In this document: positions 1 to 64,000 of the stretch, piece by piece
Numbering within the stretch: position 1 is the stretch's first letter
How the letters are laid out: each line of letters begins with the position of its first letter
NCBI RefSeq assembly: GCF_003018255.1
Contig: NZ_CP027440.1
Length of the DNA: 64,000 nucleotides
Reading direction: 5' to 3' (one strand)
Origin: Escherichia coli
GTDB taxonomy: Bacteria; Pseudomonadota; Gammaproteobacteria; Enterobacterales; Enterobacteriaceae
The notes under the pieces: model-generated
The model's database searches: none
What the model was told of the DNA's origin: nothing
What the model saw: only the letters and a program-made list of their open reading frames with translations
Position numbers and translations under genes: made by a program

Positions 1-394
1 AGTCCGCACGCAACTTCTCGGCAAAACCGCCGCGATTCAAAATCGTCGGCACCGCACCTTGCTCGCAGTTGATCTGATTACCGCTAATACAGGCGTCGCA
101 GTGACCACAGCTACGCGCCGTCCAGCCAATCCCGACACGCTGACCGACCTGCAAACCTTTATCCTGCGCGGCGCTACCCAATGCAACCACGCGCCCAATC
201 ACCTCATGCCCGGCAACCAGCGGATACTGTGAAAATCCCCATTCGTTGTCGATCATCGACAGATCGGAATGGCAGATCCCGCAGTAATCCACCTGAACTT
301 CAACATCTTGTGGCTTCAGTTCACCGGGATCGTACTCATAAACTTCCAGTTCGCCGCCAGCCTCTTTTGCGGCATAACTTTTTATCATCGACAT
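1..394 (-). CDS. ahr: Aldehyde reductase Ahr/YjgB (Zn-dependent alcohol dehydrogenase family), N-terminal part; gene continues past the left window edge
   Basis: Minus-strand translation from ATG (complement of 392-394) reads [54 protein letters not shown]...GHEVIG with no stop before position 1. Absent from the ORF track because it is open-ended. Confidence 0.85.
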
Positions 395-589
395 GTTTTT
401 ATCCTTCTCTGGTGTGGTCTGGGAAGTGTAGAGCATGGCAGGGCGGGGCGCCTGGAGTGTGACAAAGGTTACACATCGCGGTATGCAATGCTGAAAATTT
501 CAGCACTTAGCGAGGTGCGAGCAAGCTGGCGCTTGCATGGTGGCGTGCGACAGGTATAATCCACAACGTTTTCCGCATACCTCTTCAGT

Positions 590-674
590 GCCGAAGTGGC
601 GAAATCGGTAGACGCAGTTGATTCAAAATCAACCGTAGAAATACGTGCCGGTTCGAGTCCGGCCTTCGGCACCA
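590..674 (+). tRNA. leuX: tRNA-Leu, anticodon CAA
   Basis: 85-nt GCCGAAGTGGCGAAATCGGTAGACGCAGTTGATTCAAAATCAACCGTAGAAATACGTGCCGGTTCGAGTCCGGCCTTCGGCACCA with a CAA anticodon loop, long variable arm and 3' CCA. A P4-type integrase gene follows immediately downstream. Confidence 0.9.
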
Positions 675-716
675 AGTGATGCAATAATTAGCTACCTAAG
701 GGTGGCTTTTTTTGTG

Positions 717-749
717 TCCATTTCCGTCCAAATTCGTCCATATCCGTTT
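717..749 (+). promoter_or_regulatory. Direct repeats TCCAT(T/A)TCCGT between tRNA and integrase start; candidate integrase arm-type or operator sites
   Basis: tccatttccgtcc (717-729) and tccatatccgttt (737-749) seen directly; function inferred from position. Confidence 0.3.
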
Positions 750-896
750 GTAATTCAAAGGTAATTTATTTTTCCACAATAACCATATTTATTTTGTGGT
801 CTTTCCGTGTTGGTCATTTTTCATCCATTGACATCCACGCGATTTGGGGGCCAAATTGGGGGCTTAGACGTAGTTCGATAATAGTGAGGCCCCCAA

Positions 897-2573
897 ATGG
901 CACTAACAGATCGCGCTATAGTCCACGCCAAGCCTTGTGGCAAGCCGTATAAGCTCAGTGACTCGCATGGACTTTACCTGCTGGTTAACCCTAACGGTTC
1001 AAAACGCTGGTACATCAAGTACCGCTTTGTAAACAAAGAGAAAAAGCTCGCTTTAGGCCCTTATCCGCTTTTGACGCTTGCACAGGCAAGACGCATGCGT
1101 GAAGAGGCACAATTATTGCTGATTTCCGGCATCGATCCGAGTGCACGCCGAAAAGCAGAACGCCTTGCGATAACGCCGGAACATACGTTTGAGTCTGTGG
1201 CACGTGAATGGGTCACCAGTAACGTGAACTGGTCGGCGGAACATAAGAAGCGGGTGCTGCGTTATTTCGAGCTTTACGTATTCCCCACGAACGGCAGCTG
1301 TGACATCACCAAAATGAAGGTCAAAGATCTGCTGGTGCCCATCAAGGAAGTGGAGAAAGCGGGCAAACTGGATGTTGCTTCCCGGCTTCAGCAGCGCACT
1401 GCCTGCGTGATGCGCTACGCCGTCCAGAACGGCATTATCGATCATAACCCTGCATCAGATTTAACCGGCGCGGTCTCCACGCCCAAAGTACGGCATCACC
1501 CGGCGTTGGATCTGAATCTTATCCCTGATTTCCTGGAAAGAATCGACGATTACAAAGGCCGTCAACTGACTCAACTGGCGGTAAAACTGGCACTGCTGCT
1601 GTTTATCCGCTCCAGCGAACTGCGCTTTGCCCGCTGGGATGAAATTGATCTGCGTAACGCCATGTGGACCATCCCCGCTGAGCGTGAGCCGATCCCCGGC
1701 GTTAAATATTCAGCGCGTGGGGCGAAGATGCACTCCCCACACCTGGTCCCATTGTCACGTCAGGCCATCGAACTGCTGCACGAGGTGCGGCAGCATTGCC
1801 GACCGGGAACTGAACTGGTGTTCCCCGGCGATCACAATTACCGCAAGCCGATGAGTGAAAACACCATCAACAAAGCGCTGCGGGTGATGGGCTACGACAC
1901 CCAGAAAGATGTCTGTGGCCACGGTTTTCGCACTATGGCCTGTAGCGCGCTGGTGGAGTCGGGGCTGTGGTCAAGCGACGCGGTAGAGCGCCAGATGAGC
2001 CATCAGGAGCGCAAGCGCGTGCGTGCGGCGTATATCCACAAGGCGCAGCATCTCGAAGAACGTTGGGAGATGATGCAGTGGTGGGCGGATTATCTGGATG
2101 CAAACCGGTTCAGGCATGTTGTGCCGTATGGCTTCAAAAAGTCGCCGGGAGGCGCACTCGACCATATGAGTTTCCAGGAGCGCAATGACCGGCAGCTAGA
2201 GGAGCTGAAAGCCAGAATACTGGCTGACTCGGAATGGCTGACGGCGTCTGAATTATCCGCAAAAGCGGGCTTTCGTTCCGCCGATCCTGATGCTGGTCCG
2301 AAAGGCTGGAAAGCCGCCGGGAAGATATTCTCGCTGAAGGTCGATGGTGAGGATTTATACCCTGATTATGTTCTGGATGAGAAAATGCGGCCTCTCAAGG
2401 TTGTCCGTTTGATTCTTTCACTGTTTAAGGAGCGTAAAACACCGTGGGGGCTGGCTATCTGGTTTGGCTCGGCTAATCGCAGGTTGAGAGGTGGGAGGCC
2501 GAAAGACCTGCTGATTTCGAAGTCAGAGTTGGTTCTGATGGCGGCGCAGGAGGAGGTGGAGTCGGGGGAGTAG
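897..2573 (+). CDS. P4-type tyrosine integrase with an unusual ~140-aa C-terminal extension
   Basis: 558-aa ORF starting MALTDRAIVHAKPCGKPYKLSDSHGLYLLVNPNGSKRWYIKYRF, typical P4/CP4-57-type integrase N-terminus with catalytic-domain motifs (HGFR, RAAY). The ORF runs ~140 aa beyond the usual integrase end (...WADYLDANR). Confidence 0.85.
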   Translation: MALTDRAIVHAKPCGKPYKLSDSHGLYLLVNPNGSKRWYIKYRFVNKEKKLALGPYPLLTLAQARRMREEAQLLLISGIDPSARRKAERLAITPEHTFESVAREWVTSNVNWSAEHKKRVLRYFELYVFPTNGSCDITKMKVKDLLVPIKEVEKAGKLDVASRLQQRTACVMRYAVQNGIIDHNPASDLTGAVSTPKVRHHPALDLNLIPDFLERIDDYKGRQLTQLAVKLALLLFIRSSELRFARWDEIDLRNAMWTIPAEREPIPGVKYSARGAKMHSPHLVPLSRQAIELLHEVRQHCRPGTELVFPGDHNYRKPMSENTINKALRVMGYDTQKDVCGHGFRTMACSALVESGLWSSDAVERQMSHQERKRVRAAYIHKAQHLEERWEMMQWWADYLDANRFRHVVPYGFKKSPGGALDHMSFQERNDRQLEELKARILADSEWLTASELSAKAGFRSADPDAGPKGWKAAGKIFSLKVDGEDLYPDYVLDEKMRPLKVVRLILSLFKERKTPWGLAIWFGSANRRLRGGRPKDLLISKSELVLMAAQEEVESGE

Positions 2574-2735
2574 GAATGGTTACTCAACCCTGAAAGAATG
2601 CGTCCAACTACTCTTTACCCTTCTTTCTTTAATGGAAAATGACGTTTGGAAGGTTGAATAAGGCATCGCATTTCTGGCGGTCTTTTTTTGATCATTTACG
2701 TTGCTTCTTTCTTTATTTGTTCATAACATTGTTTT

Positions 2736-2752
2736 GTTCATGATTCATGAAC
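2736..2752 (+). promoter_or_regulatory. 17-bp palindrome GTTCATGATTCATGAAC upstream of the two-gene NTase cassette; candidate operator
   Basis: Palindrome seen directly, about 20 bp upstream of the start codon at 2757; a near-identical copy lies at 4582-4598. Confidence 0.45.
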
Positions 2753-2756
2753 AGTT

Positions 2757-3770
2757 ATGAGGTGTGAACAAATGAAGGAAGAACAGCTTTTGTCTGATGC
2801 GATAGAGAATCTGCCAAAAGGATTCCATTTGCAGTATGAACATAGCGGTAGACATGGTAAGCACGATGCCTGGGGTAAGCTAACAGGGCCGGATGGTGAG
2901 TCAGTGATATTTGCTCTGGAAGTAAAATTTATCCACCGTAAAGAGTCACTGATGGCTGTTCGCGAACAAATGGTTCGCTTTCCTGCGGATTTTCCTGTGC
3001 TGCTGGTGTGTAACCGCCTGACGTCTGCACTGGCGGAATATTGCGCCGACAGCCAGATCAACTTTATCGATACGGCAGGGAATGCCCGTATCCAGGTTCC
3101 AGGCTTGTATGTGCGGATCGAAGGCCGCTATGAAAAGAAACCCGTTTCCGCCAGCAGTCGTTTTGCTGAAGGGGTGATGAAGCTTCTTTTTGTTTTGCTG
3201 TCTAGCCCAGAGACCCTGAACGAGACTTACCGCAGTCTGGCCGGAAAGGCAGGTATCTCTCTGGGAATGGTCAGCAAGGCTTTTGATTATCTCGAAGCGC
3301 AACGCTATTTCCGCAAATCGAAGAAGGGGCGTCGCTTAATCAATGAAGGCGAGTTAGAGGCTTTGTGGCTGAAAGATTATGCTACAGCTTTGCGCCCTAA
3401 GCTGGATTCGCTTTCTTTATCCGCGCCTGTTTCATGGGATGAGTTGACGCTTGCGTCCGGGGAATACTGGAGCGGCGAGATTGCGGCGGCAAAGCTGAGC
3501 GGAGGATACCTGATACCAGAAAATGGCGTGATTTTTACATCCCATCCGTTGTTACAAAGGCGAAAGGAACTGGGACTAAAACCTGTTCCGGGGGGGAAAC
3601 TACAGCTGATCGCCGGTTTTTGGGGGAACTTTGTACTGAATCACAAAGCCGAGGCGATGCTATGCGTGGCTGAACTGCTGGCAAGCGGGGATGACAGAAA
3701 CTGGGAAACAGCAAGGATAATCAATGACAAATATCTTCACCTTAATGAATCCGATCTCTTCAGCTACTGA
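2757..3770 (+). CDS. Hypothetical protein, first gene of two-gene cassette; possible DNA-binding or antitoxin-like partner of the nucleotidyltransferase
   Basis: 337-aa ORF (alternative start 2772). N-terminal segment PDGESVIFALEVKF resembles a PD-(D/E)xK motif; central segment GISLGMVSKAFDYLEAQRYFRK looks like a helix-turn-helix. Overlaps the downstream gene. Confidence 0.55.
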   Translation: MRCEQMKEEQLLSDAIENLPKGFHLQYEHSGRHGKHDAWGKLTGPDGESVIFALEVKFIHRKESLMAVREQMVRFPADFPVLLVCNRLTSALAEYCADSQINFIDTAGNARIQVPGLYVRIEGRYEKKPVSASSRFAEGVMKLLFVLLSSPETLNETYRSLAGKAGISLGMVSKAFDYLEAQRYFRKSKKGRRLINEGELEALWLKDYATALRPKLDSLSLSAPVSWDELTLASGEYWSGEIAAAKLSGGYLIPENGVIFTSHPLLQRRKELGLKPVPGGKLQLIAGFWGNFVLNHKAEAMLCVAELLASGDDRNWETARIINDKYLHLNESDLFSY

Positions 3771-4533
3771 AACGTTACTGAGTCAGATCAACCGTATTTG
3801 CACCGCTCAGGGGATCCCGTTTTTTATTGCAGGTGCAACGGCTCGTGAAATTCTGCTCCATCATATACACAGCAGAAGTATTGGTCGCCGAACCCGTGAT
3901 ATTGATATTGCCGTCTTTGTGGATAGCTGGCCGAGATTTGATGCGCTTAAAAATGCTTTCCTTGCTGAAGGGGCAGAAGTTGTCCAAGGTAATGCCCATC
4001 GTATGATTGTCAAAGGGATCGAGCTAGATATTATTCCTTTTGGTGGTGTTGCTGAAGGAAATCAAATTGCCTGGCCACCAGAACGTGAGATCATAATGGC
4101 TGTGGATGGATTTGCCGAAGTCTTTTCTCATACCGTAGTTGTGCGGCTGGATAACAGCGAAAATATTCCGTTCTGCTCCTTGCCAGGACTGGCTCTGTTA
4201 AAACTTTTTGCATGGCGTGATCGTGGGCATGGGAGTACTAAAGACGCGACCGATCTCTTTAAGATTATCTGTGAATATGGTGTTATCGAGAATGAACGCA
4301 TCTATGAATCGCCCGTCGAAGGGGAACGCCTGAACTGGGATCCCATACGTATGGGCGCTTTTCTGTTGGGAAGCGATATAGCGACAATTAGTGAACACTC
4401 ATCCTTGCAGGATTTACTCCATCTTGATAAAGAACGCCTGATCGATGTGATAGTACGACAACATGACGTGGGTGATGCTGGGATTGAGCAGATCATCAAT
4501 GATTTCTGGGATGGTATGGCAAGTGATGGTTGA
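3724..4533 (+). CDS. Nucleotidyltransferase-fold protein (Pol-beta superfamily; AbiEii/DUF1814-like or MNT-like)
   Basis: 269-aa ORF with the minimal NTase signature AGATAREILL...RRTRDIDIAVFVD (Gly-rich loop followed by DxD) and a downstream acidic motif GIELDIIPFG. Start codon uncertain; overlaps the upstream gene. Confidence 0.6.
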   Translation: MTNIFTLMNPISSATETLLSQINRICTAQGIPFFIAGATAREILLHHIHSRSIGRRTRDIDIAVFVDSWPRFDALKNAFLAEGAEVVQGNAHRMIVKGIELDIIPFGGVAEGNQIAWPPEREIIMAVDGFAEVFSHTVVVRLDNSENIPFCSLPGLALLKLFAWRDRGHGSTKDATDLFKIICEYGVIENERIYESPVEGERLNWDPIRMGAFLLGSDIATISEHSSLQDLLHLDKERLIDVIVRQHDVGDAGIEQIINDFWDGMASDG

Positions 4534-4581
4534 GGATGTAGTTTTAGATGAAATGTTCACAACAGAGTTTTGTTCATGAAT

Positions 4582-4598
4582 CATGAACGGTATTATTG
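4582..4598 (+). promoter_or_regulatory. Second copy of palindrome GTTCATGAATCATGAAC, part of a ~45-bp direct repeat of the cassette leader
   Basis: 4563-4607 repeats 2721-2772 at roughly 85 percent identity, including the palindrome and a GTGAACAA-ATG start context. Confidence 0.45.
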
Positions 4599-4678
4599 TG
4601 AACAATGGCAGGGCGTAACGCCAACTGCCCGATTAAGATGCGCTTATGTTATCAATAATGCCAGCCCAGAGTCAGTCG

Positions 4679-4797
4679 CGACATCATCAAACTGAAGGTC
4701 AAAGGCTTGCTGGTTCCCATCAAAGATAGTGGAGAACGCAGGTAAACTTGATGTTCCACCTTCCACGGCGCACCGCACCTTCGGCATGATGCGCTAA
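4679..4797 (+). pseudogene. Fragment of a second P4-type integrase gene
   Basis: Nucleotide alignment to 1310-1420 of the intact integrase (gacatcatcaaactgaaggtcaaagg... versus gacatcaccaaaatgaaggtcaaaga...), roughly 75 percent identity with a 1-nt indel. Translates to DIIKLKVKGLLVPIKD then stop. Confidence 0.55.
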
Positions 4798-4840
4798 TAT
4801 TATGGCTATATAGGTATTGAAAAGATAAAATATTATCACT

Positions 4841-5329
4841 ATGGCTAAAAAAACGGCTCCCTTAGTTCCCGGTACTAATCAGTTGCTTGCTGAGTTTGGC
4901 GAACGGCTTAAGCTGGCGCGACTGCGACGTAAGCTCACAGCGAAGCGGGTTGCTGAGCGAGCCGGGATGTCGCCAATGACCTTGCGTTCTCTTGAATCAG
5001 GCGGGACGGGCGTGACAATCGGCGCTTATTTGTCAGTTATGCAGATTTTGGGTCTTGAAAAGGATCTGAACAAACTTGCCGCTGAGGATGAACAGGGACG
5101 CCAACTTCAGGATTCCCGGCTAATAAATAAAACGCGTGTTTCTCGTCCTGCTGCTATCTCTCACACAAACAGGCATACCGGAAACGTGATAAAAAACGAT
5201 GCCTTCGACAAGCAATTCTCGACATCACAAGAAAAATCAATCGATTCTGAAGTTAAAACAGAAGTCGTGACATCTGCATCTCTTGCTGCACTGCTAAAAC
5301 CAATAAAGAAACCCAGAAAAGGTAGCTGA
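4841..5329 (+). CDS. Xre-family helix-turn-helix transcriptional regulator with low-complexity C-terminal tail
   Basis: 162-aa ORF; HTH segment [23 protein letters not shown]; good start context. Confidence 0.6.
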
Positions 5330-5692
5330 CACGCTGGAATTTTTGTATTGAAACGAGGGACTATAGATTTCGATAGCAAAAAATAAAGCCTGCTGATGAT
5401 ATGTTTAAAAAATGCCAAAAAATGTACATATGGCGTTGATATGTCGATGCTGTAAACATATTTTGGCGTTATGTCGATAAAACTGGTTTTTTTAAACATA
5501 TCGTCATGCTTAATCCAACCGCTCAATCAGTCTTATATCTGTTATGGAAAATGCTTGTAAAATGGCGCGTTCTGCCATCTGGCAATGTTCATATTTACTG
5601 GCTCGAGGAATATCGTCCCCCCTTAATTTCCATGAAAAGTAATTTTAATTCATTTAGTTATTAATCTTTTCTCCGCTGAGAATATGAATTTT

Positions 5693-5710
5693 TATCCCCT
5701 ATAGGGGATA
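5693..5710 (+). promoter_or_regulatory. Perfect 18-bp palindrome TATCCCCTATAGGGGATA (TATCC-N8-GGATA, HipB-operator-like)
   Basis: Seen directly; it overlaps the first in-frame ATG of the downstream HTH gene, so the second ATG at 5740 is the likely start. Confidence 0.55.
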
Positions 5711-5739
5711 TGCTCAAAATATCTATCCTGGGGGATAAA

Positions 5740-6081
5740 ATGAACGTAACCTCACCCAAAATGTTGTCTCAGGCAATCAGGGATGCACGCAAGCAACGTA
5801 ACCTGACCCAGCGTGAAACTGCAGCAAGTATGGGCATGAAACAGTCAACGGTTTCAGAGTTTGAGAACCATCCTGAGGGGACCAGCCTGGATACGCTCTT
5901 TAAGCTGCTTGCCGCTCTGGACCTTAAGCTTCAGGTCGTAAGCTGGAGGGGTAAAAAAACTCTTCTGATGGCTGGGAGCAGGAGTGGTGATCTGTGGAAA
6001 TATGAACAAAAAGGCCATGGCGCTATCCGGACGGAACCACCATTTTCACTAGCGTACCATCTGGATTTCCAGAGCACATAA
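5740..6081 (+). CDS. HipB-like Xre-family HTH regulator (antitoxin-like), apparently without a HipA kinase partner
   Basis: TQRETAASMGMKQSTVSEFENHPEGTSLDTLFKLLAALDLKLQV resembles the HipB HTH core; GGGGGA ribosome-binding site before ATG 5740; no kinase-length ORF downstream. Confidence 0.6.
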   Translation: MNVTSPKMLSQAIRDARKQRNLTQRETAASMGMKQSTVSEFENHPEGTSLDTLFKLLAALDLKLQVVSWRGKKTLLMAGSRSGDLWKYEQKGHGAIRTEPPFSLAYHLDFQST

Positions 6082-6207
6082 GAGAAGCTATTTTTGCATC
6101 AGTCAGCGCGTATTCCGTAGCCATCTCGGCAGTAGTTGAAACAGTAAAAAATGCCCCTATTTCATGGCTAATTAACCGCTAAATTCCAGCCATGGAGGAA
6201 ACCACCG

Positions 6208-6474
6208 ATGTCACCTCGGACACACCGCCAGCTCGTAAGTGTTGAAGTGATGTGGCCTGCTCAGACGCTACCGCTTCCCCTACAACAGGTAGTCGAAGCA
6301 TTGAATCAGGGCGAAACGCCCGATCAGATTATTATCCGCATGAACCAACGGGGTCTGCTGGCGTGGCGTGAGGATGCATCCGCGCAGGATACACACGATA
6401 TCTTTCAGGTACGTCTGGACAACCAGAATGAGGCGCGATTTCTCTGCCGCTACGTTACGTTGCCGCTGCACTGA
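6208..6474 (+). CDS. Hypothetical small protein (88 aa)
   Basis: ORF preceded by a strong GGAGGA Shine-Dalgarno; no recognisable motif. Confidence 0.4.
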   Translation: MSPRTHRQLVSVEVMWPAQTLPLPLQQVVEALNQGETPDQIIIRMNQRGLLAWREDASAQDTHDIFQVRLDNQNEARFLCRYVTLPLH

Positions 6475-6585
6475 TGCCCCTATCCCGGTAACGCGAAATT
6501 GAAGAGTGCTGTTTATCACCGGATAAATTAATATGCTATAAAATAAAGAGTTAGCAAATGTCGTTTCAGGGATGATGAGTTGTAA

Positions 6586-7239
6586 ATGAAGAAGAAACTG
6601 CCAGACCAGCTTTCCAGGGAATGCATTATTGCGGCTATGCGTGCCTATGATGAAGGTGTACGCCACCAGTTCAGCGAGTCCCGGCTGTATGATGTGGTCT
6701 TTGAAGGGCGCAGTTATCCACCGAAAGCTATAGTCGGTATTGCTGCTTCAAATATGACTGGCGTTGAGTTTTCCCCTGAAGATTTTAGTGGTGGTATCAA
6801 GTCGAAATGCGTCAAGTTGCTTACCGATCAAGGGTTCCAGATCGTTGAGAAACATTTGGGTAACGAGCAGCCCGCCATCAGTATTTTTCCTGATGAACTG
6901 CCACCGCAGAGCGTATTTACTGAAGGTGCAGCTACGCAGGTAACGGTTAATCGCTATGAACGCGACCGTAAGGCCCGACAGGCCGCATTAGCCTGGCATG
7001 GTTGTCTGTGCAAAGTATGTGGTATTGATATGATGAAGGTGTATGGCGAGATAGCGAAAGGTTTTATCCATATACACCACCTGATTCCGCTATCAGACAT
7101 CAAAGAGAATTACTCTCTGGATCCCAAAAAAGATTTTATTCCCGTCTGCCCAAATTGCCACGCCATGTTGCATCGGCGTAATCCGCCTTTTTCGCCTGAA
7201 GAATTGAAATCAATTATTGAATATCATGCGGCTCTTTAG
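6586..7239 (+). CDS. HNH endonuclease with N-terminal domain of unknown function (possible modification-dependent restriction enzyme); paralog of 61354-62004
   Basis: C-terminal HNH motif CKVCGIDMMKVYGEIAKGFIHIHHLIPLSDIK...PVCPNCHAMLHRR; about 60 percent amino-acid identity to the ORF at 61354. Confidence 0.7.
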   Translation: MKKKLPDQLSRECIIAAMRAYDEGVRHQFSESRLYDVVFEGRSYPPKAIVGIAASNMTGVEFSPEDFSGGIKSKCVKLLTDQGFQIVEKHLGNEQPAISIFPDELPPQSVFTEGAATQVTVNRYERDRKARQAALAWHGCLCKVCGIDMMKVYGEIAKGFIHIHHLIPLSDIKENYSLDPKKDFIPVCPNCHAMLHRRNPPFSPEELKSIIEYHAAL

Positions 7240-7294
7240 GTATTAAAGCCCATTCGCTGTAGCTCGGTGGAAGAGAGTATTTTGATATAAATAG

Positions 7295-8884
7295 CTATTC
7301 GCGCAGCAACTTCAGCCACGGATTATTCACCGGCACTTTCTCCCCCAACACCTGCTTCGGATCTTCCATCAGAAACCCTTTCAACTGACTACTTTTCTTT
7401 TGTGGAACCCGAACCTCGCAGATCCAGATAAAACTGTCATCATTACAGCGCAGGGCCAGCCCTGACTCCTGAAACATTCGTTGCGCCAGTTTCCAGCCGT
7501 CGCCGCTATCGCCTGTGGTTTCTGCTGCGTATGTTTTAAAGATCCCCGGCGAAATCAAGAAAAGATGGTTTTCCACCACATGTACCTTGCCGTTCCGGGT
7601 ATTCACCGTGGCTGAAGGACTAGTGTGGTTCTTCAGCCACTGCAGGAAATTGTTATTGTCACCAAGCCTCGGATCGTCTGCTATCTCCGGTAACGGTTGA
7701 GTCGGTGCGCTAAGTTCAGGAGCGGGTTCGGCTTCAATTACCGGCGTTACATCACCATCGAAACAGGCCGGACGTTGATCATCCTGCCCCCAGATTACAG
7801 ACGGCGTCAGGCGCAGTAGCGTCAGCGGTTCAACGGGCGACCAGCCTTTATCCGATCGGATAATGCAGCGCCAAATCGCTTTATCTTCGTTGGCAACAAT
7901 AAGCTGATGCGTCAGCAGTTCGTCAAACAGGCGGTTATTGTTTTCCGGCACGCTGGAAACTCCATGCTGGAGCAGCCAGGCGCGAACCCGGTCGGCGGTG
8001 GTTTTGCTGATAAGCCACAGCGCATCCTCCGTCAGCCAGCCATCGGATCCGCATTCGGGATTATTGAGCCGGTACTCGTTCTGTACCAGCGACCGCAAGG
8101 CTGTAAGAAGTTGCTGGGGGAAGGAAGAGGGCTTTTGCGCCAGCGCGGTTTTGATATCGCCGCCGAGGTATCGGGCGACAGAGGCTTTATCGGCCTGCTG
8201 CACCAGTTCAGCCAGTGCGCCAGACCGTTCGTAGTGTCCGGTGAGCTGGTAAATCAGGGACGCAAAAGCCGCCGGGTATCCGGCCAGCCAGTCCAGTAAT
8301 GGCGAGGGTATCAACTGATTAATCAGCATTGCGGTAGCCGCCGGATGCAGATGATAGTCGCGACCGTGGCTCTGGTACTGCCAGCGATAAGGCTGTGCCA
8401 GATAACCCTGCCACGAATGCCAGCGGGTGCCATCACGTTGATGAATCTCCATATCCACGGCGATTTTTCCCGTATCGTGCAGTAATGCCACGCAGACCAC
8501 TGCGACCGTCCATGCGCTGGCCTGCCGGGCCTGTTCTTCCGCGCCCGCTTCCGGTGGTAGCAGATAACCCTGGCGCAGTCGGATGGCGTTGCAGGCAACC
8601 TCCAGCGAATGATCCAGCAACCCGCCGGGAGTGGAATGGTGATGACTTTGTGAGGCGGGAAGCAGTTGTACCAACGCGGCGAAGCGATGAATCGCCGCGA
8701 GGATCCAGCTATCAAACAGGGTATCCGGCAGCGGGGTCAGTTGCCGTAACTGGTGCAAACAGGACTGGCGTAACGGCGTCGCCAGCAATTGTTCTGCGGA
8801 TTGTGGCGCAAACCAGCCCTCCGGCAGCGTAGCGTCTGGCGTAGGTGGCTGGCTCTGGGATGGTCTTTTTAGCCACTTCAGCAT
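7295..8884 (-). CDS. ICE relaxase (MobH/TraI-like, HD-hydrolase motif)
   Basis: 529-aa ORF containing HHHSTPGGLLDHSLEVACNA and LLHDTGK, as in HD-domain relaxases of tRNA-inserting ICEs. Confidence 0.6.
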   Translation of the reverse strand: MLKWLKRPSQSQPPTPDATLPEGWFAPQSAEQLLATPLRQSCLHQLRQLTPLPDTLFDSWILAAIHRFAALVQLLPASQSHHHSTPGGLLDHSLEVACNAIRLRQGYLLPPEAGAEEQARQASAWTVAVVCVALLHDTGKIAVDMEIHQRDGTRWHSWQGYLAQPYRWQYQSHGRDYHLHPAATAMLINQLIPSPLLDWLAGYPAAFASLIYQLTGHYERSGALAELVQQADKASVARYLGGDIKTALAQKPSSFPQQLLTALRSLVQNEYRLNNPECGSDGWLTEDALWLISKTTADRVRAWLLQHGVSSVPENNNRLFDELLTHQLIVANEDKAIWRCIIRSDKGWSPVEPLTLLRLTPSVIWGQDDQRPACFDGDVTPVIEAEPAPELSAPTQPLPEIADDPRLGDNNNFLQWLKNHTSPSATVNTRNGKVHVVENHLFLISPGIFKTYAAETTGDSGDGWKLAQRMFQESGLALRCNDDSFIWICEVRVPQKKSSQLKGFLMEDPKQVLGEKVPVNNPWLKLLRE

Positions 8885-9057
8885 ATTTCCCCTTTCCGGG
8901 CAGGCCCCTTTGCCCTTGTCGCCCTTCCTTTGCAGTGTCTCCCTTTGGGCCTTTTACATTTTTATTAGTAAAAACGGTATGCTCTCATGTGTATATCTGG
9001 CGCTGTATTTCTGGCCGACGAGGCAAAGTGACCGACGTTTTGTCGGCCACTTTAATA

Positions 9058-9363
9058 CTACCACCAGGCATAAAACATCAGCCTGTCTCGCTCAAAATCA
9101 AACGTCTCCAGCGTCTCCTTCACCCAGAGAGTGACGGTGCGAACGTCTTTCCAGTAGTGTTCTCCATAATCGGTATAACCATAGAAAAAGCCGTCAATCG
9201 TCGGATAAACCGCGCCGCAGTTATCCGGCGTCAGGCTCTGCAGGTCGCTCAGAAGCGCCTGCAAATTTGCTTTGGTGACTTCTAACAGCACTTGGTTGCG
9301 CACCAGCCCAACGTGTTTATCCACCCATTTAAGCAGCGGATTCACCTTGCGGAAATAACCCAC
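9058..9363 (-). CDS. Hypothetical protein (101 aa)
   Basis: ORF only; sits between the relaxase and ArdC genes. Confidence 0.35.
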   Translation of the reverse strand: MGYFRKVNPLLKWVDKHVGLVRNQVLLEVTKANLQALLSDLQSLTPDNCGAVYPTIDGFFYGYTDYGEHYWKDVRTVTLWVKETLETFDFERDRLMFYAWW

Positions 9364-9442
9364 TCTGGCGTACTGGCTTTCATCGGGCGCGTTTTTTTTT
9401 CCGTTCGAAAAAGAAGAGATCGAGTCCCATACATTGATCCTC

Positions 9443-9481
9443 AGAAAAAGGGGAGCAACTTCCCGGCGGGGAAGGCTCCCC
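9443..9481 (-). terminator. Rho-independent terminator downstream of the ArdC-like gene
   Basis: GC-rich hairpin GGGGAGC...GCTCCCC (9450-9481) followed on the minus strand by a T-run (plus-strand aaaaag at 9445-9449). Confidence 0.45.
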
Positions 9482-9495
9482 GTGCGGGTGGGCTG

Positions 9496-10401
9496 TCAGG
9501 CGCTAAGCTGACAGGGTTGTGGTACAGCGTTGAGCAGCCATTCACTGGCGTGGCGCGCCATACCGCTGGCGCGGATCACCGCCCGCTTGTCCTGGCGCAG
9601 GATATCCAGCCAGTAGCCGATATAGCTGGCGTGCTGGAGCCTGCCCTGAATGCCGCAATGGGCGCACAGGAAGGCGCTACCCATCTCCTCCACTAACTCT
9701 TCAGCAGCGTAGAGTGCTTCGGTGCGTTCCGCTCCGGCAATACCGGGGCGGTTAAGGCGTGAAGCGTGTCCGGTAGCGTGCGTCAGTTCATGCAGCAGCG
9801 TGGCGTAGTACGCCTCGCTGCTTTCAAACTGTTGCGGGTGCGGCATCATCACCAGATCGGTCGCGGGTTTGTAATACGCTTTCGACTGGCGGCGATGGCG
9901 CAGCGTCACACCGCTATTCATCGTAATGGCTTCAGCCATCTCCACAGGCGTTGCGGGCCGGGTAAACGGCTCGGACAGCGCCTGCGGCAGGCCGTCGCAC
10001 TGCGACAGGTTAAACAGCCAAAATTCACGAATAATCCCGAAATGCCGCACCTTCGGCTCGCCGTCTTTATCCAGCAACGGCTGGCCGAGTGCGTCGGTCT
10101 CTTCCTGCGTGCGCGGCAGATACAACACCGCCAGAGAGGATTTCTCCCCCCGGCGCACCTGCCCGCCGAGCGCGCTGACCTGATGGAACGTCAGCCAGCG
10201 GTCGCTGGCGAAGCTCTGCCTGTCGGCGCTGTTCCACAGCAGCGGTACATTGATGCCGTGATACGGACGACCGGATAACGCATTGATCGGGAACGGCGGC
10301 TCGCCATCGCGCCACGGGCGGAGCCACGGCACATTGCCGTTTTCCAGCTCAGCGATAATCTGGTCGGTGACTTTCTGGTAGATATCGTTGCTTCTGTCCA
10401 T
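9496..10401 (-). CDS. ardC: ArdC-like antirestriction protein (DUF1738 ssDNA-binding N-domain plus zincin-like HExxH metalloprotease C-domain)
   Basis: N-terminal DIYQKVTDQIIAELENGNVPWLRPW and C-terminal LLHELTHATGH; start moved to MDRSND (10401) because it has a GAGGA ribosome-binding site. Confidence 0.75.
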   Translation of the reverse strand: MDRSNDIYQKVTDQIIAELENGNVPWLRPWRDGEPPFPINALSGRPYHGINVPLLWNSADRQSFASDRWLTFHQVSALGGQVRRGEKSSLAVLYLPRTQEETDALGQPLLDKDGEPKVRHFGIIREFWLFNLSQCDGLPQALSEPFTRPATPVEMAEAITMNSGVTLRHRRQSKAYYKPATDLVMMPHPQQFESSEAYYATLLHELTHATGHASRLNRPGIAGAERTEALYAAEELVEEMGSAFLCAHCGIQGRLQHASYIGYWLDILRQDKRAVIRASGMARHASEWLLNAVPQPCQLSA

Positions 10402-10466
10402 CGTGTGGTCCTCATGGAAAGAAGCCGGAGCCTCCTCCATCCGGAAGCGACTCCGGCGGGGAGAGG

Positions 10467-10757
10467 TTATGCCTGTTCAGCCATCGAGACCTGCACATAG
10501 TGGCCGTGATAGTTGAGCGATAGCGGTAATGCGACAGGGACTTTCATATCGCCCTGCGGCGGCTGGCAGTAGATCGTAAAGGTGACTTTCTTGCGGGATG
10601 TCCCGGCGGTGCGCAGGGTCAGCAGTACGACGAGCAACAGATTGCCCAGCCGTTCTTCCACCTGCTGCGGGTCGGCGGGAAATTCCACTGCGGATTGCCA
10701 GACATCAGGGGCGATAACCACCGGCATTAACGACGGTTTTTTATCGAAAAGCGACAT
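10467..10757 (-). CDS. Hypothetical ICE protein
   Basis: ORF with internal start MSLFDK preceded by AGGAGA; the track's longer N-terminal extension is unlikely. Confidence 0.4.
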   Translation of the reverse strand: MSLFDKKPSLMPVVIAPDVWQSAVEFPADPQQVEERLGNLLLVVLLTLRTAGTSRKKVTFTIYCQPPQGDMKVPVALPLSLNYHGHYVQVSMAEQA

Positions 10758-11048
10758 GGTGTTTCTCCTGTAAATGAGCAGGGAACACCCTTCGCAGGGC
10801 GTTTCCCTGCGGGATGGAATGGTACGGGTATCCTGCGCATCTGCGCCGTTCGCACCTTCCGGATACATGGCGAACTTACTGCATGGCTGGCGGTAGTGTT
10901 TTCTGCGCGGGTGATAAAAGGGAGGGGAAAATCATTACTGGGGCTGAAGAGTTTTGTCGTTCCTGAAATGTGAACACAGGTAGATTGATGCGCACGCATC
11001 GCTCAAAAAACGATCTTTTTCAGGCGGATACTGAAATCAGAAAAGCAT

Positions 11049-11291
11049 ATGACCTTGAACAGTAAACACAATGACTGGAGGGATATGCTAATGAACCGAC
11101 AAGATATAAACGCATTAAAGAATTTTGATTTTCTGGCGCGCAGTTTTGCCCGTATGCACGCCCTGGGCCAGCCAGTTGATATCGATGCCGTTACCGGCAA
11201 TATGAGTGATGAACAGCAAGCATGGTTCCGGGAGCGATACGACCACTACCGAAAGCAGGCTGAGCGGGCGAGAGTGATAGAACTGCGGTGA
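11049..11291 (+). CDS. Hypothetical small protein (80 aa)
   Basis: ORF followed directly by a rho-independent terminator. Confidence 0.35.
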
Positions 11292-11300
11292 TGTAACGAA

Positions 11301-11330
11301 CAACGGGCTTAACGGCCCGTTGCGTTTTTT
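11301..11330 (+). terminator. Rho-independent terminator
   Basis: Stem caacgggc / gcccgttg followed by TTTTTT (11325-11330). Confidence 0.5.
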
Positions 11331-11373
11331 CAGACTCCAGCTACCTACCACGAGATTGTCACTGACACGACAG

Positions 11374-11397
11374 TTTATGCGGTGCGCATAAACTCAG
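11374..11397 (+). repeat. Conserved inverted-repeat motif TTTATGCGGTGCGCATAAA(C)TCAG, copy 1 of 2
   Basis: Matches 49043-49066 (19/19 bp plus flanking TCAG) in the same orientation; both copies lie in intergenic DNA bounding ICE operons. Confidence 0.5.
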
Positions 11398-11435
11398 CTA
11401 CAAGCCCTGTTCATCACACCGTCAGTACGAAATCT

Positions 11436-12938
11436 TCAGGGAATGCGTGTTTTACTGACGATCATCTTCCCGACCTGTTCGCCAGCGCTGCGGATATCGC
11501 CGACCGCGCTGCCCATCCCCCCAGCGACTGCTGCGCCGATCCTGATGCCCGCCCACGTCAGCGCCCCCAGCCAGAATGCGGGTAACACCAGGAACATCAC
11601 GCCCATAATGATATTTACAATCAGATCGTCGGAGGTGTTTTGCAGGCCCCAGAGGTTGAAGTATGAGTGGGTATCGCTGTCGTACATCATCTGCATCAGC
11701 CAGTTATCCAGCCAGCGGGCCAGTTCCCACCAGAAGGTGAGAAAGAACAGGGCGAACTGCACAAAGCTCAGCGTGATGACCGTTTTAAGATCCCATGCCG
11801 AGAACAGCAGAATTACTGGAATACAAATCACCAGCGCCATTTCGAGGAACGCCTGCACCATCGGCAGCGCCTGGCGGACGTTATCAAACGCCGGAAACAG
11901 GGCGTAGCTCGAAAGCCCCGCGCCGATGATCCCGCCCACACGACTCAGCAACTGCGTCTGGCTGAGGTTATCCCCCGCACTCCCACCAAACCCGTTGTAC
12001 ACCAGTCCGCCCTGCGATACCTGCATATTGCGCGGGCTGACCAGCGAGCGCAGTACCGCTTCTTCATACTCCTCTTTAGACTGTCCCAGTTTTTGCAGTT
12101 GCTGCCAGAGCGTGGTATCGACCTGCTTCAGCAGGCGGTTTTTCAGCCCCGTATCGCCATCGGACCACCACTCCTTACACGCAGGATAGCCACCGCCACC
12201 CGTATCGCTCAGACCGTCGTCGCGGCTGGCGTCATAAGGCCAGGCGGCGCGGGGCGAACGGGAGTGATCGCGGTCGTAATAGCCTAGCGTGGCGAGGTAA
12301 AAAGACGATCCCACCCAGTCCACTTCCCGGCTTTGCTCCTCGCTAATATCGCTACTCAGCCGCTTGAGCCTTGCCCGCGACGGCCCGTAGCAGTCGTTAA
12401 CGAAATCCTGTAGCTCCTGCGCCAGTGCCGGATCGGCGAGCCGGGTGTGCTGCACCTCAAAGCGCAACTGGCGCAGGTCCGGCTTGCAGGGCAATACGGC
12501 GACGGCGGCGCTGGTGATGCCTTTGCCCAGTGCATGCGTGAAGTACCACCACACTGGAACGGAAGCGCTCTGGCCGCTGAGTTCATTAATCAAAGGTGCG
12601 TAGCCGGAATCGCCGGGCTGTACCACCGACCAGCCGCACTGCTTTGTGCGCTGGCTGTCGTAGGTGAGGGTGTTGATATCGACATTGAGGAACGGCACAC
12701 CCGCGAAGAAGATCACCAGCAGTGCGCTGTAGAGCGAGTGCTCCACCCAGACGACCAGCAGGCGGGCGACGTTGCCTTCATCGGCCCCCTGGCCGCGCGC
12801 TTTCAGCCACAGGGCAACCAGTTTTGCCAGCAGGGGCACGGCGAACAGCCCGGTGGCGGTCAGCGTCTGCCACACGCCGTTATTCACCAGCCAGCCGAGC
12901 AGGGTGAGCACGTACTCGAAATAGCTGTTGGCGGTCAT
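11436..12938 (-). CDS. ICE conjugative-transfer integral membrane protein (TraG N-terminal-domain-like)
   Basis: 500-aa hydrophobic multi-pass ORF in an operon with TraH-like and TraU-like genes. Confidence 0.5.
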   Translation of the reverse strand: MTANSYFEYVLTLLGWLVNNGVWQTLTATGLFAVPLLAKLVALWLKARGQGADEGNVARLLVVWVEHSLYSALLVIFFAGVPFLNVDINTLTYDSQRTKQCGWSVVQPGDSGYAPLINELSGQSASVPVWWYFTHALGKGITSAAVAVLPCKPDLRQLRFEVQHTRLADPALAQELQDFVNDCYGPSRARLKRLSSDISEEQSREVDWVGSSFYLATLGYYDRDHSRSPRAAWPYDASRDDGLSDTGGGGYPACKEWWSDGDTGLKNRLLKQVDTTLWQQLQKLGQSKEEYEEAVLRSLVSPRNMQVSQGGLVYNGFGGSAGDNLSQTQLLSRVGGIIGAGLSSYALFPAFDNVRQALPMVQAFLEMALVICIPVILLFSAWDLKTVITLSFVQFALFFLTFWWELARWLDNWLMQMMYDSDTHSYFNLWGLQNTSDDLIVNIIMGVMFLVLPAFWLGALTWAGIRIGAAVAGGMGSAVGDIRSAGEQVGKMIVSKTRIP

Positions 12939-14296
12939 CGCGGGCTGTCCGGCTGCGGGTTATTGAGGTTGTGCAGACGGCTGTCGCTGTCGTCCGGCAC
13001 CTCCACCACCTGTCCCTGAAGCTGGTCGCGCTGCTGTTTGCGTTGCAGGATCTGGCTGGCGGTATTGCGCGTCAGTGCCTGGCGGAAATCGAGTTCCAGC
13101 TTCAACTGGTTCAGCTCTTCATCCAGTTGGGCGGTGGTTTTGCCCAGGCTCTCCTGCGCCTCTTTGACGTTGGCGATATTGGGTTCACGCATACCTGCGA
13201 GCAGCGTACGCCGGGCCAGCAACGCCTGCTCGGTGACGCGGGCCAGCGCCAGTTCTCCCGCCAGCCGTTCGGTGAGGACGGCAACGTCCGGATCGTCGCG
13301 CAGCGCCTCGACCACGCCGCGGGTCAGTTGCATAGAACCGCCGGAAGCTTTCGCCAAATTGTCGAAGCCGGGTTTCTGACTGCCATTAACCAGATCTGTC
13401 AGGAGGGGCAGGATCTTCGCCTTTTCTTCGTCGATCAGCGGATGCAGGCCGATCCCCGCCTGCGCGCCGGAACGCGCATCCGGATCGTCGGTGACCTGCG
13501 CCACGCTGATGGTCTGCTCGCCAACGACGCGGGTCATCCACCCGGCGGCCTCTTCAGGGGATGTCCAGGTGCTACAAAGTTCCCCGTCGCATTCAGAGGA
13601 GCTAAGAGAAGTAGTGCTGGTGGCAGGCTGCTGGTTGAGGATATTCCATCCTGCGGCGGTGGCGTCATGGACTACCTTAATCGGCAGCTGGCCTTTGCCG
13701 CCGCGCTTTTCACCGCCCACCCAGCGTTTACCCTTTTCGGCGGCCTCTTTTGCCGCTTTCTGGTCGGTGCGGATGGCATCGTTATCGCTGGCGGCGAGGG
13801 ACTGGTAGTTCTCCGCTTTGGCTCCGGAAAACCAGGCGGAATCGGCCGCCAAATCGGTCATCTTCTCCGCCATTTTCTGGCAGTTCAGCAGAGACTTATC
13901 AAAATCCAGCCGCCCCTGCAGCACGCCGTTGGTCAGCAGATCATAAAGCTGCGGATTGGCGCGCTGGATAATCATCGCGGGCAGGCTGGCGACCGCCCCG
14001 GTGGCACTCTGGATAACGTTGCCCATCAGTTGCTGGAAGCCGTCGGTGATGCCGTTGAGCTGGTTGCGCACGGTGGTGTCGATGTCGAAATTGCCGCACA
14101 TCATATCGGCGTTCCAGCCAAGACCTAAGCTAAGCGGCGAGGGGCTACGGCGTACCGGAGGCGGCATGACCGCTTCACCGCCGCCAATCTGGTAGTAAAG
14201 CAGGTCGTCAACCGCGCCTCGCGTGCGGAAACTGTAGTCGTCTGCCGCCACGCAAACCCCGGCGAAAAACAATAAGACCAGGAAAAGGGCTCTCAT
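12935..14296 (-). CDS. ICE conjugative-transfer protein, TraH-like, secreted
   Basis: Signal peptide MRALFLVLLFFAGVCVA with GGAGG ribosome-binding site; 4-bp overlap with the downstream gene. Confidence 0.55.
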   Translation of the reverse strand: MRALFLVLLFFAGVCVAADDYSFRTRGAVDDLLYYQIGGGEAVMPPPVRRSPSPLSLGLGWNADMMCGNFDIDTTVRNQLNGITDGFQQLMGNVIQSATGAVASLPAMIIQRANPQLYDLLTNGVLQGRLDFDKSLLNCQKMAEKMTDLAADSAWFSGAKAENYQSLAASDNDAIRTDQKAAKEAAEKGKRWVGGEKRGGKGQLPIKVVHDATAAGWNILNQQPATSTTSLSSSECDGELCSTWTSPEEAAGWMTRVVGEQTISVAQVTDDPDARSGAQAGIGLHPLIDEEKAKILPLLTDLVNGSQKPGFDNLAKASGGSMQLTRGVVEALRDDPDVAVLTERLAGELALARVTEQALLARRTLLAGMREPNIANVKEAQESLGKTTAQLDEELNQLKLELDFRQALTRNTASQILQRKQQRDQLQGQVVEVPDDSDSRLHNLNNPQPDSPR

Positions 14297-14307
14297 CACC
14301 GCCTCCG

Positions 14308-15231
14308 TTAACCCGTACTGCCGAGAAAGGTTTGCCCCCGGCGCGGACAGCATTTATAGGGCCGCCACAGCGTCCAGGCGTACGCGCCATCCTCCGCCAG
14401 TTTGTTGGCGTAGGTGTCAGTGGCACTGCCATCCGGGAACACCGAACAGGCGGCGGATTTTTTCGGCGTGAGCATTTGCCAGCGATGGTTATCGCTGTCG
14501 CCTTCGATAACCGGGGAGGGCGGCCAGTACCCGGCGCGCGATGAGGCGGTCAGCGGCGTGTAGAGATGCGGTTGCCCGGTACGGGTCACCAGATCGGCCG
14601 CGCGCTGGGCGATAACGGCGGCGGCTTTATAGTCGTGCGTCTGGTTGATGGCTCCGGCTCGCGGGTAGATATTGCCCCACATATCGCCGTTCTGACCGAC
14701 TTCCCGCATGCCCGGCGTCAGCGCCTCCGGGTATGTCATTTCCGGCACACCGCTGCGCCACGCCAGCGTATCGGGTTGACTCAGAAAGTACGGTTGAAAA
14801 GGCTGCGATGAAGGTGAGCAGATATAGCCAAACTGGGTGAAAAATTTTGCCAGTTCATCACCCGCCGGGAAGCCGATGGCATCGGCATTCTTAAAGCGGA
14901 CCTTGCTGTGCTGGCTGGCAGAACGAGGATTCGTATCGCCGCCGCCTTCGGCAACACCGGGCAACGGTGGGCTGAGTAACGACATCTCCGCCCACGGATT
15001 CTGCCCGGTGTTGCTGTAAGCCGACACCACCAGATCCGGGCGGAAATGGCTGACCTTCACCGACGTGCGTACCGTACAGCCGAACGGCGTGCAGTACAGC
15101 CAGTAGCACAGGCCGACCACCCGGTATTTCACACAGTCCGGCGTAAGCGCAGAGGCTGCGATCTCCGGCGTAGTAATCGCCCTGAGGGGGAAAGCAGCGC
15201 ACAGCAGCAGAAGGATGTATTGGGCTCGCAT
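14308..15231 (-). CDS. ICE conjugative-transfer protein, TraU-like, secreted
   Basis: Signal peptide MRAQYILLLLCAAFPLRA; Cys-rich segment CVKYRVVGLCYWLYCTPFGC. Confidence 0.55.
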   Translation of the reverse strand: MRAQYILLLLCAAFPLRAITTPEIAASALTPDCVKYRVVGLCYWLYCTPFGCTVRTSVKVSHFRPDLVVSAYSNTGQNPWAEMSLLSPPLPGVAEGGGDTNPRSASQHSKVRFKNADAIGFPAGDELAKFFTQFGYICSPSSQPFQPYFLSQPDTLAWRSGVPEMTYPEALTPGMREVGQNGDMWGNIYPRAGAINQTHDYKAAAVIAQRAADLVTRTGQPHLYTPLTASSRAGYWPPSPVIEGDSDNHRWQMLTPKKSAACSVFPDGSATDTYANKLAEDGAYAWTLWRPYKCCPRRGQTFLGSTG

Positions 15232-15443
15232 CGCGCCTCCGACAGCAGATATTTCTTCTGTCGGGTGTACCGCAATATCTGTTCATCAACGGTATGAAAC
15301 TGGAAGCCGTTACAGAAAATTGTTGAGTTTTACATCATCACCAGACGTTGTTTCTGGTGGTATTCTCTGGTTCAGGCCTGGACTGTGAAGGCAGTTCTGG
15401 CCTGATTTTTTTTCATTTTTTATTTTGATAAGGAGCAAGGCTG

Positions 15444-16034
15444 ATGCCTGAAAAACGAAAGCATCTCACTCGTCATGAAGTGGGACAGATATTGCTTGCA
15501 GCAGACAGAGGGATCCATTTTGAGCGCGATTATTGCCTCATTCAGATGTGTTTTTTACACGGCCTGCGGGTCAGTGAACTGTGCGGGATGCGCCTGTCTG
15601 ATATCGATCTGATCGGGCGCTCGGTGTATGTCCGGCGGTTGAAAAACAGTCTCTCCACGCAGCATCCGCTGTTTGATAATGAACTGCCTGCGCTGATGCG
15701 CTGGCTGGCGGTACGCAACCGCTGGCGGGATGCGGATTCAGACTGGTTGTTCCTGTCGCAGAAGGGTGGTGCGCTGTCGCGCCATCAGGTTAGATTGTTA
15801 CTCAAACGTTACGGAGAACTGGCAGGTGTCAGCATTTCCGCTTATCCGCATATGCTGAGACACGGTTGCGGTTACGCGCTGGCAGATCTGGGGCGCGACA
15901 CCCGTCTGATACAGGATTATCTGGGGCACCGGAACATCCGGCATACGGTGATTTATACGGCGACAAATACGCAGAGGTTTATGAATGTCTGGGGAAACGT
16001 GAGAGAAAACCACACAATTAGTGCCAGAATGTAA
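15444..16034 (+). CDS. FimB/FimE-family tyrosine recombinase (fimbrial phase-switch recombinase)
   Basis: 196 aa; HPHMLRHGCGYALADLGRDTRLIQDYLGHRNIRHTVIYTA is close to the FimE C-terminal catalytic region (R-H-R-Y motifs). Confidence 0.85.
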   Translation: MPEKRKHLTRHEVGQILLAADRGIHFERDYCLIQMCFLHGLRVSELCGMRLSDIDLIGRSVYVRRLKNSLSTQHPLFDNELPALMRWLAVRNRWRDADSDWLFLSQKGGALSRHQVRLLLKRYGELAGVSISAYPHMLRHGCGYALADLGRDTRLIQDYLGHRNIRHTVIYTATNTQRFMNVWGNVRENHTISARM

Positions 16035-16160
16035 AGTAGTATCAGAAAAATTTAGCAAACTGTCAAAATTTTTCTGAGACCCCTTTTGGTAACGGACTAT
16101 CTTGTTGTTTTTAAAATAATATTTAATGTAACAAATATGTAGTCTCTCTCTGGTCCTGGC

Positions 16161-16197
16161 TGGCAACGTGCTTAAGTGGTTCACGTTGCCAGTTTTT
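16161..16197 (+). terminator. Hairpin plus T-run in the recombinase-to-fimbrial-subunit intergenic region
   Basis: tggcaacgtg...cacgttgcca stem followed by agttttta; could instead be part of a switch element. Confidence 0.35.
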
Positions 16198-16401
16198 ACT
16201 CACTCACCGCATTACGGTTTTATGCCATTTTGAAAGCCATACTTCACTTCCACTGACATTTTATTTTTCACCCCCTTCGTCCACCACATTTTCTCCTGAA
16301 CTCACCACTCTGGCACTAACGGGAAAGTCTTACGCGGGTTTTCTCGTCACCAGAGTGAATCAGGGTTGAGCCCTGAGTGATCTTTCATCAAGGAGAAACG
16401 T

Positions 16402-16914
16402 ATGAAAAAAACGATGTTAAGCGCGTGTTTTTTACTGGTGGCCGGGAATGCGGTCGCCAATGATGGCACCATCCATTTTACCGGCAGTATTACCGACCAG
16501 ACATGCACCGTGGACAGCGGTTCGCAAAACCTGAACGTCGATCTGGGCAATGTAGGGCAAACCGCACTGAACGGTGCGGCCGGGATGAAAGCCTCCCCGA
16601 CGCGCTTCACGCTCAACCTGAGTGGTTGCCCTGATACCGTTACCGGGGCGAACGTGAAGTTTGACGGGACGTCTGATGGCGTAAACCAGAACCTGCTGGC
16701 GCTGGACAGCGGTACCGGGATTGCGACCGGCGTTGGTATCGAAATCGCCGATAAAAATGGTGCAGTCATTCCTCTGCATACGGCCTCAATGGATTACCCC
16801 CTCGCGGCAGGCAGCAATACGCTGGACTTCGTCGCCCGCTATGTTTCCACCGGTACCGCGGTAACCACAGGTACAGCTAACGGTACCTCGCAGTTCACCA
16901 TTAACTACAAATAA
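16402..16914 (+). CDS. Major fimbrial subunit (type 1 / chaperone-usher pilin)
   Basis: Signal peptide, conserved Cys pair, C-terminal donor-strand-like TSQFTINYK. Confidence 0.85.
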   Translation: MKKTMLSACFLLVAGNAVANDGTIHFTGSITDQTCTVDSGSQNLNVDLGNVGQTALNGAAGMKASPTRFTLNLSGCPDTVTGANVKFDGTSDGVNQNLLALDSGTGIATGVGIEIADKNGAVIPLHTASMDYPLAAGSNTLDFVARYVSTGTAVTTGTANGTSQFTINYK

Positions 16915-17027
16915 CGCTGTGCCGTCGCGGGGTTCACCACCTCTCCCATCCTACCCGACCTGGTGTACCGCCGCATAACAGGGACTGTTTCGCAGGGATG
17001 CGTATTTTTCGTCCGGAGAACAAGAAG

Positions 17028-17708
17028 ATGAACAGGTATGCAGACGTGGTGCTGGCACTGTTGCTGGCTTTCCTGAGCGTACAGGCGCAGGCCGGGATCG
17101 TGATTGGCGGTACGCGCGTGATTTATGACGGGGATAAAAAAGAGACGGCCGCCTCGGTACGCAACCCGGAGAAATCCGGCGTCTACCTGGTGCAAAGCTG
17201 GGTAGACAGTGGCGAACAGGGGGGCAAAACGCCGTTTATCGTCACGCCACCGTTGTTTCGCATTAATCCCGGCGAAGAGAACATGCTGCGCATTGTGCGC
17301 ACCGGAGGCAACCTGCCGCAGGACAGGGAGTCGGTGTTCTGGCTGAACGTGAAATCGATCCCCGCTACCGACGACAGCCATTCGCGCACCAACGTGTTGC
17401 AGGTAGTGGTCAAGTCGCGGCTGAAACTGTTTTACCGTCCGGCAGGCCTGGAAGGGCAGCCGGAGAGTGCCTATCACCAGTTGAGCGTTGCCCACAGCGG
17501 TAACCATCTTACCGTCAGCAATCCCACACCGTATTACGTCACGCTGTTCACCCTGAAGGTCGACGGGCAGGAGATTAAAGAGGCGGATATGGTGCCGCCG
17601 AAAGGCAGTGTGAGTTTCACGCTACCGTCAGCGACTGCAAGCGCGGTGACCTGGCAGGCCATCAGCGACTATGGCGGTGTCAGCCAGACCGAAAGCCGTA
17701 AGCTGTGA
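17028..17708 (+). CDS. Periplasmic fimbrial chaperone (PapD/FimC family)
   Basis: Start MNRYADVV with GGAGAA ribosome-binding site; signal peptide; chaperone-fold motifs. Confidence 0.85.
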   Translation: MNRYADVVLALLLAFLSVQAQAGIVIGGTRVIYDGDKKETAASVRNPEKSGVYLVQSWVDSGEQGGKTPFIVTPPLFRINPGEENMLRIVRTGGNLPQDRESVFWLNVKSIPATDDSHSRTNVLQVVVKSRLKLFYRPAGLEGQPESAYHQLSVAHSGNHLTVSNPTPYYVTLFTLKVDGQEIKEADMVPPKGSVSFTLPSATASAVTWQAISDYGGVSQTESRKL

Positions 17709-17719
17709 AGGAGGACGTG

Positions 17720-20236
17720 ATGAATAACCCGACGCCACGTTTGATGATAATCCTGCTGACGCTGTTGTTGGCAATAGTGCTTTTGTCTGGCTATTTGCGT
17801 AATGCCGAGGCGCGTGAGGTGTTTAACCCCCACGCGCTGGAGATTGATAACCCCGGCCAGCCGGTGGCGGATTTATCCACCTTTGCGGAATCCGGTGGTC
17901 AGCTACCTGGTACCTACCGCGTAACGGTCTTCGTGAACGGTGAAAAGCAGAGCGACGCACAGGATATTGCTTTTATTGACGGAGCCAAAAAGAAACTCAG
18001 CCCGCAGATAACGCCTGCGATGCTGAAAGCCTGGGGCGTCAAAACGGACGTCTTCCCGGCACTGGCAGCACTGCCGCCGGATCAACCACTGGATGATATT
18101 GGCCGCTATATCCCGATGGCCAACACTGAACTGCGCTTCAGTAAATTGCAGTTGAACGTCAGTATTCCCCAGGCGGCAATGAATGCCAGCGCCAGAGGAT
18201 ACGTGGATCCGTCCGAATGGGACGAAGGTGTCCCCGCCGCACTGCTGAACTACAACCTCAGCGGCAGCAACACCTGGCGCGATGGACAAAACGGTTCGGA
18301 TGATAACTACTACGCGAACCTGCAAAGCGGTATCAACCTCGGCGCGTGGCGGCTACGCAACTACTCGACCTGGAATTATGACGAAGATAATGGTAGCCAC
18401 TGGGATTCAGTAAACACGTACCTGCAACGGGATATCCAGCGCCTGAAGGGACAACTGACGCTCGGCGACAGCTACACGCCGTCGGACATCTTCGACAGCG
18501 TCCAGTTTCGCGGCGCGCAGTTGGCATCTGACGACAACATGCTGCCGGACAGCCTGCGCGGGTTCGCCCCGGTGATCCGCGGTATCGCCCAGTCTAACGC
18601 TCAGGTGACCATTAAGCAGAACGGCTACATCATCTACCAGAGCTACGTCGCGCCGGGTGCGTTTACCATCACCGATCTGTATCCGACCTCGGGCAGCGGT
18701 GACCTGGAAGTGACCATCAAAGAGGCCGACGGCAGCGAGCGCACCTTCGTCCAGCCGTTCTCGGCGGTGCCGATTATGCAACGTGAAGGCCGCCTGAAAT
18801 ATGCCCTGACCGCCGGGAAATACCGCAGCGGCAATGAGGACAGCGACGAGCCGCAGTTCGGCCAGGTCACTGCGATTTACGGTCTGCCGCATGCTATCAC
18901 CGTCTATGGCGGCACGCTGTACTCGGACGATTATCAGTCTGGCGCCGCAGGGCTCGGTTTTGGCCTCGGTGAACTCGGTTCGCTGTCAGCCGATATCACC
19001 GCCGCCCATACCACGCTCAATAACGATGAAACCCACAACGGGCAGTCGTACCGGGTGCAGTATTCGAAGGATTTTCAGACCACCGACACCAGCTTCACGC
19101 TGGCGGCATATCGCTACTCCACCGCCGGATTTTACACCTTCCAGGAAGCCAACGACCTGAGGGCTGATGATGATAACGGCTGGCAGATGACGTACAACAA
19201 ACGCCAGCGCCTCCAGTTAGATCTCAGTCAGAGTATCGGTAGCTATGGCTCGTTTTTTATCTCCGGCTACCAGCAGGATTACTGGCAGGAGGACGGCTAC
19301 GAACGCACGTTGAGCGCGGGCTGGAACGGGAATATCGACGGTATCAGCTACAGCGTTACCTGGAGTTACAGCGACTACCCGGAGAGCACGCAGCCTGCCG
19401 ACCAGCAACTGGCGTTCAACATCCAGGTGCCGCTCAGCCGCTTTATGCCGAACGCCTGGGCGAGCTACAGCGTCAACACCGCGAAACACGGCGATACCCG
19501 CCAGCAGGTAGGGCTGAACGGTACGGCGCTTGCCGACAACAACCTGAGCTACAGCCTCCAGCAGAGCTACACCAACCATGGTGTGGGCGGCTCCGGCAAT
19601 ATCAACGCCGACTATAAAGGCGGGCAGGGGGAAATCACCGGAGGCTACAACTATGACGACGACACGCAGCAGGTTAACTACGGGCTGAAGGGCGGTATTG
19701 TCGCGCATCCGCATGGCATCACGCTTTCGCAGCCGCTCGGCCAGTCGCTGGCGATCGTGAAAGCGCCCGGTGCGGATGATACGAAGGTACAGAACAACAC
19801 CGGGGTTTACACCGACTGGCGCGGTTATGCGGTAGTGCCGTATGTGAACCCGTACAAGAAAAACCGTATTGCGCTCGACACCAGCACGCTTGGCGACGAA
19901 GTGGATACCGACACTGCCGTACAGACCGTGACCCCCACGCAGGGTGCCGTGGTGATGGCGGATTTTAACACCCGTGTCGGGCGGCGTGTGCTCATGACGC
20001 TGCTGTACCGTGGGCTGCCAGTCCCCTTTGGCGCAGAGGCGAAGCTGAAAGAGGGCGGCAGCGGTATTGTCGGCGATGATGGCCAGGTCTATCTGACTGG
20101 CGTGCCGGAGGAAGGCGATATTGCGGTTAACTGGAACGGAGCACAACAGTGCGTGGTGCATTACCGTTTACCGGAACAGGAAAACCAGCCGTCAGTGATC
20201 CTGGTGAACCAGGAATGCAGGGAGGTGGCAAAATGA
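17720..20236 (+). CDS. Outer-membrane fimbrial usher (FimD/PapC family)
   Basis: About 840 aa, signal peptide, usher length and composition; AGGAGG ribosome-binding site before ATG 17720. Confidence 0.9.
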   Translation: MNNPTPRLMIILLTLLLAIVLLSGYLRNAEAREVFNPHALEIDNPGQPVADLSTFAESGGQLPGTYRVTVFVNGEKQSDAQDIAFIDGAKKKLSPQITPAMLKAWGVKTDVFPALAALPPDQPLDDIGRYIPMANTELRFSKLQLNVSIPQAAMNASARGYVDPSEWDEGVPAALLNYNLSGSNTWRDGQNGSDDNYYANLQSGINLGAWRLRNYSTWNYDEDNGSHWDSVNTYLQRDIQRLKGQLTLGDSYTPSDIFDSVQFRGAQLASDDNMLPDSLRGFAPVIRGIAQSNAQVTIKQNGYIIYQSYVAPGAFTITDLYPTSGSGDLEVTIKEADGSERTFVQPFSAVPIMQREGRLKYALTAGKYRSGNEDSDEPQFGQVTAIYGLPHAITVYGGTLYSDDYQSGAAGLGFGLGELGSLSADITAAHTTLNNDETHNGQSYRVQYSKDFQTTDTSFTLAAYRYSTAGFYTFQEANDLRADDDNGWQMTYNKRQRLQLDLSQSIGSYGSFFISGYQQDYWQEDGYERTLSAGWNGNIDGISYSVTWSYSDYPESTQPADQQLAFNIQVPLSRFMPNAWASYSVNTAKHGDTRQQVGLNGTALADNNLSYSLQQSYTNHGVGGSGNINADYKGGQGEITGGYNYDDDTQQVNYGLKGGIVAHPHGITLSQPLGQSLAIVKAPGADDTKVQNNTGVYTDWRGYAVVPYVNPYKKNRIALDTSTLGDEVDTDTAVQTVTPTQGAVVMADFNTRVGRRVLMTLLYRGLPVPFGAEAKLKEGGSGIVGDDGQVYLTGVPEEGDIAVNWNGAQQCVVHYRLPEQENQPSVILVNQECREVAK

Positions 20237-21237
20237 GAGTATGGCGCGGGATGATTCTGCTGGCGGGGATCCTGTTCTGCCAGGCGTCGTGGGCGTTTTG
20301 CACGTCTTCGGTGAGTTTCTCCATCAGCCCCGGTACGGTGGTGGTCCAGCGGGATGCTGTGGTGGGGGAACCCATTAGCGACTGGCTGGTGTCGAACCAG
20401 GGGATGGCCTATCAGGACTGCAATTATGATGCAACGCCACAATACGTCATCAATGCAGGCATCAAAAACACGGGCTCCCGCGCCAGCGTCACCTGGAATG
20501 GTGAGGCGGTGTTTAACAGTAATGTCGCAGGTGTGGGATTTGTGTTTGAAGGCCGCTCCTCGGTCGACAGCAATCCGTTACCGGAAAACTGGATCGGTAT
20601 CGCCAGCGGGCAGTCGCAGGTATTCACGCTCCAGATAAGCCACAGCGTTGGCTACCATCCCTCCATTAACGATCAGGCGCGGATCCGGCTGATAAAAACC
20701 GGCGACATTACGCCCGGTACGCTGAGCGGCAACCTGGGGCGTTTTATCGCGGGGACAAGGGAGAACGGGCAGTGGTCGACTGAAATTCCCATTACATTTT
20801 CCGGTGGGCAAATCACCACCATCGCCTGCTCAGTGACCACGCCTGATGTCAATGTGCCGCTGGGGCAGCATCAAAAAGCGGAGTTCTCCGGGCCGGGAAC
20901 GGGAACCGGCTGGCAGGCGTTTAACATCGGGCTGGACTGCGATAAAAGTGCCCGTATCAACGTTCAGATAGATGCCGTACAGGATCCGTCCAACGTGGCT
21001 GGCGTGATGAAGCTGGACAGCGCGCCCGGAGACATGGCGGCTACGGGCATCGGTGTCCAGTTGTTCTTTGCACCGGATAACAGCGCCGTACAGTTTGGTC
21101 AGTCACGCTATTACTATACCTCTCCCAATGGCGGTACTGAGACAGTGCAGCTTAAGGCGCGGTATTACCAGACCGCAGCCACGATTACTGCAGGTGTTGC
21201 CAATGCCACGGCGACCTTCACGCTGACCTATAAATGA
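20233..21237 (+). CDS. Fimbrial minor subunit / adhesin-like protein 1
   Basis: Start MRVWRGMILLAGILFCQASWA overlaps the usher stop by 4 bp (ATGA); pilin-type C-terminus ATFTLTYK. Confidence 0.7.
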   Translation: MRVWRGMILLAGILFCQASWAFCTSSVSFSISPGTVVVQRDAVVGEPISDWLVSNQGMAYQDCNYDATPQYVINAGIKNTGSRASVTWNGEAVFNSNVAGVGFVFEGRSSVDSNPLPENWIGIASGQSQVFTLQISHSVGYHPSINDQARIRLIKTGDITPGTLSGNLGRFIAGTRENGQWSTEIPITFSGGQITTIACSVTTPDVNVPLGQHQKAEFSGPGTGTGWQAFNIGLDCDKSARINVQIDAVQDPSNVAGVMKLDSAPGDMAATGIGVQLFFAPDNSAVQFGQSRYYYTSPNGGTETVQLKARYYQTAATITAGVANATATFTLTYK

Positions 21238-21255
21238 CGTCGCCGGAGTGTTGAG

Positions 21256-22203
21256 ATGAGAAAAATTCTTTTCTTCCTGCTGTTGATGATAGCCGTCCTG
21301 CCGGAGGTTCAGGCCACCTGTTCGTTCTACGGTGGTGTGACATCAGAAGTATCGGGTTACCTGAATTTCGGCAACGTGGTTATCCAGCGGGATGCACAGG
21401 TCGGCAGCACGATTGCCACTGCCATTACAGGGGCATACAACAATGGCGACGGCATTGCCGGGTGTAAGCGGGAGGCCTGGACCGCCCGCTGGGAACTGAC
21501 GCAATGGGGGACGCTGAGTGGCTATGGGAATGGTGTCTACAACACCAACCTGCCAGGGGTAGGATTACGTCTGAGTGCGGCCTCGACAGGTAAAACATTG
21601 CCCTATGAAACCAGCTACGCCTACAACGCTGGCGGCACCTGGGTATCCATTCCCGGTGATGGCATCAAGGGCGAGCTTATCAAAACCGGGGATATCACCA
21701 GCGGTACATTAACGGACGGTGTGCTGGCGCGCGCTTCGGTAGTGAATCAGTTTTATTTTGCCAACGTCACGTTGAACGGGATGAACACAGTGAAATCAGA
21801 AGCTTGTACTGTGACCACGCCCTCTGTTGATGTCCCGATGGGGGATCACGATAAAAGCGAATTCAGTGGTGCGGGATCTTCAACCGACTGGGTGAGCTTT
21901 GATATTGGTTTGAGCTGCGATGTCGGGGCGAGAATAAACGTACGTATCGATGCCACTGCGGATGCTTCCGCCGGTTCGCAAGGCGTCATGCTGATTGATA
22001 GCGGCGGGGCGTCTGGCGTGGGGATACAACTTCATTACCGCCCGGATGATGCCGCTGTCCAGTACGGTCAGGAACGGTTTTACTGGCAGTCGGTATATGG
22101 TGACGAGATCGTGCAGCTTAAGGCGCGATATTACCAGACTGCAGGCTCGATCACGCCAGGTGCGGCAAACGGTACGGCGACGTTTACGATGAGTTATAAA
22201 TAG
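21256..22203 (+). CDS. Fimbrial minor subunit / adhesin-like protein 2 (paralog of previous)
   Basis: Signal peptide MRKILFFLLLMIAVLPEVQA; C-terminal pilin domain ATFTMSYK matching the previous gene. Confidence 0.7.
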   Translation: MRKILFFLLLMIAVLPEVQATCSFYGGVTSEVSGYLNFGNVVIQRDAQVGSTIATAITGAYNNGDGIAGCKREAWTARWELTQWGTLSGYGNGVYNTNLPGVGLRLSAASTGKTLPYETSYAYNAGGTWVSIPGDGIKGELIKTGDITSGTLTDGVLARASVVNQFYFANVTLNGMNTVKSEACTVTTPSVDVPMGDHDKSEFSGAGSSTDWVSFDIGLSCDVGARINVRIDATADASAGSQGVMLIDSGGASGVGIQLHYRPDDAAVQYGQERFYWQSVYGDEIVQLKARYYQTAGSITPGAANGTATFTMSYK

Positions 22204-22214
22204 CGCGTAATCAT

Positions 22215-23762
22215 ATGGAATATTCTATGTCGGATATTGTCGCCGGGAACAGGATTGCTGCTCAATATTTAAGAATGTCTACCGAGCATCAGAAATATTC
22301 GCCGGAGAACCAGCGGGAATATATCGAGAAGTATGCAAAAGAACACTGTATTACCATTAAATATACCTATGACGACGCTGGCCGAAGTGGGCTGAGCCTG
22401 GATAACAGGCCTGGCCTGCGTTCGCTGTTATATGATGTTGAAAACGGAATAATAAAAGTCTCGTTAATTCTTGTTTACGATGTCAGTCGGTTTGGTCGTT
22501 TTCAGGATATTGAAGAGGCTGCTCATTACTCGTGGCTACTGAAGCGTAATGGTGTGCGCATTATTTATTGCGCGGAGCCTTTCTCGGAAGAACAGACCGA
22601 ATTGTTTATGCTGGGATTATCTTACTCCCGCTATGGCGCCGCAACTTACAGTAAAAACCTTTCACAAAAAGTTTTTCTTGGCCAGGCAAACCTCGTTCGG
22701 CGGGGTTATTATCAAGGTGGTATGCCTGGCTATGGCATTCGGAGATTATTAATTGATGAACATACTAATCCGAAAGGCATGCTTCTGCCGGGGCAAAGGA
22801 AAAGCCTGCAAACTGACAGAGTAATATTGATCCCGGGGCCCGCGGAAGAGGTGGTAATAGTCAATAAAATCTATGACATGTTTATTGATGAGGGCAAGCC
22901 TGAGTTTGTTATTGCTTCAGAACTGAACCGGAAGAACATCCCCGCCGAGAATGGGCTCCAGTGGAGCCGATGTAAAATTCATCAGATACTGACCAATGAA
23001 AAATATATTGGCAATAATGTTTATAACAGAACCTCCGGACGATTGAAGACCCGAAGTGTCAGGAATCCTCAGGATCAGTGGATCAGATGTGACGGCGCGT
23101 GGGACCCTGTGGTATCAGTAGAGAAATTTGAGGCGGCTAAAAGGATTATTGAAGCCAGGGCCGTTCAGTACAGTGATGATGAACTGCTGGATAAACTACG
23201 CCATCTGCTGAAGCTTCGTGGCAGATTATCCGGGATTGTGATTGATGAAGAGGAACTGTTTCCATCGAGCAGCATTTTTCGTTCACGGTTTGGTGGGTTA
23301 GTCAGGGCTTACACCCTTATTGGTTATCACCCGCGCCATGATTACTCTTATCTTGAAATAAAAAAGCAGATTGCAGAATGCCATCTCACTTTCATGGATA
23401 ATTTGGTGCAGGATATATACCGATATGGCGGTTGGGCAGAGATGCATCAGGATGGTTCATTATATATTAATGATGAGTTTTTTGTTTCCGCTAATCTGGT
23501 TCGCTGCCAACGTTTGTCGTCAGGTAAGCTTCGTTGGAAGATAAAATTTAATGTATCCCATTATTGTGATGTCATGATCTTTCCACGGTTGGATAGCACA
23601 AATAACTCCGTGGTTGATTACTTTATGTTTCCGGCTATTGATGTGTTGTATAACGATTTAACGCTTCATGAGAACAATGGTTTTATCCTCGAACTATATC
23701 GATTTGATGATTTGTCATGTCTGGAAAATCTTGTAAAACGAACTGGTCTGGAGAGTAAATAA
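22215..23762 (+). CDS. Large serine recombinase (resolvase/invertase catalytic domain plus recombinase domain)
   Basis: N-terminal AAQYLRMSTEHQ...YDDAGRSGLSLDNRPGLRSLL...YDVSRFGR matches the serine-recombinase catalytic domain; 515 aa; starts 11 bp after the fimbrial operon. Confidence 0.8.
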   Translation: MEYSMSDIVAGNRIAAQYLRMSTEHQKYSPENQREYIEKYAKEHCITIKYTYDDAGRSGLSLDNRPGLRSLLYDVENGIIKVSLILVYDVSRFGRFQDIEEAAHYSWLLKRNGVRIIYCAEPFSEEQTELFMLGLSYSRYGAATYSKNLSQKVFLGQANLVRRGYYQGGMPGYGIRRLLIDEHTNPKGMLLPGQRKSLQTDRVILIPGPAEEVVIVNKIYDMFIDEGKPEFVIASELNRKNIPAENGLQWSRCKIHQILTNEKYIGNNVYNRTSGRLKTRSVRNPQDQWIRCDGAWDPVVSVEKFEAAKRIIEARAVQYSDDELLDKLRHLLKLRGRLSGIVIDEEELFPSSSIFRSRFGGLVRAYTLIGYHPRHDYSYLEIKKQIAECHLTFMDNLVQDIYRYGGWAEMHQDGSLYINDEFFVSANLVRCQRLSSGKLRWKIKFNVSHYCDVMIFPRLDSTNNSVVDYFMFPAIDVLYNDLTLHENNGFILELYRFDDLSCLENLVKRTGLESK

Positions 23763-24649
23763 TGAAATCTTTTGATGAACAGATAGAACTTGTCGATATC
23801 AGTGATATTTATATCGCAAATCCACGGAAAAGGAATAAATTCATTCATAATGAAATAAAAGAGAACATAAAAACCATTGGTCTGAAACGGCCTGTTAGCG
23901 TGCGCCCAGTGAATAATGAAAACTATAAATATGCCCTGATTTGTGGTCAGGGACGACTTGAAGCGTATATTGAGTATGGTGAAACGAAAATTCCTGCAAT
24001 CATCAAGCAGGTTGATGAAGAGACAGCGCACCTGATGAGCCTGGCTGAAAACATCGCAAGACGTAATCCCCGGGCGGCAGAGCTAATGGAAGATATCAGA
24101 AGAATGAAGACCAGTGGCCTGACCGATCGTGAAATAGGCTTGCGGCTTGGGTATAATTCGAGTTGGGTAAATGGGGTGATCACTCTGTTGTCATCCGGAG
24201 AGAAGCATCTTTTGCGGGCATTTGAGACTGGCGATATTCCCTTGTATCTTGCTGTGGAAATATCCCGGTCAGGAGATGAGGAAACTCAGGAACTGCTGAC
24301 GGTCGCCCTGAAAGAAGGACATATCAAGGGTGGGCAAATTAATAAGATCAGGCGCATACTTGAACAACGTAAGAAAGGCGATAAAGGTACGATTAGTACG
24401 GCTTTTTTTCCTGGGAAAAAACAGAAAAAACTGACCCCGGAAGAACTGGCTAATGTCTACCAGGAAAACATTAATGAGCAAAAAGCCATTCTGCTGAAAT
24501 CCACAATGGTTAAAGAGAAAATTCTGGCAGTAAAGCAAATATTTGGTTATTTACTTAAAGATAATGATTTTGTTACATTGCTGCACAGTAATAATATCCA
24601 CGATATTCCTTCTTTACTGGATGGCAGTGATGTATCGGGGGAGAAATAA
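23762..24649 (+). CDS. ParB/Srx-fold (ParB N-terminal-domain-like) protein 1
   Basis: Motifs ELVDISDIYIANPRKRN, GLKRPVSVRP, ICGQGRLEA (arginine-finger-like) and an HTH-like GLTDREIGLRLG; TAATG overlap with the recombinase stop. Confidence 0.65.
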   Translation: MKSFDEQIELVDISDIYIANPRKRNKFIHNEIKENIKTIGLKRPVSVRPVNNENYKYALICGQGRLEAYIEYGETKIPAIIKQVDEETAHLMSLAENIARRNPRAAELMEDIRRMKTSGLTDREIGLRLGYNSSWVNGVITLLSSGEKHLLRAFETGDIPLYLAVEISRSGDEETQELLTVALKEGHIKGGQINKIRRILEQRKKGDKGTISTAFFPGKKQKKLTPEELANVYQENINEQKAILLKSTMVKEKILAVKQIFGYLLKDNDFVTLLHSNNIHDIPSLLDGSDVSGEK

Positions 24650-24650
24650 G

Positions 24651-25541
24651 ATGATTTCACAATGTTTTGACTCCCGATTTTATACCTTTAAGGTGGAATC
24701 ACTGGTGTATGCCAGAACGCTGCCGGTTAATGTTAAATTCAGTACGAAGTACAAACAAATTAAAGCCTCTGTCGATGAAATTGGGTTAATTGAACCCATT
24801 GTGGTTTATATCAATGACGCCAATGATAAAGTCATTCTGGATGGACATCTTCGCGTTGAAGTTTTGAAAGAACTCGGAATAACTACTGCTCATTGTCTGA
24901 TATCCCCTGTGGAGGATACATATTCATATAACAAACGTGTTAGTCGCCTTACCATTGTGCAGGCCCAAAACATGCTGCTTAAAGCGGTTGAATCTGGCGT
25001 TTCAGTTGAAAAACTATGCGCCGTACTGGGTGTCACGCCAGATACGCTGATTGGTAAACTGAAAATTTCTGATGGCATTGCCCCTGAAGTCATGGCGTTA
25101 CTGGCAGAAAAAAATGTACCGCAGACCATTTTCTCTGTGTTGAAAAAACTAAAGTTCTATAAGCAGATAGAAATGGTTAACACCATGATCAGTATTAATA
25201 ATTTCACCCGCAAATTTGCGATGTCGATGCTGCATGCCGTTGCCCCTGAACATCTTGTAGCGCCTAAAAAAGATGCCAGCAGAGAAACAGATATCAGAAA
25301 AAATCTCGAAAGACTGGAAAAAGAAATGGCTTCCGTTCAGGTGGAAACGCAGCATCTTCAGGATGAATATGCTGAGAATAACCTTCGGCTGGTTATCATT
25401 AAAAATCACATTGAACGTCTGCTGGCGAACGGTCAGGTACTTAACTGGCTTTATGATAACCATCAGGAGTACCTTTCTGTGCTCAAGCAAATCTCGGGGC
25501 TGGATGATTTGAATAAGCTTGGCCAGACAATTGAGGAATGA
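24651..25541 (+). CDS. ParB/Srx-fold protein 2
   Basis: IEPIVVYINDANDKVILDGHLRVEVLKELG is ParB-box-like; start 2 bp after the previous stop. Confidence 0.6.
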   Translation: MISQCFDSRFYTFKVESLVYARTLPVNVKFSTKYKQIKASVDEIGLIEPIVVYINDANDKVILDGHLRVEVLKELGITTAHCLISPVEDTYSYNKRVSRLTIVQAQNMLLKAVESGVSVEKLCAVLGVTPDTLIGKLKISDGIAPEVMALLAEKNVPQTIFSVLKKLKFYKQIEMVNTMISINNFTRKFAMSMLHAVAPEHLVAPKKDASRETDIRKNLERLEKEMASVQVETQHLQDEYAENNLRLVIIKNHIERLLANGQVLNWLYDNHQEYLSVLKQISGLDDLNKLGQTIEE

Positions 25542-25740
25542 CACATTTTTAAAGCAAGGACTGCTGTTTTACAGATTGCCACTATGATGGGATGCACTGA
25601 GAGAGGAGGGCGTGCTGGTGGTTGACGTGATTCAACTGGTGCGGAAAATCTTGCTCAAAGGACGATGGCTTAAAATCAAGTTGCTGTTTCAAAAATGAAA
25701 AAGTAGATTTACATCCACTTTTCTTACTGAGGTAAAAATA

Positions 25741-26199
25741 GTGCATATAGATGCGGATTTCATAAGCTTGAGCACATTGGTGGCTAATCAACAAGCTGCA
25801 AAATGGGCGGGGGTTGCTGCTATTGCTGCCTGTTTGACGTTTGTTGTGACAACGATAGGTTTACTACTTGCTTGGCGGTCGTTGCATCAGTGGAAGCCTC
25901 AATACAAAGAAAACTCTAGACTTCTCCTAATCGAAGCTTTAATCGCATTTCAGAAATGTTTAATAACTATACCAAAAAATCTCGATAACGATCCCACCTA
26001 TCAAAGCCGAAAGGAATTTTTGAAGGCAAGTACTGAAGTTGAGCTAAGAGGACAAATATATCTTAAGCAACACAGCAACGAAAAATTAAAAGATGAATTA
26101 GCAAATCTCAGGAGTAAATGTGCAGAATTTGTTGGTGGTAAGGTGACTAAACCTGAACTGTCATTCATCTCAGCAATAATATTACTCATTGAAGTATAA
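25741..26199 (+). CDS. Hypothetical membrane-anchored protein (GTG start)
   Basis: One transmembrane segment AAIAACLTFVVTTIGLLLAW; AT-rich; possibly a fourth gene of the recombinase module. Confidence 0.35.
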   Translation: MHIDADFISLSTLVANQQAAKWAGVAAIAACLTFVVTTIGLLLAWRSLHQWKPQYKENSRLLLIEALIAFQKCLITIPKNLDNDPTYQSRKEFLKASTEVELRGQIYLKQHSNEKLKDELANLRSKCAEFVGGKVTKPELSFISAIILLIEV

Positions 26200-26222
26200 T
26201 AGATTCTGGGCTAACACCAATC

Positions 26223-26256
26223 GGTTACCCGGTTGGGATATCGCTTCCGGGTAACC
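26223..26256. repeat. Perfect 10-bp inverted repeat GGTTACCCGG-N14-CCGGGTAACC, followed by a second hairpin (about 26256-26283)
   Basis: Seen directly; lies at the boundary between the AT-rich recombinase module and the creatininase gene. Confidence 0.4.
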
Positions 26257-26301
26257 TGTGGAAAGGCAAAAGCCACTCCACAGGTTGCCCGAGCATATCG
26301 A

Positions 26302-27093
26302 TTACATGTTTGCGTCTTTATTTAACGCATATTGCCAGTTAGCTGCATCCAGCTTTCTCAGCAACGCGCAAAGCACATCCACCAGACAGGCGAGGATCCG
26401 CTGGCCTTTTTCCGCCGTGGCGCAGCGCGGATCGCCGGTTGCTCCGGTGGCGCTGATTTCCCCGATATCCCAGATCCGGTTCACGCCATAATCAGCGAAC
26501 ACCTCCACCGGGATCTGTTTCTGCGCATATTTCAGTTCCACCAGCTCCGGAATCAGCGCCATCATGACGGACGTTTCGCCCTCGCCGCCGTGTCCTAGTC
26601 CGGTGTTATCCCATGAGTCGAAAAATCCCTTCCCGAGATGATGTCCCACCAGATCCCACCACGCCGGAACCACGACAATCGCTGCCTGCGTATGTCGGGC
26701 CTTCACATTGCGGGCGGCGATTTCAATCGCCGGAATATTACCGTCATGGCCGTTAATCACCAGGATCCGGCGAATACCGTGGTGCAGCAGGCTGATGAAG
26801 ATATCTTCCGCCAGCGCGATATTGGTCTCGTAGCGTAGGGTGACCGCCAGTGGATAGGCATTGTAGTGAACGGATGTGCCGAACGGCGTGCAGGGCAGCA
26901 CAAGGGTATTATCCACCCGCTGCGCCACCCGGCAGGCGACGATTTCGGGTACAAACATATCGGGGCCGAGTGGCAGGTGATCGGCGTGGTTCTCACAACT
27001 GCCGAAGTTGACGATAGCAGTGAGTTCCTTACCAGACTGCAACAGCTCGCGGATTTCCCGGCCAGTCAGTTCATTGAGCATGACTTTTTTCAT
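26302..27093 (-). CDS. Creatininase-family amidohydrolase
   Basis: Family motif TAIVNFGSCENHADHLPLGPD and LVINGHDGN; start MKKVM with AGGAGG ribosome-binding site. Confidence 0.7.
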   Translation of the reverse strand: MKKVMLNELTGREIRELLQSGKELTAIVNFGSCENHADHLPLGPDMFVPEIVACRVAQRVDNTLVLPCTPFGTSVHYNAYPLAVTLRYETNIALAEDIFISLLHHGIRRILVINGHDGNIPAIEIAARNVKARHTQAAIVVVPAWWDLVGHHLGKGFFDSWDNTGLGHGGEGETSVMMALIPELVELKYAQKQIPVEVFADYGVNRIWDIGEISATGATGDPRCATAEKGQRILACLVDVLCALLRKLDAANWQYALNKDANM

Positions 27094-28429
27094 CGGACAG
27101 CCTCCTGTTTTTTCGGACGACAAAGATGTAGTACGCGCTGGCGAGGGCCAGCCAGATCAGGACGGTAACCAGGGTAATGCCGCCGCCGTCGGTGAAAAAT
27201 TGCCCGGCCATGATCAGCGCAATCAGCCCCACGGTGAGTGGCTGGATGTAGCGGGCGGCCGGAGCCTTGTATTTCAGCGTTCCGTCGTGCAGGGCTATTC
27301 GGTGCAGGGTGGGCTGGCTTAAGGCAATCATCAGCCAGGTGAACAGAAAGCCGAATCCGGAAATCCCGGCGAGGATGACATACGCATCTGGCGAGAGAAT
27401 GGCGATGATGACGCCGGTAAACAGCACCAGGCTGCTGGCAAGAATGGCGTTATCCGGTGTTTTATGTGCCGGGTGCAGGCGGGCAAACCAGGCCGGGAAA
27501 TAGCCGTCAGACGCCATGGCGTGCAGCATCCGCGAGGTGGCGTAAACCCCGGTATCGATGCAGGAGAGCGCGGCGGTCAGCACCACAAAGTTCATGATAT
27601 GCCGCGCCATATGGCCACCGAGAATGCCGGAAGCTTCGACATACGGGCTGCTGCTGACACCTGCCTGCTGCCAGGGGAGAACGAGCAGCAGAACGGTCAA
27701 TGAGCCGACATACAGCAACAGGATCCGCACCACGGTGCCACGCAGCGTACGAGGAATATCACGCTGTGGGTTCTCGCTTTCACCCGCGGCGGTGCCGATG
27801 GCCTCTGTCCCGCCGAAAGAGAAAATCACCATTAACATCGCGCCGAGAAATCCGGGCAGCCCGCCAGCAAAAAAGCTGCCGCTGTCGGTCGGATGACTGA
27901 TGCTGGCGGGTGAGGCGTTATCCAGTCCCAGGCTGTAGCAGCCCGCGACGATAAAGGCCAGCAGCGCCACGACTTTCACCAGGCTCAGCCAGAACTCCAC
28001 TTCACCGAAAAAATGAACGCCGACCATGTTGATGGCAGTCAGCGACGAAGCGATCACCAGGCAAAACAGCCAGACGGGGACTCCGGGAAACCACAGGTTC
28101 AGGAAGGTGCCTGCAGCGATGGCCTCCGACGCCGGGCCAATCAGGAAGGCCAGCCAGTAGGTCCACCCGGTGATAAAGCCACACCATGGGCCAAAGGCGG
28201 TGCGGGCATAGGATTCAAAGGAACCGGAGACGGGCCTGGCGACCGCCATTTCGGCAAGCAACAGCATAATGAACAGGGTGATGACACCGCCGATAAGGTA
28301 GGCCAGCACCACCGACGGCCCGGTACGGGCAATGGCCGCGCCTGCGCCGAGGAAAAATCCGGCACCAATCACGCCTCCCACGGAAATCATCGTCAGGTGA
28401 CGGGCTTTCAGACTTCTGTTGAGTTCCAT
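27071..28429 (-). CDS. Amino-acid permease (APC superfamily)
   Basis: 452 aa with about 12 transmembrane segments; N-terminal LTMISVGGVIGAGFFLGAG is a typical APC signature. Confidence 0.8.
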   Translation of the reverse strand: MELNRSLKARHLTMISVGGVIGAGFFLGAGAAIARTGPSVVLAYLIGGVITLFIMLLLAEMAVARPVSGSFESYARTAFGPWCGFITGWTYWLAFLIGPASEAIAAGTFLNLWFPGVPVWLFCLVIASSLTAINMVGVHFFGEVEFWLSLVKVVALLAFIVAGCYSLGLDNASPASISHPTDSGSFFAGGLPGFLGAMLMVIFSFGGTEAIGTAAGESENPQRDIPRTLRGTVVRILLLYVGSLTVLLLVLPWQQAGVSSSPYVEASGILGGHMARHIMNFVVLTAALSCIDTGVYATSRMLHAMASDGYFPAWFARLHPAHKTPDNAILASSLVLFTGVIIAILSPDAYVILAGISGFGFLFTWLMIALSQPTLHRIALHDGTLKYKAPAARYIQPLTVGLIALIMAGQFFTDGGGITLVTVLIWLALASAYYIFVVRKNRRLSDEKSHAQ

Positions 28430-28472
28430 AATGTCTTCTCTTTTGTTGTTGTGGATGGATTCAAGGCAGCGC

Positions 28473-28847
28473 TTATGGCCGTCCCTCCTCAATCAGCAGT
28501 TCACCGTACAGGTCGTGAAGTTTAGGGATTGGGCCGGAGAGATGAACGGCTCCCGAATGGCAGGCATTCAGGCTGCCGTTAAACACCATGGTCAGGTGGC
28601 CAAGTTCAAACAAAGACTGCTGTGCCTCTTTACCCACGGCGGTCACCAGGTAGTCATGGCTCGCCAGCAGCAGCCGATCGCCGGGCAGGATCAGCAGGTC
28701 GTCTTCGCGGAATGAGGGTTCCAGCGACAGGGAATAGTCCAGGCAGTCTTTCGGTCCGTTGCTGTCAAAGGTGATAAGCGTCCTGTCTGCCAGTCCGTCG
28801 GCGACAAACAGCCCGATAGCAACGATGCGTGCGCAGTAGGTCATCAT
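28473..28847 (-). CDS. Hypothetical protein (124 aa)
   Basis: ORF only; adjacent to the permease. Confidence 0.3.
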   Translation of the reverse strand: MMTYCARIVAIGLFVADGLADRTLITFDSNGPKDCLDYSLSLEPSFREDDLLILPGDRLLLASHDYLVTAVGKEAQQSLFELGHLTMVFNGSLNACHSGAVHLSGPIPKLHDLYGELLIEEGRP

Positions 28848-29065
28848 GGCTCGTTCTCCCGTTTGTCGGGCATGAGAGTACGGCCTGGTGTAGGTGAGCA
28901 GGCATGTAGCCTGAATAGGTGAATAAAGCCTTCAGTCCGGGAGGCCGGGTGAAGGTGGCCTCCGGTTGTAAGAGCGATGGAGCAAGGGTGTGGTTCGGTG
29001 TGCATAAACAACTCTCCTGTCAGGTGTCGTTGATTAATGCGTCCTGCCACTCACAGCGCGGGTCG

Positions 29066-29341
29066 TTATGTCCCGGAGTTTTCTGTTGTTGTCATGAGGT
29101 GAAGCGGTTTACGGGGTTCACGTTTATTTCCCGTATTGAGGTAACGTTCCGGCCAGATTTCTGACGGATGCTTTCCCAGCGCAATGGCAATCAGCCACTC
29201 ACCTTTCGGCCACGGTCGGTTCAGGGCATTCGCCAGCGTTGACGAGGCCAGTCCCGCTTCCCGCGAGAGTTTCGCCAGACTGGTGCCGCGCTTGTGTAAG
29301 GCGGCAATGATATCGGCGGGGTGCCAGTCTTTTTTAGTCAT
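29066..29341 (-). CDS. Nlp/Ner-family DNA-binding protein
   Basis: WHPADIIAALHKRGTSLAKLSREAGLASSTLANALNRPWPKGE closely resembles Nlp/Ner. Confidence 0.75.
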   Translation of the reverse strand: MTKKDWHPADIIAALHKRGTSLAKLSREAGLASSTLANALNRPWPKGEWLIAIALGKHPSEIWPERYLNTGNKREPRKPLHLMTTTENSGT

Positions 29342-29359
29342 TCCGTTTACCTCTATTGT

Positions 29360-29410
29360 TGACTATGAGTCACGAATGTATGCTAGCACGCTTTTTATGT
29401 GACTCATAGT
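29360..29410 (+). promoter_or_regulatory. Inverted pair of 13-bp sites GACTATGAGTCAC (29360-29372) and GTGACTCATAGTC (29398-29410) in a divergent promoter region
   Basis: Seen directly between the Nlp-like gene and the first Xre gene. Confidence 0.5.
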
Positions 29411-29448
29411 CCGTGGACTGATAATCAACGAAGATTGATGCTGGCTAG

Positions 29449-29712
29449 ATGGAAAAGACGGGATCAATCAAAAAGGTACTGGGTAAAAGAATCAGGGCTC
29501 TACGCCGTGAGATGGACCTATCCCAGGAAGCTTTAGCCGACAAATGCGGTATCGATCGCACCTATATGAGTGGAATTGAGCGAGGAGTAAGGAACCCCAC
29601 GCTTGTTGTCATTTGTGCAATCTCGGACGGTCTGGGGATGGATCTTAGCCATTTATTTATGTTTGACGATGGCGCAGAAAAGGACGCCGAATCAACGAAG
29701 TGTGACTCATAG
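29449..29712 (+). CDS. Xre-family HTH regulator (paralog A)
   Basis: LSQEALADKCGIDRTYMSGIERGVRNPTL helix-turn-helix. Confidence 0.7.
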   Translation: MEKTGSIKKVLGKRIRALRREMDLSQEALADKCGIDRTYMSGIERGVRNPTLVVICAISDGLGMDLSHLFMFDDGAEKDAESTKCDS

Positions 29713-29714
29713 TC
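29702..29714 (+). promoter_or_regulatory. Third copy of operator-like site GTGACTCATAGTC, overlapping the stop of Xre paralog A
   Basis: gtgactcatagtccgtgg(a/t)ctgata is repeated at 29398 and 29702. Confidence 0.5.
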
Positions 29715-29751
29715 CGTGGTCTGATAGACAACGTAAGTTCATTTTATCTGG

Positions 29752-29976
29752 ATGAAAAATACATCCAGTATTCAGGCGCAGTTTGGCGCACATCTCAAAA
29801 AACTCAGACTCCAGTCGGGCCTGTCTCAGGAAGCATTCGCGGATAAGTGTGGTCTCGATCGTACTTATGTGAGCGGTATTGAGCGGGGAGTAAGGAATCC
29901 AACCCTTGAGGTGATAAGTGTTTTAGGAAAAGGGTTGGACATGGACATCAAAGAATTATTCAACTTTGAAAGATAG
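29752..29976 (+). CDS. Xre-family HTH regulator (paralog B)
   Basis: LSQEAFADKCGLDRTYVSGIERGVRNPTL; tandem paralog of the previous gene. Confidence 0.7.
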   Translation: MKNTSSIQAQFGAHLKKLRLQSGLSQEAFADKCGLDRTYVSGIERGVRNPTLEVISVLGKGLDMDIKELFNFER

Positions 29977-29978
29977 GT

Positions 29979-30899
29979 TTATCTATTAGTAGCAACTCTA
30001 TCCGCAGCAGTACGGGTAACTTGATTTCCAACATCCCAGCCGTTTTCATCTGGGAGTGACATCCCATCCATTGGCATTAGGATAAAACCACCAATAGTTG
30101 GTCCAAATGACTCAGTAGTGTTAATTCCTGCATAGCTTGTTCTGATAATATTTTCATTCAAATTGGTCAAAAATGATATTCGAGTACCAAGTGGGTGCGC
30201 GGTTACCATTTGGATGTATCCACCAATAGTATTGACTGTTTCTTGGTTAATCCAATTATTCAAAGCAATAAACGGGGTACGCCACCAATTTATTGTGTTA
30301 GGAGTAAATTGTTGCCTGGTATTCTCTATAAACTCATTAAGTTCATGCAAGTTATCACCTAATAAAACAGGTCTGCCTGTTGATAAATTTTGAATATCTT
30401 CAATCTGGAGGTTGGCTGGGTGCTCAATAGAGTTATTGAGTTTTATAATTTTGTAGGTTTGTGTTCTCCAGCAAAAACCAAAAATTATCATCTGTATTCT
30501 TACTGCTTGGGGAAAGGATTGGCCGATATCAGACATATATTGCTCGGCAATATTTTTTGCTAATGAAGCTATTTCATTAAGACTTGGGAATGCTTCGGTC
30601 GATATTTGTTGTTCTGGATTATTGTTCGCAATCTCATGAAGTCTTGCTAATGATACTGCAAGCATTTCTTTGACATTAATTCCAATCATTGTACTTCCTG
30701 CAAATCCGAAGCCAAATTCGAATATTTTTTGCGGGTGAATTCGATAAACGTCCGAAGAGCGAATAACTGATACGGGGATTGAGAATAATTTCGGACAATG
30801 GTCAGTTAGTCTGCTATTTTGCTGAGTGATTCTTGAGTCGCTGACTGCCCAAATACTATCGCTTTCCTCTCTATTAAACCAACATGCAATTGCGGTCAT
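29979..30899 (-). CDS. Candidate N-terminal-nucleophile hydrolase with proteasome-beta/HslV-like N-terminal region and ~130-aa C-terminal extension
   Basis: From the internal start, M-TAIACWFNREESDSIWAVSDSRIT...FGFGFAGS echoes HslV TTIVSV...VIAGDGQAT...AGFAGG; AT-rich. Confidence 0.45.
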   Translation of the reverse strand: MTAIACWFNREESDSIWAVSDSRITQQNSRLTDHCPKLFSIPVSVIRSSDVYRIHPQKIFEFGFGFAGSTMIGINVKEMLAVSLARLHEIANNNPEQQISTEAFPSLNEIASLAKNIAEQYMSDIGQSFPQAVRIQMIIFGFCWRTQTYKIIKLNNSIEHPANLQIEDIQNLSTGRPVLLGDNLHELNEFIENTRQQFTPNTINWWRTPFIALNNWINQETVNTIGGYIQMVTAHPLGTRISFLTNLNENIIRTSYAGINTTESFGPTIGGFILMPMDGMSLPDENGWDVGNQVTRTAADRVATNR

Positions 30900-30947
30900 A
30901 AGGTTTTTCCAGTTATTTAACATTAATGCGAATAGCTTAGCATATTT

Positions 30948-33590
30948 TTATTGCGAGATTACCGAGCTTAGGGTTATCGCCGCCTCCACTTCACTACACC
31001 CTGTCTCCTTCATAATCCGCATCCTATCGGCCTTTTCATGTTTCTCTGTCATCGCCAGCGCCAGATAGAGCGCTGGCGGCACCACCCGAAACAGTGCCTC
31101 TATACGCGGTGAAAGCACCACGCCCTCGGTATACTGCCCCGGTGATTTTACCGCTGAGCGCAGCAGTTGGCTCTGTTCTTCCGTAAGCGCTTTAAACCGG
31201 CAGACCTGCTCGATCTCTTCCGGCGGCATCACCAGTAGTTCCCACCATTCGATCATATTGAGCAGCTTCTTCGCCTCATCAGGAAAATCCGCCAGGTTCT
31301 GGGTGGCGAGCCACAGCCAGATACCGAGCTTGCGCCACATCTTCGAGCCTTTGGTGAGAAAGCGCGCCAATAAGGGATTAACAGTGATGATATGCGCCTC
31401 ATCGGTGATATTGACGATAGGCCTCGCCAGATGCTGGGCGCGCTCGCCGAGGTTATTGATATGGTTAATCAGCGAGATATAGCTGATGGCAAGCTGCGCT
31501 TCATAGCCTTCGCGGGCAAAGGTGGCGAGATCCACTAGGGTGATATCCGCCTCCGGCCACATCTGGCCTTCACGGTTAAACAGTTCGCCTTCAAACCCGG
31601 CGCAGAACAGGTTGATGGATTCCGCCATTTCATACGCCCTCTGGCGGCGGGCTTCCGGCAGACTGTTGTCGCGGGAAAGGGCGAACAGTGCGTCACGGAT
31701 ATCCTGGGTCAGCGTCTGTCGTTTTTCCTCGTAGCAGGTGTGCGCGGCAGCGATAATCGCCTGGCGGATCATCGCCCGATCCGGCCGGGTGAGGCGCGCA
31801 TCCTCTTTCGCTTCACCACCGGTAATCATCAACCGGGCGGTGATCTCCATTTCACCCAGCACGTCGCGCTGGTCATCGCCGTCGCTCTCTTCGTCCTCTG
31901 GCGGTTCGGCGTCGGTAACTGCCTGTTCCACCAGTCGCCACGCATCGGCGAACAGGGGCAGGGTGACGCCAGAACCGGGGCGCAGGCTGATTTTATTCAC
32001 CGTCAGGCCGTGGGCGGCGGCGTAGTCGGCCATCAGGCCAAATGAGTTTCCGGCCTCGATGATAAACAGGCGCGGACGATGTAGCGCCATCAGTTGCGCG
32101 ATTTTCGCGTTGAGGGTGGCGGATTTGCCCGCTCCGGTTGGCCCAAGAAGTAAAAGGTGTCCGTTCTGGGCACGATCCAGCTTGTTCAGCGGATCGAAGC
32201 ACAGCGGCGTGCCGCCCCGGTTGAAGTAGCTGATCCCCGGATGCCCGGTGCCGGTTTCCCGTCCGTACAGCGGCAGCAGCCCGGCGATATGCTGCACAAA
32301 GTTGAGCCGGGTATACAGCCCGCGCGGGTCGCGCAGGGGATCGAAGCACATCGGCAGCCAGCGCAGCCAGTGGCTTAAGGGGGCGACTTCGTGCTGCTCC
32401 TGCACCGGAACCAGCCCGGCGTTGAGCAGCAGGCTCTGTAGCTGACGCTGCTGGCGGAACAGGATATCGGTGTCCGGCGCGCTGAGATAAAACGCCAGCG
32501 TGCTGCGGTAGAGTTTATGGCCGTCCTTCAGGAAGCTTCGCACCTCGCTGCAGTCGCGGCGGGTGTATTCCGAATCGGTATTGTCGCCAATCGCCCGGTC
32601 GGCCAGGCGGCTGATGTGTTGCTCCAGCTTGTCCTGCGGATACACCACCACGGTCAGGTTCATGATGGTTCCGCCAGGCAGCAGGTCGACCAGGGCGTTA
32701 ATGCCGTCTCCGCGCGCGGTTTCCCCGGTCAGCAGGCCGGGCGGCGGCGCTTTGCGCAGGCGGTCAACCACCACCACTTTATGCGGGCGGTTATCCAGCC
32801 ACCAGACGCCGTTTGCCGCATCCGAACGGGGTTCACTCGCCAGCAGGCGTTCGGCGAAATCGGCCAGGACCGGCAGCGGTTCAGTTTCCGGCAGGTCAAG
32901 CTGCTGCCAGAAGGCTTTTTTGTCCTCAGCAGGCGGCGCGGGATTAAACCAGCGCACCAGCCAGCGGTGAATGTCCTGCTCATTCTGGCGGATAGCGCTG
33001 ATACCCGCCGCTTTTAGCCCGGCGGTAAGGCGTTCGCAGATATTATTCAGCGTCTCTTCCGGCGACGGTTCATCCGGTGAAAGTCCAGGAAGCCATCGGT
33101 ACACCACCATCCGCGTGCGCCGCCACGTCGCCCGCCAGCGGGTACGGGTGACGGTGTTATCGAGAAACAGTCCCTCGTCGCGGGTGAGATTCACCATATG
33201 GTTTGCCATCTGTGTGAGCCACTCGCGGGTAAAGGCGGAGTCGCGGATTTCCGGTGCGGCGTAAGAGGCAAGTGATGCCAGCCACGCCTCGCTGTCGTCC
33301 TCATCCTGACAGAAAAACTGTACCACCCACGGTGCGCGCTCATGCTCATCAAACGCATCCTGTAAGGCATCGGTGACGGTATCGCGGACCTGTTCCAGAA
33401 ACGCCGTTGAGCGGCCTTCGGTGCCAACGGGATATAGCTCAAATACGGCACCTACCGAGCGGCCATCTTCCAGCAGCAGCGTCTGCGACTCCGGCAAAAA
33501 CTCCACCCACGGCAGCCAGTCGACAAATGACGGGCCCTTGCGGTAGCTGGTATTCAGCGCCTGTTCAGTCAGGCCGCGCCGTTCATTCAT
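30948..33590 (-). CDS. Conjugative-transfer ATPase (TraC/VirB4-like)
   Basis: 880 aa; Walker A LLLLGPTGAGKSATL. Confidence 0.85.
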   Translation of the reverse strand: MNERRGLTEQALNTSYRKGPSFVDWLPWVEFLPESQTLLLEDGRSVGAVFELYPVGTEGRSTAFLEQVRDTVTDALQDAFDEHERAPWVVQFFCQDEDDSEAWLASLASYAAPEIRDSAFTREWLTQMANHMVNLTRDEGLFLDNTVTRTRWRATWRRTRMVVYRWLPGLSPDEPSPEETLNNICERLTAGLKAAGISAIRQNEQDIHRWLVRWFNPAPPAEDKKAFWQQLDLPETEPLPVLADFAERLLASEPRSDAANGVWWLDNRPHKVVVVDRLRKAPPPGLLTGETARGDGINALVDLLPGGTIMNLTVVVYPQDKLEQHISRLADRAIGDNTDSEYTRRDCSEVRSFLKDGHKLYRSTLAFYLSAPDTDILFRQQRQLQSLLLNAGLVPVQEQHEVAPLSHWLRWLPMCFDPLRDPRGLYTRLNFVQHIAGLLPLYGRETGTGHPGISYFNRGGTPLCFDPLNKLDRAQNGHLLLLGPTGAGKSATLNAKIAQLMALHRPRLFIIEAGNSFGLMADYAAAHGLTVNKISLRPGSGVTLPLFADAWRLVEQAVTDAEPPEDEESDGDDQRDVLGEMEITARLMITGGEAKEDARLTRPDRAMIRQAIIAAAHTCYEEKRQTLTQDIRDALFALSRDNSLPEARRQRAYEMAESINLFCAGFEGELFNREGQMWPEADITLVDLATFAREGYEAQLAISYISLINHINNLGERAQHLARPIVNITDEAHIITVNPLLARFLTKGSKMWRKLGIWLWLATQNLADFPDEAKKLLNMIEWWELLVMPPEEIEQVCRFKALTEEQSQLLRSAVKSPGQYTEGVVLSPRIEALFRVVPPALYLALAMTEKHEKADRMRIMKETGCSEVEAAITLSSVISQ

Positions 33591-33946
33591 GGCGGCGTCA
33601 GGCGTTCGCCCGGCAACGCATACTGCGGACGGGTATAGAAGGGGAAAACGGTGCTGTAGCCGGGTACCGGCGTGTTGCTGTTGAGGTGCTGGAAGACGTA
33701 AAGCACCATATCCGGGTTGGGCAGGCGCGGAAACTGGCTGCGGATAGTGTCTGCCTCAGGCTGCGCCACCGGACCATCTGGCGGGCGGCGTAGCTGGGCG
33801 CGGGCATCCAGCAGAGCCGCGTTGCCGCCGCTTTGCTGCTGCCACAGCGTCAGCATGCTGGCATTGGGGTCGACAGGCATCAGTTCCTCCTGCGAGGTGC
33901 TGCATCCGGCCAGTAACAACAGAAGTATAAGGATGGTAAATTTCAT
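33587..33946 (-). CDS. ICE T4SS-associated lipoprotein
   Basis: Lipobox LLLLLAGCSTS. Confidence 0.5.
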   Translation of the reverse strand: MKFTILILLLLLAGCSTSQEELMPVDPNASMLTLWQQQSGGNAALLDARAQLRRPPDGPVAQPEADTIRSQFPRLPNPDMVLYVFQHLNSNTPVPGYSTVFPFYTRPQYALPGERLTPP

Positions 33947-35238
33947 TCCAGACCTCCCGGTGTGCTGGCCTGCTGGTATTTCACCTGACGGCCTTCCGGC
34001 TCGTAGTCGATAGACAGCGCTTCGGTGAGATGCACCGCCACCTTGTGGCCCGGCGGCACGTACACGGCGTCGAACATCTGGCCGTAGTGCTGTTTCATCC
34101 AGTCGGCGGTCTCTTTCAGCCCGCCGCCAATAGCCTGGCCGAGCACGTACTGACCGTTGTTGCCCGTCACTGCGCTGGTGATGCTGCCGTCCTCGACCAC
34201 TGTGGTGCTTTCGCCATTGGCGAAGGCCTGCGCCGCCGCACCGGAACCCGCCAGCAGGAACTGCGAGGTCAGGTACTCCTTCGCATTGCTTTTACGCTCG
34301 CCGGGAATACATGGCAGCCCCTGGTTATCCGAAAGCCAGCCGATCTCCTGCTGTTTGTTGCCGGATTTGCCGCCCTGCGGGACGGTGCGGATGATGCCGT
34401 CGTGAAACACAAAGGTCATCGAGGTGATTTGCCCGCGCACACAGGAGAGCGTCCAGTCTCCCGAGGCGATGCCGGAGACCACCGCGCCCGCCACGTCCGG
34501 CAGCTCAACGCCATTGGCGGTGAGGTTGTCCTCGCCAATCAGAAGTTTAAACGGGTAGGGATCGCTGACGGTGCCGTTAAGCGGCACGCGGCCAATCAGC
34601 GCCGTCATCGCCACCGATCCGGTCAGCGTGGCGTTCTGCGGCAGGGTGTAGACCTTCACGTCAGGTTTCGGCGGTGGTTTGTCGGCCGCTTTCAGAGGGA
34701 CGCGCAGCAGCTTTTCATCCACAGGTGGAGGCGCATCCAGCGGCTCCAGCCAGCGGATATCGGGTTGAACGTCGGCAGGTAGTTCGCCGGGCGTCAGCCC
34801 CAGACCGGGCGGGATATCGTCCGGGCGCTTGGCCATCAGACGGTCGAGCTTATCCAGCAGCCCGCGCTGGCTTTTCACCAGTTCATCGCGCATCTGGTCC
34901 TGCTGGCGGCGCATGTCTTCCCGAAGCTGAGAGGCCAGCGTGGCCTGCTGTGCGTTAAGCCGTTTTTCGCGCGCCTGCTGGCTTTCGTTGTTTGTCTGGA
35001 TTGCCTGAAGTTCGCGGCGGTACTGTTTCATCTGGCCGACCAGCGTGGCGACGGTGTCGGCGGGCGTGTCGCCGTCGATGCCCAGATCGCGCAGTTCCTG
35101 CGGCGTTAAGGCCGCCACGGTGCGGGACAGGGAAGTCTCCTGCGTGTTTTTGCTGGCCGGGCGCAGCAGCAGCCATACCGTTACCAGTACGATGAGCGGC
35201 AGCAGGATTTTCAGCAGCAGGCTCTGGCGCGGCATCAT
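33943..35238 (-). CDS. ICE T4SS protein, VirB10/TraB-like
   Basis: N-terminal transmembrane anchor, coiled-coil, Pro-rich linker and C-terminal beta-rich domain. Confidence 0.5.
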   Translation of the reverse strand: MMPRQSLLLKILLPLIVLVTVWLLLRPASKNTQETSLSRTVAALTPQELRDLGIDGDTPADTVATLVGQMKQYRRELQAIQTNNESQQAREKRLNAQQATLASQLREDMRRQQDQMRDELVKSQRGLLDKLDRLMAKRPDDIPPGLGLTPGELPADVQPDIRWLEPLDAPPPVDEKLLRVPLKAADKPPPKPDVKVYTLPQNATLTGSVAMTALIGRVPLNGTVSDPYPFKLLIGEDNLTANGVELPDVAGAVVSGIASGDWTLSCVRGQITSMTFVFHDGIIRTVPQGGKSGNKQQEIGWLSDNQGLPCIPGERKSNAKEYLTSQFLLAGSGAAAQAFANGESTTVVEDGSITSAVTGNNGQYVLGQAIGGGLKETADWMKQHYGQMFDAVYVPPGHKVAVHLTEALSIDYEPEGRQVKYQQASTPGGLE

Positions 35239-36002
35239 GGTTTGGGCTCCGGCAGCAGGGCGCGGGAAACCGGACCTTCCGTCACCAGGTACGCCACGGT
35301 GGTATCTTCTGCCAGACCACGCGGGCCGAGCCAGTCATGCTGGAACGCGGCAGCGGTGAACTGCCCCTGAAGCTCGCGCGGATCGAGCGTGATGCGCTGT
35401 CCGCTGTGATTTTGCAGGCGGATGGCGGTGACGGTGGTGGCGTTGACCTGCCATGACGCCAGCGGGGTGGCGGTAACCGGCTGCTGCGGCAGTAAAGTGG
35501 TGATGCGTTTCGCCAGCCGGACGGGCGCAGGTGTGACGCCGGGCAGGGCTTCGACGGTGCGCAGCGGCGCATACAGATTTTGCGCGGCGTAGCGCACCAG
35601 CAAGACGGGCAGAGGTTCTGTTGATGCTGTCACCGGGACGGATGTTTTTGCTGTGGCAGGCGTCTGCGGCGTATAGCTAATTTGCATTGGTTCAAGTGTC
35701 GAAGTGCCCTGGGTGGCATGAATATCCAGCAGGATCAGCTCACCGTTGCCGGTATCACGTAACTGGATGCGGGTGGCCGGGAACGCCGTGTTCGCCAGCA
35801 GGAAGACCTTGCCGCCTGCGCTTTGCAGACGCACTTTGCCTTCCAGCGTGGCGGGATAGCCAATGCGCACCGGTTTACCCACGTCAACAATTCGCTCCTG
35901 CCCGACATGCAGCGTGACGGGCAGCGGGATGTTTTCCCACTGCACCACTTCCGTGGCGAAGGCGGGGAAACTGAACAATAAAGTAAAGAGGACTGGCTTC
36001 AT
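35235..36002 (-). CDS. ICE T4SS protein, VirB9-like, secreted
   Basis: Signal peptide MKPVLFTLLFSFPAFA. Start has a 1-bp uncertainty: my base count and the ORF track disagree by one here. Confidence 0.45.
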   Translation of the reverse strand: MKPVLFTLLFSFPAFATEVVQWENIPLPVTLHVGQERIVDVGKPVRIGYPATLEGKVRLQSAGGKVFLLANTAFPATRIQLRDTGNGELILLDIHATQGTSTLEPMQISYTPQTPATAKTSVPVTASTEPLPVLLVRYAAQNLYAPLRTVEALPGVTPAPVRLAKRITTLLPQQPVTATPLASWQVNATTVTAIRLQNHSGQRITLDPRELQGQFTAAAFQHDWLGPRGLAEDTTVAYLVTEGPVSRALLPEPKP

Positions 36003-36658
36003 GGTTTCTCCTCCGCCACCAGACGCTGCGGCGCGGCATCGGTACAGTCGATCGCCAGTCCCCACGGATTTTTCTCCGCATCGATGGCGTAGCGCACCAC
36101 CTGCAACGGGTAGCGCACCAGCGCTTTTTTCACCGGCTCGTTCTGGTAGTACTCTTCCACCGCCACATCCAGCGTTACCCGCCATGAATCCCGGCTCAGC
36201 GCCTCCACGCGCGGGAAGGGGCGCTTCTCGCCCTCATGCACCAGGCTGCTGTAGCCGTGGCCGGGCAGTTCATAGACGCCGCGCGTGCGGTCGCGCAGTT
36301 CACCGCCGTTGCGACGCACCTGAAAATCGTGCTCCAGCCGGGTGTAACAGGCGGGCGTCAGGTAGGCACGCAGCGAACGAAGATTACGGGAATAGTCCTC
36401 CTCGCCGTTATCCGGCCAGCGGTTAAGCTGCTGGAAGATATAAAAGGTGAAGGCGTAGACGCTGGCGGGAGGCACTTCCCACCACGGGCGGGTGCTGCCG
36501 CTGCGCAGATCCGGCGGGAACCAGAGGGTGAGCTTTTGCGGCGCGCTGTACCAGCCGTAGCCGACGCCCGCCAGACACAGGCACAGCAGAACAATCACCG
36601 CCCGCAGCGTCAGGATATGGTTATCGCGCTCAGCCAGCGCATGGCGAAAGCGGCTCAT
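35999..36658 (-). CDS. ICE T4SS protein, VirB8-like
   Basis: Single N-terminal transmembrane segment; start at MSRFRH. Confidence 0.4.
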   Translation of the reverse strand: MSRFRHALAERDNHILTLRAVIVLLCLCLAGVGYGWYSAPQKLTLWFPPDLRSGSTRPWWEVPPASVYAFTFYIFQQLNRWPDNGEEDYSRNLRSLRAYLTPACYTRLEHDFQVRRNGGELRDRTRGVYELPGHGYSSLVHEGEKRPFPRVEALSRDSWRVTLDVAVEEYYQNEPVKKALVRYPLQVVRYAIDAEKNPWGLAIDCTDAAPQRLVAEEKP

Positions 36659-37008
36659 CGTGGACTCCTGCGCACCACCCACACGGCGCTGTGCTGGATC
36701 AGTTGTGCGCCGCGAAGATGATGACGCTCCAGCCAGGCGAGGAGCGCCTGCGGCAGCCAGGTGTCGGGCTTACCGCGTTTTGCGCGGGCCAGAATCCGCC
36801 CACCACCCTGAATCAGTAATGCCGCGCCAGCAAGTGCCGAACCGGGGATCAACGGCCAGTAGTGGGTTATCAGGGCCAGCAGAATGCCGAACGCACAGCC
36901 GCCGCCAAGACCGAGAGCCAGCGCCAGAAACAGTTCGCTGGTGGTGAGGCCGCGCCAGACCACGGGCTCGCGGTTGAGGCGGTCGGGGAGAAAGGGGATG
37001 GTTGCCAT
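36655..37008 (-). CDS. ICE T4SS small membrane protein
   Basis: Hydrophobic ORF; start MATIPF. Confidence 0.4.
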   Translation of the reverse strand: MATIPFLPDRLNREPVVWRGLTTSELFLALALGLGGGCAFGILLALITHYWPLIPGSALAGAALLIQGGGRILARAKRGKPDTWLPQALLAWLERHHLRGAQLIQHSAVWVVRRSPR

Positions 37009-37009
37009 A

Positions 37010-37327
37010 TCACAGGACGTCCGAAGCCTGGTTGAGCAGCCAGATGATGACCACCAGAAGAATGCTGCCGACGCCTGCCATCGAGCCCAGATCTTTCCAC
37101 TGCTTGCGTCCGCTCTGGATCTCCGAATAGGTAGCAATACAGTTGTTCGCCACTACCAGAAAACCGACGGCACAGATGGCCAGCGCCAGCAGCACCACGA
37201 TGTCAAAACCGTAGTTTTGCAGCGTCTCCATAATGCCCTTGCCCTGACCGCGTGACGGATCTTCCATCGTCGGCAGGTCGGCGAGGGCGTTAAATGTGGC
37301 GAACAGCAGTAACAGAAACCAGCGCAT
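37010..37327 (-). CDS. ICE T4SS membrane protein, pilin-like (VirB2-like)
   Basis: Signal peptide plus two hydrophobic helices, 105 aa. Confidence 0.4.
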   Translation of the reverse strand: MRWFLLLLFATFNALADLPTMEDPSRGQGKGIMETLQNYGFDIVVLLALAICAVGFLVVANNCIATYSEIQSGRKQWKDLGSMAGVGSILLVVIIWLLNQASDVL

Positions 37328-37336
37328 GATGCCTCC

Positions 37337-37570
37337 TCAGCTCAGTACCAGCCAGAAGCTGACTAGCACCAGTAACAGTGAATGGGCCGCCACCGCGCCA
37401 AAGCTCTGCCAGCTCAGACGCTGGCGGCAGACGCCCTGCCAGGCGACCATTAGCGTCCAGGCACACCACAGCAGCAGGACGCTGGTAAACAGGCCGAGCA
37501 CCAGCAGGCTGACGGTCTCCGGTTTGCTCAGGCTGGCGGCCTGAAAGGCGGCGAGTTGCGAGTCAGTCAT
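37337..37570 (-). CDS. ICE small membrane protein
   Basis: Two transmembrane segments, 77 aa. Confidence 0.4.
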   Translation of the reverse strand: MTDSQLAAFQAASLSKPETVSLLVLGLFTSVLLLWCAWTLMVAWQGVCRQRLSWQSFGAVAAHSLLLVLVSFWLVLS

Positions 37571-37871
37571 CGGGATTCTCCTGCTGGTAGTTGGCGCTCA
37601 GGGGCTGAATAGCACGCGGCTGTGCTCTAGCCGGGGCAAGATAGCGGCGAATGCCTTGTTCAACGACAGAGATGTCCTGCTGCGCCTGTAAGTAGTCGAA
37701 GAAGTAGCGCGCCTGCGGATCGTTGCTGGCGCTGGTCCGGGCGTGCTCCAGCGAGGTTTTAACGCCGTCGAGTTGCTTCAGCGCGAGGGCGAGCTGGGTG
37801 GATTCCGGGGAGGCGATTACCAGTACCGGGAAAGGTATTATTAACAGTAATAGTGCTGTCTGGGACTGCAT
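37563..37871 (-). CDS. RAQPRD-family ICE protein
   Basis: Contains ARAQPRAIQP plus a signal peptide. Confidence 0.55.
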   Translation of the reverse strand: MQSQTALLLLIIPFPVLVIASPESTQLALALKQLDGVKTSLEHARTSASNDPQARYFFDYLQAQQDISVVEQGIRRYLAPARAQPRAIQPLSANYQQENPDD

Positions 37872-37938
37872 TTGAAGCTCTCCTTATACTCAATGATTAG
37901 CAAAGTAGGAGAGCTTCAGAGGTGAAGCAGCTAAAAAA

Positions 37939-39180
37939 TCATTTCACTACATGAAGAATTTTTAGCATAGAGTTGTCAATGGTCTGTTTGATTTTCTCGT
38001 AATAAATTGGTTCAGATAATGGCGAGTCCCAGGTATGTATATCATTTTTATCAAAGGGAATACATTTCATCGCTGTCTTTTTTAGTTTTTTCCCTTTTTG
38101 TTCGTACTCGTCAATGTCATTTACAGTGAATTTCAAACTTTCTATTCTTGCTTTGACTATTGCTGTTGGGCAGATGAGTTTTATATTCCCTAAAGTAAAT
38201 GTGTTAACTCCAGTAATGAAGAATCTATCAGGGATGTTTTTATAGTATCGAGTATTCCATATTTTACCATTAAACATACCTGCTGGGTGAGTTGCTCTTT
38301 CAATATAGTATTCATGGGTTCTCTGGTCACTAATCCCTGAAAGATTCATTGTCATATTAGCTATCATGTTGGGAATAGGTCTGTACCAAACGCTAAGTGC
38401 AGCGGTTGCGACAGGTATAAATATTAAAACAACAATAATTCCTGTCATTTTATTGCCGTTTTGCCGTTCATTAATATGTATGATACCAGGCAGAATGCCA
38501 ATTGTAACAATAACTACAGTTATGGCAATGAGTATGCTCATCTCATACCAGTCACTAGTACCCTCACTGAAATTAAGTTGGTTAAACAGAAACATCATTG
38601 GTAATATTTGTACTACTCCAGGTATTATAAGTTGTAAGGATAACCAGAAGTTGAATCCTTTCTTTCTGGATAGTTTTTCGTATCGCACTGTATTATTTAA
38701 GCGAGATTTTTGTTTTCTAAATAGCCGAATCGCACATGTAACATAGCTGTGAATAAATATGGAAATAATACTAAAGGCTGTAATTATGTAGCCATTCCAT
38801 TTTGTCATGTAATAAATGTAATAAGCAATGATTAGCAGGCAGCATATAAATAAGCTATTCTGATAGCAAACAGTAGAAATCCGATGGGTGATGCTAGAAT
38901 ATACCTTTAACTTGTTTTCATATCCAGAGTAAATAAGTATTAAAATAAAAGATGAGATGAAAATTATTAGGCTGAATCCTGATATCGATAATAAAATAAA
39001 AAAGAATATAATCCCTAAGGTTGAACTGAGGTTTACAGCATCGAAAAAAATATCTAATCTATCAATGTTTGATAGGTAAAACCATATAACTGCTATCGTG
39101 AATCCAGTGATGAAGGTAGATGAGGTTACTACTGAAATAATGAATTTTTTGTTTATGATATTAAAAATAGGTTTGTCCAT
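37939..39180 (-). CDS. AT-rich polytopic membrane protein of unknown function inserted within the T4SS operon
   Basis: 413 aa; about 7 N-terminal transmembrane helices plus a C-terminal soluble domain; codon usage unlike the flanking GC-rich genes. Confidence 0.6.
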   Translation of the reverse strand: MDKPIFNIINKKFIISVVTSSTFITGFTIAVIWFYLSNIDRLDIFFDAVNLSSTLGIIFFFILLSISGFSLIIFISSFILILIYSGYENKLKVYSSITHRISTVCYQNSLFICCLLIIAYYIYYMTKWNGYIITAFSIISIFIHSYVTCAIRLFRKQKSRLNNTVRYEKLSRKKGFNFWLSLQLIIPGVVQILPMMFLFNQLNFSEGTSDWYEMSILIAITVVIVTIGILPGIIHINERQNGNKMTGIIVVLIFIPVATAALSVWYRPIPNMIANMTMNLSGISDQRTHEYYIERATHPAGMFNGKIWNTRYYKNIPDRFFITGVNTFTLGNIKLICPTAIVKARIESLKFTVNDIDEYEQKGKKLKKTAMKCIPFDKNDIHTWDSPLSEPIYYEKIKQTIDNSMLKILHVVK

Positions 39181-39225
39181 GGTTTGAATTCCATCTCTAA
39201 AAAATTTCTTGTCTTGTGTTTTTTA

Positions 39226-39510
39226 TCACCAATTTACAGGTAAGCGCCGATGGGTATGAAACACGCGTAAAACCTGAATTATATTATTTCGTACTCGATA
39301 GGGAATGATATAAGGGTAATTATGAAGAATGAGCTCACGTGTTTCAGGTACCCTTCCTTCCCGGCCCATAGCGGGTTGCTCTTTGAGCAGTTGCGTAAGT
39401 CGCCAGACTTCGTTCACAAACCGTTCCGCAGCCTGCGGATCGTCTTCAGCAATATACCGGAACTCAGCTTCGAGATTGGCAATGGCTTTACGTAGCCACT
39501 TAATTTCCAT
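39226..39510 (-). CDS. ParE/RelE-family type II toxin
   Basis: 94 aa; ...ILHNYPYIIPYRVRNNIIQVLRVFH. Confidence 0.75.
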   Translation of the reverse strand: MEIKWLRKAIANLEAEFRYIAEDDPQAAERFVNEVWRLTQLLKEQPAMGREGRVPETRELILHNYPYIIPYRVRNNIIQVLRVFHTHRRLPVNW

Positions 39511-39745
39511 CTGGCTTTACTCCCAGACGTTGAAACAGCTTATCCACCTCATCTGAAGTGGCAAAATCACCGGCATCAGCTTCCTGAATGGCCTGCTCAA
39601 TCTCTGCAACTTGCCAGGCCTCCCGGGCAACATAATCTTCAATTGCCTGATTTGCCAGCCAGGACTTTGAGCGTCCGGTCGCTTTTGATAATGCTTCCAG
39701 TTGCGTGGAAAGATTGTTGTTTAAACGGACTGACATTACGCCCAT
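39500..39745 (-). CDS. Ribbon-helix-helix antitoxin (ParD/CopG-like)
   Basis: Start MGVMSVRLN with GAGG ribosome-binding site; overlaps the toxin start. Confidence 0.65.
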   Translation of the reverse strand: MGVMSVRLNNNLSTQLEALSKATGRSKSWLANQAIEDYVAREAWQVAEIEQAIQEADAGDFATSDEVDKLFQRLGVKPDGN

Positions 39746-39810
39746 ATTGGTGGCCTCATACACATGTACACATTGTATACATTGTAGTGAGGTGCGATTT
39801 TTTGAGCAAC

Positions 39811-40458
39811 TTATAACCAACGTTTAAAGCTTCCTGCTGCCATCCATACCGCTATCCCGGACCATAAGGCGGCAGGAAGTAAAACCAGCATCGCGGGCAG
39901 AGAAAATGGCTGCGCCAGATAAACCACCCAAAGCGTGGTGGTGACTGAACTGCCGCACCTGATGACATAACGGTGGAGAAAAATGGATTCCAGCCCGGAG
40001 CCAAACCGTCTTAAATCCCGGTGTACCAGGCCTTCTGTCAGCCCGGTTACAGCACTGAGGCACAGCAGTGGCAACATGATAACCAGCCACGTCAGGCGCA
40101 GCGCAAAGCTGATCATGGTATAAGCCAGGACGGTAACGGGTTCGTGGAACAACCGACTCACGGCCTTATGTCTGACATCATTAACGCGGGTTATTCCATG
40201 CTCCAGCAGTACTCGTATCTCTTTCCCCAAAGGATGTGGCTGTACCGCAATAATCAGTTCCACCTTCTCCTGCCTCATCACCTGAAAAACATGCCTGCTC
40301 CCTTCCTGCGGCCACCAGAAATATAGCCCCACTAGTTCCAGCACCACTCGCAGCACCAGCGTACCGATAACCAGCCCAATAATCCGTCCGGCCAGTGACA
40401 ATAGCCAGCCAATCGGTCCCTGTGGTGGGCGTGACGGAGGCGGTCGCAGCTCACTCAT
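39811..40458 (-). CDS. ICE integral membrane protein
   Basis: Start MSELRPPP; 4-bp overlap with the TraD stop; multiple transmembrane segments. Confidence 0.5.
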   Translation of the reverse strand: MSELRPPPSRPPQGPIGWLLSLAGRIIGLVIGTLVLRVVLELVGLYFWWPQEGSRHVFQVMRQEKVELIIAVQPHPLGKEIRVLLEHGITRVNDVRHKAVSRLFHEPVTVLAYTMISFALRLTWLVIMLPLLCLSAVTGLTEGLVHRDLRRFGSGLESIFLHRYVIRCGSSVTTTLWVVYLAQPFSLPAMLVLLPAALWSGIAVWMAAGSFKRWL

Positions 40459-42473
40459 TCCGTTAGCCCCTGCTGGCGCGCCTGCATCCACGCCGCCAGT
40501 TGCGCGACAGAATCTGGTAGTGGGCATTGCTTATCCGCTACGGGCAGCGGCAGACGAATTTTCCACAACTGCCCGCCTTCCAGCAGGGCAAAAGCCTGGC
40601 CTTTGGGGAGCTGGATCAGCGCGGCGGTATCCAGCAGCGGTACATTGCGGGTGGTCACCTGCTCGCAGGTGTTGCTGGTAAAGCCGTTGATGCCGCCCGG
40701 CGTGTCGGTGACACCTGAACTGACCTGGCGGCTGCGCACTTCCACCTGTGGCAGTTGCTTCGTCAGCAGTTCGGCGGTGGCGGTTTCGCGTACCCGCAGC
40801 ATAATCAGGTTGTTGAAGTTACCCACCACCTGGCCTGTCTTTGGTGCGCTGCCGATACGGGCCTGAATATCACTCAACGTCTGCGTGTAGGCGGTGACCT
40901 GAATGCCCGCACCGCCGCCCTTGTTGACCAGGGGAATAAACTCCTCGCCCATCAGTTCATTAAACTCATCGCAGTGCAGATTGATAGGCGGCGGTTTTTC
41001 GCTATTGCCGGGCAGTCCATCATTGAGGCCAAATTTATACAGATGCCCGGCGACGCTCACCAGATCGGCAAACATCGAATTGCCGACGGCGGCAGCGACC
41101 ACCGAATCGGAGAGCGCGTCCAACCCGACATAGACTACCGCCTTCTGGCGGATCGCCTGTTGCCAGTCGAGGATCGGACGCGCGTCGTCCAGATCGTGGT
41201 AATCCGGGGCCAGCAGGGCGGCAAGCGTGCCGGTGGTCAGCTTTTCCAGCAGTGGCAGCAGTGAGGCGACAATCTTGTCGAAATAGGTTTTGTCATAGCG
41301 CACCGCCGAGAGCAGGCCATCGAGGATCGGATCGTATAATTTTTCCGCGTTGAGGTACTGCTCCAGCGCCACCACGTGAGGATCGCGGCCCAGCATGTGG
41401 CGCGGCGTGTTTTTGTCGTTAACGCGCTCCGCCAGTTGCACCACCACTTCCCATGACCGCGTGTTGTGGCGCGGCAGCACGATGCGGGCATAGTCGATAA
41501 ACAGGGCGTCGATATTGACGACGTGGCGGGAAATTAACTGATAGTCGGGGCGCTGGCCGAGCGCCACCAGGGCGCGGGCGATGATGTTGACAAAGCGCCA
41601 GGCGAACTCGCGAAAGGCCGCCGAGTTGCCTTCGCCGGAAAGCTGACCAGTGAGGCGAGACGCCACCTCCGAAATGCGGCCAAATCGCCCGATAGCGTTG
41701 TAGCGGGCGGAGAACTCCGGGTACGCCAGATGGAACAGGATAAAGCGGTCGCCGCGTCCGGCGCGCTGCGCTTCTTTCCACATACGCTTCAGCAGATCCG
41801 CGTCGCCTTTCGGATCAAAAACGATCACCACCTCGCCACGGCGGATGTCCTGAGTGGCAAGCAGTTCCGCCAGCCGGGTTTTGCCAACGCGGGTGGTGCC
41901 GAGCACCAGCGTATGGCCGGGGCGTTCACTGAGCGGCAGAGTGACGTCGCACTCTTTTAGTTCCACCCCATGCAACCACGGATTGCCGCCTACGGGTGGC
42001 AGCGGACGTACTGGGTTCAGCCAGCGATCGGCGCTGAGCAGTCGGGCAAGGCCGGGCAGGGTATGCTCGCTGCGTTTTTCGATGTGTCTTGCCAGGCGGT
42101 AACACCATCCGGGGCGCAGCCAGCGTGCGGCTTCCGGTTGCAGGCAGTCGTACAGACGCTGTGTGTGGATGGGCTGCCAGCGAAAGCCTTTACCGAGAAA
42201 CAGCCTCTGGCGGCTGACGGGGATTTTCCGGCTGGTGAGCGCGTAGCGCGGCAGGCGCAGGAGGTTACGCTGGTAGCGTACGATTTGCCATCCCTGCCAG
42301 CCGCGCCGCAGGGCCAGAAGCATCAGGGCACTGGCCATCATGCGGGCCTGCCACGGCGTCAGCATCAGCAGCGGGGCCTGCGTCAGGCAGATTAATGCGC
42401 CACAGCCAGCGATGACGGTGCTGTAAAACTCCACGGGTGGGCGCAGCAGCGCCTCCAGCGCGTAGCGGCTCAT
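40455..42473 (-). CDS. Conjugative coupling protein TraD (VirD4-type ATPase)
   Basis: 672 aa; N-terminal transmembrane segments; Walker A LVLGTTRVGKT. Confidence 0.8.
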   Translation of the reverse strand: MSRYALEALLRPPVEFYSTVIAGCGALICLTQAPLLMLTPWQARMMASALMLLALRRGWQGWQIVRYQRNLLRLPRYALTSRKIPVSRQRLFLGKGFRWQPIHTQRLYDCLQPEAARWLRPGWCYRLARHIEKRSEHTLPGLARLLSADRWLNPVRPLPPVGGNPWLHGVELKECDVTLPLSERPGHTLVLGTTRVGKTRLAELLATQDIRRGEVVIVFDPKGDADLLKRMWKEAQRAGRGDRFILFHLAYPEFSARYNAIGRFGRISEVASRLTGQLSGEGNSAAFREFAWRFVNIIARALVALGQRPDYQLISRHVVNIDALFIDYARIVLPRHNTRSWEVVVQLAERVNDKNTPRHMLGRDPHVVALEQYLNAEKLYDPILDGLLSAVRYDKTYFDKIVASLLPLLEKLTTGTLAALLAPDYHDLDDARPILDWQQAIRQKAVVYVGLDALSDSVVAAAVGNSMFADLVSVAGHLYKFGLNDGLPGNSEKPPPINLHCDEFNELMGEEFIPLVNKGGGAGIQVTAYTQTLSDIQARIGSAPKTGQVVGNFNNLIMLRVRETATAELLTKQLPQVEVRSRQVSSGVTDTPGGINGFTSNTCEQVTTRNVPLLDTAALIQLPKGQAFALLEGGQLWKIRLPLPVADKQCPLPDSVAQLAAWMQARQQGLTE

Positions 42474-42988
42474 GGCGGTGAGGCCTGTTGCAGATGGCGG
42501 CTGACCAGCTTGCGGTATCGCGCGGCAGGCGCGCCGCCAGCGGGACGATGATAGCGGGCGGCGGCATTGAGCCAGCTTCCGGGACGTTCATCGTAGCGCT
42601 GACGCAGCAGTTGCGCGGTGAGCGACAGGTTTTGAAGGGGATACAGGGCGTCGCAGGGAGAGTCAAAATATGCCTGGTGCCAGCCGATGTTGATTTGCCC
42701 GAGTCCCACGTCAATGCGCTTTGGGCTGGTGCGGCGGATGGCAACCAGCAGCGCCTGGCAGGCCTGCTCCCGGCTGGCATAGCGGTAGCCGGTCCCGCTG
42801 ATATTGAGCGTCCACGGCCACGGAAGATGTCTGCCGCTCAGGTTCGTGCCGCTTTCGGTTTGTGTGACGGCCCACAGCAGCTCCGGCGGCACGCGGAAAT
42901 GCTCCGCGGTGCGCAGGTACGCTTCTGGCAGCGGCTGTGCCAGCGCCAGACAGGGTAGCAGCAGGATCAGGGCAGGACCTCGCGCCAT
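42470..42988 (-). CDS. Lytic transglycosylase (SLT domain)
   Basis: Signal peptide; catalytic-region motif LWAVTQTESG. Confidence 0.6.
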   Translation of the reverse strand: MARGPALILLLPCLALAQPLPEAYLRTAEHFRVPPELLWAVTQTESGTNLSGRHLPWPWTLNISGTGYRYASREQACQALLVAIRRTSPKRIDVGLGQINIGWHQAYFDSPCDALYPLQNLSLTAQLLRQRYDERPGSWLNAAARYHRPAGGAPAARYRKLVSRHLQQASPP

Positions 42989-43641
42989 TGCTCCCCCTTA
43001 CGTTCCAGCGCCACCGGGATTTTGCTCTGCCCCAACAGGAGCCAGCGGCCCGCGTCGTGGTTAAGCGTGATGCTGTGTTCACCCACCAGTTTTGCGTCGA
43101 TGCCATGCGCCATCGCCCATCGGCGCACCCGGTTATCATCGCCTTCACTCCCAACCAGCCAGATATCCAGCGGGCGCTGTTGCGCCAGCAGGGTACGCAG
43201 CAGGCTGTCGCAGGGCGGGCAGTCATCTTTAACAAATAGCGAAACGCGGGAAGTACTGGCAGAGGTGGTTTTCAGCGGCGTCAGGCCCGGATACAGGCGC
43301 TGCCAGGCGGCATCATAAGCACGCTGGAAGGCGAGTTCTTTCTCCAGCCGCTGGTACTCCTGCCTGACCAGCAGTTCGGCAAAGCGCTGGCGTTCGTGGT
43401 CAGTGTCGGCTTCTACGCCGAGTGTGGTCAGTGGATCGAGCCCCGGCGACCAGACGCCGCGCGCCTGCTGTTTCAGCGTGAGATAGCGCTGCCACTCCTC
43501 TGGCGTGATGCCCCAGACGGTGGCCTGCTGCTGCGTGGTCAGTGGTTGCAGGGCTGAACCCACGTTCTGGCTGGTCTGCACCTGAAGCGGTTGCGCCCAC
43601 GTGCTGGCGGTGAACAGTAACAGGAGAATCAGGCGTTTCAT
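42967..43641 (-). CDS. ICE periplasmic protein with thioredoxin-like CxxC
   Basis: Signal peptide; DCPPCD motif. Confidence 0.5.
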   Translation of the reverse strand: MKRLILLLLFTASTWAQPLQVQTSQNVGSALQPLTTQQQATVWGITPEEWQRYLTLKQQARGVWSPGLDPLTTLGVEADTDHERQRFAELLVRQEYQRLEKELAFQRAYDAAWQRLYPGLTPLKTTSASTSRVSLFVKDDCPPCDSLLRTLLAQQRPLDIWLVGSEGDDNRVRRWAMAHGIDAKLVGEHSITLNHDAGRWLLLGQSKIPVALERKGEQWREVLP

Positions 43642-43644
43642 CGC

Positions 43645-44301
43645 TTACTCCGGTACTTTCAGCGTCAGCTGGCGTTTACCGTGGCGGAATACCGCCCGGC
43701 GCTCATCAAACCGCGCCAGCCGCCAGCCGTGCCACTGCTCCCCGATACGCAGCCACACTACCTGATGGAGATAAAGGGCCTCCGGCGGCACGATCACTGC
43801 CAGTCGGATATCGCCGCGCTGTACGGTTCCGGCGAGAAAAAACGGGGCCGTTAACGGCCCCAAAGGGTGGAGGGACACGGGATGACGGTAAGCCACCGTC
43901 TGGGGGAGGGAATGGTCGCTGGTAAAACAGACTTCACGGCGGTTTTCGTCTGCGGTCATTCGCCATGCCGGGCCTGCCAGCAGTTGCAGGGCGGCCTTCA
44001 GGCGCAGCGGGCCGGTGTGGTACTGGTTCAACGGTAACGGGAGGCCATAAAGCTGCGCCCGGCGCGCATCGGAGAGACACAAAGACCAGCCGCTGTCGCG
44101 CAGCAGGTACTGCAATGCTTCACCGACTGTCGGGTGAAAACCGGGCGGAACGGACAGGGTGGTAAGCTGTTCGAGTGGCGGTTGTTGCGGTGACGTGCTG
44201 ACCAGCAGATAGCGGTCGTAGCGGACGACTTCTGGCGTTGCAGGGGAGGCGGCCACGCCGTTGAAAATAAACAGGAGCAGAGCTGTCAGCAGTCGTTTCA
44301 T
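43645..44301 (-). CDS. ICE secreted protein
   Basis: Signal peptide MKRLLTALLLFIFNGVAA. Confidence 0.45.
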   Translation of the reverse strand: MKRLLTALLLFIFNGVAASPATPEVVRYDRYLLVSTSPQQPPLEQLTTLSVPPGFHPTVGEALQYLLRDSGWSLCLSDARRAQLYGLPLPLNQYHTGPLRLKAALQLLAGPAWRMTADENRREVCFTSDHSLPQTVAYRHPVSLHPLGPLTAPFFLAGTVQRGDIRLAVIVPPEALYLHQVVWLRIGEQWHGWRLARFDERRAVFRHGKRQLTLKVPE

Positions 44302-44414
44302 CGCATCCTCCACAGTGCTTTTACAGGAGCGTGCCGGATGAGAGGGCTGGGGACTACCGACAACTGTTTGCTGCGTCAAAAAATAGCGCCCGTTATTCCG
44401 GGCGCAAAATCAGA

Positions 44415-44795
44415 TCAGTAAGGGAATCTTTCCCCCATCAGCCCCAGCGTGGCGGCGATGGGGATGCCTTGCTCAGAAAAATGAACGCGTAACGTCAATC
44501 TGACGGTTTGCTGCTGCGTGCTGCCGTTGGTTTTTTGCGTCAGCACCGAGCGGTAATCGATACGAATGGTGCGCTGCGGCGGTTGGTGGGAGATAAAGGC
44601 CACTACCGCTGCCATTTCAACACCTTTCAGCAAGTCCCTGATGGCGTTGTCATTCCGGTCTTCAAGACAGTGCTTGTGGGCCGGAAGGGTAATGGCCAGA
44701 TCCAGTGGCAAGCCAGCGTCCAGCGCCTCGTCATCAAGGTTAATCAGTTTGCCCCGGTCAAGGGCTTCTTCGCGTGAGTTCAATACGGTATTCAT
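44415..44795 (-). CDS. ICE hypothetical protein
   Basis: ORF in operon context. Confidence 0.4.
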   Translation of the reverse strand: MNTVLNSREEALDRGKLINLDDEALDAGLPLDLAITLPAHKHCLEDRNDNAIRDLLKGVEMAAVVAFISHQPPQRTIRIDYRSVLTQKTNGSTQQQTVRLTLRVHFSEQGIPIAATLGLMGERFPY

Positions 44796-44868
44796 CGTGC
44801 GTCTCTCCGGTAAAAGGCCAGGGAAACGCCCCGACGGGGAATTTCCCCGGCAGGGTGAATGCTGTGCG

Positions 44869-45312
44869 TCAGAACTGCGCTACAGGCTCTGCTGGCAGTG
44901 CGGCTGGCGCTGGCTGAGGTTCAGCTTCGCGCTCTGCCCGGTAAACCTCTTCACCGTCAATTTTGATGAGCCCGATGTGCAGCAGATGGGCCTTCAGGCT
45001 GACGCCGGTTTCGCCTTTACGGTCGCCTTTGCTGTAGACAAAGGTGTCGGCGTACAGATCGCCGAGGCGGAACTGGATCAGCACCTTGCGTTTCTGCTCG
45101 CAGGCGTCGATACAGCGGCGCACCAGTTTCTGCGCTTCCTTGCCGCTGACGCGGCAGTCGAACCAGGTGTGCTCCGCGTTGCTGGCTTCGCCCCGTAGTG
45201 CGGCAATGTCGCAACACAGGAACGGTTCGCCTTTTTTCGGGGTCACTTCCCGGATCCGGTTGAGGTAGCCCAGACCGCTGGTGTACAGGTTGAAGTAGTG
45301 GGTATCGTTCAT
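44869..45312 (-). CDS. ICE hypothetical protein
   Basis: 147-aa ORF next to the topB gene. Confidence 0.4.
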   Translation of the reverse strand: MNDTHYFNLYTSGLGYLNRIREVTPKKGEPFLCCDIAALRGEASNAEHTWFDCRVSGKEAQKLVRRCIDACEQKRKVLIQFRLGDLYADTFVYSKGDRKGETGVSLKAHLLHIGLIKIDGEEVYRAEREAEPQPAPAALPAEPVAQF

Positions 45313-45595
45313 GGTGGTATCTCCGTGTTGAAGGTGCGGAGCGCCCCATGCGCGGGAACGCCCCGCTTCGGGTTTGGCTCATTGGCTGCAAGGCCTCTGA
45401 GTTACTGGCAGTACGGGCATTCCGCGCTGTGCGCCTCCGCGTTTCAGGAATGCATGGCGGGTTTTGGGGTTGACCTGTTTAGTTGAATCTTCGGTAGGGA
45501 GAAACGAAAGGTGGAATTGTTTTTACGGCGTGAAAGTTGGAAGTACAGAATGCAAAAAGGCCTTAATAACTAAGGCCCTGAAAGTTAGCTAAATA

Positions 45596-45778
45596 TTATT
45601 TCCGGCGGTCATCGACTTCTTTGGCGACACCTTTAAAGGGAGTGCCGTCCTGCTTCTGGTCGATAAAGCGACCTGTCGTTGTATCGCGTTTGGTGTAGTT
45701 GCCATTCTGCGGATTCTGAACCTGTGTGCGGTCTGTAACAGAGCCCTTGCGATAACCGTCTCCGGTATTCTTGGCCAT
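45596..45778 (-). CDS. Small basic hypothetical protein (60 aa)
   Basis: GGAG ribosome-binding site; 14-bp palindrome GAGGAATATTCCTC at 45797-45810 just upstream; hairpin downstream. Confidence 0.4.
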   Translation of the reverse strand: MAKNTGDGYRKGSVTDRTQVQNPQNGNYTKRDTTTGRFIDQKQDGTPFKGVAKEVDDRRK

Positions 45779-45885
45779 CTTAACACTCCGAAAAATGAGG
45801 AATATTCCTCAGAGAGGATCATCAGACTGCCAATTTGAACGAGCAATCAGGGAAAAGTAAAAGTGTGATGCAGGAAACAGGTTAT

Positions 45886-64000: not shown

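What the first reader, a model, noticed from the sequence alone, without database searches (positions are those of the whole stretch)
11374..11397. Conserved ~24-bp inverted-repeat motif present twice, 37.7 kb apart, bracketing the ICE transfer region
TTTATGCGGTGCGCATAAA followed by (A/C)TCAG occurs at 11374-11397 and 49043-49066 in the same orientation, both in intergenic DNA at operon boundaries. The 8-bp arms with a 3-bp spacer look like a dimeric regulator binding site; alternatives are a recombination site or a conserved terminator.
Basis: seen in the sequence. Interest (0 to 1): 0.45.

Follow-up and report, generated by a model that had tools for sequence, protein, structure and literature searches.

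The report
ICE palindrome: conserved protein-binding site plus stray copy
The 19-base palindrome near 49 kb is the one-copy enterobacterial version of a palindromic repeat found in mobile elements of the pKLC102/SPI-7/ICEclc family, most likely a docking site for the element's own ParB-like DNA clamp. The second copy near 11.4 kb occurs in this strain lineage only, at the spot where sister elements carry a restriction gene.

Summary
TTTATGCGGTGCGCATAAA occurs exactly twice (11374-11392 and 49043-49061), in the same orientation and in intergenic DNA; 0.04 matches are expected by chance.

The two copies are not equivalent.

**Copy 2.** It lies between the STY4528-family gene and the PFL_4669/AcaB-like gene. 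Its arms are invariant in eight related integrative conjugative elements (ICEs) whose STY4528 proteins fall to 59% identity, while the spacer and flanks vary. At the same position, other family members carry palindromes of the same build:
- a Salmonella SPI-7-like ICE has 2+2 copies;
- Pantoea and SGI4 have 3 to 7 or more copies;
- pKLC102 has 16 x 57-bp repeats, published as a putative oriV, some of them parS-like.

The ICE encodes a ParB/KorB/Noc-fold protein 1.4 kb upstream. Its ICEclc homologue BisD loads at two palindromic bisS sites. My best reading is therefore a ParB-type loading site. The binding protein is inferred, not shown.

**Copy 1.** It exists in only 2 of 44 E. coli relatives. 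It is absent downstream of traG in four other ICEs of the clade. It sits where sister ICEs carry an SBD-HNH restriction gene whose codons V-C-A-P-H-K spell 16 of the 19 bases.

The transfer region is bracketed in this window, but that layout is not conserved. The terminator reading is not supported.

The parts
49043..49061 (.). Copy 2: conserved palindrome, 8-bp arms with a 3-nt spacer. On the ICE coding (-) strand it reads TTTATGCG-CAC-CGCATAAA.
   Evidence: Exact match. TTTATGCG and CCGCATAAA are invariant in 8 ICEs while two spacer positions vary. Positional homologue of the pKLC102, PFGI-1 and SPI-7 palindromic repeats.
11374..11392 (.). Copy 1: lineage-specific second copy in the cargo hotspot between traG and the ArdC/MobH operon
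   Evidence: Exact match. Present in only 2 of 44 E. coli relatives. Sister ICEs carry an SBD-HNH gene here that reads CGTATGCGCGCCGCATAAA. Absent in four other ICEs of the clade.
49024..49029 (-). Invariant CTATCA block about 13 nt downstream of copy 2 on the coding strand. It is also present after the last palindrome in pKLC102 and the SPI-7-like ICE.
   Evidence: Alignment A6; pKLC102 GGGCTATCAAC; L018 GCCTATCAAT
48938..48944 (-). Invariant ACACTGC block in the regulatory region upstream of the PFL_4669/AcaB-like gene
   Evidence: Alignment A6
48916..48921 (-). Ribosome-binding site GGAGAA of the PFL_4669/AcaB-like gene
   Evidence: GGAG is invariant in alignment A6
50472..51779 (-). ParB-family protein (TIGR03764, BisD-like): the candidate binder
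   Evidence: NCBIfam E = 2.7e-85. GGNTR motif invariant. The AF2 model matches Noc, KorB and ParB at E = 1e-6 to 1e-4.
49931..50488 (-). DUF2857 protein (BisC-like partner)
   Evidence: Pfam DUF2857, E = 2.1e-57
49069..49941 (-). STY4528-family 'replication protein': the rival candidate binder
   Evidence: NCBIfam NF040582, E = 5.2e-78
48298..48909 (-). PFL_4669 / AcaB-family gene, first gene downstream of copy 2
   Evidence: TIGR03761 E = 7e-35; Pfam AcaB E = 1e-32
51772..51972 (-). alpA, first gene of the alpA-parB-DUF2857-STY4528 operon
   Evidence: Pfam Phage_AlpA, E = 1.9e-18
11436..12938 (-). traG (TraG_N), last gene of the transfer region; copy 1 lies 44 nt after its stop
11301..11331 (+). 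Intrinsic terminator of the convergent glgS-like gene (11091-11291)
61069..61217 (-). N-terminal fragment of another SBD-HNH gene (…GEQRAPHKPLLLL…), showing the usual coding CAGCGCGCGCCGCATAAG

Best explanation
Copy 2 (49043-49061) is a sequence-specific binding site for a dimeric protein encoded by the ICE. It is the single-unit, enterobacterial version of the palindromic repeat that every examined branch of the pKLC102/PFGI-1/SPI-7/SGI4 family carrying the STY4528 gene has between that gene and the PFL_4669 (AcaB/InrR-like) gene. That repeat was published as a putative oriV. The most likely binder is the ParB/KorB-fold protein encoded 1.4 kb upstream, a BisD homologue. By analogy with ICEclc BisD at its bisS sites, it would load there as a nucleotide-dependent clamp. 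It would then spread in the direction of transcription over the transfer genes and, together with the DUF2857 partner, switch on transfer promoters, or act as a centromere. Copy 1 (11374-11392) is a recent addition specific to this lineage. It lies in the cargo hotspot after traG, at the place where sister ICEs carry an SBD-HNH restriction gene whose codons V-C-A-P-H-K already spell 16 of the 19 bases. It is most probably what remains of that gene after deletion, brought to exact identity with copy 2 by a short templated patch or conversion. If it is functional, it would be a second loading site just upstream of the ArdC-MobH relaxase operon. Shown here: the conservation, the positional homology, the ParB fold and the distribution of both copies. 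Inferred: who binds, the clamp loading and spreading, and how copy 1 arose.
For: Conservation. In 8 ICEs whose STY4528 proteins are 59-95% identical to the window's, TTTATGCG and CCGCATAAA never change. Two spacer positions vary (CAC, CGC, TAC). Mean column identity of the intergenic region is 63%.

Family-wide positional homology, always between STY4528 and PFL_4669:
- the Salmonella SPI-7-like ICE has TGATGCCA(C/G)TGGCATCA, 2+2 copies about 60 bp apart;
- pKLC102 has 16 x 57-bp repeats with TGATGCGgccCGCATCA, TGTTTCCAgTGGAAACA and TGGTGCCAcTGGCACCA;
- the P. veronii plasmid has about 11 copies of GTGTTGCGGCCCGCAACAC;
- the Pantoea plasmid has 3 copies of TGTTGCAgccTGCAACA, and SGI4 has at least 7 copies of TGCTGGCAcTGCCAGCA;
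- the PFGI-1 putative oriV is described immediately upstream of PFL_4669.
All are followed by a CTATCAA block.

parS likeness. Some units resemble the Pseudomonas parS TGTTCCACGTGGAACA quoted. A classical parB on a Marinobacter plasmid is followed by 3 copies of ATTCCCGnnnCGGGAAT, the same arm/spacer geometry.

The candidate binder. The window protein is TIGR03764 (E = 2.7e-85) and keeps GGNTR. Its AF2 model matches Noc 7nfu (E = 1.4e-6), KorB 8qa9 and ParB 6sdk/7bnr. Its helix-turn-helix recognition helix differs between clades with different palindromes.

Experimental precedent. ICEclc BisD loads at two palindromic bisS sites near inrR and spreads about 50 km... [corrected] about 50 kb along the direction of transcription. 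No ICEclc-type bisS was found in the first 100 kb of the 103.5-kb pKLC102 sequence (the last 3.5 kb were not fetched), and all parS-like palindromes found there lie in the array.

Copy 1. It is present in 2 of 44 genomes. An SBD-HNH gene occupies the locus in the others, with CGTATGCGCGCCGCATAAA at the V-C-A-P-H-K codons. The region after traG is a variable cargo hotspot with no motif in four other ICEs.
Against: No binding data exist for any of these palindromes.

The verified ICEclc bisS (GAGCTATCCCCnGGGGATAGCTC) has no sequence similarity to this motif, lies inside inrR and ssb rather than upstream of inrR, and has no match in the window at up to 3 mismatches.

The clade's ParB-like protein is about 115-150 aa shorter than BisD and the pKLC102 protein and lacks their C-terminal region. 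It has ESDLH where BisD has ENELR, so both activation and CTP hydrolysis may differ.

Sequence searches alone did not link it to solved ParB structures.

STY4528 and TIGR03764 ParB co-occur in every element that has the palindromes, so the comparison cannot separate the two candidate binders.

The recognition-helix covariation rests on only 3-4 clades.

The origin of copy 1 is undecided: its flanks resemble neither the flanks of copy 2 nor the SBD gene significantly. SBD genes show ordinary synonymous variation at the look-alike site, so the SBD resemblance could be partly coincidental.
Confidence: 0.55

Rival explanations
1. Iteron or oriV reading. The palindrome is the binding site of the STY4528-family helix-turn-helix 'replication protein' encoded immediately upstream. 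It marks the vegetative origin of the excised ICE, as originally proposed for the pKLC102 and PFGI-1 repeats. The enterobacterial ICEs would keep a minimal one-iteron origin.
For: The site begins 8 nt after the STY4528 stop, which is a rep-then-iterons layout. NCBIfam names the family a replication protein. The literature calls the homologous arrays putative oriV. pKLC102, which exists as a plasmid, has the largest array at 16 units. STY4528 is present in every element that has the palindromes.
Against: Iterons are normally asymmetric direct repeats, whereas these units are perfect palindromes, some parS-like, which suits a ParB-type dimer. The oriV label is a prediction from sequence in the papers I could read, and PFGI-1 is stated there to encode no Rep protein. 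A single site is a poor iteron origin. In ICEclc, replication of the excised element depends on TraI and oriT1.
Confidence: 0.2
2. Local operator reading. The palindrome is the operator of another ICE regulator (autoregulation by the AcaB/InrR-like protein, AlpA, or an Xre-type repressor). It would control only the promoter of the PFL_4669-DUF3158-topB operon. Copy 1 would be a non-functional stray.
For: Copy 2 sits 134 nt upstream of the PFL_4669 start, in a region with further invariant blocks (CTATCA, ACACTGC) that look like promoter or activator elements. PFL_4669 belongs to the AcaB transcription-regulator family. The exact 19-mer also occurs in a P4/CP4-57-like element in Kluyvera, a class of element that, from my own knowledge, commonly encodes AlpA-family regulators; no alpA gene was seen at that locus.
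Against: Tandem arrays of up to 16 sites are not typical of a simple operator. AlpA-family proteins are not known to bind perfect palindromes (my own knowledge). No sigma-70-like promoter was detected in the region.
Confidence: 0.12
3. Dual-oriT reading. The two copies are recognition hairpins of two origins of transfer for the MobH relaxase, as in ICEclc. ICEclc has two functional oriTs, said (from my memory of the abstract) to share a repeat motif in different sequence contexts.
For: ICEclc has two oriTs used by one MOBH relaxase, and oriT1 also supports replication of the excised ICE. Copy 1 lies about 0.5 kb upstream of the operon that ends in mobH. A strand-displacement mode has been suggested for pKLC102.
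Against: Copy 1 is missing from 42 of 44 E. coli relatives and from four other ICEs of the clade. Homologues of copy 2 are tandem arrays of symmetric sites, unlike known oriTs. I could not obtain the ICEclc oriT positions or sequences, so no membership test was possible.
Confidence: 0.06
4. RNA hairpin reading. The palindrome works in the transcript as a terminator or a stabilising hairpin at operon ends.
For: Both copies lie just downstream of a minus-strand stop codon. The hairpin folds at -11.7 to -12 kcal/mol, z about -2.2 to -2.8.
Against: There is no U tract, and the consensus terminator scan does not call it. Across 8 ICEs the 16 arm positions never vary, so there is no compensatory change, while the loop does vary; this is the signature of sequence-specific rather than structural constraint. 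Homologues occur as arrays of 2-16 units. No Rfam family matches.
Confidence: 0.04

Closest known systems
Putative oriV repeats of pKLC102 (16 x 57 bp) and PFGI-1 (4 x 46 bp, each with a 21-bp inverted repeat), immediately upstream of PFL_4669
   Same: Same position between the STY4528-family and PFL_4669-family genes. Same build: 8-9-bp arms with a 1-3-nt spacer. The first pKLC102 unit, TGATGCGgccCGCATCA, shares the core ATGCGnnnCGCAT. The same CTATCAA block follows.
   Different: There is one unit instead of a tandem array. The outer arm bases are TTT/AAA instead of GTG/CAC. This window has an extra copy 37.7 kb away, whereas the pKLC102 palindromes found in the 100 kb scanned all lie in the array. 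Origin function has not been demonstrated in anything I could read.
bisS sites of ICEclc, bound by the ParB-like CTP clamp BisD (Antar et al., NAR 2025, PMC12409273)
   Same: Same ICE family and same gene neighbourhood (alpA/parB-like/DUF2857/STY4528 = orf96323/inrR-like). Both are palindromic sites, present in two copies in ICEclc, near the upstream end of a long co-directional block of transfer genes. The window protein keeps GNTR and has a ParB/KorB/Noc fold.
   Different: The sequences are unrelated: GAGCTATCCCCnGGGGATAGCTC with 11-bp arms and a 1-nt spacer. The bisS sites lie inside inrR and ssb, 2 kb apart, not upstream of inrR and 37.7 kb apart. The window protein lacks the C-terminal region that the SPI-7-like, pKLC102 and P. 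veronii homologues carry, and it is about 115 aa shorter than BisD.
Plasmid centromeres and operators bound by ParB-family proteins: parS, F sopC (12 x 43-bp repeats each with an inverted repeat), RK2 KorB operator TTTAGCSGCTAAA. The last two are recalled from my own knowledge.
   Same: Short perfect palindromes next to a parB-type gene, single or in tandem arrays with a period of tens of bp. A Marinobacter plasmid shows 3 copies of ATTCCCGnnnCGGGAAT right after a classical parB. The outer TTTA…TAAA is shared with the KorB operator.
   Different: No ParA gene is annotated in this E. coli ICE. The spacer is 3 nt. No binding has been shown.
N-terminal APHKP motif of SBD-HNH (ScoMcrA-type) phosphorothioate-dependent restriction endonucleases
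   Same: On the minus strand the motif reads L-C-A-P-H-K. The SBD gene at the copy-1 locus in sister ICEs reads V-C-A-P-H-K = GTATGCGCGCCGCATAAA, a 17-nt run identical to the Klebsiella/S. bongori form of the motif.
   Different: Copy 1 is not in an open reading frame: a stop lies 3 codons upstream and 4 codons downstream. Copy 2 cannot be a gene relic because its arms are conserved across ICEs while everything around diverges. SBD genes vary synonymously at this site.

Membership tests
pKLC102/PFGI-1-type palindromic repeat (published as putative oriV) | Lies between the STY4528-family gene and the PFL_4669-family gene | tested here: met
   Copy 2. Same position in L013-L018, L020, L021, L031, L033. 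Copy 1 does not meet this feature.
pKLC102/PFGI-1-type palindromic repeat (published as putative oriV) | Inverted repeat with 7-10-bp arms and a short (1-3 nt) spacer, core (T/G)NTGC…GCAN(A/C) | tested here: met
   TTTATGCG-nnn-CGCATAAA against TGATGCGgccCGCATCA, TGTTGCCAcTGGCAACA and others
pKLC102/PFGI-1-type palindromic repeat (published as putative oriV) | Tandem direct repetition (36-60-bp period, 2-16 units) | tested here: not met
   There is a single unit at this position in all 8 ICEs of the enterobacterial clade
pKLC102/PFGI-1-type palindromic repeat (published as putative oriV) | Supports autonomous replication | not testable with these tools
   Needs a replication assay. The papers I could read only predict it.
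ParB-family loading site (parS / bisS / KorB operator type) | Short palindrome close to a gene for a ParB-fold protein with a GxxR nucleotide pocket and a helix-turn-helix | tested here: met
   Copy 2 is 1.4 kb downstream of the TIGR03764 gene. GGNTR is invariant. The AF2 model matches Noc, KorB and ParB.
ParB-family loading site (parS / bisS / KorB operator type) | Sequence match to the verified ICEclc bisS | tested here: not met
   No matches at up to 3 mismatches in the window; none at up to 5 in the 100 kb of pKLC102 scanned
ParB-family loading site (parS / bisS / KorB operator type) | Specific binding, site-stimulated CTPase, and spreading from the site | not testable with these tools
   Needs EMSA, ChIP-seq and an NTPase assay
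ParB-family loading site (parS / bisS / KorB operator type) | Site sequence covaries with the recognition helix of the ParB-like protein | tested here: inconclusive
   (S/T)QS(Q/K/R)ISRM goes with TTTATGCG; HQSHISRM, SHSHISRM and SASHLSRM go with TG.TGC…. There are only 3-4 clades, and every other ICE protein also differs between them.
Intrinsic terminator | GC-rich stem followed by a U tract | tested here: not met
   Neither copy is called; no T run follows on either strand
Dispersed extragenic palindrome (REP-like) | Many copies per genome and across genomes | tested here: not met
   The 19-mer (with Y in the spacer) occurs in only 5 of about 100,000 species genomes, one copy each
MOBH oriT (ICEclc dual oriT) | Conserved cis site nicked by the MobH relaxase, present in related ICEs | tested here: inconclusive
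   Copy 1 is not conserved. The ICEclc oriT sequences could not be obtained, and nicking is not testable here.

The most novel reading that the evidence does not exclude
The palindromic repeats between STY4528 and PFL_4669, annotated for two decades as oriV iterons of pKLC102, PFGI-1 and SPI-7-type islands, would in fact be parS-like loading sites for BisD-type ParB clamps, with site sequences that have diversified clade by clade. In that reading the ICEclc bisS is only one variant. The enterobacterial clade would work with a single site, and this E. coli ICE would have gained a second, functional loading site just before the relaxase operon by recycling the V-C-A-P-H-K codons of a decayed restriction gene.
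Probability: 0.2. Interest if true: 0.7.

Novelty: new variant of a known kind. Interest (0 to 1): 0.45.

Why it matters
ICEs of this family spread virulence, catabolic and resistance genes across Proteobacteria. How their roughly 40-50 kb of transfer genes are switched on together was only recently explained for ICEclc, by a ParB-like clamp that loads at bisS and slides.

If the palindrome studied here is the loading site in enterobacterial ICEs, three things follow:
- the clamp model extends beyond Pseudomonas;
- there is a simple 19-bp handle to test it, by EMSA, ChIP or site deletion;
- the 'oriV' annotation of the homologous arrays in pKLC102, PFGI-1, SPI-7 and SGI4 would need revisiting.

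The practical lesson for the scan is that the eye-catching two-copy symmetry is a lineage-specific accident. Only one of the two copies carries the conserved biology.

Tried and rejected
1. Copy 2 as a relic of an SBD-HNH gene (it reads L-C-A-P-H-K, and the downstream frame loosely resembles SBD). Rejected because the arms are invariant across 8 ICEs while the flanks diverge, and because other clades have different palindromes at the same position.

2. The look-alike inside the SBD gene as a selected second site. Not supported. Among 110 homologues the series DQR to DQC to DVC follows phylogeny, and the DNA varies synonymously: CATAAA, CATAAG, CACAAA.

3. Extended homology between the flanks of the two copies, or between copy 1 and the SBD gene. 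Anchored alignment scores are not significant, and the low-gap-cost global alignment was over-fitted.

4. Terminator. The scans are negative.

5. Known RNA family. Rfam is negative.

6. ICEclc bisS pattern in the window and in pKLC102. Absent in what was scanned.

7. Sequence-only searches of the ParB-like protein against Pfam and the PDB. Only a weak ArgR-type helix-turn-helix hit appeared; the fold search was needed.

8. More divergent traG relatives in E. coli (UTI89, 536, ST131). They are decayed island remnants and uninformative.

9. E. coli strain IH5 hit H45. It lies in a scrambled region and was ignored.

10. Original papers on the ICEclc oriTs and the pKLC102 oriV. Neither is held in the library, so what I say about them rests on secondary citations or on memory and is marked as such.

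11. Marinobacter, Pantoea and SGI4 plasmids, used to try to separate ParB from STY4528 as the binder. The two genes are present or absent together, so the test was uninformative.

Full report
**What the window is.** The window matches the chromosome of E. coli JNE23-011 at 100% identity. It holds an integrative conjugative element (ICE) of the PFGI-1/pKLC102/SPI-7/ICEclc class inserted next to a tRNA-Leu gene. The core genes run on the minus strand:
- alpA (51.9 kb), a ParB-family gene, DUF2857, STY4528, a PFL_4669/AcaB-like gene, DUF3158 and topB;
- then the type IV secretion genes down to traG (11.4 kb);
- then, beyond a convergent glgS-like gene, a 96-aa ORF, ArdC and the MobH relaxase.

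The element looks decayed in this strain: the integrase is truncated and topB has an internal stop.

**The observation.** TTTATGCGGTGCGCATAAA occurs exactly at 11374-11392 and 49043-49061. Both copies have the same spacer orientation, and 0.04 matches are expected by chance. Both are intergenic. No further copy exists in the window. Beyond the 19 bases the flanks are not significantly similar.

**Copy 2 is a conserved element.** It lies 8 nt after the STY4528 stop and 134 nt before the PFL_4669/AcaB-like start. I retrieved the same intergenic region from ICEs whose STY4528 proteins are 95, 91, 75, 67, 61 and 59% identical to the window's, plus an Atlantibacter ICE.
- In all eight, TTTATGCG and CCGCATAAA are invariant.
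- Two spacer positions vary (CAC, CGC, TAC).
- The region as a whole has only 63% mean column identity.
- The arms show no compensatory change; they are simply invariant.

That is the signature of sequence-specific recognition by a symmetric protein rather than of an RNA stem. The hairpin is modest (about -12 kcal/mol), has no U tract and is not called as a terminator. No Rfam family matches.

**The same position in other branches of the family holds palindromes of the same build but different sequence.**
- A Salmonella SPI-7-like ICE has TGATGCCA(C/G)TGGCATCA in two pairs, about 60 bp apart within each pair.
- pKLC102 has sixteen 57-bp repeats, each with a palindrome. The first is TGATGCGgccCGCATCA, which shares ATGCGnnnCGCAT with the window motif. 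Others are TGTTTCCAgTGGAAACA and TGGTGCCAcTGGCACCA.
- A P. veronii plasmid has about eleven copies of GTGTTGCGGCCCGCAACAC.
- A Pantoea plasmid has three copies of TGTTGCAgccTGCAACA, and Salmonella SGI4 has at least seven copies of TGCTGGCAcTGCCAGCA.

In every case a CTATCAA block follows the last palindrome. This is the region the literature calls the putative oriV of pKLC102 and PFGI-1, described as 'immediately upstream of PFL_4669', with 46-bp repeats each holding a 21-bp inverted repeat. Copy 2 is therefore the single-unit, enterobacterial member of a known, family-wide cis element.

**Who binds it.** Two ICE proteins are the natural candidates.

*The ParB-family protein encoded 1.4 kb upstream.*
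- It is TIGR03764 (E = 2.7e-85) and keeps an invariant GGNTR nucleotide-pocket motif.
- Plain sequence searches against Pfam and the PDB were silent. An AlphaFold2 model (pLDDT 71.6) nevertheless matches Noc, KorB and ParB structures over about 250 columns at E = 1e-6 to 1e-4. All three proteins bind short palindromes.
- In ICEclc, the homologous protein BisD was shown in 2025 to load at two palindromic bisS sites next to inrR. It spreads about 50 kb in the direction of transcription and, with the DUF2857 protein BisC, activates the transfer promoters.
- Several pKLC102 units resemble the Pseudomonas parS quoted in that paper (TGTTCCACGTGGAACA).
- A classical parB on a Marinobacter plasmid is followed by three ATTCCCGnnnCGGGAAT sites with the same 3-nt-spacer geometry.
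- The first 100 kb of pKLC102 hold no ICEclc-type bisS, and the parS-like palindromes found there all lie in the array. Its BisD homologue must therefore load somewhere else, and the array is the obvious place.
- The predicted recognition helix differs between clades with different palindromes, but with only three or four clades this is weak.

*The STY4528 helix-turn-helix 'replication protein'.* This is the published iteron/oriV reading. STY4528 and the ParB-like gene are present or absent together in everything I examined, so comparison cannot separate them. I favour the ParB-type loading site at about 0.5, conditional on the element being a protein-binding site (about 0.85), and I keep the iteron reading at 0.2.

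*Caveats.*
- The verified ICEclc bisS is unrelated in sequence, lies inside inrR and ssb, and has no match in the window.
- The clade's ParB-like protein is shorter and lacks the C-terminal region of its Pseudomonas homologues.
- The window protein has ESDLH where BisD has ENELR.

**Copy 1 is a different matter.**
- Among 44 E. coli genomes carrying this ICE lineage, only two, both Japanese human isolates, have it.
- In the others, an 873-bp SBD-HNH gene (a ScoMcrA-type restriction enzyme that binds phosphorothioated DNA) lies between traG and the glgS-like gene. All 18 non-identical hits listed show this gene, and 41 records fall in the same identity band.
- On the minus strand the motif reads L-C-A-P-H-K. 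The SBD gene reads V-C-A-P-H-K = CGTATGCGCGCCGCATAAA at the corresponding place. That is 16 of 19 bases of the window motif, and a 17-nt run identical to the Klebsiella/S. bongori form.
- The resemblance is largely explained by the coding of the family's conserved APHKP motif. Among 110 homologues, (D/E)QRAPHKP dominates, and DQC and then DVC appear in the lineages closest to the ICE-borne gene. The DNA shows ordinary synonymous variation. I therefore found no evidence that the palindrome is selected inside the gene.
- The region after traG is a cargo hotspot. It holds type I restriction-modification genes, a PemK toxin-antitoxin pair or an unknown ORF in four other ICEs of the clade, none with a motif copy.
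- The palindromes found in pKLC102 are confined to the array.

Copy 1 is thus not part of a conserved two-site design. Most probably it is what was left when the SBD gene was deleted, brought to exact identity with copy 2 (including the E. coli-type spacer) by a short templated patch or conversion seeded on the 13-17-nt microhomology. A short insertion copied from copy 2 is an equally possible route, and the flanks cannot decide between them. If the binder is a sliding clamp, copy 1 could act as a second loading site just upstream of the ArdC-MobH operon. That is speculation.

**Other rivals.**
- *A local operator for the AcaB-like protein, AlpA or an Xre protein.* It would control only the adjacent promoter. 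This fits the position of copy 2 and the invariant blocks nearby, but not the 16-unit arrays.
- *A dual oriT, as in ICEclc.* It is attractive on paper, but it conflicts with the non-conservation of copy 1 and with the tandem symmetric arrays. I could not obtain the ICEclc oriT sequences.
- *A recombination site.* Its only support is the duplication of the palindrome module on both sides of a cargo insertion in the Salmonella ICE.

**Verdict.**
- The finding is real.
- The bracketing architecture is an accident of this lineage.
- The element belongs to a known kind, the pKLC102/PFGI-1 'oriV' palindromes, as a new single-unit variant with a distinct sequence.
- The link to the BisD clamp is, as far as the searchable literature shows, not yet made, and it is directly testable.

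Noticed in passing
window 5693-5710 and about 5725-5738: A perfect palindrome TATCCCCTATAGGGGATA, plus an imperfect second copy (TATCCTGGGGGATA), lies 31 bp upstream of a helix-turn-helix gene (5741-6082, +). The inner 7+7 bases equal the inner arms of the ICEclc bisS (TATCCCC…GGGGATA), but the spacer is 4 nt rather than 1. It looks like an Xre-type operator pair, though a relation to BisD sites is not excluded.
   Followed up: partly
L018 11500-11600 and 14330-14425 (Salmonella SPI-7-like ICE): An approximately 80-bp module with two palindromes is duplicated on both sides of a 2.7-kb cargo insertion (HNH_2, AbiEii, DUF6088) between STY4528 and the AcaB-like gene. This suggests cargo is acquired by recombination at or next to the palindromes.
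   Followed up: partly
L007 1042-1060 (Kluyvera ascorbata); L012 about 4004-4022 (E. coli MFDS1022581): The exact 19-mer also occurs in a P4/CP4-57-like 'ash' region of Kluyvera, precisely at the edge of the block shared with E. coli. The E. coli homologue has TTTATGCAGCGCGCATAG there. The relation to the ICE motif is unexplained.
   Followed up: partly
L010 1774-1798 and 9102-9120 (Tidjanibacter MAG): A Bacteroidota genome carries TTTATGCGCACCGCATAAAACCTTG, 25 nt identical to the Kluyvera sequence, plus a degenerate second copy in repeated promoter-like intergenic DNA. It is probably unrelated.
   Followed up: no
window 50472-51779 (-): The ParB-like protein has ESDLH at the position of the ParB ENxxR motif. 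Most relatives have ENDLH/K/Q and ICEclc BisD has ENELR. It also lacks the roughly 100-aa C-terminal region present in the SPI-7-like, pKLC102 and P. veronii homologues. Nucleotide hydrolysis and activation may therefore differ in this clade.
   Followed up: partly
window 580-1830; 45886-47691; about 61069-61217: The ICE looks decayed in this strain. The integrase lacks its C-terminus, topoisomerase III has an internal stop, and an N-terminal fragment of a second SBD-HNH gene lies near the right end.
   Followed up: partly
window 10985-11002: A palindrome TTGATGCGCACGCATCGC (GATGCG-CA-CGCATC) sits upstream of the glgS-like gene, about 390 bp from copy 1. It shares the ATGCG/CGCAT core with the motif.
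   Followed up: no
L020 4994-5057, L021 5257-5373, L031 4652-4670, L033 4913-4929: Palindromes GAGTTCGGnnTCCGAACTC lie inside the STY4528-family genes of Pseudomonas, Pantoea and SGI4 elements. They correspond to the ICEclc candidate 'bisS-3' (CTTCGGAtTCCGAAG in orf96323), which did not bind BisD. I found none in the window's STY4528 gene.
   Followed up: partly
window 11091-11291 (+): A glgS-like gene (annotated 'cell surface composition regulator GlgS') is carried as ICE cargo, convergent with traG and with its own strong terminator.
   Followed up: no

What the first reader, a model, noticed from the sequence alone, without database searches (positions are those of the whole stretch)
15444..22203. 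Complete chaperone-usher fimbrial operon carried as ICE cargo under a FimB/FimE-like recombinase
The operon encodes a recombinase, major subunit, chaperone, usher and two adhesin-like paralogs. A recombinase upstream of the pilin gene implies phase-variable expression through an invertible promoter. I could not identify the flanking inverted repeats by eye in 16035-16401; only a hairpin at 16161-16197 stands out, so the switch is unproven.
Basis: partly seen in the sequence, partly recalled or inferred. Interest (0 to 1): 0.4.

Follow-up and report, generated by a model that had tools for sequence, protein, structure and literature searches.

The report
Kpc-type phase-variable fimbrial operon, switch found

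Summary
The six genes are real and intact: a tyrosine DNA invertase (15444-16034), major subunit, chaperone, usher and two full-length two-domain adhesins.

They sit in a cargo slot of a PFGI-1/pKLC102-class ICE remnant at tRNA-Leu(CAA) in E. coli. The window is 100% identical to strain JNE23-011.

The missing switch exists. Perfect 11-bp inverted repeats TTAGTGCCAGA lie at 16018-16028 and 16309-16319 and bound a 302-bp segment.

The repeat pair alone is not significant (70 of 1000 shuffles do as well). In nine diverged lineages, E. coli fimS included, the two arms keep position and spacing (299-314 bp) and change by compensatory substitutions.

Inside the segment, 9 bp from the left repeat, is a conserved promoter (TTGACA-17-GATACT). 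It points away from the pilin gene, the same geometry as fimS OFF in the same genome.

No ON copy was found anywhere in public data, so inversion remains unobserved.

From memory, this matches the published K. pneumoniae KpcI/kpcS/kpcABCD system. The differences are a second adhesin and an E. coli host. It is a new member of a known kind, of modest interest.

The parts
590..674 (+). tRNA-Leu(CAA), the attachment site of the island that carries the operon
   Evidence: ARAGORN; RefSeq annotation of the identical E. coli JNE23-011 region
898..2145 (+). ICE integrase, annotated as a pseudogene (missing its C-terminus)
   Evidence: RefSeq annotation transferred from L001 with an offset of 4769
15372..15413 (+). 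Hairpin plus U8 run (intrinsic-terminator shape) immediately upstream of the recombinase ribosome-binding site; conserved with compensatory stem changes in relatives
   Evidence: Fold -23.7 kcal/mol, z = -4.95; alignment of upstream regions
15444..16034 (+). Tyrosine-type DNA invertase (KpcI/FimB/FimE/MrpI family), 196 aa
   Evidence: PF00589 at E = 6e-42. NF007370 above its cut-off. R42, H136, R139, H162 and Y171 invariant with FimB and FimE. 95% identical to a K. pneumoniae ICE-borne homologue.
16018..16028 (.). Left inverted repeat, core TTAGTGCCAGA (extends to 16031 with one mismatch); overlaps recombinase codons 192-195 (codon 192 from its second base); stop codon at 16032-16034
   Evidence: covariation with the right repeat
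16018..16319 (.). Predicted 302-bp invertible element (kpcS/fimS-like), in the OFF orientation in this window
   Evidence: The core sequence occurs in the 64-kb window only at these two sites.
16038..16066 (-). Sigma-70-like promoter TTGACA-17-GATACT inside the element, 9 bp from the left repeat, firing leftward (antisense to the recombinase). After inversion it would lie at 16271-16299 facing the pilin gene.
   Evidence: The hexamers are unchanged in most relatives; Kosakonia has one substitution in the -35 and L009 keeps TTGACA with -10 AATAAT. Same geometry as PfimA in the OFF fimS of the same genome.
16160..16197 (+). Conserved hairpin (CTGGCAAC...GTTGCCAG) plus T run: a terminator-like block to read-through from the recombinase gene in this orientation
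   Evidence: -21.8 kcal/mol. Relatives fold at -19 to -23 kcal/mol with compensatory inner-stem changes.
16309..16319 (.). Right inverted repeat, core TCTGGCACTAA (extends from 16306)
16402..16914 (+). Major fimbrial subunit, 170 aa
   Evidence: PF00419; 79-84% identical to Klebsiella ICE homologues
17028..17708 (+). Periplasmic chaperone, 226 aa (RefSeq start; the longest ORF starts at 16998)
   Evidence: PapD_N and PapD_C
17720..20236 (+). Outer-membrane usher, 838 aa (RefSeq start; the longest ORF starts at 17705)
   Evidence: PapC_N, Usher and PapC_C. Closest NCBIfam models are the LpfC and FimD ushers, all below their equivalog cut-offs.
20233..21237 (+). Two-domain tip-adhesin-like subunit 1, 334 aa
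   Evidence: Pilin domain. AlphaFold model with pLDDT 88; best full-length PDB matches are CupB6, FocH, FimH, PapG and LpfD. Close homologues carry PF22003.
21256..22203 (+). Two-domain tip-adhesin-like subunit 2, 315 aa, with a MrkD/Abp2D-like receptor-binding domain
   Evidence: PF22003 at 55.6 bits. PDB sequence hits to the Abp2D and MrkD receptor-binding domains. 62% identical to the single adhesin of the Klebsiella 4-gene operon.

Best explanation
The region is a self-contained, phase-variable chaperone-usher fimbrial module of the Klebsiella Kpc type: invertase, invertible promoter, then pilin, chaperone, usher and adhesin. It sits in a cargo slot of a PFGI-1/pKLC102-class integrative conjugative element that is now decayed, at tRNA-Leu in E. 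coli.

The invertase is predicted to recombine the two 11-bp inverted repeats at 16018-16028 and 16309-16319 and so flip the 302-bp segment between them.

In the sequenced orientation the segment's only good sigma-70 promoter (TTGACA-17-GATACT, 16066 to 16038) points back into the invertase gene. A hairpin with a T run at 16160-16197 stops read-through, so the pilus genes are silent (OFF).

After inversion the promoter would lie at 16271-16299. Transcription would start near 16306, about 96 nt before the pilin ATG (ON).

The pilus would be tipped by one of two alternative two-domain adhesins.

Shown here: the genes, the repeats and their covariation, promoter and hairpin conservation, and the ICE context. 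Inferred: that inversion occurs, that this promoter drives the operon, and that the two adhesins are alternative tips.
For: Domains and intact ORFs.

The invertase passes the NCBIfam DNA-invertase model, and its catalytic residues align with FimB and FimE.

An inverted-repeat pair is found at the homologous position, with an outer span of 299-305 bp, in all 21 distinct relatives' switches recovered with one anchor search and in further genera: Klebsiella, Citrobacter, Kosakonia, Entomohabitans, Leminorella and Trabulsiella.

Formal covariation over 14 arm positions in 9 lineages (eight relatives plus E. coli fimS, span 314 bp): 88% of cells complementary, and a covariation score of 0.347 against 0.137 for shuffles (0 of 500 reach it). 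Slid controls give 0.05-0.10. The four variable positions (AGTG, TGTG, CATA, GGAC, GGGG) carry 12 two-sided changes and no mismatch.

The repeat consensus TTnnnnCCA is shared with fimS TTGGGGCCA.

The promoter scores 10 of 12. Its hexamers are unchanged in most relatives, with one -35 substitution in Kosakonia. It is the only site scoring at least 9 of 12 in the intergenic region, and it is positioned like PfimA in the OFF fimS of the same genome.

The hairpin is conserved with compensatory changes.

Recombinase, switch and operon travel together in unrelated genomic contexts and in the same ICE slot in Klebsiella and Citrobacter.

From my own recollection of Wu et al. 2010 (Microbiology 156:1983): KpcI inverts a 302-bp kpcS flanked by 11-bp repeats upstream of kpcABCD in K. 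pneumoniae NTUH-K2044. These are the same numbers as found here. A preprint reports an 80-kb potentially conjugative tRNA-Leu island with a fimbrial operon in the same Klebsiella clone.
Against: No inverted (ON) copy was found.
- 42 of 42 E. coli complete genomes with the intact switch region are colinear.
- JGI metagenome contigs gave 0 ON junctions against 17 OFF junctions.
- Nine predicted ON-state invertase proteins are absent from a 15-billion-protein collection, while the OFF form of the window's allele is on at least 1000 contigs.

For comparison, fimS is non-colinear in at most 5.6% of E. coli genomes. This switch is therefore much more strongly biased, or inactive, in sequenced cultures.

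The 11-bp repeat alone is not significant: 70 of 1000 shuffles do as well.

A terminator-shaped hairpin sits directly upstream of the invertase gene, and no clear invertase promoter was identified.

Identity with the published kpc locus could not be checked, because neither the paper nor the NTUH-K2044 sequence was accessible.
Confidence: 0.8

Rival explanations
1. The switch is a locked or fossil element. The repeats and promoter are inherited from an active ancestor, but in these hosts the invertase is not expressed or not active. The operon is then permanently silent cargo on a decaying island.
For: No ON copy was found in any data set. A terminator-like hairpin lies directly upstream of the invertase, and no promoter was identified for it. 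The island's integrase and topoisomerase III are pseudogenes. In 36 of 43 E. coli carriers the usher is truncated by IS150 and the adhesins are deleted.
Against: The invertase ORF is intact and its catalytic residues are conserved. The repeat arms have been kept complementary through several independent sequence changes across genera, which requires continuing selection for recombination. The same upstream hairpin is present in all relatives, so it is a designed feature and not decay. From memory, Wu et al. 2010 showed that KpcI inverts kpcS in both directions when induced.
Confidence: 0.13
2. The sequenced orientation is the expressing (ON) one. The pilin promoter would then lie elsewhere, either downstream of the right repeat or as a non-consensus promoter, and inversion would switch the operon off.
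For: The same orientation in all assemblies could equally be read as a favoured ON state.
Against: No site scoring at least 9 of 12 faces the pilin gene in this orientation. The only weak 8-of-12 sites lie upstream of the terminator-like hairpin. The conserved 10-of-12 promoter faces away. The geometry is the same as fimS OFF in the same genome.
Confidence: 0.04
3. The invertase's main target is a distant site, for example the resident type 1 switch fimS about 5 kb beyond the island's right end. Its position next to this operon would then be incidental.
For: The repeat cores are similar (TTAGTGCCA against TTGGGGCCA, 7 of 9). From my own knowledge, orphan FimB-like invertases such as IpuA and FimX act on fimS in uropathogenic E. 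coli.
Against: The exact core occurs only twice in the 64-kb window, as the pair flanking the promoter. Invertase, switch and operon are inherited as one unit in ICEs and in non-ICE chromosomal sites of other genera. The repeat core covaries with each module; two tandem modules in Klebsiella carry different cores.
Confidence: 0.03

Closest known systems
Kpc fimbriae of Klebsiella pneumoniae NTUH-K2044: KpcI recombinase, kpcS switch, kpcABCD (Wu et al. 2010, Microbiology 156:1983; recalled from memory, paper not held)
   Same: An invertase gene lies directly upstream. The element is 302 bp with 11-bp inverted repeats. The gene order is major subunit, chaperone, usher, adhesin. K. pneumoniae ICE loci fetched here have a 95% identical invertase, the same repeat core and a 303-bp element. 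Both are associated with a tRNA-Leu conjugative island.
   Different: This operon has five structural genes, not four: a second two-domain adhesin (adh1, 38% identical to adh2) is inserted before the KpcD-like adhesin. The structural proteins are only 79-87% identical and the adhesin 62% identical to the Klebsiella ICE version. The host is E. coli. Identity with the NTUH-K2044 reference itself was not tested.
E. coli type 1 fimbrial switch: fimB, fimE, fimS, fimA
   Same: The invertase belongs to the same family (51% and 48% identity). The repeat consensus is TTnnnnCCA. The element is about 300 bp (314 bp in fimS). The promoter sits about 10 bp inside one repeat and points at the recombinase gene in OFF. 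The invertase gene and the operon are co-oriented.
   Different: There is one invertase, not two. The left repeat lies inside the invertase ORF. A conserved terminator-like hairpin sits in the middle of the element. The repeat core sequence is different. Non-colinear copies were never seen in databases, against up to 5.6% for fimS.
MrpI/MR/P (Proteus mirabilis) and MrfI (Xenorhabdus) single-recombinase fimbrial switches
   Same: A single invertase controls an adjacent chaperone-usher operon. Homologues from Morganella, Providencia, Photorhabdus and Xenorhabdus (one named MrfI) are 60-65% identical, closer than FimB or FimE.
   Different: From memory, mrpI is divergently transcribed and its element is about 250 bp with 21-bp repeats. 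This was not tested here.
PFGI-1 / pKLC102 / PAGI-2 / ICEclc-class integrative conjugative elements
   Same: The element is adjacent to a tRNA gene. It carries a MobH relaxase, TraD, PilL2, the TIGR03745-03759 gene set, a conjugative ATPase and TraG_N.
   Different: The integrase and topoisomerase III are pseudogenes, and no att direct repeat was found. It is probably no longer mobile.

Membership tests
Tyrosine-type DNA invertases (FimB/FimE/MrpI/KpcI) | Phage_integrase catalytic domain in a small (~200 aa) protein without an arm-binding N-terminal domain | tested here: met
   PF00589 covers residues 7-177 of 196
Tyrosine-type DNA invertases (FimB/FimE/MrpI/KpcI) | Scores above the curated cut-off of the NCBIfam DNA-invertase subfamily model | tested here: met
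   NF007370 scores 250.5 bits against a cut-off of 221. NF007371 scores 200.9 against 222, so it is not met.
Tyrosine-type DNA invertases (FimB/FimE/MrpI/KpcI) | Catalytic Arg-His-Arg-His-Tyr residues conserved | tested here: met
   R42, H136, R139, H162 and Y171 are invariant in the alignment with FimB and FimE
Tyrosine-type DNA invertases (FimB/FimE/MrpI/KpcI) | Catalyses inversion of a nearby DNA segment | not testable with these tools
   Needs PCR, reporter assays or read-level data. Database searches found only one orientation.
fimS-type invertible promoter | Short inverted repeats flanking a segment of about 300 bp next to the invertase gene | tested here: met
   11-bp perfect repeats with a 302-bp outer span. 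Conserved position and covarying sequence.
fimS-type invertible promoter | Outward-reading promoter inside the segment, close to one repeat | tested here: met
   Consensus match only: TTGACA-17-GATACT, 9 bp from the left repeat, conserved in relatives. Promoter activity was not measured.
fimS-type invertible promoter | Both orientations observable in populations or assemblies | tested here: not met
   0 of 42 genomes, 0 against 17 metagenome contigs, and 9 predicted ON-state proteins absent. This lowers the claim 'active switch' but not the claim 'built like one'.
Chaperone-usher fimbrial operon (type 1/Lpf-like group, by closest usher and chaperone models) | Major subunit, PapD-like chaperone and an usher with N-terminal, pore and C-terminal domains, all intact | tested here: met
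   Pfam hits. The closest NCBIfam models are LpfB/LpfC and FimC/FimD, all below their equivalog cut-offs, so this is not an orthologue of any named E. coli or Salmonella operon.
Chaperone-usher fimbrial operon (type 1/Lpf-like group, by closest usher and chaperone models) | Two-domain tip adhesin (receptor-binding domain plus pilin domain) | tested here: met
   adh2: PF22003 and hits to the Abp2D and MrkD receptor-binding domains. adh1: model with pLDDT 88 matches CupB6, FocH and FimH over its full length.
Kpc fimbriae (KpcI/kpcS/kpcABCD) | 302-bp switch with 11-bp inverted repeats between the invertase and the pilin gene | tested here: met
   The reference values come from my memory of the 2010 abstract and were not re-read.
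Kpc fimbriae (KpcI/kpcS/kpcABCD) | Four structural genes, kpcABCD | tested here: not met
   There are five genes here, with two adhesins. K. pneumoniae ICE loci have the four-gene form. Citrobacter shares the five-gene form.
Kpc fimbriae (KpcI/kpcS/kpcABCD) | Sequence orthology to the NTUH-K2044 kpc genes | not testable with these tools
   The reference genome is not in any accessible collection. The only test possible was against K. pneumoniae ICE loci of unknown strain: invertase 95%, usher 87%, pilin 79%.
PFGI-1/pKLC102-class ICE | tRNA-adjacent integrase, relaxase, coupling protein and the TIGR037xx mating-pair genes | tested here: met
   RefSeq annotation of the identical region; tRNA-Leu. 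The integrase is a pseudogene.
PFGI-1/pKLC102-class ICE | Flanking att direct repeats (intact, excisable element) | tested here: not met
   No direct repeat of the tRNA 3' end of at least 16 nt was found in the window. The right border abuts a truncated nanS.

The most novel reading that the evidence does not exclude
Because the left repeat lies inside the invertase ORF, each flip would recode the enzyme's C-terminus. The OFF form is 196 aa and ends ...ISARM. The ON form would be 210 aa and end ...ISARVVSSGENVVDEGGEK. In OFF the pilin promoter also fires antisense through the invertase gene. Together these could give a single-invertase system a state-dependent activity or expression, a one-gene equivalent of the FimB/FimE asymmetry. 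That could explain why ON copies are never seen in more than 1000 assemblies.
Probability: 0.1. Interest if true: 0.55.

Novelty: new member of a known kind. Interest (0 to 1): 0.3.

Why it matters
The finding turns an 'unproven switch' into a precisely mapped one, with the repeats, promoter, terminator-like hairpin and current state all located. Orientation-specific primers and locked-ON or locked-OFF constructs can now be designed directly.

It shows that Kpc-type invertase-plus-fimbria modules are recurrent cargo in one slot of a widespread ICE family across Klebsiella, Citrobacter and E. coli. They occur singly, in tandem, or with two adhesins, which is a route for spreading phase-variable adhesins between genera.

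The mechanism is a textbook one and PGAP already annotates the genes correctly. The result is useful for strain biology but not surprising.

Tried and rejected
1. 210-aa invertase homologues from K. michiganensis looked like the predicted 210-aa ON-state isoform. Alignment showed they are frameshift variants that read through the left repeat in another frame (confirmed by reading).

2. I tested whether the ON-state C-terminal tail is under coding constraint. pN/pS was 0.84 in the ON frame, not lower than in the other two frames, and variable sites were spread evenly over codon positions. There is no support for a selected tail.

3. The partial E. coli hit H58 (strain IH5), which starts inside the switch, was suspected to be an inversion or an IS breakpoint. 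The region is a scramble of gene fragments, most likely a misassembly, and is uninformative.

4. The 11-bp repeat was tested as stand-alone evidence. It is not significant: 70 of 1000 dinucleotide shuffles do as well.

5. A search for att direct repeats of the island found none.

6. An Rfam scan of 14500-23000 gave only one chance-level, sub-threshold hit inside the usher gene.

7. Retrieval of Wu et al. 2010 failed because the paper is not held. Seven papers that cite it were searched for details of kpcS: five gave none, and two gave only context, a kpcC nonsense mutation in the CG23-I sublineage and an 80-kb tRNA-Leu island with a fimbrial operon.

8. A plasmid search found no match.
Full report
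**What is there**

The window is E. coli chromosome and is 100% identical over the query to strains JNE23-011 and JNE112863. Between 15444 and 22203 six co-oriented ORFs are intact.

- The first is a 196-aa tyrosine recombinase. It has PF00589 at E = 6e-42 and scores 250.5 bits on NCBIfam NF007370 'tyrosine-type DNA invertase' against a cut-off of 221. It is 51% identical to FimB and 48% to FimE of the same strain. R42, H136, R139, H162 and Y171 are invariant.
- Next come a 170-aa pilin (PF00419), a PapD-type chaperone and a three-domain usher.
- Last are two subunits of 334 and 315 aa, each with an N-terminal domain followed by a pilin domain.
- The second adhesin (adh2) has a clear MrkD-like receptor-binding domain. 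At sequence level it matches the solved Abp2D and MrkD binding domains.
- The first adhesin (adh1) is 38% identical to adh2 over its full length. Its AlphaFold model has pLDDT 88, and its best full-length matches are two-domain tip adhesins: CupB6, FocH, FimH, PapG and LpfD.

'Complete operon with two adhesin-like paralogues' is therefore correct.

**Context**

The identical RefSeq region shows an island of about 61 kb between tRNA-Leu(CAA) (window 590-674) and a truncated nanS. The island carries the gene set of PFGI-1/pKLC102-class ICEs: MobH relaxase, TraG_N, TIGR03756, conjugative ATPase, the TIGR0374x-0375x genes, TraD and PilL2.

The fimbrial module sits between the TIGR03756 (TraU-like) gene and the rest of the transfer genes. 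In K. pneumoniae and Citrobacter ICEs of the same family, the same slot holds related modules:
- one invertase plus a four-gene operon;
- two such modules in tandem;
- the same five-gene, two-adhesin operon as here.

'ICE cargo' is therefore right. The element here is decayed, however. Its integrase and topoisomerase III are pseudogenes, and I found no att repeat.

Only 43 of 5426 complete E. coli genomes carry the locus. In 36 of them the usher is cut by IS150 and the adhesins are lost. The window holds the rare intact form.

**The switch**

The repeat search found a 14-nt, 13-of-14 inverted repeat at 16018-16031 and 16306-16319. Its perfect core is the 11-bp TTAGTGCCAGA / TCTGGCACTAA, and the outer span is 302 bp.

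On its own the repeat proves nothing: 70 of 1000 dinucleotide shuffles of 15232-16401 contain a perfect repeat at least as long. The weight comes from comparison.

- All 21 distinct homologous switches recovered with one anchor search had an arm pair at the same place. So did further loci from Kosakonia, Leminorella, Trabulsiella, Citrobacter and an unnamed enterobacterial lineage.
- These came from ICEs and from unrelated chromosomal sites. The outer span was always 299-305 bp.
- The arm sequence changes between lineages: TTAGTGCCAGA, TTTGTGCCAGAA, TTCATACCAGAA, TAGGACCAA, TTTGGACCA. E. coli fimS has TTGGGGCCA (span 314 bp). The change is always mirrored in the partner arm.
- Counted formally over 14 positions in 9 lineages (eight relatives plus fimS), 88% of cells are complementary. 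The covariation score is 0.347 against 0.137 for shuffles (0 of 500 reach it), and 0.05-0.10 when the partner is slid by 1-3 columns.
- The four variable positions carry 12 two-sided changes and no mismatch.

From established knowledge of tyrosine recombinases, this is the pattern expected of the strand-exchange region of a recombination site pair. That region must be identical in the two partners but is free to differ between systems. Such differences would also keep this switch from recombining with the resident fimS, or with a neighbouring tandem module.

**State and logic**

The only site in 15200-16500 scoring at least 9 of 12 on the sigma-70 scan and lying between the genes is TTGACA-17-GATACT on the minus strand at 16066-16038. 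It is 9 bp inside the left repeat and points into the recombinase gene.

Its hexamers are unchanged in most relatives. Kosakonia has one substitution in the -35, and the most distant relative (L009) keeps TTGACA-17-AATAAT.

As a positive control I examined the strain's own fimS, which lies about 5 kb beyond the island. It has the published PfimA hexamers (TTGAGA-17-TATGAT, from memory) in the same position and orientation next to its left repeat. That is the OFF state.

A scan of the computationally inverted sequence puts the promoter at 16271-16299 facing the pilin gene. In the native orientation only weak 8-of-12 sites face right, and they lie upstream of the hairpin.

It is conserved in all relatives, with invariant outer stems and compensatory inner stems, and is usually followed by a U run. 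In this orientation it would stop read-through from the recombinase gene.

I therefore read the window as OFF. Inversion would give a transcript starting near 16306 with a leader of about 96 nt.

**What was not found**

I looked hard for an ON copy.

- All 42 E. coli genomes with the intact switch region are colinear.
- A degenerate ON-junction pattern found nothing in JGI metagenomes, while the matching OFF pattern found 17 contigs.
- Inversion would change the recombinase C-terminus, so it leaves a protein signature. The predicted ON isoforms of nine alleles are absent from a 15-billion-protein collection. The window's OFF isoform is on at least 1000 contigs.
- For calibration, fimS is colinear with the OFF query in 4456 of 4720 E. 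coli genomes, so at most 5.6% are ON or disrupted.

This switch is thus far more OFF-biased than fimS in sequenced cultures, or it is inactive. A terminator-shaped hairpin with U8 directly upstream of the recombinase start is conserved in relatives and may keep the enzyme scarce.

**Comparison with what is known**

From memory, Wu et al. 2010 described the K. pneumoniae NTUH-K2044 Kpc fimbriae. KpcI lies upstream of kpcABCD and inverts a 302-bp kpcS flanked by 11-bp repeats in both directions when induced. The numbers match what I find.

K. pneumoniae ICE loci fetched here have a 95% identical invertase and the same repeat core. A preprint reports an 80-kb potentially conjugative tRNA-Leu island with a fimbrial operon in the same Klebsiella clone.

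I could not re-read the paper or fetch the reference genome. Orthology to the published locus is therefore inferred, not shown.

The differences from the published system are these:
- a second adhesin gene (adh1 resembles the adhesin of another lineage at 52%, and adh2 resembles the Klebsiella one at 62%);
- an E. coli host;
- a decayed ICE.

PGAP already names the genes correctly.

**Verdict**

The missing repeats have been located, and the switch is mapped and read as OFF. It is a new member (a two-adhesin E. coli variant) of a known kind, and of modest interest.

One feature might repay an experiment. The left repeat overlaps the invertase ORF, so flipping would swap a 1-residue end for a 15-residue acidic tail. 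In OFF the promoter also runs antisense through the invertase gene. I found no coding constraint on the tail (pN/pS 0.84), so I rate a functional role as unlikely.

Noticed in passing
window 22215-26199: A low-GC block (40-47%) lies directly after the fimbrial operon. It encodes a 515-aa large serine recombinase (Resolvase plus Recombinase domains), two ParB/RepB-like proteins and a hypothetical protein. It is absent from the otherwise syntenic Citrobacter (L062) and K. pneumoniae (L005) ICEs, so it looks like a secondary insertion into the cargo region.
   Followed up: partly
window 15372-15413: A textbook intrinsic-terminator shape (14-bp stem with one mismatch, -23.7 kcal/mol, then U8) sits immediately upstream of the invertase ribosome-binding site. 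It is conserved with compensatory changes in all relatives. It either insulates the module or attenuates invertase expression. No invertase promoter was identified.
   Followed up: partly
L005-L008 (K. pneumoniae ICE loci), about 4012-16493: Two complete invertase-switch-fimbrial modules sit in tandem in the same ICE slot. Their repeat cores differ (TTTGTGCCAGAA and TTCATACCAGAA) and their structural genes are only 38-52% identical. This suggests orthogonal switches side by side.
   Followed up: partly
L060 (E. coli S10) 11487-15120; 36 of 43 E. coli carriers: In most E. coli that carry this ICE, the usher is truncated by an IS150 insertion. Both adhesins, the serine recombinase/ParB block and the creatininase gene are deleted. 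The invertase and pilin genes stay identical to the window's.
   Followed up: yes
P0015-P0022 (K. michiganensis and unnamed, 210 aa): These invertase variants have a frameshift near the C-terminus. It makes the ORF read through the left repeat and the promoter region in another frame (...LVPECKVVSEKFSKVSKLF). They are the same length as the predicted ON isoform but are unrelated to it.
   Followed up: yes
L059 26772-28928 (same genome, about 2-5 kb beyond the window's right end): The resident fimB-fimE-fimS-fimA locus lies just beyond the island. fimS is in the OFF orientation, with repeats TTGGGGCCA 314 bp apart. Two related switches therefore sit about 50 kb apart in the same orientation, so recombinase cross-talk is conceivable.
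   Followed up: partly
window 898-2145 and about 50.9-52.7 kb: The ICE integrase (missing its C-terminus) and the ICE topoisomerase III (internal stop) are annotated as pseudogenes, and the right border abuts a truncated nanS. The island is probably immobile.
   Followed up: partly
window about 53-60 kb (GC 32-35%): A very low-GC block at the island's right end encodes DUF262 and DUF3696 proteins, a Dcm-type cytosine methyltransferase with Vsr, HNH endonucleases, and a fragment of a phosphorothioation-dependent restriction enzyme. It looks like a defence-gene cluster. An AbiEi/AbiEii pair lies near the left end, at about 2.8-4.5 kb.
   Followed up: no
window 21139-21235 and 22105-22201: The last 97 nt of the two adhesin genes are 79% identical at DNA level, much more than the rest of the genes. 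This is consistent with a conserved pilin-domain C-terminus or with gene conversion between the paralogues.
   Followed up: no
L017 (JAEWTL010000073.1, labelled 'MAG: Bacillota bacterium'): This contig encodes an invertase 100% identical to the window's and has a near-identical switch, the same sequence as in E. coli S10 (L060). It is almost certainly an enterobacterial contig mis-binned into a Bacillota MAG.
   Followed up: no

What the first reader, a model, noticed from the sequence alone, without database searches (positions are those of the whole stretch)
22215..26283. Large serine recombinase with two tandem ParB-like genes (plus a small membrane protein) appended to a fimbrial operon
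A 515-aa serine recombinase begins only 11 bp after the last fimbrial gene and is translationally coupled to two consecutive ParB/Srx-fold proteins (TAATG and 2-bp junctions), with no ParA partner. The block is AT-rich and ends near a perfect 10-bp inverted repeat with a 14-bp spacer at 26223-26256. It could be a small serine-recombinase-borne integrative element, a DNA-rearrangement module acting on the adjacent adhesin genes, or a ParB-CTPase-based system of unknown function.
Basis: partly seen in the sequence, partly recalled or inferred. Interest (0 to 1): 0.75.

Follow-up and report, generated by a model that had tools for sequence, protein, structure and literature searches.

The report
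Conserved recombinase plus two-ParB gene cassette
The three genes are one copy of a widespread, always-linked and so far undescribed cassette (an unusual serine recombinase plus two ParB-like DNA-binding proteins) that rides as cargo on mobile elements, often beside anti-phage genes, and is neither part of the fimbrial operon nor a self-inserting element.

Summary
Window 22215-25541 encodes a serine recombinase (LSR) and two ParB_N+RepB proteins with overlapping or abutting junctions, in a 40-42% GC block.

The window is an E. coli PFGI-1-class conjugative element (ICE). The trio fills one of its variable cargo slots. A close ICE relative has a methyltransferase in that slot. The small membrane ORF and the 10-bp inverted repeat lie outside the conserved unit.

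The trio is a fixed operon. In 80 of 80 surveyed species the LSR is followed by ParB1, and in 77 of 80 by ParB2. At least 578 species carry it. A paralogous copy is in 692 of 5426 complete E. coli genomes, including BL21, where it is the only cargo of a tyrosine-integrase island at ssrA.

The LSR keeps all catalytic residues. It lacks the zinc-ribbon domain and instead has a conserved C-terminal domain with a PD-(D/E)xK nuclease-like fold.

I found no att-like ends, no recent transposition, no ParA, no conserved parS-like site and no copies in verified phage genomes. Neighbours often include DISARM, type I R-M, AbiL/AbiE and a Zorya-associated ZacC homologue.

Best reading (about 0.4): an undescribed DNA-targeting conflict or defence module. 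No publication or library model describes it. The function remains untested.

The parts
22215..23762 (+). Atypical large serine recombinase (515 aa; PGAP start at 22227 gives 511 aa).
23166..23759 (+). Family-specific C-terminal region of the recombinase (residues 318-515). It comprises one homing-endonuclease-associated-repeat-like helical unit (about 318-375), a long helix, and a beta-rich PD-(D/E)xK-like domain (about 378-507). It takes the place of the zinc-ribbon/coiled-coil domain.
23762..24649 (+). ParB1: a ParB_N + HTH + RepB-type C-terminal domain protein (295 aa). Its start overlaps the recombinase stop (TAATG).
   Evidence: Pfam ParB_N 2.2e-11 and RepB 7.2e-13. Aligns with T. thermophilus Spo0J 1vz0 over residues 20-161. 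The motifs NPRxRN, GLK(R/K)PITV, CG(Q/E)GRLEA and SLVENxARR are invariant or near-invariant in 87 homologues. dN/dS is 0.02-0.03.
24651..25541 (+). ParB2: a divergent paralogue of ParB1 (296 aa) starting 1 nt after the ParB1 stop.
   Evidence: Pfam RepB 1.5e-23 and weak ParB_N 2e-3. HHalign of ParB1 against ParB2 profiles gives probability 97%, collinear over about 254 columns at 14% identity. LLDGHxR and YNKRxNR motifs are conserved in 81 homologues. dN/dS is about 0.04.

Best explanation
Window 22215-25541 is one copy of a widespread, strictly conserved three-gene operon. It is carried as cargo by mobile elements: here an E. coli PFGI-1-class ICE, elsewhere plasmids, a Tn7-like transposon and tyrosine-integrase islands. 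It is not part of the fimbrial operon and it is not a self-integrating element.

Most likely it is a previously undescribed DNA-targeting conflict module, acting in defence against phages or plasmids or in exclusion between mobile elements.

Proposed mechanism (inferred, not shown):
1. The two ParB paralogues pair through their RepB-type C-terminal domains.
2. They bind or load onto DNA through their HTH and NTP-gated N-terminal domains. In ParB1 the Arg and Asn of the nucleotide pocket are kept, but the catalytic Glu is Gln in most members.
3. They recruit or license the recombinase.
4. The recombinase breaks or rearranges the bound DNA through its invariant Ser22 active site. Its PD-(D/E)xK-like C-terminal domain supplies DNA or junction recognition, or a second nuclease activity, in place of the usual zinc ribbon.

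Shown here: the gene content, strict linkage, purifying selection, cargo status, domain architecture and genomic neighbourhood. Inferred: the heterodimer, the DNA loading, the target and the outcome.
For: Linkage:
- The LSR is followed by ParB1 in 80 of 80 species loci and by ParB2 in 77 of 80. The three exceptions are contig ends or truncations.
- The same order is found in plasmids of Agrobacterium, Sphingobium, Piscinibacter, Pseudomonas and Paraburkholderia.

Selection:
- dN/dS is 0.02-0.05 for all three genes.
- The catalytic Ser/Arg/Asp residues are invariant.

Cargo status:
- The slot in a sister ICE holds a methyltransferase.
- BL21 has an ssrA island consisting of tyrosine integrase, the trio and an IS1.
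- In Piscinibacter the trio follows TniQ in a Tn7-like element.
- Homology between species stops at the edges of the module.

Neighbourhood:
- AbiLi/AbiLii, AbiE and Fic, an Abi family protein and HigA.
- HsdR, ZacC (1142 bits) and a GajB-like helicase.
- DISARM DrmD (1008 bits) and a DrmB-like protein.
- TIR and patatin genes.
- The window's own ICE carries Menshen NsnABC, a type II R-M system and AbiE in its other AT-rich slots.

Distribution:
- The trio appears in 1 of 50,697 phage records, and that one is an unverified 7.4-kb contig.
- In E. coli all 714 places are chromosomal and none is on a plasmid.

Architecture: the C-terminal domain has a PD-(D/E)xK-like fold.
Against: - No experiment supports a defence role.
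- None of the three proteins matches any PADLOC v2 model of a known or candidate system; the only hit is a partial MTase_II match on ParB2.
- From general knowledge, E. coli B/BL21 carries an intact paralogous trio yet is the classical permissive host for T phages and accepts common plasmids.
- Neighbour sampling is small. In the random sample, 18 of the 27 nearest neighbours of 200 aa or more had no NCBIfam match, and some were housekeeping genes such as MetG and a histidine kinase.
- Mobile-element cargo regions mix defence genes with many other functions.
- ParB1 and ParB2 lack the GERR motif, so clamp or CTPase behaviour is uncertain.
- The nuclease-like domain has no obvious (D/E)xK lysine.
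- No cis site was found that would show what DNA the system acts on.
Confidence: 0.4

Rival explanations
1. Maintenance or stability module for the carrier element. The recombinase would resolve multimers or cointegrates. The ParB pair would act as a ParA-less tethering or partition factor, or as a KorB/VirB-like regulator that keeps the ICE, island or plasmid in the lineage.
For: ParB1 is closest to partition-type ParB, Noc and KorB over the N-terminal and HTH domains. Both ParBs carry the RepB (repABC partition) C-terminal domain. Many copies lie on large alphaproteobacterial plasmids. Resolvase-plus-partition pairings exist on plasmids (general knowledge, e.g. RK2 par).
Against: No ParA or other NTPase partner recurs. 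No conserved parS-like palindrome is present in or near the module. All 714 E. coli places are chromosomal. The trio occurs as Tn7-like cargo and inside chromosomal defence islands, where replicon partition is irrelevant. The C-terminal domain is nuclease-like rather than resolvase-like.
Confidence: 0.2
2. Mobility module. The recombinase would be an integrase or transposase that moves the roughly 3.5-4.3 kb cassette between sites, with the ParBs as targeting or directionality factors.
For: All catalytic residues are intact. The cassette appears in unrelated contexts with homology ending at its edges. Some genomes carry two copies. Small contigs contain only the trio.
Against: There are no terminal inverted or direct repeats or att-like half-sites at the edges. 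The left edge in the window lies 11 nt before the start codon. The right edge lies at the ParB2 stop in most comparisons, and about 55 bp beyond it in the closest relatives. Paired copies in one genome are only 66-88% identical. The zinc-ribbon/coiled-coil domain that large serine recombinases use for att recognition and directionality is missing. In BL21 a separate tyrosine integrase carries the trio. The trio is absent from phages, where such integrases are common.
Confidence: 0.12
3. DNA-rearrangement switch acting on the adjacent fimbrial or adhesin genes.
For: The trio lies 11-100 bp downstream of the fimbrial operon, on the same strand, in E. coli and Enterobacter ICEs, and has co-diverged with it (dS about 1).
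Against: None of about 90 other trio loci has fimbrial neighbours. A sister ICE keeps the operon without the trio. The operon already has a FimB/E-type tyrosine invertase at 15444-16034. No inverted repeats bracket the adhesin genes in the scanned region.
Confidence: 0.03

Closest known systems
Large serine recombinases (phiC31, Bxb1, A118, SPbeta SprA integrases; CcrA/B; TnpX)
   Different: No zinc-ribbon/coiled-coil domain. Instead there is a homing-endonuclease-repeat-like unit plus a PD-(D/E)xK-like domain. There are no identifiable att sites. It is always co-operonic with two ParB paralogues, is absent from phages, and is carried by elements that have their own integrases.
ParABS, Noc, KorB and repABC RepB: ParB-family CTP-gated DNA clamps
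   Same: ParB1 aligns with Spo0J, Noc and KorB across the N-terminal domain and HTH, and keeps Box I NPR, the Box II Gly-x-x-Arg and Box III EN-x-x-R. Both proteins have the RepB C-terminal domain.
   Different: No ParA and no conserved parS. GERRxRA is replaced by CG(Q/E)GRLEA in ParB1 and by DGHxR in ParB2. There are two obligate paralogues, linked to a recombinase.
Defence systems that pair a DNA-loading or sensing module with a DNA-cleaving effector (e.g. Wadjet JetABC+JetD, Lamassu), and ParB/Srx-domain conflict proteins (GmrSD/BrxU, DndB, Osa, Menshen NsnA)
   Same: Cargo of mobile elements and defence islands. The predicted logic is a DNA-binding NTPase-fold protein plus a DNA-breaking enzyme. 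The ParB/Srx fold recurs in conflict systems (PMC10853773, PMC12839542, PMC12065111).
   Different: There is no sequence relationship to any of these systems. The presumed effector is a serine recombinase, which to my knowledge has not been described as a defence effector. No phenotype is known.
PD-(D/E)xK homing endonuclease I-Ssp6803I and Holliday-junction resolvase Hjc
   Different: No sequence similarity. The conserved residues are E421, D452, R458 and D468, with no clear (D/E)xK lysine. Here the domain is fused to a recombinase.

Membership tests
Large serine recombinase (integrase or transposase type) | Resolvase-type catalytic domain with a Ser nucleophile and conserved Arg/Asp residues | tested here: met
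Large serine recombinase (integrase or transposase type) | Recombinase domain (PF07508) following the E-helix | tested here: met
   PF07508 at 3.5e-23, residues 211-315.
Large serine recombinase (integrase or transposase type) | Zinc-ribbon domain with an embedded coiled coil (PF13408) for att recognition and directionality | tested here: not met
   No Pfam hit. There is no Cys cluster; only C431 is conserved. The model shows helices plus a PD-(D/E)xK-like beta domain instead.
Large serine recombinase (integrase or transposase type) | Flanking att or terminal sites that define a mobile unit; occupied and empty site pairs | tested here: not met
   No repeats at the module edges. The sister ICE has different cargo rather than an empty site. 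Duplicate copies are divergent.
ParABS-type partition system | ParB_N + HTH + dimerisation-domain protein | tested here: met
ParABS-type partition system | Cognate ParA (or other) NTPase gene in the operon | tested here: not met
   None is adjacent in the window. No recurrent ParA-like neighbour was found in about 90 loci.
ParABS-type partition system | parS-like palindromic centromere near the genes | tested here: not met
   No positionally conserved palindrome in 77 modules plus or minus 400 bp.
ParABS-type partition system | GERRxRA CTP-binding and hydrolysis motif | tested here: not met
   ParB1 has CG(Q75/E12)GRLEA. ParB2 has LDGH(L/M)R. Nucleotide binding itself cannot be tested with these tools.
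Known or candidate anti-phage defence systems (PADLOC-DB v2.0.0) | Match of the component proteins to a system model | tested here: not met
   No hits for the LSR or ParB1. ParB2 gives only a partial MTase_II N-terminal match.
Anti-phage or anti-MGE defence system (generic) | Enrichment next to known defence genes on mobile-element cargo regions | tested here: inconclusive
   Many defence neighbours were found (AbiL, AbiE, HsdR, ZacC, DrmD, GajB-like). The sample is small and there is no genome-wide background statistic.
Anti-phage or anti-MGE defence system (generic) | Protection phenotype on expression | not testable with these tools
   Needs phage plaque assays and conjugation or transformation assays.
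PD-(D/E)xK nuclease superfamily (for the recombinase C-terminal domain) | Alpha-beta-beta-beta-alpha-beta core fold | tested here: met
PD-(D/E)xK nuclease superfamily (for the recombinase C-terminal domain) | Catalytic D...(D/E)xK constellation | tested here: inconclusive
   E421, D452 (in a 'PD' pair), R458 and D468 are invariant or near-invariant, but no lysine occupies the expected position. I could not inspect residue geometry in the model.

The most novel reading that the evidence does not exclude
The trio is a new class of immune or exclusion system. A heterodimeric ParB-like DNA clamp senses foreign or aberrant DNA and directs a serine recombinase, carrying a nuclease-fold targeting domain, to break or scramble it. 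This would be the first use of serine-recombinase chemistry as a defence effector. The system is present in about 13% of E. coli, including BL21, and in hundreds of other species.
Probability: 0.3. Interest if true: 0.85.

Novelty: categorically new. Interest (0 to 1): 0.72.

Why it matters
If the trio works as one system, it adds a widespread module to the catalogue of mobile-element cargo, and I found no published description of it. At least 578 species carry it, as do about 13% of complete E. coli genomes, including the laboratory workhorse BL21.

It combines two well-studied machineries, serine recombination and ParB-type DNA loading, in a way that neither field predicts. The recombinase has also swapped its zinc-ribbon DNA-recognition domain for a nuclease-fold domain. 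That swap is of interest for recombinase evolution and engineering.

At least one screen for new defence systems states that it discards candidates containing recombinases because they look like mobile elements (10.1101/2025.01.08.631966). That could explain why the cassette has been overlooked.

Because BL21 carries a copy, knockouts and expression tests are immediately feasible.

Tried and rejected
- att or terminal repeats. I looked around 22.2 kb and 25.5-26.3 kb and at module edges in other species. None was found. The 26223-26256 inverted repeat is a hairpin between the membrane ORF and the convergent creatininase gene, and it is absent where that ORF is absent.
- Conserved parS-like palindromes in 77 modules: none.
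- A conserved motif downstream of ParB2. CAGAnTGyCACTAT is shared only by the closest relatives. A GC hairpin about 180 bp downstream is confined to one alphaproteobacterial subclade and is probably a terminator.
- Recent transposition, tested through genomes with two copies: rejected, because the copies are 66-88% identical.
- Phage origin: rejected.
- PADLOC, NCBIfam and Pfam gave no name for the system or for the C-terminal domain. A PDB sequence profile of the C-terminal domain gave nothing.
- Seven literature searches, and term searches inside seven papers, gave no description of the trio.
- The small divergent upstream gene, present in 48 of 90 loci, has no Pfam or NCBIfam match. My reading of it as a regulator rests only on an HTH-like sequence motif.
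- I had no access to model coordinates, so I could not check active-site geometry.


Full report
**1. The observation**

- Three same-strand ORFs run from 22215 to 25541: 515, 295 and 296 aa.
- The recombinase ATG lies 11 nt after the stop codon of the last fimbrial gene at 22203.
- The recombinase stop and the ParB1 start overlap as TAATG.
- The ParB2 ATG lies 1 nt after the ParB1 stop, not 2.
- Pfam finds Resolvase plus Recombinase in the first protein and ParB_N plus RepB (PF07506) in the other two.
- The block has 40-42% GC, against 55-62% on both sides.
- The inverted repeat GGTTACCCGG-N14-CCGGGTAACC is at 26223-26256.

**2. Where the window comes from**

The region is 100% identical to the chromosome of E. 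coli JNE23-011. There it lies inside a PFGI-1-class integrative conjugative element (ICE). The annotation shows a MobH relaxase, TraG, the TIGR037xx ICE proteins, TraC, TraD and PilL2.

The trio occupies a slot between a chaperone-usher fimbrial operon and a creatininase/permease pair. The fimbrial operon has its own FimB/E-like tyrosine invertase at 15444-16034.

Only 7 of 5426 complete E. coli genomes have this arrangement or part of it. Three comparisons define the unit:
- In strain C10 and three others the trio is the same, but what follows it is a PaiB pseudogene instead of the 152-aa membrane ORF and its hairpin.
- In strain Res13-Lact-ER01-35 the ICE is very close (fimbrial genes dS 0.11-0.16), but the slot holds a SAM-dependent methyltransferase. 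Homology to the window stops at the fimbrial stop codon and resumes inside the 3' end of the creatininase gene.
- In Enterobacter ICEs of the same family the trio (85-92% amino-acid identity) again follows the fimbrial operon directly, with different cargo downstream.

The unit is therefore the three genes. The membrane ORF and the inverted repeat belong to a neighbouring, exchangeable piece.

The trio and the fimbrial genes show similar synonymous divergence between the E. coli and Enterobacter ICEs: dS is about 0.9-2.2 for the trio and 0.7-1.0 for the fimbrial genes. dN/dS is 0.02-0.05 for all three trio genes. The trio is thus an old, selected resident of this ICE lineage, and it was recently replaced in one branch.

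**3. The trio is a fixed, widespread operon**

Plasmids:
- A tblastn search of plasmids finds the recombinase (about 46% identity, full length) and ParB2 (34-40% identity) side by side in Agrobacterium (including pAtC58), Sphingobium, Piscinibacter, Pseudomonas aeruginosa, Paraburkholderia, Burkholderia, Rhizobium and others.
- The annotations show the same order with overlapping genes.

Species survey:
- A scan of one genome per species gave at least 578 species with a relative.
- In the 80 loci kept, the recombinase is followed by ParB1 in 80 of 80 and by ParB2 in 77 of 80. The three exceptions are contig ends or a truncation.
- The hosts span alpha-, beta-, gamma- and deltaproteobacteria, Acidobacteria and a few other phyla.

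ParB1 and ParB2 are distinct orthologous lineages. They do not cross-hit by BLAST but are collinear distant paralogues (HHalign probability 97%, 14% identity).

E. coli:
- A paralogous version (51% identity for the recombinase) is in 692 of 5426 complete E. coli genomes. All 714 places are on chromosomes.
- In BL21 and other B strains it forms a minimal island at ssrA: P4-type tyrosine integrase, trio, IS1.
- In other strains, and in Pectobacterium, it sits in an integrase-bounded island next to AbiLi/AbiLii, a TIGR04141/DUF6119 gene and an Hxs radical-SAM cluster.

Accessory upstream gene: 48 of 90 loci have a small divergently transcribed gene just upstream. These are mainly alphaproteobacteria, plus some Pseudomonas and Paraburkholderia. 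It carries a conserved 'RWTGASERTVKNW..G..GPSGEHL' core and has no Pfam or NCBIfam match. I read it as a possible HTH regulator, by inference only. The enterobacterial copies lack it.

**4. What the proteins look like**

Recombinase, N-terminal part:
- The catalytic motif YxRMST(E/D)HQ with Ser22, and R20, D89, R92 and R95, are invariant across 59-90 homologues.
- There is no zinc-ribbon/coiled-coil domain.

Recombinase, residues 318-515:
- This region is conserved across the whole family. In the window protein it has no Pfam match.
- 26 of 59 homologues give a weak hit to the homing-endonuclease-associated repeat PF18780 over about residues 318-375.
- A profile of this region against 1.84 billion representative proteins finds the complete domain only at the C-terminus of proteins of about 510-535 aa. 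Its first 57 positions also match proteins made of arrays of that repeat.
- An AlphaFold model of the region alone is confident (pLDDT 88, pTM 0.74).
- Its beta-rich part matches PD-(D/E)xK nucleases. With Foldseek, I-Ssp6803I scores E 8e-4 at probability 1.0, followed by a SPARDA nuclease domain, MepB, Hjc, PvuII and Eco15I-N.
- E421, D452 (in a 'PD' pair), R458 and D468 are invariant or nearly so. I see no lysine in the expected (D/E)xK position, so catalytic competence is open.

ParB proteins:
- ParB1 aligns with Spo0J, Noc and KorB over the N-terminal domain and HTH.
- ParB1 keeps NPRxRN, GLK(R/K)PITV and SLVENxARR. It has CG(Q/E)GRLEA where canonical ParB has GERRxRA: Gln in 75 of 87 homologues and Glu in 12.
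- ParB2 keeps only LLDGHxR and a YNKRxNR motif.
- Established ParB biochemistry says the GERR arginines and the glutamate are needed for CTP binding and hydrolysis. A canonical CTPase cycle is therefore doubtful. Nucleotide binding with slow or no hydrolysis remains possible. This is inference.

**5. What it is not**

It is not a fimbrial accessory. No other trio locus has fimbrial genes, and a sister ICE keeps the operon without the trio.

The evidence does not support a self-integrating element:
- No terminal or att-like repeats occur at the edges of the cassette in the window or in pairwise comparisons between species.
- Paired copies within one genome are 66-88% identical, so there is no sign of recent transposition.
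- The domain that large serine recombinases use to read att sites is missing.
- The carrier elements have their own tyrosine integrase or Tn7 machinery.
- The trio is essentially absent from phage genomes: 1 of 50,697 records, an unverified 7.4-kb faecal contig. The other phage hits are ordinary integrases that match only residues 15-316.

It is not a classical partition locus. There is no ParA, no conserved palindrome in or around 77 modules, and no plasmid copies in E. coli.

**6. Context**

The cassette moves as a discrete unit. Homology between species covers the trio (plus the small upstream gene where present) and 0.1-0.3 kb downstream, then stops.

Neighbours that match known defence genes:
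- AbiLi/AbiLii.
- AbiEii and Fic in pAtC58.
- An Abi family protein and HigA.
- Type I HsdR, ZacC (1142 bits) and a GajB-like helicase.
- DISARM DrmD (1008 bits, above the curated cut-off) and a DrmB-like protein.
- TIR and patatin genes.

Other neighbours are integrases, transposases, a terminase, a PrimPol-helicase, a RecB-like nuclease, some housekeeping genes and many proteins with no match.

The window's own ICE carries Menshen NsnABC (53211-57209), a type II R-M pair (57271-59419) and AbiEi/AbiEii in its other AT-rich cargo regions.

This pattern is typical of defence-island cargo. My sample is small, and I have no genome-wide background statistic.

**7. Mechanism**

The reading I commit to, at about 0.4, is a DNA-targeting conflict module. 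The two ParB paralogues form a heterodimer through their RepB-type C-terminal domains and bind or load onto DNA. They recruit or license the recombinase, which cuts or rearranges that DNA through Ser22. The PD-(D/E)xK-like domain provides DNA or junction recognition, or a second nuclease.

Only the parts list, linkage, selection and context are shown here. Every mechanistic step is inferred.

The main evidence against is general knowledge about E. coli B. It carries an intact paralogous trio yet is the classical permissive host for T phages and takes up common plasmids. If the trio defends, it must have a narrower or different target, or be silent there.

Rival readings:
- Carrier-element maintenance (0.2).
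- Cassette mobility (0.12).
- A fimbrial switch (0.03).

**8. Known or new**

None of the three proteins matches a PADLOC v2 system model. NCBIfam gives only generic domain-level hits.

Seven full-text searches, and term searches inside seven papers on defence discovery and ParB-superfamily conflict proteins, found no description of a recombinase-ParB-ParB cassette.

One discovery pipeline states that it removes candidates containing integrases or recombinases (10.1101/2025.01.08.631966). That could explain the gap.

The components belong to known superfamilies. The combination, and the recombinase's C-terminal domain, match no described system I could find. I therefore rate it categorically new as a system, with the caveats that the function is unproven and that the paper library does not cover subscription journals.

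**9. Verdict**

The three genes form a real unit of unknown function, but that unit is not a fimbrial appendage or an integrative element, and it excludes the membrane ORF and the inverted repeat.
- Interest is 0.72.

Noticed in passing
window 53211-59419: An AT-rich (32-35% GC) cargo block carries a complete Menshen system: NsnA 53211-55157, NsnB 55154-56305, NsnC 56286-57209. A type II restriction-modification pair follows on the opposite strand: REase 57271-58344 and C5-methyltransferase 58280-59419.
   Followed up: partly
window 15444-16401: A FimB/FimE-like tyrosine DNA invertase (196 aa) precedes the fimbrial operon, with a gap of about 370 bp before the major subunit gene. This suggests a fimS-type phase-variable promoter. 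If so, the trio 11 nt downstream of the operon could be expressed in a phase-variable way.
   Followed up: no
window 29979-30923 (- strand): An AT-rich (38% GC) 314-aa ORF with no NCBIfam or PADLOC match lies between two small HTH genes and the ICE TraC ATPase. The same slot holds a RES-domain NAD+ phosphorylase in E. coli C10, a PLD-domain protein in Enterobacter ludwigii and an HNH plus AAA_21 pair in E. hormaechei. It is therefore a second cargo-exchange hotspot of this ICE family.
   Followed up: partly
window about 2773-4534 and about 39226-39745 (from L001 annotation; window = L001 + 1999): The ICE also carries an AbiEi/AbiEii pair and a RelE/ParE-CopG toxin-antitoxin pair. A 413-aa hypothetical gene lies in a 33% GC stretch at about 37.9-39.2 kb.
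   Followed up: no
L031 (E. coli BL21 NZ_CP010816.1 2591689-2597632): BL21 and other B strains carry a minimal island at ssrA: a P4-type tyrosine integrase, a paralogous recombinase-ParB-ParB trio and IS1. This makes a laboratory strain a ready test bed.
   Followed up: partly
L011 13836-18859; L113 13332-18374: In E. coli argW-type islands and in Pectobacterium, the trio is followed on the opposite strand by a TIGR04141/DUF6119 'sporadically distributed' protein and an HxsD plus two radical-SAM gene cluster. This synteny recurs across genera.
   Followed up: no
L006 (S. meliloti Rm41 pSymA, 5962-6831): Sinorhizobium meliloti megaplasmids carry one to four strong ParB2-like genes (HMM score 397) with no recombinase or ParB1 within 6 kb. 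Some copies are split into several BLAST pieces, suggesting pseudogenes.
   Followed up: partly
upstream of the recombinase in 48 of 90 related loci (e.g. L005 7487-7894, L061 7442-7825): A small divergently transcribed gene of about 120-220 aa has a conserved 'RWTGASERTVKNW' core. Longer forms add a DeoR-like C-terminal winged helix. It has no Pfam or NCBIfam match and is absent from all enterobacterial copies.
   Followed up: partly
L112 (MT837206.1, 7458 bp): This is the only 'phage' record with the trio. It is an unverified 7.4-kb contig from a human faecal virome that also encodes a metallophosphoesterase-like protein. It could be a transduced fragment, contamination or a small element.
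   Followed up: partly
L046, L050, L051, L057, L062, L064, L067, L075, L099, about 180 bp after ParB2: A conserved GC-rich hairpin, GGCGTG(T/C)CGG-N-CCGGCACGCC, marks the right end of the shared module in one alphaproteobacterial subclade. It may lie after a small extra ORF and is probably the operon terminator.
   Followed up: partly

What the first reader, a model, noticed from the sequence alone, without database searches (positions are those of the whole stretch)
26223..26283. Two consecutive strong hairpins at the boundary of the serine-recombinase module
GGTTACCCGG-N14-CCGGGTAACC (perfect 10-bp arms) is followed immediately by CTGTGGA-N14-TCCACAG. The structure sits between convergent transcription units and could be a bidirectional terminator, but the arm length and symmetry also fit a recombinase attachment site.
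Basis: seen in the sequence. Interest (0 to 1): 0.3.

Follow-up and report, generated by a model that had tools for sequence, protein, structure and literature searches.

The report
Stem-loop between two convergent genes
The inverted repeats are real, but they fold best as one long stem-loop between two genes that face each other inside an E. coli conjugative element; it is most likely an ordinary transcript-end structure, not a recombinase attachment site.

Summary
The repeats exist exactly where reported. The second one is longer than described: AACCTGTGGA-N14-TCCACAGGTT, extending to 15-bp arms. It overlaps the right arm of the first by 4 nt, so the two hairpins compete rather than sit side by side. 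As RNA on either strand, or as DNA, the stable fold is a small hairpin (26217-26236) plus one long interrupted hairpin (26237-26299).

The window is an E. coli ICE. The structure lies between the stop codon of a 152-aa membrane-protein ORF (+ strand) and the stop codon of a creatininase operon (- strand). It is 680 bp beyond the recombinase-ParB-ParB trio.

In four diverged orthologous lineages the long hairpin persists, while hairpin 1 is perfect only in this lineage. A variant ICE with a 99%-identical trio carries an unrelated hairpin at the same spot. Two trio-less variants also have stem-loops at the creatininase stop.

There is no partner site near 22.2 kb or elsewhere in the window, and the element is single-copy. 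Neither strand has a U-tract, so it is not a canonical intrinsic terminator. Best reading: a stem-loop that ends or stabilises the two convergent transcripts. Low interest.

The parts
26237..26299 (+). Long interrupted stem-loop: GATAT.CGC..CGGGTAACCTGTGGA..GGC-AAAA-GCC..TCCACAGGTTGCCCG.AGC.ATATC. It is the dominant fold on both strands and as DNA.
   Evidence: MFE and centroid. It is present in the MFE of all four orthologous lineages. 86% of cells are paired and two pairs show compensatory change.
26248..26291 (+). Core of the long stem-loop: 15-bp arms CGGGTAACCTGTGGA / TCCACAGGTTGCCCG (one U.G) enclosing a GGC-AAAA-GCC tip.
   Evidence: I2: 20-nt arms, 85% complementary, 4 nt apart. Core alone scores -35.4 kcal/mol.
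26217..26236 (+). Small hairpin CCAATCGG-TTAC-CCGGTTGG.
   Evidence: 83% of cells are paired in orthologues, many as G-U pairs on the + strand.
26223..26256 (.).
   Evidence: I12. It is outcompeted in every fold. The central A-U pair is present in 1 of 6 distinct orthologous sequences, and there is no compensatory change.
26253..26286 (.). Perfect 10-bp inverted repeat AACCTGTGGA-N14-TCCACAGGTT.
25741..26199 (+). 152-aa ORF with a GTG start, an apparent N-terminal hydrophobic stretch (my reading of the translation; no TM prediction was run) and no Pfam family. It is the upstream convergent gene, and the stem-loop lies in its 3' untranslated region.
   Evidence: Homology to a Salmonella Senftenberg locus covers exactly the ORF (25739-26200) and not the hairpin.
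26302..27093 (-). Creatininase-family gene, last gene of a PTS-IIA / amino-acid permease / creatininase operon. Its stop codon lies 3 nt from the base of the stem-loop.
22227..25541 (+). Large serine recombinase (22227-23762), ParB/RepB (23762-24649) and ParB/RepB-C (24621-25541). This is the 'serine-recombinase module'; it ends 680 bp before the stem-loop.
   Evidence: The same three-gene order occurs on plasmids of Agrobacterium, Pseudomonas and Paraburkholderia.
25528..26335 (.). Segment (ORF + stem-loop + last codons of creatininase) that is replaced by an unrelated PaiB-like gene plus a different hairpin in E. coli A31-type ICEs.

Best explanation
The feature is an intergenic stem-loop shared by the 3' ends of two convergent transcription units inside the cargo region of an ICEclc/PFGI-1-type integrative conjugative element of E. 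coli. One unit is a 152-aa membrane-protein ORF on the + strand. The other is a PTS-IIA/permease/creatininase operon on the - strand.

When either strand is transcribed, the RNA folds into one long, very stable hairpin at 26237-26299, with a small neighbouring hairpin at 26217-26236. Its most likely job is to fix and protect transcript 3' ends and to keep the two units from reading into each other. In other words, it would act as a terminator or stabiliser stem-loop of the kind found between convergent genes.

Because no U-tract follows the stem on either strand, it would not work as a classical intrinsic terminator. Three routes remain open: polymerase pausing or collision at the stem-loop, partial Rho dependence, or blocking of 3' exonucleases as REP hairpins do.

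Shown here: the anatomy, the fold, its position, its persistence in orthologues, and the recurrence of unrelated stem-loops at the same junction. Inferred: the effect on transcription or RNA stability.

The striking perfect 10-bp symmetry of 'hairpin 1' is a by-product of three copies of GGTTRCCCG. It rests on a single lineage-specific C-to-T change and is not a separate functional site.
For: Position: the stem base lies 3 nt from the creatininase stop and 18 nt after the ORF stop, between convergent genes.

Fold: the MFE is -53.8 kcal/mol (+) and -47.3 (-), with z-scores of -7.7 and -5.8. As DNA the z-score is -8.8.

Orthologues: loci that are colinear with the window at about 82-90% identity (Salmonella, K. 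michiganensis, metagenomes) all keep the long hairpin in their MFE on both strands. 86% of cells are paired, against 35-43% when the partners are slid by 1-3 columns. Two pairs show compensatory changes (C-G to U-A; U-A to C-G). All wobble pairs are G-U on the + strand, and the + strand folds 2-12 kcal/mol better in every lineage.

Recurrence: three other versions of this junction carry sequence-unrelated stem-loops next to the creatininase stop. A31 has CGGATGCCAGCGAA-N14-TTCGCTGGCATCCG (z -5.7 / -7.1). The 'empty' variant L021 (fimbrial gene | 60 nt | creatininase) scores z -1.9 / -2.7. The methyltransferase variant Res13 scores z -1.4 / -3.0.

Literature: stem-loops between convergent E. 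coli genes that do not resemble intrinsic terminators are described as bidirectional terminators (bioRxiv 10.1101/2022.10.23.513370). REP hairpins act as combined terminator and stabiliser in 3' UTRs (bioRxiv 10.64898/2026.03.23.713779).
Against: There is no U-tract. Only 4-6 T occur in the 12 nt after the stem on the + strand and 2-3 on the - strand, and the consensus terminator scan does not call it.

Covariation is weak. There are only four lineages (six distinct sequences), and 31 of 500 shuffles reach the observed pairing. The stem is only modestly more conserved than its flanks: 54% of columns are invariant, against 35-47%.

Two of the four junction variants (L021, Res13) have only moderately significant folds.

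No transcript data were available, so termination or stabilisation is inferred, not shown.
Confidence: 0.68

Rival explanations
1. Attachment or crossover site of the neighbouring large serine recombinase. The palindromic arms would bind a recombinase dimer, and the module would excise or integrate by recombination with a partner site near 22.2 kb.
For: Hairpin 1 is a 34-bp near-palindrome (14 of 17 positions) centred on GAT|ATC (I12). The recombinase gene starts 24 bp after the point where the trio-less variant Res13 diverges, at 22203/4. It therefore sits at the extreme left of a variable block.
Against: No related sequence lies near 22.2 kb (longest shared word 8 nt) or anywhere in the window (at most 11 nt, E of 1.7 or more). 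A31-type ICEs keep the trio at 99.2% identity yet have no trace of this sequence. Homologous trios on plasmids lack the motif. The symmetry is lost in orthologues that keep the recombinase: 10-11 of 17 positions, with an A.C mismatch in 5 of 6 sequences. The structure is 36 bp or more inside the homology break and is separated from the trio by another gene. The trio-less variants are replacements, not clean empty sites.
Confidence: 0.03
2. A parS-like binding site for one of the two ParB/RepB-like proteins encoded just upstream.
For: ParB-family proteins bind palindromes (established knowledge). The site lies less than 1 kb downstream of the two ParB-like genes.
Against: The arguments are the same as for the att site. 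The sequence is absent from A31, which has near-identical ParB genes. It is absent next to homologous trios. It is single-copy. The substitutions seen in orthologues are tolerated as G-U pairs in RNA but break DNA symmetry.
Confidence: 0.03
3. A palindrome with no function: a relic of past rearrangement at a cargo hotspot, or a decayed mobile palindromic element (REP/MITE-like), retained only because divergence among the known copies is small.
For: Covariation is not significant, and conservation is only slightly above that of the flanks. The segment lies in a mosaic hotspot with at least four alternative contents.
Against: It is single-copy in E. coli (2 of 5426 complete genomes, each once) and absent from the plasmid and phage collections, so it is not a repeat family there. 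Independent stem-loops recur at the same junction in unrelated sequence variants, which argues for a positional requirement. The stability is extreme (z about -7 to -9).
Confidence: 0.18
4. A regulatory RNA element in which alternative pairing of the three GGTTRCCCG copies (26223 with 26247, versus 26247 with 26283) switches between two folds. Examples would be a 3'-UTR-derived sRNA or an attenuator.
For: Three copies of the motif allow mutually exclusive helices. G-U wobbles favour the + strand RNA.
Against: The alternative fold is about 22-29 kcal/mol worse and has zero ensemble probability. It is not available in the orthologues. No Rfam family matches; the best overlapping hits have E of 0.9-6, far below gathering scores.
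Confidence: 0.05

Closest known systems
Bidirectional terminator stem-loops between convergent E. coli gene pairs (Ju et al. 2019, as cited in Wang et al., bioRxiv 10.1101/2022.10.23.513370)
   Same: It lies between the stop codons of two convergent genes. It encodes a stem-loop in the nascent RNA of both strands. It does not resemble a canonical intrinsic terminator, because it has no U-tract.
   Different: No transcript 3'-end data exist for this locus. The stem is unusually long (about 26 pairs, interrupted) and asymmetric in stability, with the + strand folding better.
REP (repetitive extragenic palindrome) hairpins acting as 3'-UTR terminator/stabilisers (bioRxiv 10.64898/2026.03.23.713779)
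   Same: It is a GC-rich imperfect palindrome in a 3' UTR between convergent genes, with a plausible dual role of limiting read-through and blocking 3' decay.
   Different: It is not repetitive: single-copy, present in 2 of 5426 E. coli genomes, with no similarity elsewhere. It is therefore not a member of the REP family.
Canonical Rho-independent (intrinsic) terminator
   Same: It is a stable GC-rich stem with a 4-nt apical loop, directly downstream of stop codons.
   Different: No U-tract adjoins the stem on either strand. By contrast, the S. Senftenberg homologue of the upstream ORF is followed by a textbook GC hairpin flanked by A and T runs.
attP/attB sites of large serine recombinases
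   Same: It has imperfect dyad symmetry over about 34 bp and lies near a large serine recombinase gene.
   Different: It has no partner, does not co-occur with the recombinase in A31 or on plasmids, does not sit at a junction, and its symmetry is not conserved.

Membership tests
Canonical intrinsic terminator | GC-rich stem-loop with a short (3-8 nt) loop just after a stop codon | tested here: met
   The long hairpin has an AAAA apical loop. Its base lies 3 nt from the creatininase stop, and the structure starts 18 nt after the ORF stop.
Canonical intrinsic terminator | U-tract (at least 5 U in 8 nt) immediately 3' of the stem | tested here: not met
   The consensus scan does not call it. There are 4-6 T in the 12 nt after the stem on the + strand and 2-3 on the - strand.
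Convergent-pair bidirectional terminator stem-loop | Lies between convergent genes and forms a stem-loop in transcripts of both strands | tested here: met
Convergent-pair bidirectional terminator stem-loop | Overlapping transcript 3' ends from both directions map at the stem | not testable with these tools
   No transcriptome data are accessible.
Large serine recombinase attachment site | A partner site sharing a core, at the other end of the element or elsewhere | tested here: not met
   The longest shared word with 22100-22330 is 8 nt. Across the whole window the best matches are 11 nt or less (E of 1.7 or more).
Large serine recombinase attachment site | Co-occurs with, and is conserved alongside, its recombinase | tested here: not met
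   A31 has the trio at 99.2% identity but an unrelated sequence here. Plasmid trios lack the motif. The symmetry decays in orthologues.
Large serine recombinase attachment site | Lies at the junction between element and flanking DNA | tested here: not met
   The homology breaks lie at about 25528, about 26335 and 22203/4. The hairpins are internal to the variable segment.
Large serine recombinase attachment site | Recombination by the cognate enzyme | not testable with these tools
   This needs an in vitro or in vivo assay.
ParB parS site | A palindrome that accompanies the ParB genes across contexts | tested here: not met
   Absent in A31 and next to homologous trios.
REP/BIME/ERIC/MITE repeated palindromes | Many dispersed copies per genome | tested here: not met
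   One copy each in 2 of 5426 E. coli genomes, and none in plasmids or phages. There is one copy per related locus.
Integron attC site | R'' (RYYYAAC) and R' (GTTRRRY) cores flanking the palindrome, with an IntI integrase nearby (core consensus from established knowledge) | tested here: not met
   No core pair flanks 26217-26299. The only tyrosine recombinase annotated in the 30-kb region examined is a 197-aa fimbrial-type invertase.
Rfam RNA families | A match at or near a family's gathering score | tested here: not met
   The overlapping hits are eukaryotic families at E of 0.9-6 and 15-19 bits, against gathering scores of 50-90.

The most novel reading that the evidence does not exclude
The stable palindromes at the 3' end of each alternative insert may be structure-specific sites for cargo exchange. 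This ICE hotspot holds an ORF plus the long hairpin in the window, and a PaiB-like gene plus a hairpin with 14-bp arms and a 14-nt spacer in A31. The sites would be recognised by shape rather than sequence, in an attC-like way, possibly by the orphan recombinase-ParB-ParB trio.
Probability: 0.03. Interest if true: 0.6.

Novelty: new member of a known kind. Interest (0 to 1): 0.1.

Why it matters
It matters little in itself. It is one more intergenic stem-loop separating convergent genes, in a rare E. coli ICE variant. The useful outcome is negative: the eye-catching perfect 10-bp symmetry is not a recombinase site, and the real structure is a single long hairpin. The surrounding locus is more interesting than the hairpin. 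It is a cargo hotspot with at least four alternative contents, and it holds a widely distributed, uncharacterised serine recombinase + two ParB/RepB-like gene trio.

Tried and rejected
1. Partner-site search. Word and blastn-short comparison of 26200-26345 against 22100-22330 and against the whole window gave only chance-level words.

2. Repeat-family hypothesis. Distant blastn of the 106-bp intergenic region against E. coli genomes, plasmids and phages returned only the locus itself. A viral-contig pattern scan found 0 matches.

3. Rfam at a permissive E-value found nothing meaningful.

4. A genome-contig scan with the recombinase found only a 1-kb fragment and a distant clostridial relative, neither useful.

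5. PADLOC found no defence-system match for the trio or the ORF, apart from a weak ParB-N/methyltransferase-like hit.

6. Integron attC cores were not present.

7. I looked for the hairpin downstream of homologous trios on plasmids and did not find it.

8. Two literature searches for the recombinase-ParB-ParB trio returned no paper describing it.

9. The covariation test on four lineages was suggestive but not significant.

10. L015 appeared to show an inverted second copy of the trio. It is a fold-back contig whose start and inversion junction fall at the same coordinate (window 24586), so I treated it as an assembly artefact.

Full report
**What is in the sequence.** The finding's coordinates are accurate.
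- GGTTACCCGG lies at 26223-26232 and CCGGGTAACC at 26247-26256: perfect 10-bp arms with a 14-nt spacer.
- CTGTGGA lies at 26256-26262 and TCCACAG at 26277-26283.
- A scan for perfect inverted repeats of at least 10 bp with 3-20 nt spacers finds 7 distinct loci (12 overlapping hits) in the 64-kb window. First-order Markov simulations give a mean of 1.2 hits. Two of the 7 loci are here.

That scan also shows the second repeat is larger than reported. It is AACCTGTGGA / TCCACAGGTT (26253-62 / 26277-86). With one T.G it extends to CGGGTAACCTGTGGA / TCCACAGGTTGCCCG. It therefore overlaps the right arm of hairpin 1 by 4 nt. A third copy of the motif (GGTTGCCCG, 26283-91) competes with the first copy (26223) for the same partner (26247-56).

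**Which structure forms.** Folding gives the same answer for RNA on the + strand, RNA on the - strand, and single-stranded DNA. There is a small hairpin CCAATCGG-TTAC-CCGGTTGG (26217-36) followed by one long interrupted hairpin at 26237-26299 with an AAAA apical loop.

| Fold | Energy (kcal/mol) | z-score |
|---|---|---|
| MFE, RNA + strand | -53.8 | -7.7 |
| MFE, RNA - strand | -47.3 | -5.8 |
| MFE, single-stranded DNA | -29.7 | -8.8 |

The pairs of hairpin 1 have probability 0.0 in the ensemble.

**Where it is.** The window is the chromosome of E. coli JNE23-011 (100% identity). The region lies inside an integrative conjugative element of the ICEclc/PFGI-1 type (TIGR037xx gene set) next to glgS. 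The cargo block reads, in order:
- a tyrosine invertase plus a fimbrial operon, ending at 22203;
- a large serine recombinase, 22227-23762;
- a ParB/RepB protein, 23762-24649;
- a ParB/RepB-C protein, 24621-25541;
- a 152-aa ORF with no Pfam family and an apparent N-terminal hydrophobic stretch (read from the translation; no TM prediction was run), 25741-26199;
- the stem-loop;
- on the - strand, creatininase (26302-27093), an amino-acid permease and a PTS IIA component.

The structure is therefore truly between convergent genes. It starts 18 nt after one stop codon and ends 3 nt before the other. It is 680 bp beyond the recombinase trio, with an unrelated gene in between.

**Comparison within the ICE family.** Four versions of this junction were recovered.

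1. The window type, found in only 2 of 5426 complete E. coli genomes but in many draft assemblies.
2. E. coli A31 and three other strains. These have the recombinase-ParB-ParB trio at 99.2% identity, but the segment from about 25528 to 26335 is replaced. In its place is a PaiB-like gene followed by an unrelated perfect hairpin, CGGATGCCAGCGAA-N14-TTCGCTGGCATCCG.
3. Res13 and two metagenome contigs. These have no trio; a methyltransferase gene abuts the creatininase stop.
4. Metagenome contig L021. Here a fimbrial gene and creatininase are separated by only 60 nt, which contains a GC-rich hairpin.

All four have a stem-loop within a few nucleotides of the creatininase stop, although the sequences are unrelated. 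The z-scores on the + / - strands are:

| Variant | z (+) | z (-) |
|---|---|---|
| Window | -7.7 | -5.8 |
| A31 | -5.7 | -7.1 |
| L021 | -1.9 | -2.7 |
| Res13 | -1.4 | -3.0 |

(All.) Recurrence of structure without recurrence of sequence, at a fixed position relative to a stop codon, is what a transcript-end element would show. A recombinase or ParB recognition site would not behave this way.

**Orthologues of the hairpin itself.** Homologues of the 152-aa ORF led to loci colinear with the window at about 82-90% identity. They come from Salmonella, Klebsiella michiganensis and metagenomes and give four lineages.
- In every lineage, and on both strands, the MFE contains the long hairpin centred at the same point. 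None except the window forms hairpin 1.
- For the long hairpin, 86% of cells are paired, against 35-43% when partners are slid by 1-3 columns. Two pairs change on both sides. Several pairs change from G-C to G-U.
Its central A-U pair exists in only 1 of 6 distinct sequences. All other lineages have C at the position corresponding to window 26252. That C pairs perfectly with the downstream GGTTGCC. So the perfect 10-bp symmetry of hairpin 1 rests on a single lineage-specific T.
- All wobble pairs are G-U on the + strand, and the + strand folds 2-12 kcal/mol better in every lineage. This hints that the 3' UTR of the ORF transcript is the more constrained RNA.
- The covariation statistics are weak, and I do not overstate them. 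There are only six distinct sequences, and 31 of 500 shuffles reach the observed pairing. 54% of stem columns are invariant, against 35-47% in the flanks.

**Tests of the attachment-site idea.**
- The suggested partner near 22.2 kb does not exist. The longest word shared with 22100-22330 is 8 nt, and nothing in the window exceeds 11 nt.
- The trio is retained at 99% identity in A31 without this sequence.
- Recombinase homologues at about 46% identity, with the same three-gene order, occur on pAtC58, on P. aeruginosa megaplasmids and on a Paraburkholderia plasmid. None is followed by a similar motif or hairpin.
- The structure lies inside the swapped segment, not at a homology break.
- The trio-less variants are replacements rather than clean empty sites.
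- The same facts argue against a parS-like ParB site.
- It is not a repeat family: it is single-copy in E. coli and absent from plasmids and phages.
- It has no Rfam match and no attC core sites.
- A 67%-identical homologue of the ORF in S. Senftenberg sits in an unrelated island. There, homology covers exactly the ORF, and a different, textbook terminator follows. So the hairpin does not travel with the ORF either.

**Mechanism.** No U-tract follows the stem on either strand, so this is not a canonical intrinsic terminator. It does fit two described kinds of element.
- One is the stem-loop of bidirectional terminators between convergent E. coli genes. These 'do not resemble intrinsic terminators' and need the stem-loop to position polymerase collisions (bioRxiv 10.1101/2022.10.23.513370).
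- The other is the REP type of 3'-UTR hairpin, which both limits read-through and protects the upstream mRNA (bioRxiv 10.64898/2026.03.23.713779). It fits in function only; this hairpin is not a REP family member.

I therefore rate 'transcript-end stem-loop shared by two convergent units' at about 0.68. A functionless palindrome gets about 0.18. The att-site, parS and switch/sRNA readings get a few percent each. Function is inferred; 3'-end mapping and stem mutagenesis would settle it.

**Verdict.** The attachment-site half is not supported. This is an ordinary kind of feature and of low interest.

Noticed in passing
window 22227-25541; L018 4971-8319; L019 4956-8295; L020 4947-8324: A conserved three-gene unit consists of a large serine recombinase (about 511 aa; Resolvase + Recombinase domains) followed by two ParB_N/RepB-type proteins. 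It occurs in this E. coli ICE and, at about 46% recombinase identity with the same gene order, on plasmids of Agrobacterium (pAtC58), P. aeruginosa megaplasmids, Paraburkholderia, Sphingobium and others. On the three plasmids examined it has a small divergent ORF upstream, and on two of them (pAtC58, Paraburkholderia) it lies beside Abi/Fic/toxin-antitoxin genes. There is no PADLOC match, and two literature searches found no paper on it. Function unknown.
   Followed up: partly
window 22204-26335 versus L002, L003, L021-L023: The interval between the fimbrial operon and the creatininase operon of this ICE family is a cargo hotspot with at least four contents: nothing (60-nt hairpin only), a class I methyltransferase, trio + 152-aa ORF, and trio + PaiB-like gene. 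The A31 and Res13 replacements cut into the last 5-10 codons of creatininase, giving different C-terminal tails (…WQYALNKDANM, …WKYTAS, …WRHVPDR). The 'empty' L021 keeps a tail homologous to the window type.
   Followed up: partly
window 25741-26199; L011 6001-6459: The AT-rich 152-aa ORF with an apparent N-terminal hydrophobic stretch has a 67%-identical homologue in Salmonella Senftenberg, in an unrelated island near sopE and a HigB/HTH pair. DNA homology begins at the GTG start and ends at the stop. The ORF therefore moves as a bare gene, and GTG 25741 (not the annotated ATG 25780) is probably the true start.
   Followed up: partly
window 16042-16077 and 16160-16192: Two further perfect inverted repeats lie in the gap between the tyrosine-type DNA invertase and the first fimbrial gene: TCAGAAAAATTT-N12-AAATTTTTCTGA and CTGGCAACGTG-N11-CACGTTGCCAG. 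They may be terminators or parts of an invertible fimbrial switch.
   Followed up: no
L015 1-4559 (Logan contig ERR16052849_983): This is a fold-back contig. It runs window-equivalent 24586 to 27292 and then returns from 24586 to 22655 in inverted orientation, creating an apparent ParB-permease fusion. The contig start and the inversion junction fall at the same coordinate, so it is most likely an assembly chimera, not a recombinase product.
   Followed up: partly
window 11372-11394 and 590-674: A perfect 10-bp inverted repeat with a 3-nt loop (AGTTTATGCG…) lies just downstream of glgS, at the left edge of the ICE region. A tRNA-Leu(CAA) gene lies at 590-674. The ICE's own attachment sites were not mapped.
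   Followed up: no

What the first reader, a model, noticed from the sequence alone, without database searches (positions are those of the whole stretch)
26302..28429. Creatininase-family amidohydrolase with an amino-acid permease as metabolic cargo
An overlapping hydrolase-permease pair sits within the ICE, adjacent to an Nlp-like regulator. This suggests an acquired uptake and hydrolysis pathway (creatinine-like or another cyclic amide) that could give a niche-specific nutritional advantage.
Basis: partly seen in the sequence, partly recalled or inferred. Interest (0 to 1): 0.3.

Follow-up and report, generated by a model that had tools for sequence, protein, structure and literature searches.

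The report
Permease–amidohydrolase cargo on an E. coli ICE
An E. coli mobile element carries an intact transporter gene coupled to a metal-dependent amide-cleaving enzyme of unknown substrate (probably not creatinine), spliced behind the remnant of a sugar-uptake operon: ordinary accessory metabolic cargo with a mildly interesting mosaic history.

Summary
On the minus strand, a 263-aa creatininase-family (PF02633) gene (26302-27093) overlaps by 23 nt a 452-aa APC amino-acid permease gene (27071-28429). ICE core genes flank them on both sides. The element sits at tRNA-Leu in an E. coli chromosome that matches the window at 100%.

- A third co-directional gene, a PTS IIA(Gut)-like protein (28473-28847).
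- The operon is a mosaic. The Ner/Nlp-like regulator, the leader, a deleted IIC relic and the IIA gene come from a gut-type PTS operon. That operon is intact in Salmonella and in 134 E. coli genomes. Its IIB and oxidoreductase genes have been replaced here by the permease-hydrolase pair.

The hydrolase keeps all metal ligands and the catalytic His. It fails the curated models for creatininase, MftE and IolN, and has Asp-Gly in place of creatininase Tyr121-Glu122.

Relatives at 41-88% identity, in Bacteria and Archaea, sit directly behind a transporter in many loci. The transporter type varies: NCS1, APC, LIV-type ABC or MetNIQ-type ABC. This supports an uptake-and-hydrolysis module rather than a biosynthetic role. 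The substrate is unknown.

Intact copies show purifying selection, but only 7 of 5426 E. coli genomes carry at least 80% of the region. Interest is low.

The parts
26302..27093 (-). Creatininase-family (PF02633) binuclear-metal amidohydrolase, 263 aa, of an uncharacterised transporter-coupled subfamily
   Evidence: Pfam E=3e-57, residues 18-255 of the long ORF. PDB creatininase 1J2T/1Q3K E~5e-23. Metal ligands E34, H36, D45, H116, E173 and catalytic H168 are invariant in 21 subfamily members and in P. putida creatininase. It scores below the cut-offs of TIGR04448, TIGR03964 and NF041098. AGGAGG lies 7 nt upstream of the ATG.
27071..28429 (-). APC-superfamily amino-acid permease (AAT type), 452 aa; its 3' end overlaps the hydrolase start by 23 nt
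   Evidence: PF00324 E=3e-100. Best NCBIfam matches are GABA permease, MmuP, ProY and CycA, all at roughly half their cut-offs. dN/dS is 0.06 between ICE variants.
28473..28847 (-). Orphan PTS IIA(Gut)-like gene, 124 aa, first intact gene of the operon
   Evidence: PF03829 E=2e-23. 81% aa identity to the IIA gene of an intact regulator-IIC-IIA-IIB-oxidoreductase operon on Salmonella pS2122_1. No IIB or functional IIC is present here. dN/dS is 0.12-0.22 among three ICE variants that share the IIC deletion.
28848..29065 (-). Leader plus relic of the gut-type PTS IIC gene. About 415 bp of a 522-bp gene is deleted. A 53-codon ORF (29005-28844) retains the IIC 'EGFIHLF' N-terminal motif and the C-terminal end, and overlaps the IIA start
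   Evidence: Nucleotide alignment to Salmonella L014. The same 218-bp spacer occurs in three ICE variants. Its leader half is invariant and its relic half is substituted. No Rfam match and no unusual fold.
29066..29341 (-). Ner/Nlp(SfsB)-family HTH_35 regulator, co-directional and upstream of the operon
   Evidence: PF13693 E=8e-36; SfsB equivalog model 101 bits against a cut-off of 150. 86.6% nt identity to the regulator heading the intact Salmonella PTS operon.

Best explanation
This is a two-gene uptake-and-hydrolysis module carried as ICE cargo. The APC permease imports a small amino-acid-like nitrogen compound. The cytoplasmic binuclear-metal hydrolase of the creatininase fold cleaves an amide or lactam-type bond in it, giving a product (probably an amino acid) that central metabolism can use. 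In this ICE lineage the pair was recombined into the remnant of a gut-type PTS operon. It is therefore most likely transcribed from that operon's leader, downstream of the Ner-like regulator and an orphan IIA gene.

Shown here:
- gene identities;
- active-site conservation;
- the mosaic junctions;
- recurrent transporter-hydrolase coupling across taxa;
- purifying selection on the genes.

Inferred only:
- the direction of flux (catabolic or salvage);
- co-transcription;
- the substrate class.

The specific substrate is not identified. Creatinine is unlikely.
For: - Family assignments.
- All six catalytic or metal residues are invariant.
- Coupling signals: a 23-nt overlap and an internal Shine-Dalgarno.
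- The permease+hydrolase pair recurs without the IIA gene in other Enterobacterales at 64-78% identity: L003-5, Citrobacter L011 and C. braakii L025.
- In 68 genome loci with an intact homologue (41-78% identity), the gene immediately upstream on the same strand is an NCS1 transporter in 28, a LIV-type ABC permease in 9, and a MetNIQ-type ABC component in 2.
- Extra amidohydrolases accompany it in some taxa: asparaginase with GntR in Mediterraneibacter and Faecalicatena, and an M20 peptidase in Synergistes.
- dN/dS between ICE variants is 0.06 for the permease and 0.08-0.21 for the hydrolase. Neutrality is rejected (p as low as 1e-35) in every comparison except the hydrolase A31-Res13 pair, which has only 5 differences.
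- Mosaic origin.
Against: - There are no expression, transport or enzyme data.
- No consensus sigma-70 promoter was found on the operon strand.
- Different homologues use different transporter families and different second enzymes, so the subfamily may not share one substrate.
- The module is rare in E. coli: 7 of 5426 genomes carry at least 80% of the region. It breaks inside the permease gene in the partial carriers listed, by IS150 in strain D7, and is decayed in Edwardsiella. Selection for it is therefore at best conditional.
- The host ICE has a truncated integrase and a topoisomerase III pseudogene.
Confidence: 0.65

Rival explanations
1. It is a genuine creatinine module. The permease takes up creatinine (or creatine), and the enzyme is creatinine amidohydrolase (EC 3.5.2.10), useful in gut or urine where creatinine is abundant.
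For: Same Pfam family, with the best PDB matches being creatininases. All metal ligands and the catalytic His are kept, and the residue equivalent to Trp154, and probably Trp174, is kept. The host strains are of human and animal origin. Distant homologues pair with NCS1 transporters.
Against: TIGR04448 scores 97.3 bits against a cut-off of 235. Only 32% identity to P. putida creatininase. Tyr121-Glu122 are replaced by invariant Asp117-Gly118. The Ser78 loop is 5 residues shorter, and there are two further deletions. The residue roles come from my knowledge of the creatininase structure papers. No creatinase or sarcosine-utilisation gene is in the element, so creatine would be a dead end (inference). 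The transporter here is an amino-acid permease.
Confidence: 0.1
2. It is a biosynthetic or maturation enzyme of the family, such as an MftE-like peptidase or an ArfB-like formamide hydrolase, and the neighbouring permease is incidental.
For: MftE (TIGR03964) scores almost as well as creatininase, 93.5 against 97.3 bits. Archaeal homologues in Nitrososphaerales lack an adjacent transporter.
Against: The MftE score is below its cut-off of 172. No mftABCD-like genes are nearby. The gene is translationally coupled to a transporter here and in dozens of unrelated genomes. E. coli makes riboflavin through GTP cyclohydrolase II and does not need ArfB (established knowledge). No ArfB model or sequence was available for a direct test.
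Confidence: 0.04
3. It is a hitch-hiking recombination scar. The operon is a chance fusion of fragments that is no longer expressed or useful in E. coli and is on its way to loss.
For: The structure is mosaic, with a deleted IIC gene and an orphan IIA. The partial carriers listed break inside the permease gene, by IS150 in D7. The pair is truncated in Edwardsiella. The DNA downstream of the hydrolase differs in every variant. The ICE integrase is truncated.
Against: All three open reading frames are intact in three variants that diverged after the IIC deletion. dN/dS is 0.06-0.22 and neutrality is rejected in most pairwise comparisons, while the IIC relic itself accumulates substitutions. The leader half of the spacer is 100% conserved.
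Confidence: 0.15

Closest known systems
Creatinine amidohydrolase CrnA of Pseudomonas putida (PDB 1J2T/1Q3K; EC 3.5.2.10; TIGR04448)
   Same: Same fold family (PF02633). It has the same binuclear-metal ligand set (E34, H36, D45, H120, E183) and catalytic His178. Trp154 is kept. Length is similar, about 260 aa.
   Different: 32% identity, and 97 bits against a cut-off of 235. Tyr121-Glu122 become Asp-Gly. The Ser78 loop is shorter by 5 residues, with two further deletions of 4 and 6 residues. It is paired with an amino-acid permease and no creatinase.
Other characterised creatininase-family enzymes: MftE (mycofactocin peptidase, TIGR03964) and IolN (3-dehydro-scyllo-inosose hydrolase, NF041098)
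   Same: Detectable homology: E=1e-26 and 4e-19.
   Different: Far below the curated cut-offs (93.5 against 172; 68.9 against 245). There is no mycofactocin or inositol gene context.
Transporter-plus-cyclic-amidohydrolase salvage modules, for example the NCS1 hydantoin permease Mhp1 with hydantoinase and carbamoylase (from my knowledge of the hydantoin utilisation literature)
   Same: The logic is the same: a dedicated importer directly precedes a ring- or amide-opening hydrolase. Homologues of this hydrolase sit behind NCS1 transporters and sometimes next to an M20 amidohydrolase.
   Different: The hydrolase fold is different (creatininase family, not a dihydropyrimidinase-type amidohydrolase). 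The E. coli version uses an APC permease. No second enzyme is present in the ICE.
Gut-type PTS operon (Ner-like regulator, IIC, IIA, IIB, Gfo/Idh/MocA oxidoreductase) of Salmonella pS2122_1 and an AlpA/DUF927 island in E. coli
   Same: The regulator (86.6% nt), the leader and IIA (81% aa) are clearly the same genes.
   Different: Here IIC is reduced to a 53-codon relic. IIB and the oxidoreductase are replaced by the permease-hydrolase pair, so no sugar PTS can be formed.

Membership tests
Creatininase family (Pfam PF02633) | Full-length match to the family HMM above the gathering score | tested here: met
   194.1 bits against 31.3, E=3e-57, profile positions 2-238 of 238.
Creatininase family (Pfam PF02633) | Binuclear metal ligands (Glu34, His36, Asp45, His120, Glu183) and catalytic His178, P. 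putida numbering | tested here: met
   They align to E34, H36, D45, H116, E173 and H168. All are invariant in 21 subfamily members plus P. putida. The residue roles come from my knowledge of the structure papers.
Creatinine amidohydrolase, EC 3.5.2.10 (NCBIfam TIGR04448 equivalog) | Score at or above the curated equivalog cut-off | tested here: not met
   97.3 bits against a cut-off of 235.
Creatinine amidohydrolase, EC 3.5.2.10 (NCBIfam TIGR04448 equivalog) | Substrate-pocket residues Ser78 loop, Tyr121, Glu122, Trp154, Trp174 | tested here: not met
   Tyr121-Glu122 become invariant Asp117-Gly118. The Ser78 loop has a 5-residue deletion. Trp154 is kept (W146). Trp174 is kept only in the MAFFT alignment (W161, with a 3-residue insertion) and not in the phmmer alignment.
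Creatinine amidohydrolase, EC 3.5.2.10 (NCBIfam TIGR04448 equivalog) | Hydrolyses creatinine to creatine | not testable with these tools
   This needs an enzyme assay.
MftE mycofactocin peptidase (TIGR03964) | Score at or above the cut-off, and mftABCD neighbours | tested here: not met
   93.5 bits against 172. No radical-SAM or mycofactocin genes are in the element.
IolN 3-dehydro-scyllo-inosose hydrolase (NF041098) | Score at or above the cut-off | tested here: not met
   68.9 bits against 245.
ArfB archaeal formamide hydrolase | Orthology to MJ0116, in an organism using GTP cyclohydrolase III | not tested
   No ArfB model or sequence was available in the tools. It is argued against only by context: the transporter coupling and the E. 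coli host.
APC superfamily, amino-acid transporter (AAT) type (PF00324) | Full-length match to AA_permease | tested here: met
   336 bits, E=3e-100.
Specific characterised permeases (GabP, MmuP, ProY, CycA, AroP and others) | Score at or above the equivalog cut-off | tested here: not met
   The best is GabP TIGR01773, at 347 against 678. All others are also about half their cut-offs.
PTS glucitol-family enzyme IIA (PF03829) | Domain match | tested here: met
   82.6 bits against 25. 81% identity to the IIA of an intact gut-type PTS operon. 36% identity to E. coli SrlB.
PTS glucitol-family enzyme IIA (PF03829) | Works with cognate IIB and IIC partners encoded in the same operon | tested here: not met
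   IIC is a deletion relic and IIB is absent. The SrlB equivalog model scores 77.7 against 165.
PFGI-1/pKLC102-type ICE cargo | Located between ICE core genes of an element integrated next to a tRNA gene | tested here: met
   TIGR03745-03759 ICE proteins, TraD, MobH relaxase and the conjugative ATPase lie on both sides. tRNA-Leu and an integrase pseudogene are at the left end.

The most novel reading that the evidence does not exclude
The hydrolase belongs to a deeply conserved (Bacteria and Archaea), frequently transporter-coupled clade of the creatininase fold. The clade has its own pocket signature (NGHDGNI, GLGHGGEGETS, TGATGD) and a substrate that matches none of the activities compared here for this family, which would make it a new catabolic reaction. 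In the E. coli ICE, the retained orphan IIA(Gut), which is under purifying selection although its IIB and IIC partners are gone, has been co-opted to couple uptake of this nitrogen compound to the PTS phosphorylation state, in the manner of inducer exclusion.
Probability: 0.12. Interest if true: 0.5.

Novelty: new member of a known kind. Interest (0 to 1): 0.22.

Why it matters
The practical value is modest. It corrects a likely over-reading of the 'creatininase' label: the enzyme should not be counted as creatinine degradation in E. coli or in gut metagenome pathway profiles. It also flags a widespread, uncharacterised, often transporter-linked clade of the family whose substrate could be found with a simple screen. 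The mosaic gives a clean, datable example of how ICE cargo operons are assembled, by recombination into the leader of an unrelated operon that leaves an orphan PTS component still under selection.

Tried and rejected
- Literature searches for 'creatininase family' with permease, for PF02633, for creatininase gene clusters, and for gut creatinine degradation found nothing that characterises this subfamily.
- The ICEEc2 paper (PMC2944505) is not held. The creatininase structure papers are not in the library either, so residue roles rest on memory. One partial check is possible: the E122Q variant is visible in PDB 3A6J.
- I tried to locate the IIA(Gut) phospho-histidine from the literature without success. 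Three His residues are invariant between this IIA, the Salmonella IIA and SrlB, so phosphorylation competence is undecided.
- The conserved leader has no Rfam match, and its RNA fold is no better than shuffled sequence (z=-0.9). A riboswitch or sRNA reading was dropped.
- The consensus scans found no sigma-70 promoter on the operon strand. The minus-strand terminator-like hits lie inside genes and are no more frequent than in shuffled sequence.
- The plasmid collection holds no copy of the pair.
- Neighbourhood analysis did not converge on one second enzyme, so no substrate could be assigned. Ideas such as hydantoins, carboxymethylhydantoin or N-blocked amino acids remain guesses.
- No structure prediction was run, because the sequence evidence for the fold was already decisive.
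Full report
**Observation**

The window is 100% identical over the tested 3.4 kb to the chromosome of E. coli JNE23-011 (NZ_AP045067.1). ORF listing and the RefSeq annotation agree on two minus-strand genes:
- a creatininase-family CDS at 26302-27093 (263 aa);
- an amino-acid permease CDS at 27071-28429 (452 aa).

The genes overlap by 23 nt. An AGGAGG Shine-Dalgarno sits 7 nt before the hydrolase ATG, inside the permease gene.

Pfam gives PF02633 at E=3e-57 over the whole profile and PF00324 at E=3e-100.

ICE core genes flank both sides: TIGR03745-03759 proteins, TraD, the MobH relaxase and the conjugative ATPase. The element abuts tRNA-Leu(CAA) at 590-674.

Directly upstream, on the same strand, lies a 124-aa PTS IIA(Gut)-like gene (28473-28847; PF03829, E=2e-23). 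After a 218-bp spacer comes the Ner/Nlp-family regulator (29066-29341; PF13693, E=8e-36; SfsB model 101 bits against a cut-off of 150).

A weak plasmid hit led to Salmonella pS2122_1. There the same regulator heads an intact operon: IIC, IIA, IIB, then a Gfo/Idh/MocA oxidoreductase.

Alignment with that operon shows:
- the regulator is 86.6% identical at the DNA level;
- IIA is 79.6% identical in nucleotides and 81% in amino acids;
- about 415 bp of the 522-bp IIC gene is deleted in the window.

The deletion leaves a 53-codon ORF (29005-28844). It still reads 'EGFIHLF' at the IIC N-terminus and ends at the IIA start. Homology to Salmonella stops at the IIA stop codon. Where Salmonella has IIB and the oxidoreductase, the ICE has the permease and the hydrolase.

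The intact PTS operon occurs in 134 of 5426 complete E. coli genomes. In the one inspected it lies in an AlpA/DUF927 island, not in this ICE.

The ICE operon is therefore a recombinational mosaic. The 'adjacent Nlp-like regulator' belongs historically to the PTS remnant, not to the permease-hydrolase pair.

**Is the mosaic alive?**

Three ICE variants carry the identical 218-bp spacer architecture, so they diverged after the deletion. They are the window, strain A31 and strain Res13-Lact-ER01-35.

| Gene | dN/dS between variants |
|---|---|
| Permease | 0.06 |
| Hydrolase | 0.08-0.21 |
| Orphan IIA | 0.12-0.22 |

Neutrality is rejected in every comparison for the permease and the IIA. For the hydrolase it is rejected in two of three; the A31-Res13 pair has only 5 differences (p=0.098). 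The lowest p is 1e-35, and the IIA values are 0.001-0.02.

Within the spacer, the leader half is invariant and the IIC-relic half carries most of the substitutions.

Several facts point the other way:
- Only 7 of 5426 E. coli genomes have a match covering at least 80% of the 3.4-kb region, and the other 36 have shorter matches.
- The nine partial matches listed all begin inside the permease gene. In strain D7 the break is an IS150 insertion that also removed the hydrolase.
- The Edwardsiella copies are truncated.
- In the window strain the ICE integrase is truncated and topoisomerase III carries an internal stop.

Selection on the module is real but evidently conditional.

**What the hydrolase is**

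Against solved structures, the best matches are Pseudomonas creatininases (E~5e-23) and two 'putative' ones. A 22-sequence alignment shows the metal ligands and the catalytic His (E34, H36, D45, H116, E173, H168; P. putida E34, H36, D45, H120, E183, H178) to be invariant.

The pocket differs from creatininase:
- Tyr121-Glu122 are an invariant Asp117-Gly118.
- The Ser78 loop is 5 residues shorter.
- Two further deletions of 4 and 6 residues occur.
- Trp154 is kept.
- Trp174 is kept only in the MAFFT alignment, not in the phmmer alignment.

The roles assigned to these residues come from my recollection of the creatininase structure papers, which the library does not hold.

Curated NCBIfam equivalog models all fail:

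| Model | Score (bits) | Cut-off (bits) |
|---|---|---|
| Creatininase (TIGR04448) | 97.3 | 235 |
| MftE (TIGR03964) | 93.5 | 172 |
| IolN (NF041098) | 68.9 | 245 |

So the protein is a member of the family but of none of its characterised specificities that could be tested. ArfB could not be tested directly.

**Comparative context**

The protein database holds over 1400 relatives at E<=1e-10. The top 120 are 50-94% identical and come from Enterobacterales, Campylobacter, Desulfovibrio-like bacteria, Firmicutes, Synergistes and Treponema.

Contig look-ups, together with a scan of 100,044 species genomes followed by my own ORF calling and clustering (Pfam check), give a consistent picture. Many loci have a transporter gene immediately upstream of the hydrolase on the same strand, often overlapping it.

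Among 68 loci with an intact homologue, the upstream gene is:
- an NCS1 transporter in 28 (Campylobacter, Morganella, Serratia, Budvicia, Cupriavidus, many Clostridia, Synergistes);
- a LIV-type ABC permease in 9 (Bathyarchaeota/Thermoproteota, Atribacteria and Bipolaricaulota/Acetothermia);
- a MetNIQ-type ABC component in 2 (a Lachnospiraceae genome and Asaccharospora).

In Acetobacterium a class-I glutamine-amidotransferase-like gene takes that place.

The closest enteric relatives (64-78% identity; Citrobacter and the low-GC L003-5 contigs) have the same APC permease and no IIA gene.

Additional amidohydrolases appear in some lineages: asparaginase with a GntR regulator in Mediterraneibacter and Faecalicatena, and an M20 peptidase with a LIV-type ABC system in Synergistes.

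Repeated, independent coupling to importers of small nitrogen compounds argues for uptake followed by hydrolysis and against a biosynthetic role. The variety of transporters and second enzymes means the substrate cannot be read off, and it may differ between lineages.

**Mechanism proposed**

The permease imports an amino-acid-like amide. The binuclear-metal hydrolase opens an amide or lactam bond. The product enters amino-acid metabolism.

In this ICE, expression is probably driven from the captured PTS leader downstream of the Ner-like regulator. Genes, residues, junctions, coupling and selection are shown here. Flux direction, co-transcription and substrate class are inferred.

Creatinine is unlikely, for three reasons: the failed model and motifs, no creatinase in the element, and creatine being of no known use to E. 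coli. The last point is an inference from established E. coli metabolism.

I put 0.65 on the generic uptake-hydrolysis model, about 0.1 on creatinine, about 0.04 on a biosynthetic role, and about 0.15 on a silent scar.

**Novelty and verdict**

RefSeq already annotates the genes as 'creatininase family protein', 'amino acid permease' and 'PTS glucitol/sorbitol transporter subunit IIA'. The finding is therefore ordinary ICE cargo of unknown substrate.

What this analysis adds:
- the third gene and the mosaic origin;
- the failure of the creatininase-specific tests;
- a widespread uncharacterised clade that is often transporter-coupled.

This is a new member of a known kind, and interest is low (0.22). 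The most novel reading not excluded is a new catabolic specificity whose uptake is tied to PTS state through the retained orphan IIA. I rate it at about 0.12 probability.

Noticed in passing
window 28955-29065 (leader half of the regulator-IIA spacer): About 112 nt, including a short upstream ORF start (ATG at 29005), are 100% identical in three ICE variants that differ by 4-6% elsewhere, and nearly identical to the Salmonella PTS operon leader. This suggests a conserved operator or leader element. There is no Rfam match, and the fold is no better than shuffled sequence.
   Followed up: partly
window 26302-26330 and downstream to 25741: The last ~10 codons of the hydrolase and everything downstream differ in each ICE variant: a 139-152 aa hypothetical here, a PaiB-like FMN-binding regulator in A31, and a SAM methyltransferase in Res13. 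This marks a recombination hotspot at the gene's 3' end.
   Followed up: partly
window ~897-2144 and ~45886-47691: The ICE tyrosine integrase next to tRNA-Leu is annotated as truncated (C-terminus missing), and the ICE topoisomerase III carries an internal stop. The element is probably immobilised in this strain.
   Followed up: no
window ~15.4-25.5 kb: The same cargo patch holds a tyrosine invertase followed by a chaperone-usher fimbrial operon (possibly phase-variable). A serine recombinase and two ParB/RepB-like genes follow it.
   Followed up: no
window ~53-60 kb (GC 0.32-0.36): A sharply AT-rich block lies beyond the ICE core. It carries a DUF262/DUF3696 pair, two hypothetical genes and a Dcm-type methyltransferase, with a Vsr endonuclease gene just beyond it (~60.5-60.9 kb). 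It looks like a defence islet between the ICE and the nanS/nanM region.
   Followed up: no
window 29979-30923 (-) and 25741-26199 (+): These two hypothetical ORFs flank the operon region and have no Pfam match (the 314-aa one has only a marginal NCBIfam hit). The 314-aa one sits in a 38% GC patch between the HTH_3 pair and the conjugative ATPase. Variants carry other genes at that position (a RES-domain protein in A31, a DUF4145 protein in the L106 contig).
   Followed up: no
L008/L044, L043, L047, L051, L052, L055 (Mediterraneibacter, Faecalicatena and related Clostridia): A recurrent asparaginase-NCS1-hydrolase cluster, preceded by a GntR regulator in Mediterraneibacter and followed by AroM in L008. 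It is the richest context for guessing the subfamily's substrate, and these genomes are relatives of the orotate-fermenting Faecalicatena orotica.
   Followed up: partly
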